Source: Chlorokybus atmophyticus
Lineage: Eukaryota; Plantae; Mesostigma and Chlorokybus algae
Direction of reading: 5' to 3'
DNA length: 64,000 bases
Assembly (NCBI GenBank): GCA_009103225.1
Contig: RHPI01000277.1
Location: forward strand, 518,074-582,073
Shown: in pieces, positions 1 to 64,000 of the stretch
How positions within the stretch are numbered: the stretch's first letter is position 1
Layout of the letters: each line of letters starts with the position of its first letter
Program-made: the position numbers and the translations under genes
The notes under the pieces: generated by a model
The model's database searches: none
The model's input: the letters and a program-made list of their open reading frames with translations, nothing else
What the model was told of the DNA's origin: nothing

Positions 1-875
1 CTGGCCAGGACAATGACAACGACCAGTCAGATTGTGGAGAAGATTGCTTTGATGGCTGTGCCCATGATGGTGGTTGCAACCAGGTGCCATGCCGATGCAG
101 GTTGTTGTTGCAGCGTACTCCAGTGTGCTGTTGTTTGTGTGCTCAAGGCAGTGTACATGTTATAGGATCCGCACGCTGGACCCTTGCGGCACACAAGGAA
201 GTCGAAGGGCAACCGCGAGGCCGTACGCAAGTACCGGGAGCGCAAGAAGGTGCAGCTCAAGCAGCTTGAGGAGGAGGTCGTGCGGCTGCGCAGCCTCAAT
301 GGCGTGCTGATGAGACGTCTGCACTGCCAGGTGTGTGGCAAGGATATCTGCACCATGTGTTGGACACATTATCAGCGGTGTTAGAATTACCCAACCATTG
401 AACCAACATCCCGTGAAGCTTGTTATAACGGGGTCCTCAAGTTGCGTTCCTCATCGTTGTTCAGTGTTTGATGCACCTTGCTCGATAGGTTGCGTTGGAG
501 CAGGAAGTAGTGAAACTACGCTCCGTGATGGCCGACATAAAAACGCGCCTAGACACAGACGCTTTGCCGCCTCCGGTCGTGACGCCAGGCCTTGCAGCGG
601 CCCAGTCCACACATGACGGTCACGCAGCCCACGCGACAGCTGCCGTGCAGCGGCCCGGCGAGTACACTACCTGGCTGGCGGCAGCCTCCGTTCAAGGGGC
701 GACTATGCCAGGCCCCTTCCCACAAGCGGTCCAGGAGTACACCAAGTCCATGCCTCCAAGGCGGCAGCAAGCGCAGGTCTTCACCCAGCCGCAGCAGCAG
801 GTATGCCCTGCGTTGCTGAGCGAGTGTCATGTCACCAATGTGTCTAAAGCAACGCTACGCCACCAGCACTTGTGA
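1..875 (+). CDS. Group-F bZIP transcription factor (bZIP19/23-like), 5'-truncated, multi-exon
   Basis: Exons ~1-83, 166-330 and 489-~800/875 with GT-AG introns. The basic region GNREAVRKYRERKK and the following LEEEVVRLRSLN...LHCQ|VALEQEVVKLRSVMADIKTRL match the F-bZIP signature. The 3' end is uncertain (possible donor at ~801). Confidence 0.85.
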
Positions 876-2654
876 CACTGTAGACCTGACCGCTCTTGCT
901 TGCACAGACCATGCCCAAACGGCCAAGTTGCGCGCTTGGCGGGGATTGTGCAATGAGCGGGGAGAACGGGCAAGCCTGTTGCGGGTCCTGCATGCTGACC
1001 GACAGCATGCCGGGAATGGTTCGTCACTAACTATGCTGCGGTGGCAATGTTGCTTTAGTAGGTATAGTGCTGAGCCCACCTCGGGCTGCGTTGTAGGTAT
1101 GCTTGTTTTCTGCGTGCTTTTAGCATGTGGTATACTCAGCTTTGACGTTAAAGCTAAGTTTGCGTAGTGGTTTGCACCGAAAACTCATAAACCTGTACAA
1201 AATCTTGTGCTCCTGTTAGTAATTGTTGTATGTGACAGTTGCGTCATATCATGTTGAGTTATGGGATCAATACTTGAACATATGGCAGAGACATGTTAAT
1301 CTAGGTACGGCAATCGAAAGGCCCTGTAACATTTTGTATGTCTTTCTAGACGCCCTCATGCTAAGAGCTTGATTACTTGCTCAAGTGTCCTGCATGATTG
1401 TACTTGGGTATGCGCGCACGGCTATACTTGGCAGAAATGCATCCATAGTGTCAACATGTACTTTTGTGGCGCAAGGCAAAGGGTCACGTGTAGGGGTGCA
1501 TTTTGCTTTTCAGCTTTACCATTACACGGCCATTGCCTTCTGCGCGTTTTCAGTTACTATTTTTGTAGCGTTAGTACACATGGTGGGCAGCATGCGCTCC
1601 CCTATCGTATAGGCATGCAACATGCTGTTTTGCACTGCAAACCGCTCCCTATGCAGCAACACTCATAGATTTTAAAAAGCACGTGCAAGGATCCAGGTCA
1701 CGTCCATGCCTAACACACCAACAGCGCACTAAGTCTCACAGGCTACACCGCTCACGACACCGCCGCGAGGACAGCGTCCGCCGTCGGTGGCATCGCCTGC
1801 AACGGGGCCAGCCCGGCACCGCCGCCGCCCACGCTCCAGCCCCTGCGCCCGCTGCAGAGCACACGCCACCCGCTGTCGGTACAGGGCGACGAAGCCGCTT
1901 AAACGGCCCAGGACCAGGCCATGCGTGTAGACCGCTGCCTAGCGCACCCCCCCTATGACACAACCAACACATGAGTACACATGAGCACAGCATGTAGTCA
2001 GCACATGCACCTTGCATTCTGTATACACAAGAGAGCGCAAGACTACTCTCATCATGTATACAGGGTATGCTGCCAGTAGTTGTAGACATGCATGACATCA
2101 CTCACAGCATGTCAAACAGCATGCAAGCACATTGTAACACAACCACCGGGCTACACACACCGTTTGTTCCAACCTCACTACACACTACTAGTCTAGACCT
2201 CCCCGTTAGACATGCATACATGCGTATTAGTAGTGCATTACCTGCCCACACGGGCTCTGCTAGTTGACAACGGCAGCTACAACAGCAGCAAGGATGACGA
2301 CTCCCTCCCGCCTGCTCTCCCTTCCCGCCACCAGCTCAGCTCTGCGCATCAGCTGCTGCTGCATCGTCTCTTGTTACCCTAACCCTCGCAGTGCAGTGCC
2401 AACGTCAGCACTGCACCGCGCAGGGCCTCTACGTGGCAGTTAGGCAGGTGGTCGGTGGGGTTGGGTGGTGGGGTTGATGGTATGCCAGAGCATCCCGTAC
2501 ACACGTACTGGCATACCATCATTTGTACAAGCGTAGGAACTCAGCCCCTGAGCTAGTTGTGCTGCTTGCCTTCTTGTGTTGTTGATAAACGCTGTATGCT
2601 CTGCCTTGCACTGTTTGCTCTGCTACTGGCTGGTTACCTCAATACTATACCCTA

Positions 2655-2695
2655 CGCGTCTGCATGCGGCGGCACTGCCGCGGGATGCAGACGCG
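2655..2695. repeat. Short GC-rich inverted repeat next to a purine (GA/GGGA) tract
   Basis: cgcgtctgcat ... atgcagacgcg arms with an inner gcggc/gccgc pair; GAG/GGGA-rich tract at ~2712-2800. Confidence 0.7.
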
Positions 2696-3152
2696 CCGCC
2701 TGAGGCGTGGGATGAGAGGGGAGTGAGCAGAGAGAGAGACAGAGGGAGGGAGTGAGGGAGGGAGAGGAGGGAGAGGATGAGGAGGGAGGGAGGGAGGGGG
2801 GCAGGGCGGGAGCACATACCGTATACAGGCTGCTGACTGCATGCCGAAGTTGTTGTGAAGGAACGACCAGGACTGACGCTGCTGCTGCAGTACAGGTAAT
2901 TGACTTTACCACTGGCATGCTTGTATGATCGACGGGAAAGGCCAGTGGAGTAGTAGTAGTTTGGGTAGTATAGCTCGGTGATGGATTGTATATCATATTA
3001 TGTTGTATGTGGGTTGTGAATGCCACCGTGTGCATAGTTGTGAACGCCACTGGTTGCATGTAGCATATAAGGCTTACAATCTTTTGACACTCCCCCACTG
3101 TACATGCATGCATCATGTTGTTCAGCATTGCGACTTGCTCCCGAAGACCCCN

Positions 3153-3458
3153 GAACAAGCCACAACGTTGCAATGAGAATGATGGGACACATTCGTGCTG
3201 CAAAACTAGTGCATGAATATGCCAGCGTGAGATGCCACGTACGAGAGCCAGGTAAGACTGTACAGTTGGAAGCATGCAATCGCAAACACAACTTGCTTCT
3301 GGCGTTGCATGCATACAGTACAGCAGCCGCGACCAATGCATACCTGGTGTGAGGGCTGCAGTGGTTTGTCACAACGCTCACCACAAGTGTGTGGTGCAAG
3401 CCATGGGTCACATCTGTCACAACATTATGAAGTTGATTCTCTGCATGCAGCACAGGAT
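3153..3458. repeat. 306-bp same-strand copy of 9204-9509 (NFXL exon plus intron pieces)
   Basis: Appears identical to 9204-9509. It starts right after a single N (3152) and ends in a C-run. Confidence 0.9.
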
Positions 3459-3975
3459 CCCCCCCCCCGCGCCACGCACCCACACACACTGCACCTGTGA
3501 GCAGGTGATTGGATCCACCGATACTAACACATGTACATGCACGTCTAATGAGGCAGGAAGTTAGAGGTAGTGTGGTAGTGGAGAGTATGATGAGTGTGAG
3601 CCCGGTGGTCGTACACTGGCAGTGTATTTTTAAGCTAAGATTGTGACTTGCGAGTCATGTTGCACACGGTCTGCACAGCTATGCATGAGGTAGTATAGGC
3701 TGAATGACAGCACATACCTTTTGTCTACACACTGTCACTATCCATGCAAGCGAGCGCTGCGTCCGTGGGGACTGGGGCCGAGGGCACCCAACTCTTTGTA
3801 TCTAGGTTTGATGACCACGCCATTTTCGTAAGCACGTGGTACACTTATACATAACACTTTCGCTTAGCTTGTGGTCATGTAAGCATGCGATGCGGATTTT
3901 GTGAAACATTGATGCCAAGGCTTGTGTTGCTTCCATAAATTAACATTATGCAATGGGGTATGAAGGTAGCGTTGT

Positions 3976-4055
3976 GCAGTTATGGGTGTCGCCATTGCTA
4001 AATGACATTGTTAAGATTAACAATGTCATTTAGCAATGGCGACACCCGTAACTGC
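3976..4055. repeat. Long near-perfect inverted repeat (hairpin)
   Basis: gggtgtcgccattgctaaatgacattgttaa-ga-ttaacaatgtcatttagcaatggcgacaccc is a perfect 31-bp arm pair, extendable to ~39 bp with one G:U. Confidence 0.9.
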
Positions 4056-5956
4056 CTATAACTATCCATACATAAATGCACAAGTTGAATTAATCTTAAG
4101 TAGTGAGTGTTATTTGGTCTGACCGAGGTGATGAATATTCCAACCAATGCATGTGGTCAGAATCTACACAATGAGCAACAAGTTTAGCTACATGATAATG
4201 AATGGCACTAAACACGCCTAAAGCGCTTTGCAACAACTTCATTGCGGTTGGGATTTACCATTTCTCGCAAATAATTGATCTAGCTTTACACCGCAGCTAG
4301 CGCTAAAGACGCATTGCAGCCTGATATATTATAACTTGACCCAATTCCGCATGTCGGATATGCGAAAATTGTATGGCGTCCTTACTTATGACGCACATCA
4401 ACAATGTGGGCTAAAGAACATGTTTTGATTCACATTACCATTTCGTTATATCAATGCATGTGGATCGCAATACTGAGAGCAAGATTGGTTGTGTGATTAC
4501 ATGTGGATTGCAATCCAATGCACATATGCTATGCATGAATGGTAGATACTACGCGCTTGTCGAGTCCATCTATCGCAGCTATGATAACAAGTTGTGGGTT
4601 TACCGCAATAAAATCATTTTAGATTGTGATTGCGATGGATTGGGGTGATGTTGACCATATCAAGTACAGAGTGATGTTTACCATACAATGTGCACATACA
4701 GTAGCGACGTGCTGAATTGTATGAAGCTCATCGTGCCCATATAATACATAATCTTCGGCGGTATGTTAACCAAACGTCCAGCCACGCTATGCACTTGGAT
4801 TGCGTTTGTGGCTATGGTTTACCAGGTAAGCACACATGCTTGTTGCATACATCACTTGCATTTTATATATACACAATGTGGCAGTGGTGGATAGGTGGGT
4901 GCTTAACCGGGAGCACCTTGCATGCGTAATGTACGGGAGTTTGGAGCCCGCCCTGTTGGCATGCATGGCAGTGCTGAAGATTGGAGACAAAAAAGTTGCA
5001 GTACATAAGGAGCAGCATCGTCTGCCCGTTTTATTGAAGTAGGCGCACACAGCCACGACATGCACTGCCGCAGAGGGAGTTTCCGTGCCTGCCGTACATG
5101 CATGCGTGCGTATACTGACAAAACCCAAATAAGCGGCACTTGACGAGACGGCAGTGGGCTGGCGGAGGTGGCGGCGGGGGTGTGGGTGAAGCAGGAGGGG
5201 GAGTCCGTTGGGTCCTGCTGCTGGTGTGGTCGCTGTTACTGCAACAAGCCCGCTAACCAAGATGCATGTGCAGGTGATGGCGCGTGATGACGCGCCTGCA
5301 TGTCTTACGGGGTTGGGCTTGTAGTGAAGTTAGGTGGGTAGTGAGTAGGTTAAACGCCCGGTGGTGAATGTAAGTGCTGAGTGCTGTGTGGCTTGCGTTG
5401 CATGCATCACACTCTCATGCATACCACAATCCTTGCAGCCTATGTTATACATGGCGTGCTTGTATCTACTCTATGTCGTGCTATGCACAAACTCACAATG
5501 CAGGTGTCCCCAACCAATATGCATGACCAATTTACTAGTATGCATGACCAATTTACTAGTTGCCGTCAAAGAAAAGAAAGAGAGTGCCTTGGCAGTGTTA
5601 GGAGGAAGGCGACCTTGCATTGTAGTGTCCGAAACCGAAAAGTGTTCATAACCTTTGGCTGAGCAACCATATATCTAACCCTTTGCAAGTTTGAGTGTCA
5701 ATCCCAGTCCTGATTGCAGTACACCAACGTTATGTGACCAGCGTCAGGTGACCTGTAACCACCGGTATGTGCTGCACAGAAAATGACATTTTATATTGCC
5801 CTGTGCGATGCCCAGCATGGCCTCTTTCACATGGCCTGCTTAGAGCAACAACCGTGTTGCGTTGCTGCTGTGTCTACAGGCAAGCCACTAAACTTCGGCG
5901 CGGGGACACTCGCCTGCTCATGACAGCGAACACATTGCTGTGCATTTAGACCAATG

Positions 5957-8900
5957 TCATGATGGCGGTCGTATCCGCTGTCGCAACTGCCGCCGTTGAA
6001 CCTCCCGTGCGTCCAGCACCAGCGACAGACTGTACACCGCTTTCCACAGCATCCACAGAACAGCTGCGATGATGAACAGAACAGCGAGTATAGTAGTATA
6101 TCTCCAGATAGTATTCAAGAAGGTCGCAGATGGAGCTTGCGCCGATTGGACTTTGCGCTCAGCTCTTCGCCTCCCGCTCTTACGCGGCTGGCTAATGAGA
6201 GGTGCATTGCTTTCCATGTTCTCTGCATTGACTTGCGTATCATTCGCAGCCTGCATGAGAGAAGAAGTCAAGTAACGGGAGTCAACACAACCTTCCCATC
6301 CAGCGGCTACCATAACATGGTTCACAATCTCTTCTACCTGCTTGTTGATGGTCCGCTGCGACAAACCCAATGTGTGGCACTCGTCATTGCACATGAGCAA
6401 ATTGTACTCTGAGCCTTTTGGCGCAATTGCTGCGTCAACTTGCATCCTGGCCTGCATTGCCTGTTGAGGGTCAGATTACCGTCACTTGCATGAAGATACA
6501 CTCAATTGAGCTCATAATGCATGTGTACCTGTACTTGACAGCAAACCCATTCTTGTTTCAAGCGACGGCACGGACAACGCACAGTCACTGTCTTCTTGCA
6601 ACCCCTGCCGTTGGGGCACTCTCCCGAGTGACAAGGAGCAGGACAGAGATGCGCACAAAACGGCAGCTTCCTGATATGTGTTGGGTCATACATTCAAGTT
6701 GGGTTATGCACTTCAGCATACATGAGATCCACCAGCTCAAGAACTACGTCAACAACAACTGCATGCGCATATGCATGTTAAGCTTTTGCGCATGTAGCGT
6801 GTTTGTACCTGTGGCATGTGTGGCCGCACGATAGCATGCGCTCGAGCTCATTCGTGCCCTCTGCAGCAGCGAGACGAGCGCATTCAAACACAAGGGAAGT
6901 TCCAGCAGTGGGCCCACAATGGCACCATCGCTTGACAGGAGAAGTGCATGGCACGCAGTCGCCTGGATGGCAAAGGGATGGGCACGGATGCGGACATGGT
7001 GGACTGCGTGGCTGTCACACAAGCAACGCCGTTGTGGTCATATTTGCAAGCATCAATTGATTGCATCAATGCATGGACCACTGCAGATGCCAACAACGCA
7101 CTGCACCTTTGCACATAATCTCTCACAGTTTTCGCACGGTCTCCTCTGCCGGCCTCCATCACATTCAACAGAGCTGGCTTGCCTCATGGTGTTAACGTCG
7201 TTAACAACATGGCACGGAACTGAGCATGTGTGGTTTCCACATAGCAGCGCACACCCGCACGCGCGATCGCATGCAAAGTCGCCATCTAAACTGCACGGGA
7301 TCTGCGTGCACACATACATCATGAGCGTGCATGGTTGACGTGTGAGCAGACCGCGTAATGCAATGAACTCATTGCAGCGCATTAACCACAAGTCTGACCT
7401 GTCGCGCCTCATGGTGACCGCGACACCAGCGCTCAACAGGAACTGTGCATGGTGGGCATGGTGTTGGGACAGGAGCCGGGGTAGGTTTGGCTTTGCGCTT
7501 GCGTGACGGCGCCTGTCATAGATATAAGTTGTGCTTACGACACTCTGTCACAGATACACAAGTCCCTCGCATAAGCATTGCGAGTCAAGCGCTCACTTGC
7601 ACCGCAGTTGAAGGTGGATCTGGAGCGCACGCGGGTCCGCCGGCATGGCAGCGCACGGGGCAGGAATGGCCGCAGGGGAGCTCATTGTCGCATGATTGTT
7701 CACAAGACGGGCATGTGCCGTAGTGGCAGCGGTGAGGTGGCGGCGGGTGCCGGCAAGATGATGGTATGGCACACCGGCGCGAGCAACGGGGTGGCTGTGC
7801 TGAATGCAAATTACCCGATTACAAGGTGCATGAATAGAAAATGAGAGACAGACAGATACAAGTAGCTCCTTGCCTGCACACGGCTGCGGGCTCCACAGGG
7901 AACGGTAACTCTCTTGGCACCGCACGCACACAGTAGCGTTACTGTGACAGGACAAGGCAGACACGGACCGCTGTGGCAAGTTGCAGCACACCTGTAGGGA
8001 ATACAAGCAAGTCTGCTACACATAGAACATGACGGCATGTGGACGCATATGCAGACATGCTTTGGCATGCACACTTGTGATTGCCGCACAGCAGCTTCCG
8101 GCCACAAATTTCCGTGCACAGCGGGCACTCGCCATCGCAGCATCTGCGCTTGCATGCATGGCGGCCGCATGTGCGCACAAGCTGGCACTTCCGCTGGCAG
8201 GCAACAGTTTCATAGCAAGGCACCTGCAGAGAAGCTTGTGGTGAGCATGAGAATACCCAGCATATTGTGGATGCTGTCATAGTAAACCCTGTAGCAGTGA
8301 ACAGAAGCAAGGCGCACCTCACGCCGCGTCATGCCACACCCTTGACATGTCTTCACAGCCATCTCCAGGCAGTTTGACATGCAAGGACCGCGGTGGCAGC
8401 GATCAGAACATGTGTGCGTGCCGCACTTCAGCGGTCGGGCGCATGTCAAACCACATGTGGGTGTTGAAGCGTCACAAGGCAGCTCGTTGTAGACTTGCTT
8501 GCCGCAGGGACATGTGCGCGGCCCAGCGTAAGGACAATCCCCACAAGGGCCTGCGGCACATACACAACATGCACCATGCTCTCAGAGCTGCAATGGCATG
8601 ACACGTTGCATACTCAACCACTGGAGTTGAGCACTGGTGGCATTGTCAACGTGTAGACAATGACACTTTCAAAACATGCCTGAATGGCAGCCTCGCTCGC
8701 ATTTGTGCCGCCTGCAAGGCAGCACTCGATTGCAGTCTTTTGCACACACGAATGTGCGATCAGCACACTTGCGTGTCTCAATCTCACTACCGCAGGCGCA
8801 GGCGTATTGACCAAGTTTGCCACAAGGCAGACATTCGCCTGCAAGGACAACATTGCAAATCCGCAACTGACTGCCAACACCTTAAGTTGAGGCTATGCAG

Positions 8901-10802
8901 CTTACTGCTGTGGCACGGGTGATTGCAAGTGTGTAGCCCACACGCAAGCCGCTTGTTGCATGTCTTAGCACAGCTCCAGCCATACGACTGCCCACAACGC
9001 ACAACCCTACTCTGCAGCAAGAATGAAGCTTTGATTTGTCACCATCATGTGACCAGCGCCATGGCAGCCATTGCTGTGTACCTCAGCGCCACAGTGGCAG
9101 CGCAGCTGTTTCAGCTGAGGGCATGGTGGGCATGGTCCCGGATGACAAAGGAGAACACAGCGGTGATTGCCAGCACACTGTGCGGGCACGTCTGCGTCCT
9201 GTTGAACAAGCCACAACGTTGCAATGAGAATGATGGGACACATTCGTGCTGCAAAACTAGTGCATGAATATGCCAGCGTGAGATGCCACGTACGAGAGCC
9301 AGGTAAGACTGTACAGTTGGAAGCATGCAATCGCAAACACAACTTGCTTCTGGCGTTGCATGCATACAGTACAGCAGCCGCGACCAATGCATACCTGGTG
9401 TGAGGGCTGCAGTGGTTTGTCACAACGCTCACCACAAGTGTGTGGTGCAAGCCATGGGTCACATCTGTCACAACATTATGAAGTTGATTCTCTGCATGCA
9501 GCACAGGATGCATACCAATGCTTGACATAGTTGACACACCTGTGTGCCAGGTTACGCACCTGGGATCACGCTCCTTGCCACAAAAACAGTAGTACGCGCT
9601 TGGTGTCTCCAACGTCTTGTACTCTGCGCGACACTACAAAGACAACCATGGTAAGGCAGTTGCTTCTCAGCGTGTGTTTGCGTGGTCTCAGGTCAAGAGT
9701 TTCTTGACACAGACAACGCACACCAACAGTCACCTTAGGGCAGTTCCAGCAGGCTGTCCTGGCTGCATCAGCTGCTGCAGTTGGAAACAGGTGTGGTGTG
9801 AGGTTGGCTACGGACCGAGCCGCAGCAGCAGAGACAGCCTGTGAGCGCCCAGGTTAGTAAACAAGTTATGAACCAATCACCGACTCAATGAAGCACACAG
9901 TACCTGCCGGGCCCATGACTGGATGCATATCAGATGAAACAGTGTGCTGCAGCCTTTGATACACTGCCACACAGGATCCGCACGCCCAACCTGTGAAGCA
10001 ATGGATCACTACACGCACAACATCACGCGACAACTGTGCGAGCACCTTCTCGAGACATATGAGGCAGACAGCGGCGCGGCCTCGGCTGCTAAGAAGGTGA
10101 TGCTGAACCTTGAGCAGCGAGGCTGATGCAAAAGCTGCCTCCTCCTGCTGCAGTTGCCAAGATTGCAAGAGTTTGCACGGTCATGTTTATATATACGGGA
10201 GCTGCGTTTCTTGTTGTCTCTCTCCATATTACCAAGGCACAGGTTGCAAAGCTCTCACAAGGCCTGATGTATGCAAGCTTACCTGGACCAGCTCAGCGAC
10301 ATCTTGAACCTGCAGTCGCGCCTGGCCCAAGTATTGCTCAAATATGCTGCGCTCGACAGCGTCCTGCTCGTCGTCGCTGCAACTGCTGTTGTCGCTGTCG
10401 CTGTCGCTCAACTCCTGCAACTGCCCAGTCGCAATGCTTCAGACAATGTCACTGTCACACATAGCTCAAAACACCTGAAGCACTGAATTTACAAACAAGC
10501 TGACAAGTAGCATGGACACCACGTTCATGTGCTCTGCTGGACAGCGTGGCACAACGTGTGTGCTACACTGTCAAGCTACAAGCTGAGTCCAGGCTAAGGG
10601 CTTCAACATGCGACAACTGGAACGCAGCAAGCTTGGTCCTGACAGTCAAACAAGCGTAATGTGTTTGGGATGTGTTTGGGCTTCGAAGAAGCATGTAAAG
10701 CTACCCTGCATTGTGCATGGCGCTTACCGGTGGTGCAGGCAGCTGTGCAGGCAAGCGCTTGGGCCCCCATGCGCCGGCCGCATGCGCCACTGGGAGAGGC
10801 AT
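5957..10802 (-). CDS. NF-X1-type zinc-finger protein, NFXL2/NFXL1-like, multi-exon
   Basis: N-terminal SDSDSD...SIFEQY, RING-like VCLICLEK, many NF-X1 fingers (CGLHTCNHPCH, LPCRRHKCERGCHSG, LKCGTHTCSDRCHRGPC, LPCGHSCPVRCH) and a C-terminal hydrophobic segment (TTILAVLFIIAAVLWMLW). The start codon (10802) is tentative. Confidence 0.9.
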
Positions 10803-11216
10803 TTGTCCACGCACGATGACTGATCAGAAACTTCTGTCACATGCTTTAAGCCGCCCTCACCCCACCCATCTCCCTCCGCACACCGCCGCCGACCACATCG
10901 CCAGCAACAACCAGCTGCTGAGCACAGCAAACAGTGACTGAACCACACTGAACCACACTGAAGTGGGAATCGAACCAAGCTGAACTGAACTAATAGAAGT
11001 GATCCATAACGTTGTGTTTGTTCACTGATCCCAAACCTGTGTGATTAGGGTTTGCGGCGGCGGAGGCGGTGAAGGTGGCGGCGGAGGACGTGCGGAGGAC
11101 AGCAGAGACCAGAAGGTTGAGGGTGTGGTCGTTGAGGGCGAGAGAGAGTGGAGTGCGGATAGGAGCGGGCATTTTCTGGGCATTTTCTGGGAGCTGAGGG
11201 GCTGTGAGTTGCAGCC
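10803..11216. promoter_or_regulatory. Short head-to-head NFXL/IF3 region (probable bidirectional promoter) with telo-box
   Basis: Divergent starts ~415 bp apart. TAGGGTTT at 11046-11053 is followed by a GGC-rich leader. Confidence 0.5.
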
Positions 11217-13355
11217 ATGGCTGCTGCTTTAGCGAATTTTGCAGCGGCATCAGCGCTGCTGACGCCTTCAGCGCTGCCGTCGCCAACGGCCGCATGCAAA
11301 GCTCGCTCGCTAGGGATTTCCGCCTCCCCGTCCTTCAGAACCGCCAAGAAAGCCCAGCCGCCCTCGAGAGCACCCCTGCGCGTGGTTGCCGCTGTGCCAC
11401 GCCGCCCGCCCGTCCGACGAGTTGTGGTACGTGCGTAACACATGCTCATGCATATTGGCTGTTACTGTGCATGGCTGTCAGAAAGAAGTGAACCGGAAAT
11501 TGATAACAGACGGATGGCCCGGGACCATGCATACAACCATTTAGACACAAGTTGGTCACGTAAAGAATTCAGTGCCGAATCGTGTCCTGAGCTGGTTGAG
11601 CTGCCGTTTGCTTGTGTGGCTTGTTTGTGCAGTTTTGATTATGTTTTTCCAATACTGACTGCATGTTATGCAGTCAGTAGTAAAAACCAGATAGGTTTAT
11701 TTTTGACTGCTGAACGTTGCAACCATGATGTGGGGCAGAAAACTGTGCAAGAAGAGAAGGAGGCGGCGGCGAGGGCAAAAGCTAGGGATGGACCATCGGT
11801 CAACGAGGAGATCACGTACGCAGTGTTTCATTGTGCTTGCGCTGTAATCTCTATAATCAGCTGCCTTCATGCAGATTTGGCAAGCGAAATCAAGTTTACA
11901 TGCATGTCTTGTTGTTGTTGTTGAAGTATCCCAAAGCATTAGGTCTATGTGCAGTTGAGGGTCTGATCTCCTGTTGTCGCAGGGCTGCAACGCTCCGCGT
12001 TCTGGATAACGAGAAGAACATGGTGAGTAGCAGCTGTTCGGTTTAGAGGATTATCGCCATGACTAACTTGCAACGACTGGCTATTGTGGATGTACGTCAT
12101 TCTGTCTCACTTTGCCTACGCTATTGCACAGCTGGGTGTTTTTTCAAGGAGAGAAGCGTTGACTATGGCGGAGGAGCAAGAGCTGGATTTGGTAAGGTTA
12201 TTGCCTGTTGCGAGCAGTCATACAATTCGCTTACATCGCCATGGTTTGCGCTTTCACGCCTCTCGTGTTTGTTTTCTTACCTTGTGTAGTGCTGTGTATT
12301 CATTAAATCGTTCTGTCATAAAGGCGCCATGTGGCGAATGGTTGCAGTGAGGGAATAGGGCTGCCAGTTGGCAAGTGCAGTAGTAAGGTGTATTGGCATT
12401 TTGAACAGTTTCAAGTTGTCGCATGCTACTTGACATGCATGGCGTTCTTCACCAAGCACACTTACCGAAGGCAGATATGCCCTTTCTAGGGTGCTGACCC
12501 TGTTCTCCCAACAGTGTGCTAGATCAACTAGGGTGTATCTACTTTACCCTTTTGTGCAACTTTTGTGCCATCTGGGTTTTCTCAGGCGCCCACAGACTTA
12601 ACGACATCAACTTATTAGTAGTGCATGCTGAACATTGGTATTTGCAGGTCATGATATCACCAGAGGCTGACCCGCCTGTGACGCGCATAATGGATTACAG
12701 GTAGCTGGCATCTTGTTGGCTATGTGGGGACTAGCGCTTTTTGACGCTGCGGTGGTTGGCAACTACAATGCCACTGCTAACTTGAGCTGCTTGTACACAG
12801 CAAGTACAAGTATGAGCAGGAGAAAAAGAAGCGCGAAGAGCGTAAGAAAGCTGCAGGTAGGAGTGATGTACCAAGAATGATGTTGGAAAAACTTAATTGC
12901 TGAGGGTTGCTATGTGCGTGGCAGTGTTGACTCAATGGTTTTGTGTGACACAGCAAACAGGGTGGAAATCAAGGAGCTGAAGATGCGGTACAACATTGAC
13001 GTGCACGACTACCAAGTGAGGCTACGCGCAGCGCAGCGGTTCCTCGCAGATGGCGACAAAGTCAAGGTGACAGCGCAGTTTCGAGGGCGGGAAGTCGCTC
13101 AGCAGTTCCGAGAACTTGCACAGGAGTTGTTTGAGCGGCTCGCAAATGACTTGAGTGAGGTGAGTATCAGTGTGTTTACATGTTGTTCTGTGCTTGAATG
13201 ATGCAACTTTGCTGATGTGTGTTTGTGTCTATCTGTCGCAGACTGCTGTGATGGAAGGCCAGATATCGTTTGAGGGTCGCAACATGCAGATGACGTTAGC
13301 TCCCAACAAGGCCGCGCTTGCGAAGCCACGGTCAAATGAACCTGTTTCAAATTAG
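11217..13355 (+). CDS. infC: Plastid translation initiation factor IF3, multi-exon
   Basis: Ala/Ser/Arg-rich transit-peptide-like exon 1. Spliced IF3 motifs: NEEI, LRVLD, EALTMAEEQELDL, ISPEADPPVTRIMDYSKYKYEQEKK, KELKMRYNIDVHDYQVRL...GDKVKV...FRGRE, EGRNMQMTLAP. Confidence 0.93.
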
Positions 13356-13616
13356 AATATTAGCTAGCTTAAGCAAACAACGTTAGCAACTGGCTGCTAG
13401 TACGTGTATCACGTATGTTGACCCAGGAAAGTTCAGTTGCCCCCATCTAGCAGGCAAGAGTGTGTGATTGCCAGTTTGGTATGCTGATGGCGCAGATTAT
13501 TGTGGCTGCGCAGCAAATCGTTACACAACTTGTTGTGGTTGTTCTCTCTGTCTTGTATGAACTGCCTATTTAGGTTGAAAATTAGTACAGCACGCTGCCT
13601 ACCTAGGCTAATCATA

Positions 13617-14571
13617 TTACACAGTACACTCGACTACTGCTATATCCGGGCATTCTGGCTCTTGATACGGGAGGCGCGTAGCATATGGCAAGGCCTGCAC
13701 GTATGTCTTGGTCAGCCAACCACTATGTATGTATGTATTCACTTGCAATATTCAGCAGGTAGCTTGGCACCAGCGGCACTTACCTGCAATGTGTCATCGG
13801 TCTCGGCTGTCGGGTGTGTGAGCGTGCACATAGACGGGCGAGTCCTCATCTTTCTGCCAACCCACGAGCATTGCGCTTGTTAGCCACAGCATCGCATGCA
13901 AGTGTTCTGCAACACCCAACGGCAAGCTGCAGCAGAGCACATGACACAATCAACAAAAGACTCACGGGTATTCGGCGGATGACGGTGCCGTCATCATACA
14001 CCTCAAACCCGGCCATTGTCGCCAACGACTTGAGGAGCTCAAAATTCGTGCTTCCATGCAATCCCTGCAAGTTGTATGTTCATCAGATGTGCTATACAAG
14101 AGTCCTGGTTGAAAGTGTACAAGCCATGTGTACACGTGCGTGCGTGTAGACAGCACTCACATGGGCTCGCAGCGAGGAGTAGAACCGCGTGAGCACTGCA
14201 CGGCGTTGGGCTTCCCTGTCGCGCCGAACCTCGCGGTCCCCAAGGGCTTTGCTGTTGCCGATTTCGCCGGTGTTCCCCCTGTCGCTGGTGTTCCCGCCTC
14301 CTCCGCTGTTGCTGTTATTGTTGTTGAGGTTGTTGTTGGAGGGTACGTGGGCAAGGACCACATGCTGCTGTTGCTGAGCCGCCGCAGCCGCGGCCGCAGC
14401 CGCGGCTGCAGCCTGCTGCTGTTGCTGCTGCTGTTGTTGATGGTGAAGTGCCAGCTGGTGAGACAATGGCGTCAACGCCGGATGCACATTGCCCCACCCG
14501 CCCCCGCCCCCGCCGTGCCCGTGGTGGTGGTGGTCAGAGTGAAGCAACACGCTGTCTGCACCTCCCCTCAT
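13617..14571 (-). CDS. BZR1/BES1-family DNA-binding-domain protein with poly-His/Gln/Ala/Asn N-terminus
   Basis: The spliced sequence RDREAQRRAVLTRFYSSLRAH|GLHGSTNFELLKSLATMAGFEVYDDGTVIRR aligns by eye with the BES1_N consensus RRRAIAAKIYxGLRAxG...DNNEVLKALCxEAGWxVExDGTTYRK. The exons after the domain and the stop position are tentative. Confidence 0.75.
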
Positions 14572-16266
14572 CCCCTCACCTGGTGCGCGCATGCATGTGC
14601 GTCACGTATTGCACAACACCGCAATCGTAACAACCTTCACGCACACGCACAAGCACAAACATGCTCGCATGGCAGCGCATGCTCAGGCACGCACATTCAT
14701 GCAACCGCGCGCACGGCAGCATACGCATAGACGCGCGCGTGTGCATTCACACGCACACGCGCGTACACATATGCAATCGCTTGGAGCCTGCCGTGCCTTC
14801 CTTACAAAGACCTAAGCAAAGTGTTGATTGAACAGCACGCCTGTGCGCGCATATGTGTGTATACGCCTCATGTTTAGCCTCTACTCTAAGACCGCAATCG
14901 AGACCGAGAGCTTACCATGCGCATATGCCGTGCACCGTTAAGGAGGCACCTCATACATGTATACTACTGCAACATCTACACCAACAGCAACTAGAAACGA
15001 CAAAAACCAACCCCAGCACGTACCAATCATCGCGTGCATCGCGTTGTTCTCATCGGCCCTGATCGTCCATAGCTTAAGGCTCTCGTGCGGCTTCATGGTT
15101 TTGGGGTGAGGTAGGGGACTGTCTTGTTGGTTTCCCTCTCCACTCCTTTTCTGAACTAACCTACCAGCTTCCAGCGGATACCACTCAATGATAAACCCTC
15201 TACTGAGTCAGCTATCCGCACAATAAACCAACCTACCTAACGCTGCATTGCAGCAGCAAACTCAACATCAAAGTTGGCGACTTATATACAGCAACAGTCA
15301 GCAGCTCCTCCGGAACTGAACTAACCGCGGCAGTAGTGTGTCAATCGCACGCTCACTGTGATTGCACTGCTGCAGTGAATTAACCTACCTCCAATAGTGA
15401 ACGGACTGCACTACTTGCGTGACTGATCTACTACAAGAATGACCCAAAGAGAGAAGACTGAATCCAGTCTATCGCTGGGAAAGCCAGCACGCCAACGTCG
15501 TTCCAGACGTGGTTGACACCTCCCTCGTCTCCGCATACGCCGGACACTGTCGCTGCCGCCACCGCCGTGACCACCGTCGCCCTCACCACCACCTCCGCCG
15601 CCAGCCACCACAACAACCAGTAGCAGCATCAAACTGTCTGTTTTCCACAGCGAGGCGTTTTATTTTGGGGGCTTACGCCGTGGAGCGTTTCCTTTCCTGT
15701 TGTGTTTCTCTCTCTCCCCTTCGTTGAGCTTTATTTGGGAGATTTCTAATGAGGAATAAACTGCTAGGCACGTGCCTTGGGATAATACTGATATCAACTA
15801 TTTTATCGATAGCTGGCGTCGTGGTGATATCCACGGTGTGTCGGTGGAGGGGCTTGATTGTCGATGGAAAATGTCAGATGGCGGGAAGTAGTGTGGCAGC
15901 GCGGCGGACGTGGCGGTGACGTCAGCGGTCGGTGGCTGTCGCCACGTGGATTAGCAATGGAGTGCAGTGTGGCTGTAACCGTAAGCGCTGACACCTCCAG
16001 TGTGTCGCTCTGCGACAAGTGTGTTAGCGTTAGCCGCCGCCGCCGCCTGGTGGTTGTCGTCTTTGTCTGCGTGGGCGCGGGGCGGAGGTTAGTGCATATA
16101 AGAGGTGGTGGGTGAGGGTGGTGTGCGCGGTGGGCGTGGTGGGGAGAACGGCCGTTTGTCAGGATGCTGGTGAGCGGCTAGGGCTGCAGCTAAGCTGCTT
16201 AGGGTTTGACGTGGTGGCCAGGCCGTGGCCCTGGTGGAGCGGCTGCTTGGCTGAGGCGGATAAAGC

Positions 16267-18941
16267 ATGGAACTAGGGGCGGCGTACGTGGCGCGGCCAC
16301 GCATCCTGGTGGTGGCTAGGCGGACCCTCAGGAAGAACAAGAACGTAGATTTCGTGGGAGAGTACCACTTGGACCTCATACTCCGCTTTGGCGCCGTGCC
16401 CGTCATCGTCCCCCGCCTCCCCCTCGCCTCCTCCGTGCTTGAGGCCTATTTGCCTCTCCATGGTCTGCTGGTCGTCGAGGGGGAGGACATCGACATTGAG
16501 GTACATACTCTTTGCTTATTAGCAGCACAGCGCTGGTCTTTGCCTCACTTTCTTGGGTTCCAGTTCCAGTCAGCTGGTGGCCTTTAGACATGCTTAGGCA
16601 CGCTTGCCACTATTTGCGGCGCTCTATTGCCTGGGGTAGAGTTGTACCTCAACAGAACATTTGCACTATTGCTGTCGGCAGTTGCATACAAACTGTGTCG
16701 AGAAGCTTCCTGTGACAGACGTTGTGCATGACACATGCTCTTTCATGGCTACTTACTAGTGAACGGACAGCTGTCCCACAACAGACCGCTGGCAGTCCCA
16801 CGCAGAATTTAATGCCCTTATAAACATGTATATACGAAAATGAAAGATGGTAGAGTTGTCATTGAGTCGGTTAAGGTGGTGCTAATTGTGATGTTAACTA
16901 GTTGCATGCGTTGCTGTTTGTGTGCAGCGTTCAGCCCTCAGTTTATGACATGCTCTCAGCGTACTGTATGATGTGCTTGTATGCTGGGTGGTCATGGTTG
17001 CTGTGTATGGGGTCTGCAGGTAGCGGAGAAGCTCGGCTACAGCGTCTATGAAAAGGACCAGGTAATGGACCCTGAGATAGCGCGCAAGATGAAGGAACTC
17101 CACCCGTCCGACACGGAACACGATCCGTCAAAAGACGAGCTGGAGTTTGCACTTGCCAAGCGCTGTGTGCAGAAGGGCATACCTTATCTTGGCCTATGCA
17201 GGTATAGCCATCCGCACTCTGCCGTGTATTATCTGTTTTGTTTTCACATATAGTACTAGTCACTGATGGTGCATGTGAACTCGAGGCCACCGCCGTGGTA
17301 TAATTACAGACTAACTTGCTGCTGTCGTGCACAACGTCTAAGCGTGCGAACTTTGTTTGTTTGCTAGAGGATCGCAGTTGCTCAATGTCATAATGGGCGG
17401 CACGCTGTATGCTGATGTCGAGCTGGAGGCTAACGCTATACCCCATATCGACTATAACAATTACGATGGCTACCGCCACCCCATCAAGATTGTGCCAGGG
17501 ACACCCATGGAAGCGTGGTTTGGGCGCCAGGTATGTTGTTTGTTAAGCGCATTATGTTTTATCTTTATGAATGCAAAAGCCAACTACATTTGCCTGTCTT
17601 GCACAGGAAGCTTTGCCTGTGAACTCGTATCATCACCAAGGCGTTAGGAGGTTGGCGCCCGGGCTCAAGCCTATGGCTTACTCGCCTGACGGGCTGCTTG
17701 AAGGGTTCTACAATCCTTCGCAGAAGTTCCATGTTGGTTTGCAGTTCCATCCGGAGCGCATGCTGGACGAGCACCCGGGCGGCTATCTATTATATGAAGC
17801 ATTTGTCAACGCTACGCGCGATTATCATCGTCGGCAGCTGCGCAGACAGTTGCAGGTGCATATTTGTTGTTTCCAGATCCAGCTTTATTACATGTGCATG
17901 TGATGCACATGAAGCTTAGGGTTGCGGATTGACAGCAGCCTGTCGTCATGAACATGTCTGAGCGAGTGACCATGCAGGCGCTGGCCCGGTTCCATGCATC
18001 ACCAATGGCGCCAATAGACGCCGGTCACGTGGAATACAGGCAGATGTTGATGAATACGGAGGGCACGGTGCGGGGGAACAATCTATCCATGTTTGCGAGG
18101 GCGAGCGGAGGCAACCATAATGCCAGGCCCGATCAAGCCGCCCCAGCATGCTCACAGCAAGTAGTGTTTCCCAACGATGAGAGCACAAAGCCTTCTCAAA
18201 ATGGAGACGCACATGCGCCTTCCCGCAAGCTCGTAAAGTCCAGGTCGAACTTGGAGCTGGCGAACAGACTTCGGCTGGACATCACAGACAACCCTCAGGC
18301 TGTCATGCAAGTTCCTGACTCGGACAAGAGTGTGCGCGCTACTACCCCGACCATCGCATCCATTCCTGAAGCTTCACCCGTAACATTTGAGGTGAGACGG
18401 TTTAACCTCCTTTCATTGAGTCGAATGTGTGAACCGAGGCTTGTGGAGTTTTGAAACTGAGATACGATTGGGATTGTGCCTTCCAGCAGTCCACAGTGCC
18501 ATTTACTCCTGGCACTCATAGCATTACGCCAACTCCGCTGAAAGAGCGCAGCAGGGTTTCAAAGGACAGCATCCGCAGGTTGGCAGCAACCCACTAACTG
18601 GCATACGTATGAACCAACATCTGGCTGCGTTTGCTGTGGCATTGCAGCTTGTCGCTGAAGTCGTGTGCTTTCTCATGCTGGTTTCCTCACACAGGCCGAT
18701 GGGCTCAAGTTGGAGTCATGTGACGCGCATGTTGGGTTGGCAACGAAAAGGGTCGTCGTACAATTACACGCTTGATGGGTTGGCGCTTGAGCAGTCAGAA
18801 GACCAACAGTGGAGGGACCAGAAGAGGTACGCTGACGCCATCGGCATATCCATCCATGGCGGCTCACGCTACAAGCAGGTGAAGGCAAAGCAAGACATGA
18901 CAAACAACCGGCCGGTCAGTGCTGAGAGAGACACTCGATGA
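16267..18941 (+). CDS. Class I glutamine amidotransferase / peptidase C26 (GAT1_2.1-like, gamma-glutamyl hydrolase family)
   Basis: [44 protein letters not shown]|RGSQLLNV (nucleophile Cys), NSYHHQG and GLQFHPE (His-Glu). The long C-terminal extension and the stop are tentative. Confidence 0.9.
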
Positions 18942-19602
18942 TGCGTGGCACTAGGTGATGGGTGGTTGCGCAAATCCCACCATGTATAATATATACATTG
19001 CGTTCTGCGGCAGTACGCTGCAGCATGGCAGTGCTGGTCACAGCACCTGCCATCATTTTTGTTTTCTTTGGGGTGTAGGTGGGTTGACATTGGGCGATAA
19101 GTCGTTTGAGCATTGCTTGAACAGTTTAACAAATAACCGTATGTTTGTGCTGCCTTTCATTCGTCCAGTCAAGGACACCGATAAGGACTGATTTAGTATG
19201 TACACATATTACACATGCTACCGCAATGGTTGTTCAGCCCGAGATGTCACTTCCCATCAAACACAAGTGATGATTGCATTACTGAATGTAGTGCTGAAGC
19301 TAGCCCGATTCAGCCTATTTCAGTCTAAAATCAGTGCAAAGCATGCGCCACATGTGTAAACATAACCAACATGTCACCATCATTTGCAAGTTACAGCCTA
19401 TAACAAGTGTCACCAAATATCAATGCGGCACATGTTGCATTGCTGGCTGTTAATATTGTTGACATAGTTGGTAGTCAACACATGTCGATGGTAACAATTG
19501 TGGCATCAATGAAACATGCATGCTACCAATGCCCAACACGTTGCATGAGCATATACCGTGTTTGTGCGAATACAACCCTTCCTCGCAAACATACCCCCCC
19601 CC

Positions 19603-19823
19603 NNNNNNNNNNNNNNNNNNNNNNNNNNNNNNNNNNNNNNNNNNNNNNNNNNNNNNNNNNNNNNNNNNNNNNNNNNNNNNNNNNNNNNNNNNNNNNNNNN
19701 NNNNNNNNNNNNNNNNNNNNNNNNNNNNNNNNNNNNNNNNNNNNNNNNNNNNNNNNNNNNNNNNNNNNNNNNNNNNNNNNNNNNNNNNNNNNNNNNNNNN
19801 NNNNNNNNNNNNNNNNNNNNNNN
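19603..19823. other. Assembly gap (N run)
   Basis: Run of n. Confidence 1.
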
Positions 19824-20816
19824 NTGCGCACTAACGGGGAACATTATTATGTAGCACATCAATGTTGCTATTGTAAATAACTTCCGCGTTCTACGAATAC
19901 ACAAGATTACTTCACATAATGGGTGCTATATGATGTATTCCATAGCCATAATTTAGCAATAAAATTGTTGTTCGGGATTGAAGCTTGAACACGTGTGATA
20001 AAATTGCACAATAAACGTGCCAAATGAAACACGTTCGTTAATGACGCCATCTCTCCCCCCTTGGTGCATTGGGGGTGGGTGAAGGAGGTTCATAAACATG
20101 TTTTATAAAATCGTGAGTTACATGATAGATTACAAGCTACAACGTGTAGGATTAACGCGGGTCGTAGTCTACAACTACAACCGCACCATGGGAAATGGCA
20201 TTGGGCTATTCATGATGATCGTGTGGATGCATCCATGGCATTCACTCTTCCGGAATACATCTCTCTCGAGAGTCTGGAGTCGAGACCCTCTCTCCGTTCG
20301 TTACGGAGCGGAGTACCTGCTTGCTAGGACCTACAGTAGGACGATTCCGCGAGCCATCAAGTGTCACCATCAATGTGTCACGTGACACGCGCACAGAAAA
20401 TCTCTTGCTGCCTTTATATTTCAGCATTGAGCGTTGACCTCTCTCTCGCGCCTAACGTGCTACCGAAACGAAGCAAGTGCTTAGTTCCCTTCGCATGGGC
20501 TGGCTTGCATCACGTTAGCGTGACGTTTCCTGGAGTCCAGTCCTAGTCCTACTGTCCGTACCAGGCCGAAGCCTGGGCGGCGAGCACCAGACCAGACCAG
20601 ACCAGAGCGGTGACTGGACTGGACTGGACTGCAGACGAGACGGGTGGCGGGACGAAACGGGACTAGGCTGCACAAGGTGTAGGCCGGAGTAGGAGGTGTG
20701 GTGTTAAACTAGTGTCACATGGTGAATGTGTGAGACTGTGTGAGAGTCATGAGGCTACAGCAGAGGCCAGGCTAGGCTAGGCTCAAACGCAACATAGTAC
20801 AGAGACACGCACACAC

Positions 20817-20819
<3 letters not shown>

Positions 20820-20864
<45 letters not shown>
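20820..20864. repeat. (GA)n microsatellite upstream of the vasohibin ATG
   Basis: Uninterrupted agagag... run. Confidence 0.95.
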
Positions 20865-20867
<3 letters not shown>

Positions 20868-20891
20868 ATCTAAGATTTTGTCAGTTAAGTT

Positions 20892-23031
20892 ATGACAAGT
20901 ACGGAGCAGGATGAGTCTAGCAGTAGTACCGCTGCCACAGCAGTAGTGACAGTCCAGCCCAAGGCCAGGCCACCGCCGCTCCCTCCTCCCGGGGGCAAAT
21001 TGGGCATGCACGTCAGGATAAAGATGATACAGCAAGTGAGCAGCGACTTGTAGTGCTTACAACCACACACGTGTGCGCACGCACTCACCGTGTATGCACG
21101 TGCGCACGCTCATACAATGATGCACACGCACACGGGCGCGGGCGCACTCATGTCGTTATAAGACCAACAGTAGTATCCCCTACAGTACATATCCGCGATG
21201 ACGTACAACCATGCGGGGCCCGTGCACTTCAACATCGCGAAGAAACGAACCGTAGCTCGCCTGATGGACACCGCACGCCAGGTACAAGATGAGACAGACA
21301 GGCACTTCTCACACCAACATGTACTTGTATTATTATTATATTATTATATTATATTATTATTATTAATCACATGCATGCAACGCTGCAGATAGTGAAGCGG
21401 TGCGTGCCGATCAAGTGCGTGGAGGCCGTCTTCGCGGCGCTCTACCTGACCGCGGGCGCCGGCAACGACCTCGACCGCATCCCCCTCGCGTTCAAAACAC
21501 GCGCCAACCTCAACAACCAAGCAAGCATACCCTGTGCTTCCCTCACTGATTTGTTTGCAACCGGTCCAACACACACATGCACACGCGCGCAACAATATAC
21601 ACATCAGCCTCCCCCGCAACTGAGCCAAAGCACGCACACACATGCGGGCGCACAAGCGCATACGACTGAACCATCTTGGTGTTTCAGGTGTACAGGCACT
21701 TGGTGCTGGCCCTGCGTCACCGTTCCCAGTGGGGCGCCTTGGGCCACAGTCGCGACCCCGGCTTGGGCGGCAGGGACTTGGGTTTCCTGACCGGTGGCGA
21801 CGGTGATGTGTCCGGTGGGGAGACTCCCCCCTCGGGGAGTCTCTCGCAGCTCGTGGAGGATTACAAGAGACGGTATGAAGAGGCGGGACACCGGGTGCTG
21901 GCGGTGCGGATTGGTTTGCCGGTGAGACAAGGGAGGGAGGGAGTGTGAGAATGTGCGAGCATGTGTTGAACATCTTTGCACAGGTGGAGCACGATCTGCA
22001 CAGTCCGAGGCCCGTCTGCTGGCGCCACCTGTCGCTGTCGGTCCCGCTCGACACCGTCAAGTGGGAAGAGTGCTGCAGGACCATTGACGAGCACGCTGCT
22101 CACGCCCGCCGCCTCGCAGAACGGTATGTGTACGTCCATACGTTTGCATACGCGGTGGAACATGTACACATATGTCACGTGCTTAGACATAGACGCAGGC
22201 ACACGGTGTGCGTGTGCGTGCGTGTGTGCGCGCGTGCCGACACGTGCAAACGTGCGTCACATACTCAGACACTTAAACGTACGCCCAAAAGCACCCACGC
22301 ACATACCAAACAACATTCAGGAAAAGGAGACTATTTTTCAAACTCTCACTTTGAGCAGATGGCTTCTGACCAATGGGCAGGAGCCTCTCCCAACCCGCGC
22401 AGAGTCCGCTTCATCCTCGACGTCGATGATAGCTCCCACCCCCTCGCTGTTGCCTGAGAAGAGGGCGCCACACACGGCCACCATCAACACCAACAAAATC
22501 AACACCAACAACAACAAGCCGGGTGTAATAGCCAAAGCCCGCACCGCACTTACAAACTCCCAAGAGAGCGGCGTGTCCACTTCTTCATCATCGTCGTCTG
22601 CATCAAGAGTTGTGCTCGCAAAGAGGCGAAGGAGGGTGAGCGACAACAGCAGTACTGGCGAGGAGAAGGCTGGAGGCTGCATGAACATCAAGAACAATAA
22701 CAACAACATCAACAAGAGGGCTGTTAGCAATGCAAACAGAGGTAACAACACCAACCTTGCCAAAGCTACGGTCACTAGCAGCAGCAGCAGCAGCAGCAAG
22801 GTGACCAGTGTACCCCCTGTGAACGTTGTGTCGGCCCCGCCGAAGAAGAAGAGGAAGAACGCTAGTCGGAGGGTGTCGCAGGACTCGCCACGATGTCCGA
22901 GACTGCCATGTGCAACAGCGACAATAACAGCAACAACAGCAACACCCATGACGGGTATGCCACGCCACTGCGAGTCTCCCGCGCTCGTGCAGATCAAAGT
23001 GCCCTCATCGCCGCTTCTGGTGGCGCACTAG
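20892..23031 (+). CDS. VASH: Vasohibin-family tubulin tyrosine carboxypeptidase
   Basis: Spliced protein IKMIQQ|YISAMTYNHAG...|IVKRCVPIKCVEAV...RIPLAFKTRANLNNQ|VYRHLVL...WGALGHSRD...SLSQLVEDYKRRY...RIGLP. It matches the VASH motifs LQYNH, PIKCLEA (Cys), FRHIVL (His) and GALGMSR (Ser), and has a low-complexity basic tail. Confidence 0.85.
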
Positions 23032-23790
23032 AAAGGCCTGTGATGGGTCTCTGTTGAGCTTCAGTAGGAAACAGCACTGGCAGGATAGGACTACGACTAC
23101 TCGAGGTATATAGGCGGTAAGCATACGTAGCCTACCGGGTAGCCTTGGAGCACTAATATCACTGATAGTGACAACACAGTGAGTGATAATAGCCAACATC
23201 ACATGCCTTGGATGCAGTGAGACTACAATTGGCAATCAATTGCACTGTTACCTTGATGACAGTAGCTTAGATAGAGGGATCAGTTCTTGAACTGACACCA
23301 AACACTTTGCCATCGCATCCCATAGGTCTGCATGCGCACATGCCTGACACAATGCAGCAGCGACCACACACGCCTGCTCACTCACAAACCTATGCCTGCG
23401 CGGTGGGAGGTATTGGCATGTACGTGTGTGCAAGCGTGGGCACGCACACACAGGGCAGTATCCCAATTTCAGCAGGAGTTCCGACAGGAGGAACTCGGGC
23501 GAAGTGCCATCCTCTCAAAAGAAGCTGGCAACACAAGCAAAACCGCCAAAAGAAGTTAAGACTGCCACTCCTTGCCATGTTACCTCGAACATCAGTGGCC
23601 GCAAGAACTGAATGCTGGCTCAGAACTCGGCTAACTCTACAGCTTACGCAACATCATCTGATCTTACAGTATACACAAACGCATCTGCAGTCACAATCTG
23701 TTTATCTGCAGTACCTCCGCAACTGTGTTGGTTGCTTGCTACAACTACACTACATGTGCATCAGTGGCTCTATCTTGCCACAGGATGACT

Positions 23791-26175
23791 CTACCGCAGT
23801 TTGCGAACTGGTTGAGGCCTGCTAAACAGGTCCTCGACTTGCGCAGCACTCATGCCAAATTTCTCCAACAGGGCCTTCTCTTCATCCGTGAACAACGCTA
23901 CAATGGCTTTCTCCTCCTTCTCAAGCTCCCTGCAGGCACAAACAAAGGTCAACGAGAAACCAGAGCTGGCACTATGCACTCAACTAATCATACAACAGCT
24001 ATTGCATACATGGTCACGGTAACATCACTAACGCAGCTTACCTGACAAGAAGCTGCTCGTCCTTTTCTAGCTCCATTGCAATCTTCTTCCCGAAGCGAAT
24101 GAAAAACGGCAGCTGTGGCTTGCAGGAGTTGTCGGTCTCTATAAACTTGTCGTAATCTAGGCCCACGTTCTTGGCTTGCTCCCTCAAAGCAGGTCTGACG
24201 CTGTCCGGCACGGTTTTGCTCCTGGTGTAAACCACAGCTCCACCATAACCGTCCCTGACATGATAAGGACACATGCCAACCGTTTGCATCTGCTTGCTCA
24301 ATGCATGCCTTTTCCAGTTTGTACTAACAACACTTCGACATTCGCACTGTGCACCGCAGTGTGCTTACCATGCGTCATTTCTGCCCTTGTAGTACACAAA
24401 AATGTAGTCATCTGGCTTGCCTTCTGTTTGAGACCCAATGATGTACCTGCAATCCATTGGAAAGGGAGATGGGCTCATGTTGTTATCTGGTAGCACATAA
24501 GTCTGGTTGCAAATGATTACAATGCACGTCGGCCACAAGCATACCAGTCGTCTTCATAATGGAGAAACTCGTTGTTGTGGTTGTACAAAACTCCTGGCCT
24601 TGATGGGTCTTGCACAAACCGTTGAACGGCAGAGCGCGTGAAGAATCCTCCGTCAGGAGTATCGATTCTCCAGGTCAGATTGCCCACAACCGCCGGGCTA
24701 CACACACATACTTGATGAGCTGGAAAACATGCATAACACTGGCAAGGCATGCAGCATGCAATATAAACTCACTTGTTCTCTTCGGGGTTGAACTCGTGAA
24801 GCTGGCAATCAAAGACATCAAACGTGGGGTTTTGGCCACTGCTTATATACCACTTCCCATTGAACTTGCTCATGTCGAATTCAGGGACGAGAGCGGTAGG
24901 TGGTGGCACTGGGTACAGATTTTCATCCGGTTTCTGCAGGTGGTCATACACAAGTCACGCTGTGTTGCATGTGAGACAGACAAACATAGAAACTGATGCG
25001 GTTGATTGTTGAAGGAACACACACATACCTGAGGCACGCACTTCTTGTCTGAAACTGCGCACTTGTTGAATTCATCTACAACTTTGTTCTCAAAGAGATC
25101 TCCGCATTTGATCTGCGACAATTATTGTCAACACATTGCTGCAACCCCTCAACACGCAGCAGCTACTGCATACCTGGCACTCTGTTTCATCCGGCCTGTC
25201 GTTGCATGTCTGTAAGCAGGCAATGTTGGCAGCGCACTTGACATCCCCTAAACACCTCGTAAACTCAGCTCTGTGGGGTGGAAACACGTGTCAAGCCAGC
25301 AGCCAAACAGCATGTTAATACTGCGAGCGAACTGATAAGCAGCAAAGGAGCTCACACCTGCACTCCTTCAGCAGACATGTGCAAGTTTTCAACACATCTG
25401 CAGCTTGTGCGGTAGGCGCGAAAGCAATTGCAGCTGCAATGAGCGCAGTGGCAGCAGTCCTAGACGCTGCTTGTTGCCAATCTCTACCCAACACGTGCAA
25501 CAGGCTTGCGCGGGGCTCTCGTTGCTGCTCTGGTTGTTCGGATGGCTGTGAACTGCTTGCAACACAAATGGGTGCTGCACACGCACCGCAAGTGAGAACA
25601 ATTTGGGTTTGCGTCCTCAAGTTCTTGAGGTATTGTCACTAGAGCTGTGAAGGTACTGCGCTTGACACTCAGTACACACAGCACAGCGACGTGTGTGAGC
25701 TTGCACACAATATGACGGCCACTCAACGTACGACAAGCTTGCATGCAGCACTCAGCTCGTTGCTTCTTGGTGTCACGGAAGCCAATTACACATGCCAGCT
25801 GCTAGCGATGTCTAGCAGGCATAACCTACAGTTGCAAAACTGGTAGAAGCCAACGAACGTCTCAAGAAATATTCTTTTCAGTACTTTGATGCATCAATCA
25901 AGCACCACGTTCAGTGGAAATGCACGGACTGCAGGCTGTGTGGCGTGCAAGGACGACAGCTTAGGCCACCACCGGATGTGCGCATGCACAACTACCACAT
26001 ACCCATTGACAAGCGACGCCACAAGGATAAACACCATACCTGCACGCGGTTGAGGCCTTCGCTTGGGAGCAGTGAAGCTGCGGCGCTCAGGAAGAGGACC
26101 AGCGCCACCAGCCAGAGGCTTTCGCACCGCAGACGACGGCGGCGCGAGCAGCGCCATGCACATCGTCCCAGACAT
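23791..26175 (-). CDS. VDE: Violaxanthin de-epoxidase (plant type), multi-exon
   Basis: Bipartite-like targeting peptide ending AQA; Cys-rich domain ([32 protein letters not shown]); lipocalin core ([49 protein letters not shown]); Glu-rich tail ending PVRKLR. Confidence 0.95.
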
Positions 26176-27250
26176 AGCTGAACCTGGAGCTCAACAGGCA
26201 CGACTGACACTACCACCGCCCTCCACCTCCGCCACCGCCCACACCGGCGCCAACCACTACCAGTCTATCTGCTTTGATCTCTCAGCTGCAATCAAGCACC
26301 AGTGTCCAGGCAGCTGCCCCTCCGCGACGATCGCATGCCATCCGCAGCGCGCGACACCGGCCAGCCCTAATCATCGCGAGCATACAGCGGCGGTTACACT
26401 AACCACCGCGATAGTTCAAAAATTGCTTTTCGCCTCCGCTAGAACCCTGGTTCGAGCCGGACTATTTGTGTACCGTTCTCGGCTACTCTGTAACGGATGT
26501 CTGGTTAGAGTGCTGGTTAGAGCGGAAGCTGTGGGTGCATTAGCGCAGGTAACGGAGCTTACGTGTGTGCTGAAGCATCAGCTTTTTGAGCTGCCAGCTG
26601 GCAGTCTGCTGCGCATTGAGCTGCGCTTTAGTCCAAGCGTGTAGCCGTACAAGGTGTAGGGTTTGTTGGGCACAGTGGCACACAGTGGTTTCTATTACGT
26701 TGGCGAGGGCCTACAATGGAGCAGGCTCAGCCTACGTCGGCTGCGCTTCTGAGGGTTTGCTGCTTTGCATGGGATAGGAGGAGCTAGCGCAAGGCGAAGG
26801 AAGCTGCTGCAAGCCAGCACTGGGATCTTGCAACGAGGTAAGTTTAGGCTCTTGGTGCTGCTCAATGCTGGTGCTGGGGATTGCATGCTGGTGTTTGCAT
26901 ACGCACCATGAAGAATGCAAGGCGTTCAAAACTAATTTGTCCATGAGTGAGGCTGGTAAGTTTGCACTGGCATTCTGTCAGCGTCAACCGTTGGTGTATA
27001 ATGTGATGTCATTATGCACCATCTCGCTGCATACAAACGTGCGGTGTACAGGATTCCCTGTCATGCAACGTATTTGCATGTAGATTCCCCGTCAAGGCTG
27101 CAGTGGTTTCCGCCGCCACACCACGATCGTTGTGTATAATGCAGTGTGCACTGGTTGTTGCACCAGGGCATTGATTGTTGACTGTAGCCAATTTCCGATC
27201 CAAATTGCAGTAAGGTAAACTCAGCATGCTTACAGGTAGCAATGGCTGTC

Positions 27251-30200
27251 ATGGATCCGCTTGGAGAGCTGGCGGATGCCCTGGCGTCACAATCTTCACC
27301 CCCATGGGAACATGTGAAGGTGCTATTAGATGCATGCCCAGACCCGTCTGTGGGCTCAGCGAAAAGTAAAGACCCTACTCGCAGCCATGAGGTGCGGCTT
27401 TGATGCATGCTACATGGATGCATTGTTTCTTGTCTAGCAACAATCTTGCAAGTTCGCCCAACACTATGACTTACGCTGATACTCACAATGAGTGCATGAC
27501 AATGCAGCTCCAACCGTCACAGCTACAGGCGCTACTAGCGCTTGCCGACTTTCTCGTCAAGACTAGCGGCCAGTACAAGGACAAATTGCTCCCTATGCTT
27601 GTGCGCCAGTTGCAAGTCCTGGCCCAGCTAAGGTCATGGCCTCAGACTGTTGACACAACCGGCTTTTTTACAACCTTTTTGCAGCTGGTTCAGTTGCTAG
27701 TGCAGAAGCTGCCGGAATTTCGGTCACAGGTTGGTGCATGAGCCATGGTCTTTTGGTTGAGCAACATCTAGCCATATTATGTGACATGTCCATGTAGTCC
27801 ATGTAGCAGAGGCACAGCTGTGCGAACACTCATGTACAAGCCCTGTTTCTCACTTACAACTCTACTTCTAGGTCAGCAAAGCGGTTCTTGAGGTGGTCTC
27901 ATCAGCAGCAGAAGACACCAACATCCAACAGGAGCGCGTTGGTTTGAAAGGTTTCATGCAGGGCCTAGCTTCTTGTATGCCACAGGTACGTGCTTGCATG
28001 CATAAAGGTACCTTTAAGCACTGCTTGCCCACCACAGTGGCTTGCATTTGCCAGGTCATGCCTGATGATGCAGAACACATGGCAAGTGTAATGTGCCGCT
28101 CCTGGCTCAGCAACCCTGCCAGTGTAAAGACAGCTGACAGCAATGGCAGTGAAGGGTCCTCACAGGTACAACTACATACTCCTTGCTGCCTGTACTCACT
28201 TGCTATGTTTGCAAAACTCGGCCGCATTTCAGCAATCCAGTGTAATGCAAACCTTCTGCTGCAGGGGTTGGGTCCAGTTGATCCAGAAACATCTTCCATG
28301 CTGCAATGGAAAACGATGGCTTTCTTCATCTACGACAAAATGCTAGATCCAGCAGGAGACATGCTGCGGACCCCGCGCGACGTGGATGCCACCTCACATG
28401 TGGATGTTGTCTTTGAGGCTGCAACAGCTCAGCTGCGAGCGCTGCTGTCCCTTTGCAAGGTGTGTTGTTGTCACATTGCTGCGCACCAACCTATAGCGTT
28501 GCAACACCCAGTGGACGTTGTTGTTTGCTTCATACCTGCACCACACCCCGACTGGCATGGTTTGCGTTGATGACTGGAAAATCATGATGATGTGGCGAGA
28601 GCTGCCAGTTGGGGTATACTATGCATGCAGGCACACAAGCATGTGTTCCACAGATGTCATTTACAACGAGGCATCTAGCAAGCTGCTGCTGGAATAAGCT
28701 CCTTGCCAGTTGCCTCTGCTGTGCTTATTTGCGTTGCTGAGGCATTCACAGGCAGACGTCGCAGCAAGCCATGTCCGACGAGATTCGAAATTTTTTACTT
28801 TCCCAGGGCTACAGGCATGACAACGCAGAAGACTCATCACTTTCGCCTGAAGAGTATGCATACCTTCTCTTCCCAGTGTGTGGAGCAGCGGCGCGCGCGC
28901 TGGCTACCTGTATAATACACGGGCCATCCAAGGGTCGGAGCAGAGGCGCTGCAGCACTGCTTCTAGATGTTGCAGAAGGGTAGGCATTGTCGTGACGGTG
29001 CATTAGCAACATGGCGACCGAGTTTCAATTGTAGCTCGCATCTGCAGGTGCATCATCGTGGATTGGCACCCTGTCCCAGAGTGCTGCACCATGTGCATAG
29101 GGCTGGCACGTGAGGCTGGGCGCATTGCTGACGCAGTACACCCCAAGCAGCGGTCACCGGAAGTCTTACTGCGGTATAAAGCTTTGCTGCAGGCTATCTC
29201 TCAGCCCTTGCCATCTGCATCTCAAAGGGACACCCACCAACCGCAGCCCGCATCAACAGCGCTTCGAGACGGCGTTATTGAGGCCATGAGTCAACTGCTT
29301 CATGGAGGCTGGCAAAAGGGTTTTGAGGACGCCGTGGGAGCCTCCGTGTTTTCCATTGCGGGTTATCTAACCCCTGATCTTGGCATGGGGCTGGACCAAC
29401 AGGAGGAGCTTGCTGCATTGTCAATGCAGGAAACAGCCAGCCTGGTGTTGCAACGCGCAGTGTTGTCTGTCAATGATCAGCGCATCACAAAGATGGTGTT
29501 ACAGACGTTCCTGGAGCGCCTGGGTCTATCGTCGGATCAGGATACGCGCTTTCGCTGCCTTGAGGCTATCACCGGCATTGCATGTCTTGGACAAGACGTT
29601 GCATACGAGAATGTCGCGCCTTTACTGACGAACATGTTTGTCGATCCGCTGATGGCCTCTGGAACATTCTCGCCCACAGCTCTTCAGAACAAAGTCCCTG
29701 GACAACTGCAGCGCTTGGCACGCAGCCTGCAACCCAAGCAACTTCGTCTTGACTTTCGAGATCGGTTACTGCAGCTGTTTGCAAGGGTACAGCCCCAAGC
29801 AGTAACGGTTGCATGTGCACCAAATGCATTGGTCTCATATCTGTCTGCCCTCTGCACTGAGTGTCATGTGGCTTACCACACAGGCCGCGCGCTTGACACT
29901 GCAGAGGGCTGAGCAACCTGATTTCAACAAGGCTGTTGTTTATCTGGGGAGTCTACTGCCTGCCATCAGTAGCGCCTGTGTCCACCTTGCTCCTATGCGC
30001 TTTGACTTATCACCTGAGCAGTCCAAATCCTTCCGCAACCTGTGGTTTTTCATCGCCGTTTTTGGGCTTGCGCCTGGCGGTCCACGAGCGGCTTATGTTG
30101 ACGCCATCCGTGAGTTGGCGCAACTGACTCCTCCTTTGGAACCAGCGCAGTCTCACAAACACTTGGAGGTGGATTCTGAGTTGAATGAGATGCTGCGCTT

Positions 30201-33200
30201 AACAGACGCTGGCGTTCTGAAGGTAAAGGCTGTTGTACAACCGGCAGCTATTATCAAATCGTTGGCTCACGCTTTTACATGCATGCTGCTTGTATGCAGA
30301 CCATGAAGCCACCCAAGGATGCTCTTGCGCGCTTTCTCGGAGGTGCCGTTGATGCGGCTACGCTGTCCAGTTTATCAGATGGCAAGCTCACTTTCTTGCT
30401 GGCCGTTGCACATCTGGAAGTCCTTCGGCTCAGCTATAGTGGCGGACATCGCAACGACTCCCTGGCTTGTGCAATGTCATACCTGGAGGTGCCTCGTGTT
30501 GGACTGAACGCCGAGACAATACGAGCTCTGCAAGTCGAGGAGCGTTGTTACAGCACAATTGTAGAGCGAGCTTTCTCTGCGGCAATCGCATCATTGGCCA
30601 ACACAGGGAATGGCATTGTGGAACGAGAAGCTGCATTAGAGTCGCACGCACTGTTTCTGCTTCAAGCTGCTGCACACAGGTTGCCACGCATACGTGAGCT
30701 GAGTAACGCATTCCTACGGGGCATGACCAGTCGCTTTCCACAGGTGTGTATATTTCTGTACATATATATGTTAGTCAATGTTGCCATGTTGGCACACGGT
30801 TGCAGCAAAGACTAACAATTAATGCTGGCCGCAGATTGTGTGGATGCCGAGATGCATGGACATGATGCTCCTGCTGGCGGGATCCATAGGTTATGTCAGC
30901 CTCAGTCCCTTGGGAACAGGAAGTGGTGCGCAACTGAAGCGCGCTTCCATGGGAGCAGATTCTGAAGGTGTCCGTTTTGCTGTGGGTGCAACGCTGCATT
31001 TCTGGCTTAGTCAGGCAGCGTCCTTGGCACCTATCACTACACAAGCGTTGATACAAGACCACTTCCGAAGGTATTTCAAAGGCGTACTCGTAGAGTAGTC
31101 CTCCGCCGTAGCAATATGACCATGCATGTAGTGATCAAGTGCGGTTGTGCTGCAGGCATGGTGGTGTGGATGTTGGCTTTGTGGCAGATGTTGTCAGGGT
31201 GTTGACGCACACGCCATCTCCAAGCGTTTTGTCTCTTCCTGGAGGACGCACTGCGGCAGAGAGCTTGAGTGTTGCTAGTTTGTCCGGGCAAGCGATCCCC
31301 GCTGAGCGTCCTACACCTCTCACTATGTTCACCACAGCGTTAAACCTCAAGTCGCGCGCAATTGGAGAGATTCAAGGTACATGCAAGTGCTGAACTACAT
31401 TGCGACCGGGAAGAGGGGGTTCCCCATGCACCCCCACGTGTCCTCAATCTCTGTCTTGCTTCGCAGGAATGAAAGAGTTTGGATTTGCCATCGCACCATC
31501 CTTTGTACAGCGTTTTGCTGGACGAATGACAAATGGAGACGCTGGCAGGGAAGTTGACAAACCAGTGGAATTCTACACCCTTGAAGTGCAACACATGATT
31601 ATGGGGCGCTTCACGCACCTGTTGCGAGAGTTCATTATGACAAGAGAAAAGTCTGGTCAAATTGACGAAAAAGCATTCAGTGACGTATGCCTCCGCGCAG
31701 CGGCATTGTTGATTACTTCACAAGAGAGTGAAGTAAAAGCTGAGCCATGTGCGCAGCTTCTGCGATTGCTTTGCTGGTGTCCGGCATACATCTTTGCACC
31801 ACATGCAGTACGGACTGGTGTATTTGTCTGGAGTTGGCTGCTCGCAGCTGCGCCGCACTTGGCAACCGCTCTGATGGCGGAAGTCACCGATGCATGGTTG
31901 TGGACTGTTGACCAGCGCACTGGACTTTTCTGCAGCAAGCCTGATGCAGATGGCCCTGTGGACCAGTTGCGCCCAAAGATTTGCCCTGGATATGCAAGTG
32001 GAGCCAGTGCAGGCACCAGAGAGGATTATGTTGAGCGGATTGCTGCCCATCGTTTGTGGTTAGGCTTCTTAACAGACCGTTTTGAGGCACGTTGGCTGCT
32101 GTTGCCGCAATGCATGTTGGTCTTGCTGCACCTCAATTTGGCTGCAGCTTATAGCATTGGTTGCTGTTTATGACATTAGCATGATGCGGCAGGTTGTGCG
32201 GCATAGCAGCCCCAACGAAGTTGCGCTGTTCTACAGGTTGCTAGTGTGCACATTGCACCCAAGCAACCACATCACGCCTCACCCTGCAGCGTGCGGTTCG
32301 GTGTTTCGCTTGCTGAATCTGGCACTCCGATTCAGCCACGATGGTGTGGCTTCGGGTATCACGCTACCTGGCGGTCGGCGCGCGGCTACGCTGCTGCGAG
32401 ATCGGGCACACAGGTATCAGCTGCGCTGCTTACGCGTGATCAACAGCTGCTTACCCAGCAAGATTAAGAATGCCAACTAACAAAACACCTTTGCACACGT
32501 CTGCAGGGTTGGTTTGGATTGGTTCACTGTCGCTCCTGGCTTCTTTGAGGTGCAGGATGTGCAAGTTGCAGCAGAAGAAGCTCTATCCATGGAGAGGTTT
32601 CTGCAGTGCCTGGCAGAAGACGAACGCCTGCTACGCAAAGCCAGCATCGATGACTTGCAGCTCATGTCCAAGACACACCCTGAGTAAGCATCCGAGGCTC
32701 ACAACTGCATTGACTTTGACATGCCATCTAAAAACTGACACAATGCATCATGCAGTGCATATGCGGTCTCCCCAACAAGCCCAGTTCTGCCTTTTCTATC
32801 TTCAACCCCCAAACCAGACCCCGCTCGGGTTGTAGCTGCGCATGCCGTTGTGGCACTCAGCGATGTTGATAGTCCTGGAGCTCGTCACATGCGTGGGTCA
32901 TTGCTTACATTGCTTTGCCGTCACGAGGCAGAACGTCTCAACACATGGGCAGACCCTCGCGGTGAGGATGTGGGCATTAGTGCTTTGAAGGTGAGATTGC
33001 GAATGGCAGCAAATTGGAAGCTCTGTTATGTGTATGACATAGGTTGTGCGTAGCTAACGCGAACGCCAGCAAAGGACGACTACATCAAACCAGAACAATG
33101 GGTCGTTTACGTGCGGACTGCGTGGTCTGTAGACCCAAGGATAGCAGTACACATGTGCGCACGCTGGCCAGAGTGCAAGGTGCGCTAGCACAATGATAGC

Positions 33201-35537
33201 CTGCACGACTGAACACGATCAGTAGTTGGGCATTGTGCTTGCTGGTCTCACTTTGTTATCTGCCACAGCCGTTGCTGAGTGAGGTGATGGCGCTTGTGAA
33301 GACCAATGCGGTTGCCATTCACCACATACCAGAAGCTGTACCTTTCCTTGTGGACAAGGAGGCTGCTGCCAGCGATGCTGCTGTCCTCAACCAGTTGGTG
33401 TATTGGGCGCCATGTTCCATAACAATGGCCATGCAGTTCTTGGGGCCCAGCTTCTCATCGCAGCCGCGAGTCATGTCTTACGTTTTGCAAGTGCTAAACA
33501 GCTACCCGCCAGATGAGGTCACCTTTTTTATGCCGCAGTTGGTGCAGGTACTTTAACTGAATTGACAGCGCCATGCATACAGTGCCTTGGGGTTCTGTCA
33601 CCGCAACACACAAGATGATGGCCGTCGGCAATGCTGCTGACACAATTGGCCTCCACCTACTATGTTGATGAGTTTGTTACAGACCAGTGGTTTCATGCAG
33701 GCACTGCGCTATGACAAGGCTGGCCTGATTGAGGACTACCTAGTGAAGGCAGCTATGCGAAGCAACCTGTTTGCGCACCAGTTTATCTGGGCGCTGCAAG
33801 CCGAAGAGCCGGCACCTGAGCACAAGGATGAAGCATTGCGAGCGCCTTCTGTGCATGGCAGAAGCAAAGGCGTTGCAAACCCGCTGAACACCATCGTCCT
33901 CAAGTGCAAGCAAAGGGTTATTGATAGTTTCTCTAATGAGCAGCGCGCTGCGTTTGAAAGGGAGTTTGCCTTTTTTGATGCGGTGACATCCATCTCGGGC
34001 ATCTTGAAACCCCTCAGTCCAGATGAGCGCAGGGCAGCCATTGCACGGTATACACGGATGTTGATGCTGTATGCGTACTGGTGGTGTGCTTCCTTGGGAT
34101 ACAAACTCTATACACAATTGCCACCTCAGTGTTTTTTTCTTGACGAGCCAACTGTCCCTGTGCTCAGGGAATTGAGGAAAATTCCAGTTACTGGTACCGA
34201 TCTTTACCTGCCTACATCACCGGACATGCAGGTAACTTGTGCTCCACTGCTGTGAGATATGCAGCAACCGGTGTCTTTGCATACTTGACCTTCATGTGCA
34301 TTGTGTGCCTCGCGTTGTGCTGCAAAGTCGGTGATGTTTCTTCTCTTTCCGCTCAGGTGGTCAGCGTAGAAGAGGAAAGCGGCATACCCTTGCAAAGTGC
34401 CGCCAAGGTCCCCATCATGGTGACATTTGACGTCAGGTCCAGCGTGGCACCGGAGAAGGTGGTTCCCCAGGGGTGCATCTTCAAGGTCGGCGACGATTGC
34501 CGGCAGGACCTGTTGGCGCTGCAGATGATCTCCATTTTCCAGAATATCTTCTCGGCAGTTGGCCTTGAGTTGTATCTGTACCCTTACGGCGTGCTGCCCA
34601 CGGGATACGAGCGCGGCATCATTGAGGTATAGCTGAATCTACCTTGCATTGGAGTGCTGGAATCAGATAGTGGGAACTGCTTGGGTGACGTTGCAATGTG
34701 CACGTGTTACTTGCAAGAGGCATTGTATAGAGGCTGCAATGTACCCAGGTGGTGCCCAACTCACGAAGCAGGAACCAGCTGGGTGAGCAGTTTGACGGGG
34801 GGCTATACGAAATCTTCCAGGCGGAGTTTGGTGCGGTTGGGTCGCCCTCATTTGAAGCTGCGCGACACAACTTCATCGTGAGCTGCGCCGGTTACGCCGT
34901 CGCAAGTCTCATCATTCAGCCAAAAGACCGGCACAATGGCAACCTGCTTATTGACACGCAAGGGCATCTGGTGCACATCGACTTCGGGTTCATTTTGGAA
35001 ATCTCTCCTGGAGGCAACATGCGCTTTGAAAGTGCGGACTTCAAGCTGTCATATGAAATGTCGCAACTCATCGATCCGGGAGGCAGCATGAAGAGTGAAG
35101 AGTACAAGTACTTCTTGAGGTGCGCCTTGTGTTAGTTGCCTGCATCACTGTCATGCATGCTGTAGCGTGTGAATGGGCTGACCATGGGTCTGCGCAAATG
35201 TATCTTTGTCATCATGCAACTTTCTTGGCATGCACAATCTCAATTTGTTGTCTGTCCATCATCTTGTGCGCTACGCAGCCTGTGCATCAAGGGCTATTTG
35301 GCGCTGCGGCAGCATGCGGACGCAATCCTGAGCATGGTGAGCATGATGGTGGAAAGCGGGCTGCCGTGCTTCGGGCATGGTCACCCGCTCGAGAACCTCA
35401 AGAAGCGGTTCCACCTGGAGCTCAGCGAGCGCAAGGCCGCCATGCTCATGGCGGACGTCTGTCGCGCCTCGTACAATAAGTGGACCACCGCCGGATACGA
35501 TCTCATTCAGTATCTGCAGCAGGGCATCACCCATTGA
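27251..35537 (+). CDS. PI4KA: Phosphatidylinositol 4-kinase alpha (type III alpha), multi-exon
   Basis: N-terminus MDPLGELADAL; FRNLWF; helical domain (LVYWAP...FFMPQLVQ|ALRYD); kinase motifs PLQSAAKVP, FKVGDDCRQD, QPKDRHNGN, HIDFGF; C-terminus YDLIQYLQQGITH*. Confidence 0.95.
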
Positions 35538-36804
35538 GTGAGCACTGCACGCAATCGTGATGAGTAGGACGTGGTGTTTGTGTGTAGTATTATGTGATAA
35601 TTGGACAACAACTAGTGGTTCTGGCGAGTGCAACTTGCATTGTTGCAGCCTGCATGGTTGGCATTTCAATACATTTTACATGAATGAATATATCTGACGT
35701 GGTCTGAGGGTTGCATAGTCAATGTTGGTCCACATGTTACTGTTTGTGGACTCTACATTGCAAAGGATTCCACTTCGCATTCACAAACTTGATTGTGTGC
35801 AGTGTGATACATGGGTGTGGTATGATTTCCTTTCCAATACATGGGGAGCAGTGCAATGCCCGTGTCGTTGAAGTCAAGAGCACATGGCCGCAGCAACTCA
35901 GGGAGTTTTTGCCGTGCTTGCCATGGTCTACGGCCTTTGTACGGCTGACGAAACCCTAAGTATGCAGTGGCAAAGGCAGCTGCGACAACAGCTGTCATGG
36001 TGGCGGAGGTTGGGAGCGGTGGCGGGGGAAGTCTGCTGGTCGTGGTGGTCATCAACGTGGTCCTACTCAAGGCTGACTCTACTGGCGATGTGGCAGGTAA
36101 TGCATGCTTGCAGACTGACAGGGTTGGGCAGTAAATTAGTGAAGTAGTAGGTAGTGTGCACCTAGCCCGGTGGTCGTGATAGAGGTGAGTGTGGTTGTGG
36201 TTGTGAGGTGTCTATGCATGTGTCGTGCATGTTGCATACATCACGTGCATATTCTGTGCACTATGCTTGCGCTGCAGCATATGCCCGAATTTTGCTGCTC
36301 ACCTCTCCTTTTCCTCTGCATGCGCTTAGCACGCATTTGCACACACATAGCTTGGTAGCCCATGTAGATCAGTGCGGTGGTACTGTTGGTGGTGGTGAAA
36401 TGCATGTTGTGATTGCAACATCAAGTGCCATGTAGTTATCTATCCATCAATCTGTACCGTATGCATTGCAATTCATCAACCAAGCCAAGGTCCAAGTTGT
36501 TGACAATGAATTGTGTGGCTCATGGTTAACACCATGTCTTTTAAATTACGACGAAGTAGACGGTTGTACCGATATTAGAAGCACTATAGTAGTGCTCAAT
36601 GAACAATTGGTTGTAATACACGCATCATAACGTAATGCACATGATATTGCGGTTTTCATCACAGTGAAACATTGTCAACTATACAAGGTTTGCGTGTTAT
36701 TTTGTTATTACAAATTTTTGTTTCAATCAGTGCACGGTATGGTAAACGCACGGTTGATTGGCCGTTAAATTCACATCATATCGTATTGACTTCGATTGAG
36801 CCCC

Positions 36805-37148
36805 NNNNNNNNNNNNNNNNNNNNNNNNNNNNNNNNNNNNNNNNNNNNNNNNNNNNNNNNNNNNNNNNNNNNNNNNNNNNNNNNNNNNNNNNNNNNNNNN
36901 NNNNNNNNNNNNNNNNNNNNNNNNNNNNNNNNNNNNNNNNNNNNNNNNNNNNNNNNNNNNNNNNNNNNNNNNNNNNNNNNNNNNNNNNNNNNNNNNNNNN
37001 NNNNNNNNNNNNNNNNNNNNNNNNNNNNNNNNNNNNNNNNNNNNNNNNNNNNNNNNNNNNNNNNNNNNNNNNNNNNNNNNNNNNNNNNNNNNNNNNNNNN
37101 NNNNNNNNNNNNNNNNNNNNNNNNNNNNNNNNNNNNNNNNNNNNNNNN
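36805..37148. other. Assembly gap (N run)
   Basis: Run of n. Confidence 1.
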
Positions 37149-37412
37149 CCCCTCCCACCCCACCCATCTGTATTCAACACCCTCCCTCCTCTATGTTAAA
37201 TGGAAAACACCAGCGCTTATTACATATGGGTTGAGGGTTTTGTGCAACGAGCGGGGGGGGGGGGGGCATAAGGTGCAAATGTGCAAGAATCCATGCATTT
37301 ACGTTGAATTAAGCCATTGAATCCCCAATTAACCAATCATGTGAACCATTAACTTAAATTGAGGGGCATAACTTTCAACTTCACCTACTCCACTACATTA
37401 CTGCAGGGGAGG

Positions 37413-37652
37413 TGTCGGGTCGAGGAGAGTCGAGGGTCACACTGTCTCGGGCCGCTGCAGGAATAGACATGCTTGCTAGCCCTGTCGCTGCAACATGTTA
37501 TAATATGTAGCAACAGTAAAAGATAACCCAGCTCGTATGGTGAGGAGTGCTTGGTGGAGCTGCTCCGTTGCCGCTGAGTCACACGGACATGTGGAGGCGG
37601 TGTCCTTCTTGGTGTACATGCTTTGCTGTAGGACACATAGTCAACAAGCCAC
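37413..37652. repeat. Terminal repeat unit B2 (~240 bp; copy at 38251-38491)
   Basis: Direct repeat of 38251-38491, roughly 90% identical by eye. Confidence 0.9.
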
Positions 37653-38248
37653 TACAATAGGTAGTGCTGTTTATACAGTTTTTTGAGCAGAAAATGTGTT
37701 ACACTGTTAAGTGAGGTGAATGAGCAAGCAACACGTGGATACTATGCCTTGACTGATGCCAACAAACACACTGCAACCAGGCACACCCAGCTCACAGCGA
37801 TGACAAGCACGATGCACACACGAGCATGCACAGGCTCTCACACAGTGAGGGGGTTCCTGGTAACCGGGATGGCGTATTCGCAGTTCAGTCACAAGTCGTT
37901 TCACAAGCTCTTAGCTTTTTTACTCACAATGTCACTAGCTGATCCGGTGAACACTGTGACTACTTATACAAGTCAAATCATAACTGTTTAGAACATAAGC
38001 TAACGGTCATATCGAGGCTATTTCCACCACCAATTGTCACTCTCAATATAGAACACAACTTATAACTAAACTCACAGCTGAACAGCTACGCGCGGTGCTT
38101 AGGTAGGCTATGGTCGTGAGCTACGCTGGGGTCATAACCTAGCTAGTAGTCAGTGACGCGCGCGCGATGGTATGCTGGTAGGCCGGGCGATGGTTTTGAT
38201 GTAGCCATGCTCGATGAAGACTGGTATGCGTGGGCAGTAGACATGACA
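37639..38248. repeat. Terminal repeat unit A2 (~610 bp; copy at 55029-55714)
   Basis: Direct repeat of 55029-55714, roughly 85-90% identical by eye. It overlaps B2 by ~14 bp (agtcaacaagccac). Confidence 0.9.
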
Positions 38249-38250
38249 GC

Positions 38251-38491
38251 TGTTGGGTCGAGGAGAGTCGAGGGTCACACTGTCTCGGGCCGCTGCATGA
38301 AGAGACATGCTTGCTAGCCCTGTCGCTGCAACATGTTATAACATGTAGCAACAGTAAAAGATAACCCAGCTCGTATGGCGAGGAGTGCTTGGTGGAGCTG
38401 CTCCGCTGCCGCTGAGTCACACGGACATGTGGAGGCGCTGTCCTCCTTAGTGTACATGTTGTGCTGTAGAACACATAGCATAACAAGCCAC
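38251..38491. repeat. Terminal repeat unit B1, immediately after a PPT-like G7 on the - strand
   Basis: Copy of 37413-37652; C7 at 38491-38497 is the purine tract on the element strand. Confidence 0.9.
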
Positions 38492-38559
38492 CCCCCCTGA
38501 GCTTCTGGGGAAGTTCCAGCTCCAGAGCTCAGCTGTTAACGCAGGTGAGGAGGACCGTT

Positions 38560-38705
38560 GGTGCGGCAATTGTCGCACCAGTACTCCTCCATGGGTATTG
38601 CGTCCAATGGGGGCTCCAGACAGTAGCAATGCAGGTCCTTGTTGCAGCCATTGCAAAGCATCATGAGTGCGTCGTCGCCGGCACTGACGCAGCATTCACA
38701 GCGTG
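38560..38705 (-). pseudogene. PHD finger at the end of the outer element's pol
   Basis: RCECCVSAGDDALMMLCNGCNKDLHCYCLEPPLDAIPMEEYWCDNC fits the C4HC3 pattern. Confidence 0.85.
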
Positions 38706-38804
38706 TGCTGCGGGGCGAGGGTGCTGGATGCGCGTGAAGCCCACTATGTAAGGAAGGTGACATGGCGCGCAGTTCACCATGTTGTCTTTCAACCTCTCGC
38801 CATT

Positions 38805-39260
38805 TTAACCAAGGAGGTCCAGCACTCCTGTGGGGTACACCTTGAGTACCTTGTGGACGGTGCGGCCCACGGAGGTGTCGAGCGTGTCTTGAGTGGCCGT
38901 CATGCGATAGGCAAAGTCCCCTGCTTGAAACCGCCGTTGACGCTCCTTGTAGAAGCCGCTCCGCACGCGCTCGTAACGCAGGGTGTCGCGGTGATGTGCG
39001 ATGCGCAGGTTGTTGAAGGCCATTGGGACGGTGTGCTCGAACAGCGTGGCGCGTGTGGTGATGTCGTGGTGCATCCAATCAGGATCGTCGAGGTTGTTTA
39101 CCACACGGTCTACTTCCTGCTGTGCACGAAAGGGAAGCAACGGCGGACGCCCAAACAGCAGGTAGTATGGGCTGTACTCGCGCAGAGCCGCCAGCTTTTA
39201 CTTGTCGGGGTGCACTGTCATCCCCACCCCCTTGAGTCTTTCCAGCACTTCCTCGATGTG
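38805..39260 (-). pseudogene. RT end fused to the integrase C-terminal tail (RNase H and integrase core deleted)
   Basis: HIEEVLERLKGWG(fs)MTVHPDK is joined directly to LAALREYSPYYLLFGRPP...NLRIAHHRDTLRY...FQAGDF. Confidence 0.7.
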
Positions 39261-40650
39261 TGTTACGGTCTAGCTACTACAGCTGGTCATGTACAGTGTA
39301 TATATAAGTTGAATTAGCGAGAGACAAAAGTTTAATGAACCTTGGTTGGATTATTTTGGTTTGTTATACAAGCTTTAACACGAATACAATGCAACGCTAA
39401 TTATAGGCCTGGCTAGTTAGAGCATTTGCATCTAATTAGAAGTGGTTGACTAGGAATTACCCTATTCATGAATGTATGGGCGTCTTGAGTAGGAAGATAA
39501 AAGCACATGGCTCTAGTATAATGATTTATTAACGCGATGTGGGCTTATGGGGCCAATCGTGTGAAACATCATAGGCAGAAGCATGTGTAATTATAAGGTT
39601 CATCTAGGCCAATCCAAGGCGGCTTATTTGGATCAGATGAATAGAGCGAAGTAGTCTCTCTTAGGGTGAACAAAAAGGACTTCGCGAAATGAGTTCGCGA
39701 AGGGGTTGATTCACCTGCGAAGTGAATCAACATAGTGAGCTAAATTAGTTCACTAGTTCAGTTACGAACATGAACTAAAATAGTTCACTAAGGGTTCGTA
39801 AGTGAACTAAAATAGTTCATTGGTTCAGTTACGAACATGAACTAAAAGTAGACATGAACTAAAAGTAGACATGAACTAAAAGTAGTTCACTAAGGGTTCG
39901 TAAGTGAACTAAAATAGTTCATTGGTTCAGTTACGAACATAAACTAAAAGTAGTTCAGTAAGGGTTCGAAGTGAACTAAGTGAACTAAGTGGACTAAGTG
40001 AATCACCCTAATTTGAAAGGACTAATAGAAGAGGGAGCCAATAGTGAATCACTGGTGAACTAAGTTAGTTCACTAATGGAGTGATTCATAAAGCCGACAG
40101 GGTAGTGAACTAAAGTTGATTCACTAGTGAATCAACTATTAGATCACTTCGCGACGCGACGTCGCGACAGAAAATCGGCTAAGGCATTTGCCCCCTCCCG
40201 CGTGTGCCGATACGCAGCGCGTGACAGCGCCGTCTGCCATGGCCGCAAGCACAAAAATCGCGGATTGGCATTATTGGTCACTTTGCTGAATGCCAGTGAA
40301 CTAATGCCGAGTGAACTAAACTAATCACTTGGGTGAGTGAATGGGGATCTGGTAGAGGGCTTTGAACCAAGTAGGTCTTAGCCAAGATAGTTCCTAGTAA
40401 AGCTCATGGCGATGGATTTCGCCATTAAAAAGGAGCCAGTCGCGGGTGGAGGGTAGCCGCCGCACGACTTGAGTTCTGGGCTTTTGGGACTAAGGTAGGG
40501 GTACCTAAGCTAGGTGACCATAACCCTTAAGTTGCCAAGTAGTTGTTCACTCAACGAAAGGTGGTTAAGGGAGTGTACAGTCACTACATGTTAAGTGTGT
40601 GATCACTGTACATAGTTTTAAGTGATAATTACCCCCCGCCCGGCGTAACA
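39261..40650 (+). repeat. Chromovirus 5' LTR with internal subrepeat array
   Basis: Direct repeat of 45886-47871, apart from the TRIM insertion and indels. Confidence 0.95.
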
Positions 40651-40740
40651 GCTGGTATCGGAGCTTGGACATACGATTTTGAACCACTCAGGCTGTGGTT
40701 TGGGGCCACTTTGATTCGGAAATTAGCGCTTCCGAAGTGC

Positions 40741-41973
40741 ATGCCGAAACAACGCCGGATTGGACATTATCACAAGTGGCGTGAGACTTTTAGTAGTAGC
40801 GCCAGTGAAGAGGATTACCGCGAAAAAAAAGCCTACTTCGAAGAAAAAAGGCTAGTCGCGGCAATGGCGGATCAGGCGGAAGCTTCGGATCCACCGATTC
40901 CCCAGCTAGGGAAAAAGATGGAACGAAGAATAGCCGAGTTGTCGCCGAAGTACAAGAAAATAGCCTTGGCTTGTTGCAAAGAGGGCAAAAAGGCCAAGCA
41001 AGGCATCTTGAGGCTAGTGAAGAACCTCGAGAAGAATGAGGAGGAGCTCACGCACCTCCGTGTCCTTGGGGAGCAGAAGATGAAAGAACTCGAGGACAAA
41101 ATAGACTCGGTCCAAGTAGGACCAAGTACCAAGTTTCTAAAAATTCCCCCGGCATGGACAGGCAAAAAAGGGGAGGATATAGACGCTTGGTGGAACCAAG
41201 TCGAAGTGACTTTGGCTACGGTTCCAGAAAGGCAAAGGTTGGGTTTTGCCGCGGGATACTTAGGTCCAGAACCACTTCAGTTGTGGAAGGACCATAGGTC
41301 TCATTTGGTTGAGCCCACCTTTGAATCCCTGAAGGAGTTTTTGTTTAGCCAATATAGGACAGTGGACCCCGGGCTTGATGCCAGGGATAAGCTATCCGAT
41401 TTGAAACAATCGGGCAAGTTGATCACGGAATTTGTGAGCCAATTCAACCTGTTAGCGGCTCAAGCTGCAAATGGGGGAAGGCCACTAAGCCTGATTGAGA
41501 AGGCCAACCTATTCATTCGAGCCTTGGATTCTAAGCTCCAAAAGCAACCAGATATCATGAGGTTGCAAAAGACCAATATAGAGTGGACTCAGGAGAAGTT
41601 CACGGAGCTTGAGAATACGGCGAGATGGGTCGGCCGGAATTTGGCTAGCATTAACAAAAGGGATAGAGAAGAGGGTGGAGACAAATCCGGGGGAGGAAAG
41701 GGAAAGAAAAGAAAAGGATTTGCCCCTCAATCGGAGATGGAAAGTCCGGTTGAAAAGGAGAAGTCTTCAAAGACCCCTCTAAAGAAAAAGGGTAAAAAGC
41801 CGTTTGGCAAGAAACCCTTTAAGCCAGCCTACCAGGGCAAGGCAAGACTCTCCAGTGAAGAGAAGGAGAGAAGAGCTCGGGAAGGTTTATGCTTCATTTG
41901 TGGCGAAAAGGGGCATATAGCCTCCAAGTGCCCGAAGAAGGGAGCAAAGCCAACCGAGGATCCCACCAAGTGA
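40741..41973 (+). CDS. Chromovirus Gag
   Basis: Open frame with a retrotrans_gag-like core (DAWW...FESLKEFL...DARDKLSDLKQSGK...FVSQFN), Lys-rich linker and CCHC knuckle CFICGEKGHIASKC. The start codon is uncertain. Confidence 0.9.
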   Translation: MPKQRRIGHYHKWRETFSSSASEEDYREKKAYFEEKRLVAAMADQAEASDPPIPQLGKKMERRIAELSPKYKKIALACCKEGKKAKQGILRLVKNLEKNEEELTHLRVLGEQKMKELEDKIDSVQVGPSTKFLKIPPAWTGKKGEDIDAWWNQVEVTLATVPERQRLGFAAGYLGPEPLQLWKDHRSHLVEPTFESLKEFLFSQYRTVDPGLDARDKLSDLKQSGKLITEFVSQFNLLAAQAANGGRPLSLIEKANLFIRALDSKLQKQPDIMRLQKTNIEWTQEKFTELENTARWVGRNLASINKRDREEGGDKSGGGKGKKRKGFAPQSEMESPVEKEKSSKTPLKKKGKKPFGKKPFKPAYQGKARLSSEEKERRAREGLCFICGEKGHIASKCPKKGAKPTEDPTK

Positions 41974-44900
41974 CGGTGTGGGGTGGTTGCTTGTATAGGA
42001 ACGGCGCCAAAGGAGCAAAGTAGTGGGCGACTTGAGAACAATAGTTGTATAGCTACAACGATGAAGTTGCCTATGAAATGCGATGTTTGTTTTAGGAATG
42101 AGTTTGGAGATTTGCCAAGAATTAATTCACTTGAGGTAGGGCACGAGCGAATTCTCATATGCGTGCCGCTTCGTGAGTTAACAAGTACTTTGACAAATTA
42201 TTGGCAACTAAAGCAAACTAACCCCGAAATTAAGGCGTGTGTTCTAACACCTAAATATTATGGTAAGTGGAAAAGGTTGTTAGGCGGTATGCGCCGTATG
42301 GGCACATTACCAAGGGCCAAATCACCTTTTGCCACTGACTTGCAAATATGGTGTGATGATGCAAGTGATCGCCGAGGTTCACAAATAAATCCTAGGCTAA
42401 GTATGGTCTTCGATGCATTAGTGAATGAGAGGGCGTGTGGTGTCTTAGTTGACACTGGTGCCTTAGAAAATTTCGTAAGTGCCGAATTGGCAAAAAGGGT
42501 CTCGGCCACCATTGAAACTACCAATGCTAGGGCAAGCCTAGTAGGTGAGTTACATTGTGAAGTAAGTGGCGTGACAGAGTTGCTAATTCGAATGGGGGAT
42601 TATAGGACCAAAATTAAGCTGTATGTGGTCAAGTCCCTTATTCCAGGCATAGACGTGATATTAGGTGATAGTTGGCAAAAGCACGTGAAGTTAGAATTAA
42701 CAAGCGTGCCACCTTCTATTACAATCACACAAGGTGACAAGCGTTTTGCTTTGACACCTAGTAGGAACCGTAAGCCTAACAGAAGGAGTAAACCCACCAT
42801 TGACCCAGTTGATCAATGGTTAAAGGGTGACTCCAAATTGGCTGTAGGTTGCCTAAGTATAGTGGGGGACTTGGAAGAGTCAAGTGAAATTGATTGGGAA
42901 AAGGTACACCCGGTGGTGAGGGAGTTTATGGATATATTCTCCGCGGATCTACCAAGTGCACCGGCAAATAGGTTTGTGTCCCATTTAATCCCACTAAAGA
43001 AAGGGGCTGGGCCTCCGCCGATAAGGCCAATATATAGGCTAAGTCCCAAGGAACGAGACGAAGCAAAGAAGCAGGTGGACTATCTCCTAGAAAGGGGTTT
43101 GATAGTCGAATCGCAAAGCCCCTATTCGGCTAATGTAATTTTTGCCGAAAAGAAGGGAGGCAAGCTCCGAATGTGTGTTGATTATAGGTCATTAAATGCA
43201 CAAACGGTGATGAATGCCTTTCCCTTACCGCGTTTGGATGATTTGTATGATCAACTAGTTGGGAAGTCGTGGTTTAGCACCCTCGACCTAACTAGTGGTT
43301 ATCATTAAATACCTATCGCGATAGAAGATAGGTATAAAACCGGGTTTAAAACCTATATGGGTCATTATGAATATACGGTGATGCCATTTGGCTTGTGCAA
43401 TGCGCCGGCCACATTCCAAGCGGTAATGAATGAAGTATTTAAAGAGGAGGTAGGGAAATTCGTCCTAGTGTACTTGGATGATGTTATTGTATTTTCAAGT
43501 ACAAAAGAGGAACATGTGCTTCATTTACGAAAAGCCTTGAGTAGGCTAAGGGAGCATAAGTTCTTGGCGAATATCAAGAAATGTGACTTCTTTGCTATGG
43601 AAGTAGAGTACTTGGGTAATATTGTGAGTGAAGAAGGAATAAAAGGCGATCCAAAGAAACTCGAAAGGGTTAAAGACTGGGCAGTTCCAAAGAATGTAAC
43701 GGAGTTACAGAAATTCTTGGGTTTTTGCCTATGGTTCCGCCGTTTTATTTTAGGCTATTCAATTATAGCCGCCCCACTCACTACTTTGACAAGTACCCGA
43801 AACCCCTTCGAATGGGGTCCTAAGGAGCAACAAGCCTTTGAGAGGCTTAAGGCTGCTATGACCTCACTTCCGGTATTGAAGTTGCCGGAAATGGACAAGC
43901 CATTTGAGGTAATAAGTGATGCCTCTTTGGCAGGAACCGGGGCTATACTAGTGCAAGAGGGGCATCCAGTAGCCTTTGAGAGTTTCAAGTATAAGCCCGC
44001 GGAGAAGGAATACTCGACCACCGATCAAGAATTATTAGGTGTTGTGAAGGCGTTGCATAGATGGAGGTGTTACTTGGAGGGGAGGCATTTTAAGGTGATA
44101 ACAGATCACAACCCCTTGGTACACCTAAATACGCAACCTAATTTGTCGCGACGCCAAGTAAGGTGGCATGAGTATTTGGTGCGATATGATTTTGATTGGG
44201 AATATAGGCCAGGTAGGATAAATGCGGCAGATCCTTTAAGTAGGCATCCCGCATTATCCGAGGATTTGGCGTTACTTGCATTGGATTATGTGAGTGATAT
44301 TCCTAACCAAATGATCGCAAGTTATACTAATTGCCCGGAGTTCCTTTTGGAGTTCAACCAAGTGTTAAAACCACATGGGGCATTTTGGTATAAAGATGAA
44401 GAAAAGATTGCGGTTCCAATGGATGGGTCACTTAGGTCAAAGGTGATTACAGAATCACATAATCCCCCTTACCGTGGCCATTTTGGTATAAGGAAAACTA
44501 CCGAGTCTTTGGCTAGGAGGTATTGGTGGCCGACCTTAAGAGTGGATGTTGAAAGCTTTGTAAAGAATTGTGACTCATGCCAAAGGAATAAATCCGTAAG
44601 GGCAAAACCGGCCGGGAAGTTACAACCTTTGTCCATACCAGAGGGGGCTTGGAAGTCAATGTCTGTTGACTTCATAGTCCAATTACCTAGAACGGTAAAA
44701 GGGAATAATGGAATGGTTGTATTTGTAGACCGGTTTAGTAAGGTTGTTCACTTAGAACCAACTCCTCCAAAATTTACGGGCGAGGATTTTGCCCATGCCT
44801 TTTTCAGGAGATGGTACTCACAACATGGGATGCCCGTGGATATGATTTCGGATAGGGATTCGCGGTTCACTTCCGCCTTTTGGCGTGAGTTATGTGATAC

Positions 44901-45726
44901 ATTAAATTTGGATAATAAGTTATCCACCGCGTTTCATCCTCAAACAGATGGGCAAACCGAGCGTGTGAATCAGACAGTGGAACAACTATTGAGGCATTAC
45001 TCACTAAAGAATATTAGAGATTGGGATACATATCTCCCTTTCGTTGAGTATGCCATCAATGATTCAGTGAATGAGTCAACGGGGATGACACCATTTTATA
45101 TTGGTTATGGCCGCCATCCATTGAGTCCAGTTGAGGCTTTAATGGAGAATATGGGGGCTAGGAAAAGAGTCAACCCCTCGGCTCAAATTTTGGCTCAACG
45201 ATTAGGGCAGGTGCAAAATGAGGCCAAGAGGGCCTTACTAGCAACCCAAAATCGTATGCGTCAATATGCCGATGCCAAGAGGGCAGAGGCCGTGTTTGAA
45301 GTGGGACAAGAAGTCCTACTTAGCACAAAGAATGTGAGGATGGAGTCTCTCGATGGGGCCCGAAAACTATTACCCCGATGGCTTGGACCATTTAAGGTAG
45401 TAGAAAAGATAGGGGCTGTGGCATTCAAGTTAGAATTGCCACCGAGTCTTAAGATACATAATGTATTTCATGCCTCGCTATTGAGAGCCTATCACTCAGA
45501 TGGGTCGGTGCAGCCACCACCACCCCCAATGTTTATAGAAGGAGATTGGGAGTATGAAGTGGAGGGTATAATAACCCACAAAGGCCGGAAAGGCAGATCT
45601 CCCAGTTACTTTGTGAAATGGAAGGGTCATCCGTTCGAAGCATGTGAATGGGTTGACGAACCTAACATGCGAGCACCACTTCTGATAAAGAAATATTGGA
45701 GGGAGCTAACGGTTGCCCAAAGATGA
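41974..45726 (+). pseudogene. Chromovirus Pol (PR-RT-RH-INT-chromodomain) with one in-frame nonsense codon
   Basis: LVDTGA; LDLTSGYH*I (TAA 43306-08 where CAA is expected); YLDD; ISDASLAG; H...H/C..C zinc finger; VDF...DRD; GQTERVN; GPF; C-terminal chromodomain YEVEGI...YFVKWKG...EW. Confidence 0.93.
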
Positions 45727-45885
45727 AGTCCATGAAGGTCCATTTCTGAAGATATATATTTTCCGCCTTTAGAAGTAGTTCCACGTTTTGACCTATCAAG
45801 TTACTGATCATGGCTTGTTTCCCTAGGTTTGAAAGCGTGGAGAAAGAAATTGAGCAGAGACGCTCAATAGCTAAAGGGGGGGCAT

Positions 45886-47871
45886 TGTTACGGCCTAGCT
45901 ACTACAGCTGGTCATGTACAGTGTATATATAAGTTTAATTAACGAGAGACAAAAGTTTAATGAACCTTGGTTGGATTATCTTGGTTTGTTATACAAGCTT
46001 TGAAGGCGTGTGTTTGTGTTTGAGCTTTAACACGAATACAATGCAACGCTAATTATAGGCCTGGTGTAACGGGAAGGTACATTAAATTACCACAAATCGA
46101 CCATAAAAGCACCAAGTCTTTTGTGGTCGAGTGGGCTGTGACATTGGTATCGGAGCTTGAGACCCGGGTTCGATTCCTGCCTGCACACGAATTCCGCGGT
46201 CGTTGTTTCTCGATCCAATAATCGTAAATGGTCACTTTATGAGTGCCATCATCGATGGGTCGCGACCTGCCTAATGGCAGTCGCGCCGAAGTGACCTGAC
46301 CAGTTCAGTCGGCGCGGCAGGGCGCGACCTGCCTATCGCGGCGACGCGACCTGTGGGGCCGGCAGCGGAGCGCTATGCGCGCGTTGACCGGTATGGGCCT
46401 ATATTGGCCGGTCCTTGGCTGTGGGGCCGGTGACCGACCCTAACAAACCCCTTGGGTAATTCCCCAGCTGACCGCGCAGCTGCCGAGGACGTCAGCGTTC
46501 TTAAGTGGGGGGGAATGTAACGGGAAGGTACATTGAATTACCACAAATCGACCATAAAAGCACCAAGTCTTTTGTGGTCGAGTGGGCTGTGACACCTGGC
46601 TAGTTAGAGCATTTGCATCTAATTAGAAGTGGTTGACTAGGAATTACCCTATTCATGAATGCATGGGCGTCTTGAGTAGGAAGATAAAAGCACATGGCTC
46701 TAGTATAATGATTTATTAACGCGATGTGGGCTTATGGGGCCAATCGTGTGAAACATCATAGGAAGAAGCATGTGTAATTATAAGGTTCATCTAGGCCAAT
46801 CCAAGGCGGCTTATTTGGATCAGATGAATAGAGCGAAGTAGTCTCTCTTAGGGTGAACAAAAAGGACTTCGCGAAATGAGTTCGCGAAGGGGTTGATTCA
46901 CCTGCGAAGTGAATCAACATAGTGAGCTAAATTAGTTCACTAGTTCAGTTACGAACATGAACTAAAATAGTTCACTAAGGGTTCGTAAGTGAACTAAAAT
47001 AGTTAACTGGTTCAGTTACGAACATGAACTAAAAGTAGTTCACTAAGGGTTCGTAAGTGAACTAAAATAGTTCATTGGTTCAGTTACGAACATGAATTAA
47101 AAGTAGTTCACTAAGGGTTCGTAAGTGAACTAAAATAGTTCATTGGTTCAGTTACGAACATAAACTAAAAGTAGTTCAGTAAGGGTTCGAAGTGAACTAA
47201 GTGAATTAAGTGGACTAAGTGAATCACCCTAATTTGAAAGGACTAATAGAAGAGGGAGCCAATAGTGAATCACTGGTGAACTAAGTTAGTTCACTAATGG
47301 AGTGATTCATAAAGCCGACAGGGTAGTGAACTAAAGTTGATTCACTAGTGAATCAACTATTAGATCACTTCGCGACGCGACGTCGCGACAGAAAATCGGC
47401 TAAGGCATTTGCCCCCTCCCGCGTGTGCCGATACGCAGCGCGTGACAGCGCCGTCTGCCATGGCCGCAAGCACAAAAATCGCGGATTGGCATTATTGGTC
47501 ACTTTGCTGAATGCCAGTGAACTAATGCCGAGTGAACTAAACTAATCACTTGGGTGAGTGAATGGGGATCTGGTAGAGGGCTTTGAACCAAGTAGGTCTT
47601 AGCCAAGATAGTTCCTAGTAAAGCTCATGGCGATGGATTTCGCCATTAAAAAGGAGCCAGTCGCGGGTGGAGGGTAGCCGCTGCACGACTTGAGTTCTGG
47701 GCTTTTGGGACTAAGGTAGGGGTACCTAAGCTAGGTGACCATAACCCTTAAGTTGCCAAGTAGTTGTTCACTCAACGAAAGGTGGTTAAGGGAGTGTACA
47801 GTCACTACATGTTAAGTGTGTGATCACTGTACATAGTTTTAAGTGATAATTACCCCTCGCCCGGCGTAACA
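45886..47871 (+). repeat. Chromovirus 3' LTR (carries the TRIM insertion)
   Basis: Matches the 5' LTR, with an extra 27 bp near its start, more subrepeat sequence and the TRIM. Confidence 0.95.
46065..46594 (+). mobile_element. TRIM (miniature non-autonomous LTR element), 530 bp
   Basis: 79-bp LTRs TGTAAC...GTGACA at 46065-46143 and 46516-46594 (one mismatch), PBS TGGTATCGGAGC, G-rich PPT before the second LTR, 5-bp TSD CCTGG and no ORF. Confidence 0.95.
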
Positions 47872-48418
47872 ATGTGCTGCAGATGCTCGTCGTTACTGCG
47901 GCTGAAGATGAGAATGTCGTCAATGTAGCATCGCGCAAAGTCCAGCCCCCTCAAGGCTTTGTCCATGACGCGCTGGAACTTGGCAGGAGCGTGCTTCAGT
48001 CCGAAGGGTATGACCTTCCACCGGTACAGCTGCCGGTTGCCCCAGAAAGAGGTCTTGTGCTTGTCCTCCTCCTTGATGGCGATCTGGTTGTACCCTTGTC
48101 GCATATCCAGGATGCTGACGACGGTGCAGTCTCTTACATCATCAAAGATACCCTCTGCAGTAGGCATTGGATACCTGTCTTGTTTGGTCTTGTTGTTGAG
48201 GGGGCGATAGTCGCCGCACATGCGCCGGTCTGTCAGTTGCCTGCCGAATCCTTCTTTAGAGGCATGACGGTCGCGGCCGCAAAGTCCGGTGTGGACTCTT
48301 CAATCAGGCCTGCATCTAGCAGAGCCTTGCACCTCTGCTCCACCAAGTCTTCTTCCAACTTGGAGAGTCGGTATTGTCGTCGAAACACCGGTTCGGTGTC
48401 CACCAACTCGATGTCCAT
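47872..48418 (-). pseudogene. Reverse transcriptase of the outer element (frameshifted, interrupted)
   Basis: QYRLSKLEED, RMCGDYRPLN, LDMRQGYNQI, PFGLKHAPAKFQR, YIDD; continues at 39260 beyond the chromovirus. Confidence 0.92.
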
Positions 48419-48739
48419 ATAAGTAAACTGAGCAAACGCCTAGTTCATTTCATACGTTGAAACTGAACTGCCTTCTCCACTTGTTGAGGAGAGCCTCTAG
48501 TTGTTCTCATATCTGGCCTGTAGCCAGTGGTCCAATGGCATGGGACCAAGAGGTGGCGTTGGCGACCACTGGGATGTCCTCCACAGTGACTGTTGCCTGC
48601 TCCTCCATATGGGCGATTTCGAGGGCGGTGTGTGCCGCTTTGGTCTCTTGCACGAAATCGGCCCACCCCCCCGCCAGGTGTTCGAGCTCCTGAAAGGACA
48701 CATGGCGGACTTGGAGAGCAAAGCACATTTTATATAACC

Positions 48740-49680
48740 ATACCATACTGTTCTGATCCAGGCGCGTCCTAACAATTGGCATTGCTGACTGTCGGTCAGC
48801 GTGGAACATTATACTGCCTGGAGAGAAGCCCATGGCGCGTTCGCGCTCACGTGCGTTGGGTTCCTCCAGCTGGCCTGTGTTGGAATCCAACACCATGCCT
48901 GCGCTGTGGTTGCGGAAGGTGTATGATCCTGAGCAAGACATTGGAGTGGGGAGCGCACGACGTGGTTGACCAGGCTGGTTGCACTGGTAGAAGTGCTGGT
49001 GATTGTGTCAGGTGATTGGTTGTGATGTGCGCCCGAAGTCCAGGATAGCGTCAACGGTCAGATCGCGTGGACGACTGCTGTGTAGATATTCAGCAGCGAA
49101 GAGATCTTCAACTGTTGCCAGGTTGGTCCACTTGGCGCGAACGCGATCAGCATGGGAGCCATACCACGCTGCGCTGATTCTGAGAGGATGTCCTAGTAAA
49201 GAAGACACCTATTGGAAGCTGTTGGCCACGTGATGGCGCTTATCATCCTCGGAGTGCACATTCTCGATGATGTATCCTGGACAGCTGGCTGCTCTGCAGG
49301 ATTTTGATGACACGCATCAGTTCCCAGAACAGTCGTGAGCGAGGATCAGCGAGTCCTTGGCCGCTGCATGCTTTGGAGTGTCCTTGACACTCCCATCCTG
49401 CTATCAGCAGGACGATGTTGCCCATTGCTAGGAGGTGATCCGCAGTGATTAAACGGATGTCCTGTGGCAGTGCCTTCAAACTGCCTTGCAGTGCCGATAG
49501 CGGCAGTCGCTGCGGGTAGCATTTGTGTAGGTGGCGCAGGTGGTGGCCCAGGGCAATCTGTGCGTGCGGATCAGGGTCACAGTAGAAGTACTTGGTGACC
49601 GTTGCACTGGTGTTGAGAACAGCGGCGAGGCCACTACCTATTCCTCCAAATAGTTTTAACACGGTGATGCCTTGTTGGCG
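48740..49680 (-). pseudogene. C5-cytosine DNA methyltransferase domain within pol
   Basis: Motif I LFGGIG, motif IV GWECQGHS (Cys retained), GLADPRSRLFWE, motif VI YIIENV, motif VIII GSHADRVRAKWTNL and motif X region EPNARERERAMG; several frameshifts. Confidence 0.88.
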
Positions 49681-50199
49681 ACGGAATATGTGAAACTCCA
49701 CTACTCCAGTGGCCACGTGGTGTGAAGTGAGCCGTGGTCTGATCAGTAGTAGATGTACGACCACCTATACGCGCCAGCGGCGTTCCGCTGGTTTCTGGTG
49801 GGCCACTTCTTCAGTGGCATCTTCCTAAGACTCGTCATATGGGATAGGAGAGTCTTGGTCCGAGTTGTGGGTGACCACCGCATATGATCTGTCAATGGTT
49901 GTCGAACCCAACCTGTGGGTGGCTGTCGCAGCTGACCTGTTAGTGGTTGCCGACAACGACCTGTAGGTGGCTGTTGCAGCTGACCTCCGATGTGGACAAA
50001 TGCGAGCCACCAGTTTGAGAGGCATATATCCTTGAACCTCTCCGTCCTCCTCATCCCAATGAGGACGAAACCATGCCTTTTCTGTCTAGCAGTCCAGCTC
50101 CATGCCAACAGAGAAGTTGAGAGCCTGTCCCAACAACAAGTCGAAGGATCCTCCGTCGGTGACCACACACTTTTGACCTCGGTGCTGTGGGACGAGTCC

Positions 50200-50420
50200 A
50201 CTCCTGTCAAGCGAATGCAAAGGGCTTGCTTGGTGATGCCAAGCACCTTGTCACGGCTGCCGGTTGCGGTGTCGAGCACGTATGGGCACGGCATCAGCTT
50301 AGCGCTGGTGATGCCAAGGTCACGTCGTGCAAGGTAACGTCCAATGATGACAGGCTGGGCTCCGGATTCCAGCATCACCCGCTTGGGTGCTCGTCCATTG
50401 ATAGTGACATGCTTGCCTTG
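50200..50420 (-). pseudogene. Retropepsin-like protease of the outer element
   Basis: INGRAPKRVMLESGAQPVIIG (degenerate D-S-G). Confidence 0.65.
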
Positions 50421-52575
50421 ATTGGCGATCATAACTGCGTTGGCGTGGATGCGCAGCCGCTTGAATCGTCGATAGCGTGTGCGTGGGGTGACTGCTGCTG
50501 CAGTCTCCTCCGGTGGTGTCGAGCGCAGTGCGGCAAGCACCCCTCAACCAGCTAGGTCTTAAAAACCGCCTTGACTGCGGCTTGGCCCGAACCGTCCTTG
50601 TCTTGGCTGTTGATAAACACGCTGTGGCCTGGGTGCTGACGGTGCTGCCTGTGGCTGCCCTGGTTGTGGCACAGGGGGATTGCGTCTCTATGTGGCCGGG
50701 GTCAAATCCTGGCGGCGTAGCCAGTGGCTGTTGGGGAAACCTTGGAGAACCGGGTGTTTGTGGGCCCGCCTCCCGTGCAGCCTGTTCTTTCACATAAGTC
50801 CAGCGCACTGCATGAGCTGCCTCCATGACCAGTGTACCTTCCCATGTGGCTGTTGGGTTGTTGACCACGTCACTCCAGCGGTGATTCTGAGGCATGGGCT
50901 CGAGATACACTGCGTGTAGGAGCCGCGCTCTTATATTGTGGGTGATGGTGGGAACCCTTAGGATTCCTTCCATGTAGGCATCCCACTTGCCATTGCCCAC
51001 CCCCACTTCCAGCATCGTTGTTGCTCGCGCCCGCACAGTGAGGTAAATCTCTGGCTGTTAAATATGCTGCTCGTAAGCAGCTGCGATGCGTCTGCGTTGC
51101 CGCGCTGCTTCCACCCCTGGCAACCTCAATATGGCCTCTTGTGCTCCTTCAAAAGTGTCAGTGGTTGCCGAGGCAACCTAATCATAGGCTTGCCGTAGCG
51201 AGCGCAGGAAGGCGTCCAACCAGAACAACCTGGTGCCGAATGCGAACAGGGGAACTGCGCGGTGATTGGTGACTAGCCAAGTCACCAGTCTTGCTCGAGC
51301 TGCATTACCACCTTCCCGCATCCCCAACATTCGTCTCAGGCCGATGCTTTCTTATCGGTGCAGCATGGGTGCTTGTCGCAACAAGGCTGTGCGAAGTTGC
51401 TATTCCCCGATCGAACCTGCTACATCTCGTTGTGTCCACCCTTGCGGTGTGAGGTAGCCTCTCCCTGAATCCCGTTGATCTTTAGGCAAGTCTTCCAACA
51501 AGGCGGGTAGTAGCGGGGCGATCACCCCCGTGGTTTGTTGGGGCAGCGCCCTCGTCTGGTCACTGTCGGGCCCACCGACGAGAGGTGTCGTACTGGATGA
51601 TGGGCCAGCGCTAATGGGTTGAAAAACGCCAGCGCGAGCATTGGCAAGGGCGTGTGCTCTTGCGTCGGTTGCTGCTGCTTGGTCCTGTCGCCAGGTGAAC
51701 GCCTGTTCCAGCGCGGTTTAGCGCTCATAAAGTTGAACGGTATTGAGGGGCCTCAATGCTTCGTTGTCACCCAGAGGCATGTCGGCTGTATCAGCAATAC
51801 GCTGCTGTACGTTGAATTATCGGTCCCAATGCGTGTCCAGTGGGCTGGGCTCAAAGGGTTCATGACGGACTGGTGCGGGTTGGCGTGGCGCCGTCTGCAT
51901 GTCGTTATGCAGAGTCCAAAACAACTGTAGTGCCAACTCCAGTACAACAGGTGTTCTGACTACGAAGACACGGTCTCACATGAGAGGCGCCGTGCCGGCG
52001 AGGATTTTATTCTCCAGTTGCCGCTGAGTCTGTTCTGGCCGCGTGTAATATTCAGGCAGTGGGAAGACTCGGTCACTGCGTTCAACGTGTGTTGTGCGCT
52101 CCCCTCCGCGCCCAAAAGCAATGGTAGTGGGATCTGCTCCACGCATGATGGTCTCCCAAGCACGCTCAGCTTGCTGACCTCGCGGGACAGCTTGAGTGAC
52201 ATCGAGGGCGGGCAATGTAGCTGCGCGTGTCGCTGCGGTGGCAGCAGGCTCGACGATGGCATTGCCGGTGGTGGCGAGAGTGCCGCTCAATGGCGCGAGG
52301 GTGGTCTCAACGCTTGCTGACATAGGTGGTCCTGCAGTTGGAGCGGGACCGGTGCGACCTACTGCTGCAGGGTCGGTGACAGCAGTGGATGTTGCCTGCG
52401 TGCTAAGTGGTGTTGGCGCGACGGTGCTCACTGGCAGACCAATTTCGGGTGAAATTGGAGCTGTTGCTGCTGATGTTGACGGAGTCGATGGCGTAGCCGG
52501 TGTAACTGTTGCTGCGGGTGCAGCACCATTGGTGGCTTTAAGGGAGGTAGCTGCTGACGATATTGCGATTTTCCC

Positions 52576-54613
52576 TCAAACTCGTAGGGATGGTCGAAAA
52601 CGCGACAGAGTGCTGGTATCTCTCGTGCGCTTTGGAGCCATTAGTGCCCACCAGGCCGAGTAACAGGTGCGGTAGTCCTGCTCCCTATCTTCATCTAAGC
52701 ATGCCATACGCGCCATAAGGGCAGCCATATGGTCATCAGCTGGCGGGTTGGCTGGAGCCTTGGCGGCAACAGCAGCAGTGTGCGGACGTCCTTCCAGTCC
52801 CTTGCGCTGAGGAGGGCGATTCTTCCCCCTGTAGCCTTGCTCTTCCTTGCAAGCGTTGGCGTAGTTGTTGGTGTTGTTATGGCCTCCGGTGTGATTGCTG
52901 TTGTAGCCACCAGAGTTGTTGCCGTTGTGGCCTCCAGTGTTGTTGCTGTTGTAGCCACCAGGGTTGTTGCCGTTGTAGCTGTTGACGGGTCTCAACTCAG
53001 GGAACTTGAGCCAGCAGATTGACTTCAAGTGGCCTATCTTGTGACAGTATGCGGAGACTGTTGAAGGACTAGCATGCACATGTAGTTAAGGCAAGCATAG
53101 ACACAAAGAGACAGAGCTACCGCCACCAGAGCATACACAAGTCACATCACATTCATCTATTACAAGTTGTCCGCTGGTTCTTATACCAGCCAGTTACACA
53201 CACGTCTACGTTTGCAAGCACTGCGTAAGCTGTACTCAGCCTTTTGACGCGCTCTAAGCTGTGTTGTCTTTCTTACAATCAGAGCTTTCCAACAAGCACT
53301 TACACGCCTAATATGAGTAAGTATACGCGGAGATACAAAGCAGTTAGCAAGGCTCCAGTCTGGAGTCCGTAGGCTGGTCCGACGACGCCATCTTGCTAAG
53401 TCCGGACCTAGTGCTCATCCTTACGACCTTCTACTCCTGTGTGGAGGGTCGATGCTGATTGTATGTAGGAATGACTCTCAACAGAGACCAGAGTTGAGTA
53501 CTCTTCGGTGCACTCCTTTTGGTAGTGCCCATGCCGTCCACAGCAATGACACAGCACAGGGGCAGGCAAAGCAGTATGCGCTGACCGTTTCCCTTTGTCG
53601 CATGCTGGTGGAGCGTCCCGGCCACGTTCGCGACGAGGAGAATCGACGGTCGTGCTGGCTACAGGCCGTGAGGTGCTGCGGTTGGTGTCGAGCACTGCCT
53701 TCTTATACACCAAGCACTTATGGATGGCTTGTGCAGTCTCAAAAGCTTCCTTGAGCGTGTAGCCAAGGGGCCTGCTGTAGTTCAGGGTCAGGCGCGTCAA
53801 CTCGCTCAGGCTTGCATCCAACTCATTGACATATACCACTGCAGCCGCCTCGTCACTGACGATATTGTAGTCAGTGTCCTTCAATAGCCCTTCCAGTCTG
53901 GAGTACAGGCGTAGAGGGTCCTCATTGGGCTTGTGTCGGAACCGCCTCAACTCCTCCAATTTGCTAGTGGTCTGCGGTGGGAAGGTGCGACGAAGTGCAG
54001 TATAGATCCTTGAGTGGAGAGTCAGAGATGGCAGCACCTACAATGATGGTTGGTGCGCGCAGTGCAACTGACCCGAGGGTGAAAGCACTGCCTCCCGCAC
54101 GAGAGCCAGGTGTTGCCAAAGGTAGGGGTGTGCCCACCTCAATTGCTGCTGTTCGTTGTTCCTCAAAGATTGCAGCAGAACGGTCCAGGATCCGGGCCCG
54201 CCGCGCGGCCGTCTTGATCTCAATCTCTGCAGGGGTCAGGTTGGCAATCACCAACTCAGGTTCCTCCTCCTCTGCTCTGTCGGTGGCTGCCGCTATAGAC
54301 AACCCGGTGACTGCAGCGGGAGTGGCAGGTGGAAAGACGGCTGCTGGACTGTGCCGTGACGCAGATGCTATGGTACTGGCAAGCTCGCCATAGCCATCAA
54401 CTCGATGCAGTTAAGCAACAGACTTCCAGACATCATGTGCCTCATGGTCCATATACTGAGCAGCAATGTGAAAGAAATCTCATCTGACCAGTCTTTGTTC
54501 TTCAGAGCCTGCTGTCGCATCTTGGAGTGGAACTTGATGATGATTTGGTCCAGCGAGGTAGTGCCAGCACATCCGGAGAAACGCAGGGACATGGTTGAGC
54601 TAAAAGACTCCAT
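52576..54613 (-). pseudogene. Gag-like region of the outer element with two zinc knuckles
   Basis: LEELRRFRHKPNEDPLRLYSRL (gag-like), CHCCGRHGHYQKEC, a second degenerate knuckle SAYCHKIGHLKSIC and an Asn/Gly repeat; frameshifts. Confidence 0.7.
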
Positions 54614-55028
54614 CTCGTAGTCGTCACTGTCGGACGAGAGTGGGGAAGCTTGATGCCGAGGAGTGGACAGGAACGGAGTGAAGTCGGAGACAGAACGCGA
54701 GCCTCTGCTGCTACGATCGTTGCTCCCGTCACTGGTCCATCGTAGGTGAGGTTGGAGGTTGGGCTTCAGCTGCTGAGGTCACCTTCGTATGGGAGAGAAC
54801 GGGGTGGGCCTGCTCATACAGCTAGTCCAAAGGTGAAAGTGTATGCAGGGTAGAGTGTTTGTGCTTTATCGCCTGTCTCAATGCCGCTACCACTCACCAC
54901 TAGTGCTTGTGTGCGCACTATGTAATGATAGTGATAACGAACCGCACAGGGATGTGTCCCCAGATACAGACTGCACTATCTGATTCAAAATGCAACGCAC
55001 TCACTTGAGCAAAGAGGGTGACACTGTG

Positions 55029-55714
55029 AGTCAACAAGCCACTACTATAGGTAGTGCTGTTTACACAGTTCTTTGCATGAGCGGAAAATGTGTTACACTA
55101 TTAAGTGAGGTGAATGAGTAAGCAACACGTGGATACTATGCCCTGATTGATGCCAACAAACACGTTGCAACCATGCACACCAAGCTCACAGCGATTACAA
55201 GCACGATGCACACACAAGCATGCACAGGCTCTCACACAATGAGGGGTTTTTTAGTAACCGGGATGGCGTGTTCGCAGTTCAAGTTGTTGCACAAGCTCTT
55301 AGCTTTCTCACTCATAATGTCACCAGCTGATCCGGTGAACACTGTGACTACTTATACAAGTCAAATTATGACTGTTCAAAACATAAGTTAACGTTCATAT
55401 CGAGGCTATTTCCACAGCGATTGTCACTCGATATAGAACACAACTTATAACTGAACTCACAACTTAAGCTAACGGTCATATCGAGGCTATTTCCACAGCA
55501 ATTGTCACTCGATATAGAACACAACTTATAACTCAACTCACAACTGAACAGCTACGCGCGGTGCCTAGGTAGGCTATGGTCGTGAGCTACTCTTGGGTCA
55601 TGACCTAGCTACTGGACAGTGACGCGCGCGCGCTGGTATGCTGGTAGGCCGGGCGATGGTTTTGATGTAGCCATGCTTGATAAAGGCTGGTATGCGTGGG
55701 CAGTAGGCATGACA
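55029..55714. repeat. Terminal repeat unit A1 with an ~80-bp internal tandem duplication
   Basis: Copy of 37639-38248; the segment ...catatcgaggctatttccacagc...cacaacttataact... occurs twice (~55385-55545). Confidence 0.9.
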
Positions 55715-56099
55715 GAGGGGATGGCAATAACTTGCAGCAAAGAGGCGAGTGAGTATAAAGTTACCATATAGATTGAGTGTATTACAGTGTATAATGGTAT
55801 TGTACAAGGAGGATGCATAACTTATAGGTTAATAAGCTAAAGCTCAGAAGCTAATTAACAAATATGCCATAATAGCAGGCAAACTCTACAACAAGGCAAG
55901 GGCGTAGCTCACCATAGTTCACTAAATCCTCATATGTGCACAAATTGTATACATTACGGTCATACCATGTAGTCACACAGCTCAGATATACCATAGTTCG
56001 CGTGCCACCTGCAGCAATGCTGCTAAGGGATGGCTTATGCAAGGAGGGAACGAGAAAGGGGTCAAATTGTAGTGGGAGGGGCGTACCTAACGTAATATG

Positions 56100-56105
56100 C
56101 AAATG

Positions 56106-56142
<37 letters not shown>

Positions 56143-56268
56143 GTGTGTATACTGGGTAGGCAGCTACGTATGTACATATATATATATATATCATGTACAT
56201 ATACCATGTTAAATGTAATATGTGTATATATAATGCTTTATAAGATAATTGATATGTATTATACATAT

Positions 56269-56310
<42 letters not shown>

Positions 56311-56335
56311 ACATATATAACATATATATATATCA
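56100..56335. repeat. Compound (TA)n/(CA)n microsatellite
   Basis: Several tatata and cacaca runs. Confidence 0.95.
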
Positions 56336-58174
56336 ACGATCCACTATGACGGTGTTTGAATTTGCATACATGTGTTGACACGTCACACATATTAGTAATA
56401 ATAGTCATTGTTGGCAAGTATATGCTGACATTAACAACCAAATAATTAATATCACCTTGTAACATGAATATTATAAAGGGACATTTTGTGTCAGCTTAAA
56501 ATGGCAAATCGGAAAGGCTTCTTCTCATGTGGCAATATGTACTTGATTATGCCACACTGGTTTCCAATGTAATTATTGAATCGCAAGCAGTAAACATGCC
56601 TCCCTTTTTGGTTACCTGCCACAATAATTATGCATCTGATGCTCCTTAAAAAGACAATGTAATAAATAAAGTCTTATTTATGTTAAATGTTACGTGTCGT
56701 GCAAGCAGGCCTCGACTGCGGGGTGTGTCTCGTAGTGGGGTTGCGTACGCGAATGTGTACAAGTGTTAAGAATGAGTAAAGTTACTGGACAGCTTGCAAG
56801 AGGTCAAGCCAATGACACCGAAGCTGTGGTGTAGCAGCGAGTACGGGGGGCAGTGGGGAGGAAGAACAATTGTGTGGTACCCTTAGCTTGATCGGGGTGG
56901 TAGTCAACAAGCTCTTGGACAAGGATGCTTGGGAAATGCACACAGCTTGTCACGCAGTGTATATGTGCATAAGATGTAATAGCTAAGTAAGACGTGATTA
57001 CAAACTGCAAGCACCGTGTGCGCAAAAGTGAGCAAGCACAGTCACAATCGAATCGTGAGTGAGGTGCGTGCAAGCATTGCGACAGTGCAAGAGTGATGCA
57101 ATGTGCAGGTAGCAGATGTGATGGCCACTAGCATGAGAGCAAGAGTGTACAGGTGTACGGGCAAGGCAGGTCCGGCAAGAACACTGTTTGTCAGGGTAAT
57201 TGGTATGCTTAACAACACACAAACAGCGGTCGCTGAACTCACGGTACTACGAGGATCTGCTTCGCTGAGCCTCGGATGCTGATCGGCTCCAAGGTGGGCC
57301 AACTGGTCAGTCTCGGGCAGTGCCACCGCCGCTTCCGCTTCAGTCCGTCTACTTGCAACTCAATGCCGACGCTTCCGGCGGGAGTTGCCTAAGTCTGATG
57401 TCAACGAGGCCCGCCGCCATAGGGACTGCGTGCCTATTAGTGGAGGCCGGTGCTGGCAGTCGGCTGTCACGCGGCCCGCCGACATAAAGGGGCCGCGCCT
57501 TGATTGGCGGGGCTGAGGCCTACCGGTTGAATCGCGGCCGGCTGATTTAGATGTTAGTGAACCAACCCTGATGCGTGGTAGGCTGCAACAGGGAAATGCG
57601 TGTCGAGGGTTATCACTGTGACAGTGATCACTGAGCCTGCACATCTCAACCAGTATGTTATGTTATTTGCATTGATTTTGCAATGGCTCGGCAACATTTG
57701 CAATGATTGGGTCAAGAGCCACGTATTATAACATGTATAAAATGATGATTAACTGCATTTCAATTGCAAACGCGTTATGCAACATCCTGTATCCTATTCC
57801 TTTAATTTAATAAATCTGCAACACCAAGTTGCAATTTGGCTGTGCATTGAGTTGAGACAACTTTGGCTGTGGAATCGGAGCTACTTTTGCGAGCAATTGC
57901 AAACAAGCAATGCTTCACACATGGGCCATGTGACATGTCGCCAATCACCGAGGCCCAAAATGTCACTCATTTCAAGTGGCGTAGCGGATGTTCATTCTCT
58001 CAACCAAACCGCCTTACATCGAGGGGTCCTGCAACAGTCACGTGAGCAACTACCAGGCCAAATGCCCCCAGCGGCGGCGGGGTTGACGTCGTCATTGCCG
58101 TCGTTGTCGGTGATAACCTCACTTGTGTCTTCCTCAGACAACATGGCCGGGGTGCGGGCCAGAGAAAGAGGAGG

Positions 58175-58225
58175 CGGTGAAGGAGGAGGAGGAGGAGGAG
58201 GAGGAGGAGGAGGAGGAGGAGGAGG
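58175..58225. repeat. (GGA)n microsatellite ending at a single N
   Basis: ggaggagga... run followed by n at 58226. Confidence 0.95.
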
Positions 58226-58226
58226 N

Positions 58227-61200
58227 ACACACTTTTGACCTCGGTGCTGTGGGACGAGTCCACTCCTGTCAAGCGAATGCAAAGGGCTTGCTTGGTGATG
58301 CCAAGCACCTTGTCACGGCTGCCGGTTGCGGTGTCGAGCACGTATGGGCACGGCATCAGCTTAGCGCTGGTGATGCCAAGGTCACGTCGTGCAAGGTAAC
58401 GTCCAATGATGACAGGCTGGGCTCCGGATTCCAGCATCACCCGCTTGGGTGCTCGTCCATTGATAGTGACATGCTTGCCTTGATTGGCGATCATAACTGC
58501 GTTGGCGTGGATGCGCAGCCGCTTGAATCGTCGATAGCGTGTGCGTGGGGTGACTGCTGCTGCAGTCTCCTCCGGTGGTGTCGAGCGCAGTGCGGCAAGC
58601 ACCCCTCAACCAGCTAGGTCTTAAAAACCGCCTTGACTGCGGCTTGGCCCGAACCGTCCTTGTCTTGGCTGTTGATAAACACGCTGTGGCCTGGGTGCTG
58701 ACGGTGCTGCCTGTGGCTGCCCTGGTTGTGGCACAGGGGGATTGCGTCTCTATGTGGCCGGGGTCAAATCCTGGCGGCGTAGCCAGTGGCTGTTGGGGAA
58801 ACCTTGGAGAACCGGGTGTTTGTGGGCCCGCCTCCCGTGCAGCCTGTTCTTTCACATAAGTCCAGCGCACTGCATGAGCTGCCTCCATGACCAGTGTACC
58901 TTCCCATGTGGCTGTTGGGTTGTTGACCACGTCACTCCAGCGGTGATTCTGAGGCATGGGCTCGAGATACACTGCGTGTAGGAGCCGCGCTCTTATATTG
59001 TGGGTGATGGTGGGAACCCTTAGGATTCCTTCCATGTAGGCATCCCACTTGCCATTGCCCACCCCCACTTCCAGCATCGTTGTTGCTCGCGCCCGCACAG
59101 TGAGGTAAATCTCTGGCTGTTAAATATGCTGCTCGTAAGCAGCTGCGATGCGTCTGCGTTGCCGCGCTGCTTCCACCCCTGGCAACCTCAATATGGCCTC
59201 TTGTGCTCCTTCAAAAGTGTCAGTGGTTGCCGAGGCAACCTAATCATAGGCTTGCCGTAGCGAGCGCAGGAAGGCGTCCAACCAGAACAACCTGGTGCCG
59301 AATGCGAACAGGGGAACTGCGCGGTGATTGGTGACTAGCCAAGTCACCAGTCTTGCTCGAGCTGCATTACCACCTTCCCGCATCCCCAACATTCGTCTCA
59401 GGCCGATGCTTTCTTATCGGTGCAGCATGGGTGCTTGTCGCAACAAGGCTGTGCGAAGTTGCTATTCCCCGATCGAACCTGCTACATCTCGTTGTGTCCA
59501 CCCTTGCGGTGTGAGGTAGCCTCTCCCTGAATCCCGTTGATCTTTAGGCAAGTCTTCCAACAAGGCGGGTAGTAGCGGGGCGATCACCCCCGTGGTTTGT
59601 TGGGGCAGCGCCCTCGTCTGGTCACTGTCGGGCCCACCGACGAGAGGTGTCGTACTGGATGATGGGCCAGCGCTAATGGGTTGAAAAACGCCAGCGCGAG
59701 CATTGGCAAGGGCGTGTGCTCTTGCGTCGGTTGCTGCTGCTTGGTCCTGTCGCCAGGTGAACGCCTGTTCCAGCGCGGTTTAGCGCTCATAAAGTTGAAC
59801 GGTATTGAGGGGCCTCAATGCTTCGTTGTCACCCAGAGGCATGTCGGCTGTATCAGCAATACGCTGCTGTACGTTGAATTATCGGTCCCAATGCGTGTCC
59901 AGTGGGCTGGGCTCAAAGGGTTCATGACGGACTGGTGCGGGTTGGCGTGGCGCCGTCTGCATGTCGTTATGCAGAGTCCAAAACAACTGTAGTGCCAACT
60001 CCAGTACAACAGGTGTTCTGACTACGAAGACACGGTCTCACATGAGAGGCGCCGTGCCGGCGAGGATTTTATTCTCCAGTTGCCGCTGAGTCTGTTCTGG
60101 CCGCGTGTAATATTCAGGCAGTGGGAAGACTCGGTCACTGCGTTCAACGTGTGTTGTGCGCTCCCCTCCGCGCCCAAAAGCAATGGTAGTGGGATCTGCT
60201 CCACGCATGATGGTCTCCCAAGCACGCTCAGCTTGCTGACCTCGCGGGACAGCTTGAGTGACATCGAGGGCGGGCAATGTAGCTGCGCGTGTCGCTGCGG
60301 TGGCAGCAGGCTCGACGATGGCATTGCCGGTGGTGGCGAGAGTGCCGCTCAATGGCGCGAGGGTGGTCTCAACGCTTGCTGACATAGGTGGTCCTGCAGT
60401 TGGAGCGGGACCGGTGCGACCTACTGCTGCAGGGTCGGTGACAGCAGTGGATGTTGCCTGCGTGCTAAGTGGTGTTGGCGCGACGGTGCTCACTGGCAGA
60501 CCAATTTCGGGTGAAATTGGAGCTGTTGCTGCTGATGTTGACGGAGTCGATGGCGTAGCCGGTGTAACTGTTGCTGCGGGTGCAGCACCATTGGTGGCTT
60601 TAAGGGAGGTAGCTGCTGACGATATTGCGATTTTCCCTCAAACTCGTAGGGATGGTCGAAAACGCGACAGAGTGCTGGTATCTCTCGTGCGCTTTGGAGC
60701 CATTAGTGCCCACCAGGCCGAGTAACAGGTGCGGTAGTCCTGCTCCCTATCTTCATCTAAGCATGCCATACGCGCCATAAGGGCAGCCATATGGTCATCA
60801 GCTGGCGGGTTGGCTGGAGCCTTGGCGGCAACAGCAGCAGTGTGCGGACGTCCTTCCAGTCCCTTGCGCTGAGGAGGGCGATTCTTCCCCCTGTAGCCTT
60901 GCTCTTCCTTGCAAGCGTTGGCGTAGTTGTTGGTGTTGTTATGGCCTCCGGTGTGATTGCTGTTGTAGCCACCAGAGTTGTTGCCGTTGTGGCCTCCAGT
61001 GTTGTTGCTGTTGTAGCCACCAGGGTTGTTGCCGTTGTAGCTGTTGACGGGTCTCAACTCAGGGAACTTGAGCCAGCAGATTGACTTCAAGTGGCCTATC
61101 TTGTGACAGTATGCGGAGACTGTTGAAGGACTAGCATGCACATGTAGTTAAGGCAAGCATAGACACAAAGAGACAGAGCTACCGCCACCAGAGCATACAC

Positions 61201-64000
61201 AAGTCACATCACATTCATCTATTACAAGTTGTCCGCTGGTTCTTATACCAGCCAGTTACACACACGTCTACGTTTGCAAGCACTGCGTAAGCTGTACTCA
61301 GCCTTTTGACGCGCTCTAAGCTGTGTTGTCTTTCTTACAATCAGAGCTTTCCAACAAGCACTTACACGCCTAATATGAGTAAGTATACGCGGAGATACAA
61401 AGCAGTTAGCAAGGCTCCAGTCTGGAGTCCGTAGGCTGGTCCGACGACGCCATCTTGCTAAGTCCGGACCTAGTGCTCATCCTTACGACCTTCTACTCCT
61501 GTGTGGAGGGTCGATGCTGATTGTATGTAGGAATGACTCTCAACAGAGACCAGAGTTGAGTACTCTTCGGTGCACTCCTTTTGGTAGTGCCCATGCCGTC
61601 CACAGCAATGACACAGCACAGGGGCAGGCAAAGCAGTATGCGCTGACCGTTTCCCTTTGTCGCATGCTGGTGGAGCGTCCCGGCCACGTTCGCGACGAGG
61701 AGAATCGACGGTCGTGCTGGCTACAGGCCGTGAGGTGCTGCGGTTGGTGTCGAGCACTGCCTTCTTATACACCAAGCACTTATGGATGGCTTGTGCAGTC
61801 TCAAAAGCTTCCTTGAGCGTGTAGCCAAGGGGCCTGCTGTAGTTCAGGGTCAGGCGCGTCAACTCGCTCAGGCTTGCATCCAACTCATTGACATATACCA
61901 CTGCAGCCGCCTCGTCACTGACGATATTGTAGTCAGTGTCCTTCAATAGCCCTTCCAGTCTGGAGTACAGGCGTAGAGGGTCCTCATTGGGCTTGTGTCG
62001 GAACCGCCTCAACTCCTCCAATTTGCTAGTGGTCTGCGGTGGGAAGGTGCGACGAAGTGCAGTATAGATCCTTGAGTGGAGAGTCAGAGATGGCAGCACC
62101 TACAATGATGGTTGGTGCGCGCAGTGCAACTGACCCGAGGGTGAAAGCACTGCCTCCCGCACGAGAGCCAGGTGTTGCCAAAGGTAGGGGTGTGCCCACC
62201 TCAATTGCTGCTGTTCGTTGTTCCTCAAAGATTGCAGCAGAACGGTCCAGGATCCGGGCCCGCCGCGCGGCCGTCTTGATCTCAATCTCTGCAGGGGTCA
62301 GGTTGGCAATCACCAACTCAGGTTCCTCCTCCTCTGCTCTGTCGGTGGCTGCCGCTATAGACAACCCGGTGACTGCAGCGGGAGTGGCAGGTGGAAAGAC
62401 GGCTGCTGGACTGTGCCGTGACGCAGATGCTATGGTACTGGCAAGCTCGCCATAGCCATCAACTCGATGCAGTTAAGCAACAGACTTCCAGACATCATGT
62501 GCCTCATGGTCCATATACTGAGCAGCAATGTGAAAGAAATCTCATCTGACCAGTCTTTGTTCTTCAGAGCCTGCTGTCGCATCTTGGAGTGGAACTTGAT
62601 GATGATTTGGTCCAGCGAGGTAGTGCCAGCACATCCGGAGAAACGCAGGGACATGGTTGAGCTAAAAGACTCCATCTCGTAGTCGTCACTGTCGGACGAG
62701 AGTGGGGAAGCTTGATGCCGAGGAGTGGACAGGAACGGAGTGAAGTCGGAGACAGAACGCGAGCCTCTGCTGCTACGATCGTTGCTCCCGTCACTGGTCC
62801 ATCGTAGGTGAGGTTGGAGGTTGGGCTTCAGCTGCTGAGGTCACCTTCGTATGGGAGAGAACGGGGTGGGCCTGCTCATACAGCTAGTCCAAAGGTGAAA
62901 GTGTATGCAGGGTAGAGTGTTTGTGCTTTATCGCCTGTCTCAATGCCGCTACCACTCACCACTAGTGCTTGTGTGCGCACTATGTAATGATAGTGATAAC
63001 GAACCGCACAGGGATGTGTCCCCAGATACAGACTGCACTATCTGATTCAAAATGCAACGCACTCACTTGAGCAAAGAGGGTGACACTGTGAGTCAACAAG
63101 CCACTACTATAGGTAGTGCTGTTTACACAGTTCTTTGCATGAGCGGAAAATGTGTTACACTATTAAGTGAGGTGAATGAGTAAGCAACACGTGGATACTA
63201 TGCCCTGATTGATGCCAACAAACACGTTGCAACCATGCACACCAAGCTCACAGCGATTACAAGCACGATGCACACACAAGCATGCACAGGCTCTCACACA
63301 ATGAGGGGTTTTTTAGTAACCGGGATGGCGTGTTCGCAGTTCAAGTTGTTGCACAAGCTCTTAGCTTTCTCACTCATAATGTCACCAGCTGATCCGGTGA
63401 ACACTGTGACTACTTATACAAGTCAAATTATGACTGTTCAAAACATAAGTTAACGTTCATATCGAGGCTATTTCCACAGCGATTGTCACTCGATATAGAA
63501 CACAACTTATAACTGAACTCACAACTTAAGCTAACGGTCATATCGAGGCTATTTCCACAGCAATTGTCACTCGATATAGAACACAACTTATAACTCAACT
63601 CACAACTGAACAGCTACGCGCGGTGCCTAGGTAGGCTATGGTCGTGAGCTACTCTTGGGTCATGACCTAGCTACTGGACAGTGACGCGCGCGCGCTGGTA
63701 TGCTGGTAGGCCGGGCGATGGTTTTGATGTAGCCATGCTTGATAAAGGCTGGTATGCGTGGGCAGTAGGCATGACAGAGGGGATGGCAATAACTTGCAGC
63801 AAAGAGGCGAGTGAGTATAAAGTTACCATATAGATTGAGTGTATTACAGTGTATAATGGTATTGTACAAGGAGGATGCATAACTTATAGGTTAATAAGCT
63901 AAAGCTCAGAAGCTAATTAACAAATATGCCATAATAGCAGGCAAACTCTACAACAAGGCAAGGGCGTAGCTCACCATAGTTCACTAAATCCTCATATGTG
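58227..64000. repeat. 5.8-kb direct duplicate of 50165-55938 (offset 8062 bp)
   Basis: The ORF track repeats exactly at +8062 and the sequence appears identical. It includes host flank beyond the element end (63777-64000). Confidence 0.95.

Follow-up and report, generated by a model that had tools for sequence, protein, structure and literature searches.

The element at 37409..55718 (both copies of its target site duplication, TSD, included) belongs, as a dead copy, to a Ty3/Gypsy clade that is inserted with split direct repeats. It lies in a 64,000-nucleotide stretch of DNA, the whole of which was analysed and is called the window here, and its layout on the element strand was A-ORFs-G7-B-GC-A-B, as detailed below. 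It is judged somewhat probable that the clade primes its own reverse transcription, makes a cDNA with LTRs of the form B-GC-A, joins the cDNA ends, and has its DDE integrase open a palindrome in the 5' repeat. A bolder version, in which this streptophyte Gypsy clade carries its att sites inside the LTR and propagates only via a two-LTR circle reopened by a D-34-E integrase, falls slightly short of an even chance.

37409..37412, TSD on the 3' side of the element, GAGG, 4 bp
37413..37652, minus strand, B2, ending ...GACA, the 3' end of the element
37639..37652, minus strand, A2/B2 joint, 14 nt with which A ends and B starts
37639..38248, minus strand, A2, second half of the hidden 3' LTR
37936-37922, minus strand, copy of the primer segment within A2
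37968-37964, minus strand, TATA copy within A2
38245..38254, palindromic att junction of B1/A2, CA-GC-TG core, 2-nt spacer at 38249-38250
38251..38490 (38490/1 by alignment), minus strand, B1, first half of the hidden 3' LTR, directly after G7
38491..38497, minus strand, G7 polypurine tract adjoining B1, predicted plus-strand primer
38566..38700, minus strand, frameshifted PHD finger closing pol (PF00628, E 4e-7)
38805..39197, minus strand, DDE integrase C-terminal tail, 43-50% identical to what follows the rve core in intact relatives
39198..39260, minus strand, final RT remnant and deletion joint
39261..47871, plus strand, nested Ty3/Gypsy element of chromovirus type with an ordinary LTR at each end, TSD ATGTG, outside the family
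47872..48439, minus strand, N-terminal part of reverse transcriptase (YIDD)
48675..49677, minus strand, C5 cytosine methyltransferase domain, frameshifted
50238..50408, minus strand, aspartic protease remnant (PF13650, E 0.0012, below cut-off)
52576..54037, minus strand, gag remnants with two zinc-knuckle-like motifs
55017..55031, minus strand, predicted primer-binding site at the A1/internal boundary, 12 nt outside A and 3 inside, not tRNA-like
55029..55714, minus strand, A1, starting TGTC, the 5' end of the element; bears the promoter
55310..55324, minus strand, predicted transcript 5' end and self-primer, complementary to 55017-55031
55334..55348, minus strand, repeat of the primer-binding site lying immediately before the primer; a fold of this copy onto the primer is predicted
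55352..55356, minus strand, TATA-like box; the predicted start lies 32 nt downstream
55715..55718, TSD on the 5' side of the element, GAGG, 4 bp

The coordinates given in a preliminary description of this DNA for the repeats, the TSD, the G7 tract and the palindrome all held on re-checking, including the 4-bp GAGG duplication it reported on both sides (37409-37412 and 55715-55718); a 5-bp match was also tried and failed. A1 and A2 were 91.9% identical (554/603 aligned positions), with an extra 81-bp tandem copy present in A1, while B1 and B2 were 94.2% identical (226/240). The sequence ACAGCTGT occupied 38246-38253, at the B1/A2 junction. It is not rare by itself, having four occurrences in the window, and was considered non-random because of its position and its conservation across families. 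No TGG followed A1, in agreement with the earlier statement that a canonical TGG primer-binding site was lacking there. The possibility that the layout is an ordinary A+B LTR whose 5' copy had been truncated was rejected, since the G-run lies ahead of B1 and the primer site comes after A1. Other copies of the window's own subfamily were visible only as short contigs, and sequence words searched for in sequencing runs X3-X6 were next to absent.

A Pfam search of the window ORFs confirmed the C5-methylase, RT and PHD domains; the protease fell below the cut-off and the gag remnants produced no match above it. The intact relative L004 likewise has two zinc-knuckle-like motifs. Protease, RT and the integrase tail were kept in Ty3/Gypsy order. 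Approximately 1.7 kb was deleted at 39198/39199, removing the RT end, RNase H and the integrase core, and the window copy therefore has no DDE motif. As sole query, the integrase tail found no match among longer proteins and none in viral contigs. The nested chromovirus (8.6 kb, on the opposite strand) sits inside the RT, so that the element proper measures 9,686 bp. Following a single N, 58227-64000 repeated 50165-55938 with 100% identity; this was put down to assembly overlap, and the second A copy that it includes (63091-63777) was not accepted as evidence of a second element.

The arrangement A-ORFs-G7-B-GC-A-B, with TGTC...GACA ends and 4-bp TSDs, recurred in 22 distinct metagenome loci of a family showing about 45% protein identity. 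The possibility raised in the preliminary description, that the A-B-A-B order, ends and TSD are a family trait, is thus confirmed; its fallback, a one-off integration at a cryptic att site, is refuted by the same 22 loci. Protein identity among the families was about 45-53%, and the window repeats had no significant DNA match to any of 80 loci. GACA-NN-TGTC was found in four subclades that had no other detected repeat sequence in common; it was present in L004 and L041. The full A-ORFs-B-A-B layout was seen in only two of the families examined here. All copies with repeats in view were either A-ORFs-B-A-B or A-ORFs-B, and two complete direct (A+B) LTRs, named beforehand as contrary evidence, were present at the ends of none of them. 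The shorter form, A-ORFs-B, accounted for 14/37 ends in one family and for 6/6 in a second metagenome family, where there was no junction. Nor was there a junction in L054 and L066/L069/L072, or a B2 within 1.29 kb in L041; the B1/A2 junction of L008 lay at the contig end. L004 continued from the junction via A into the internal region, which is probably a collapsed assembly.

Both ends were visible in 12 elements, where the TSD was exact over 4 bp (8/12), matched at three of four positions (2/12) or was absent (2/12). The target sequences were unrelated to each other. One element, L055, started at a second TGTCA near the A end and had an exact TSD. In an RT tree of 22 rows with one long-branched outgroup and without reference lineages (six rows in which the motif was absent were dropped), the window grouped loosely with P0002; the named RT neighbours were proteins from Closterium, Coleochaete and Calypogeia.

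The type of integrase was established from the relatives. The rve domain was identified in 11/33 RT matches and the D-34-E spacing in 49/49, which upholds the original assignment to a DDE-type Ty3/Gypsy family. The comparison with tyrosine recombinase, proposed as a check at that time, gave none among the 33 RT-match proteins, none among 75 ORFs from five loci (including all 15 of the intact L004), and none among the 23 window ORFs. The integrase core of L004 aligned with Ty3 and foamy-virus integrases, the D, D and E being matched. The order PR-RT-RNase H-integrase was present in L004, P0002-P0004 and P0011, where no chromodomain match was obtained, and a DDE integrase with an H2C2 domain was present in relatives. 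Tyrosine recombinases are not known to leave a TSD. The clade displays the features of Ty3/Gypsy (domain order, DDE and H2C2, TG...CA ends, TSD) except two full LTRs.

The two junctions in the repeats behaved differently. GACA-NN-TGTC was in register in 22/22 loci, being perfect in six and affected in the others by substitutions, mostly transitions. At the polypurine tract, the G-run adjoined B in 22/22 relatives and the first six bases of B1 contained no indel. The A2/B2 joint took nine forms in the 22 loci (8 blunt, 7 with a 2-nt overlap and 7 with single insertions or deletions), and larger losses at the joint were seen in L017, L061 and L033. The A/B joint was read as a repair joint because of these nine forms, against a palindrome register that was invariant. 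This comparison suggests that the palindrome is copied from RNA inside a hidden LTR (B-GC-A), and that the end-to-end joint of the cDNA is A2/B2 instead. The A2/B2 joint of the window element would be of the same kind, and its B2 would represent the U3 start of the cDNA 5' LTR, brought round by end joining. The palindromic junction of the preliminary description therefore stands in position and sequence, but not as an end-to-end circle junction, since it appears to be templated within B-GC-A; the 2-nt loss proposed at ACA^GC^TGT is supported.

Base-pairing in the leader predicts that the window element and its relatives use self-priming of the Tf1 type. In the window, the predicted primer and its site formed 13 Watson-Crick pairs and one G-U of 15. 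In four families, a segment of 12-15 nt approximately 32 nt past the TATA in A paired with the bases directly after A1, and the segments of the four families were four different sequences; for instance, pairing was 19/20 in L004 and 12/12 in L053, each with a different sequence. The best-pairing site lay 31-33 nt after the TATA in 11 of 12 A1 ends. Pairing reached 12-15 of 15 in eight of the 12, equalled by no more than 2/300 shuffles, and was no better than shuffles in the other four. A looser scan fired at 13/309 control TATA sites. Folding of the whole leader returned a long-range stem in the window family and the L067 family; the folding energy reached significance in L067 alone (z -2.78), that of the window being unremarkable (z -0.93). 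In three of four families, a hairpin was predicted to hide the primer copy when upstream sequence was present. The lack of a tRNA site is explained if the predicted self-primer takes its role, and the positions of self-primer and G-run lead one to expect an ordinary cDNA with an LTR of B-GC-A.

The mechanism we favour would proceed as follows. Transcription would begin some 32 nt downstream of the A1 TATA, and roughly the first 12 bases of the RNA would pair directly after A1 to prime minus-strand DNA, as in Tf1. By standard LTR chemistry, minus strong-stop DNA would then jump to A2, and the G-run would prime a plus strand that begins with base 1 of B1. The linear product would be [B-GC-A]-internal-[B-GC-A], whose ends are without TG/CA. 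Its A end would be joined to its B start, bluntly or by microhomology, giving a two-repeat circle. On this reading of the repeats a circular intermediate is likely; integrase would nick after CA on both strands of the internal ten-letter palindrome GACAGCTGTC of the 5' repeat, and the opened molecule would be inserted as A-ORFs-B-GC-A-B with a 4-bp duplication, the two spacer bases being lost on repair. The inserted products do carry TGTC...GACA ends and 4-bp TSDs. Copies of the A-ORFs-B form could derive from cutting of a one-repeat intermediate, or from later B1 x B2 recombination. As the circle would hold two equal sites, A-B-GC-A-ORFs-B is also expected, and was seen in 0/16 visible 5' ends. 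Speculatively, the 5' palindrome site may be favoured over the 3' site because, once the second jump has taken place, the 5' repeat would be double-stranded long before the plus strand crosses 9 kb and completes the 3' repeat.

Inserted copies look alike under 'join, then cut' and 'cut, then join'. In the latter order, integrase would cut the palindrome in linear cDNA and insert both ends, and the host would repair the break between A end and B start without any free circle. This order is unlikely. It would equally produce the ends, the TSD, the invariant junction and the variable joint. The larger joint losses of L017, L061 and L033 fit repair of a chromosomal break, and A-ORFs-B copies (14/37 ends, and 6/6 in the other family) could reflect cutting of both sites of the linear cDNA. 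However, a double-strand break would be left at every insertion, and the 14 nt common to the A end and B start in the window's family resemble a joining device. The second-TGTCA start of L055, with its exact TSD, might reflect separate processing of the left and right ends, but a deletion that took place later between two copies of TGTCAT would explain it just as easily.

A more doubtful possibility is a templated circle, as in PAT and Ngaro, where RNA would run from A1 to B2 with an inherited A/B joint, template switches would occur on B1-A2, and the DDE integrase would replace the tyrosine recombinase. The repeat layout is identical to that of PAT elements as described in PMC4157794. Two joint forms make up 15/22 and their spread over the tree is compatible with inheritance; the 14-nt overlap could be fixed in the window's family, and the joint of one run-X1 contig suggests that further copies have it too. 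Mapped on the tree, the joint required four changes, a number matched or bettered in 95/500 shuffles of this star-like tree, and two starred sister groups had different forms. Against templating, the predicted primer site exactly at the A1 end and the G-run exactly at the B1 start would give standard B-GC-A and leave B2 uncopied, nine joint forms contrast with one junction register, and the predicted primer-hiding hairpin (3/4 families) fits an RNA with its 3' redundancy in A2.

An aberrant insertion of an A+B LTR element, misassembly near the gap at 36805-37148, or a tyrosine recombinase acting in trans is highly improbable, and as a one-off or artefact this reading is already refuted for the family: the element does end 260 bp from the N gap, the window does hold two assembly overlaps and the copy is deleted and frameshifted, but the layout exists in 22 independent loci and one published family, contigs of two other runs span the B1/A2 junction gap-free (covering nothing in the flank), the TSD matches on both sides, and unrelated 4-bp TSDs with an intact DDE core argue against recombinase in trans.

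The architecture is already in print for KnitGypsy-Dnmt3 of Klebsormidium nitens (de Mendoza et al. 2018, Fig. 4c legend, PMC5890265), which by description shares a C5 methyltransferase in a polyprotein with Gypsy domains and a DIRS-like repeat arrangement; the portions of that article available give no termini, TSD, palindrome, priming site, PHD or mechanism. No named K. nitens protein was among the protein matches to the window family. The tyrosine-recombinase retrotransposons PAT/TOC/Kangaroo and Ngaro (according to the sections available of PMC4157794) and SymbioDIRS-Dnmt3 (PMC5890265) resemble the clade in A1-coding-B1-A2-B2 split direct repeats and an internal copy of the end-to-end junction; the clade is set apart by its DDE integrase, TG...CA ends, 4-bp TSD and polypurine tract, and by having no tyrosine recombinase. 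Tf1, Tf2, Tj1 and Tcn1, as far as the accounts available go (PMC7175516, PMC4600332, PMC6317226), likewise have RNA 5' bases complementary to sequence after the 5' repeat (predicted here) and no tRNA site, but possess two complete LTRs and integrate their natural ends; their primer duplex is 11 nt, compared with a predicted 12-15 nt here, and the clade's integrase, unlike theirs, ends in a PHD finger. Phygy of Physcomitrella, a bryophyte non-chromovirus Ty3/Gypsy of similar length with a 4-bp TSD, has in contrast two full LTRs, tRNA-Trp sites (81%) and NCGN targets, in the sections available of PMC6317226; in the clade, NCGN occurred at 0/8 exact TSDs and no tRNA-Trp site was found.

At circle junctions, foamy-virus integrase cleaves a palindrome whose CAs are 2 nt apart (PMC1180852), and 2-LTR circles of HIV are able to integrate after being reopened (PMC4372172). 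The likeness extends to a DDE integrase, a palindrome with CA on both strands and loss of the bases between them (PMC1180852, PMC4372172, PMC1905944, in the parts available). In these viruses the palindrome is made by ligation and gives a normal provirus by a side route (PMC1180852, PMC4372172), whereas in the clade it would be templated inside the repeat, with the ligated joint elsewhere, and every viable copy would depend on its being cut. No description of this integration mechanism was found in the literature searched, which excluded most subscription journals and Repbase.

Retrovirologists have long asked whether LTR circles truly serve as precursors of integration, and the evidence supports a side route only. 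The clade would be a natural case, in which inserted copies record the internal cut, and its intact member L004 makes the question testable. If the bolder version is true, this would be the first LTR element to have the 'dead-end' circle as obligatory integration substrate, and a living model for the split repeats of PAT and Ngaro arising before or without a tyrosine recombinase, offering a simple route to them from an ordinary LTR. What is new here is the predicted self-primer pairing after A1, which recurs in four families with four sequences. Such a clade would escape programs that require two full LTRs, for example the search in PMC6317226, as far as described there. The clade also bears a cytosine methyltransferase and a PHD finger.

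The repeats, termini, target site duplication (TSD), G7 tract and palindrome attributed to the Ty3/Gypsy copy at 37409–55718 in the preliminary description were all present as claimed when the window sequence was re-examined. On the minus strand, the order was A1 (55714–55029), gag remnants, protease, C5 methyltransferase, reverse transcriptase (RT), integrase tail, PHD, G7, B1, GC, A2 and B2, with GAGG on either side of the element. A1 and A2 were only 91.9% identical, and B1 and B2 94.2%; the copy is therefore old. Compared with the related proteins P0003 and P0004, it had lost approximately 1.7 kb between the end of RT and the integrase tail. One contig from sequencing run X1 (depth 74) omitted 307 bp over the integrase tail and the start of PHD (window 38633–38941), and may be an amplified deletion derivative. 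Other features of the window were:

3152–3458, assembly overlap: a single N, then 306 bp 100% matching 9204–9509
7053–8209, minus strand, host gene in exons: NF-X1-type zinc fingers
21293–21790, plus strand, host gene in exons: vasohibin-family domain
29007–35537, plus strand, host gene in exons: PI4-kinase alpha
39261–47871, plus strand, nested chromovirus-type Gypsy of 8.6 kb, inside the RT of the outer element: ordinary LTRs, TSD ATGTG
46065–46594, plus strand, TRIM-like insert of 530 bp in the 3' LTR of the nested chromovirus: 79-bp LTRs, TSD CCTGG
58226–64000, assembly overlap: a single N, then 5,774 bp 100% identical to 50165–55938

The nested chromovirus was nearly intact, with a stop in gag, one stop in RT and a chromodomain; its LTRs were 93.3% identical and contained a 68-bp tandem repeat in unequal copy number. 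In the TRIM-like insert, a TGGTATC primer site preceded a piece resembling a tRNA T-arm, and ARAGORN detected no tRNA within the insert. A third copy of A (63091–63777) was discounted as evidence, being part of the identical overlap that follows the single N. A 14-nt match to the element junction in sense, CAACAGCTGTCATG, occurred at 35986–35999 (plus strand), 450 bp past the PI4-kinase stop codon, and had no repeat partner within the window; a related element may have its junction there and extend into the N gap, or the match may be due to chance.

A profile of the integrase tail was used to recover metagenome loci, of which the best 80 of 316 confirmed were analysed. These were dominated by an AT-rich family, F1, lying near P0013 and P0017 and approximately 45% identical to the window tail. 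Once F1 loci sharing one flank were merged, there were 37 distinct 3' ends among the best 80 of 316 loci: 22 read G-run-B-NN-A-B, 14 read G-run-B-GACA, and one broke off within A2 where its contig ended. GACA-NN-TGTC was in register at all 22 F1 junctions, being perfect in six and otherwise carrying substitutions, mostly transitions. Two loci from other subclades, L004 and L041, had the same junction approximately 100–145 bp past the G-run. In a second family, F2, all six ends had the A-ORFs-B form, and none showed the junction. The window repeats had no significant DNA match among the 80 loci (best of 316); conservation is therefore limited to the palindrome and a few adjacent bases. Both ends were visible in 12 elements (the window copy and 11 loci), where an exact 4-bp TSD was found in eight, a 3/4 match in two and no match in two; the nine F1 rows tested gave no exact match at 3, 5 or 6 bp. 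Contigs from runs X1 and X2 spanned the window's own junction, while covering nothing of its flank.

The relatives encode a DDE integrase. An RT search produced 33 proteins, four of which were scanned again for domains; rve was present in 11, PHD in six and C5 methylase in four, and tyrosine recombinase in none of the 33. Similarly, no recombinase match was found in 75 ORFs from five loci. The window integrase tail was 43–50% identical to the region after the rve core in P0003, P0004, P0008, P0009, P0011, P0013 and P0018. Six X1 contigs and five X2 contigs diverged from the window precisely at the deletion joint, showing that other copies continue past it; translated by hand, the continuation resembled the end of the integrase core of relatives. 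That core (L004:7123–7635; proteins P0003–P0114) matched Ty3 and foamy-virus integrases. The second D and the E were separated by 34 residues in 49 of 49 relatives where the motif was found, and by 35 in the nested chromovirus; both the Ty3 and foamy-virus alignments had the same one-residue gap, the clade spacing being one residue shorter. One possible title aside, no description of D-34-E spacing in LTR elements was found in the literature searched. L004 was intact, encoding gag-PR-methylase and then RT-RNase H-H2C2-rve-PHD. A lone in-frame stop (L004:5083–5085) separated ORF1, with the methylase at its end, from RT; pol may be expressed by read-through or separately.

Unlike Ty3/Gypsy elements, the window element and its relatives do not have two complete terminal LTRs, and unlike PAT/Ngaro retrotransposons, which have the same split-repeat layout, they showed no tyrosine recombinase. 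The element probably works like Ty3/Gypsy with relocated attachment sites. Going by its published description, KnitGypsy-Dnmt3 of Klebsormidium nitens, with a DIRS-like repeat arrangement and Gypsy-like domains (De Mendoza et al. 2018, PMC5890265, Fig. 4c legend), is probably of the same kind. In the literature searched, that name was found only in PMC5890265, and no mechanism was described for Gypsy elements whose LTRs are split or permuted.

Because the predicted primer is at the end of A1 and the G-run at the start of B1, the copied repeat would be B-GC-A; in standard LTR reverse-transcription chemistry, such placement yields [B-GC-A]-internal-[B-GC-A]. Self-priming is predicted from a segment inside A that is complementary to the bases right after A1. 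The best partner lay 31–33 nt past a TATA-like box in 11 of 12 A1 ends. Pairing reached 12–15 of 15 in eight of the 12, a level equalled by at most 2 of 300 shuffles, while four were no better than shuffles; its strength peaked at the A boundary. A looser version of the scan was positive at 13 of 309 control sites. Four different primer sequences were represented (window, F1, F2 and L004), and in L041 there was a 14-bp inverted repeat spanning a similar distance, but no clear TATA. In the Ty3/Gypsy element Tf1, the RNA's initial 11 bases are described as pairing with the primer site and being released by RNase H (PMC7175516, PMC4600332). The window element and its relatives share this anatomy, here from a predicted transcript start. 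In three of four families, the primer site recurs closely upstream; this additional copy is predicted to fold onto the primer and would mask it in the RNA's 3' copy. Near its 3' end, B also matched the primer-site region at 13 of 14 positions (37431–37444 against 55012–55025).

Given such a cDNA, B2 would be without template, and the A2|B2 joint would therefore have to be made afresh. Among 22 F1 loci this joint was variable (eight blunt, seven with a 2-nt overlap and seven single forms), and sister copies carried different forms. On a star-like tree the forms needed four changes, and 95 of 500 shuffles needed four or fewer. Of the three insertions at the joint, two were T or TT; T is also the base that opens the primer site, which weakly hints at primer remnants. 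In the window's family, the end of A and the start of B have 14 nt in common (10 in the B1 of the window copy), which could help joining. If the joined molecule were opened at the 5' palindrome, after CA on each strand, the inserted layout would result exactly and the two spacer bases would be lost. The integrases of foamy virus and HIV are reported to be capable of opening palindromes at circle junctions (PMC1180852, PMC4372172). Integrase very probably acts on the internal palindrome, and we lean slightly towards a circle forming before it does so.

Copies of the A-ORFs-B type were spread over the tree (13 changes, inside the shuffled range), as would be repeated dead-end products. The mirror product, A-B-GC-A-ORFs-B, was absent from all 16 visible 5' ends. 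Two-repeat elements with both ends visible numbered seven against none of the mirror form (one-sided 0.008, calculated by hand under equal use); hence, the two palindrome sites are not equal. Speculatively, this inequality could reflect the timing of strand completion. One A-ORFs-B copy (L055:5260–5290) started at a second TGTCA, approximately 10 nt before the primer site, and had an exact 4-bp TSD; its start may mark a cryptic site, or a microhomology deletion may have occurred later.
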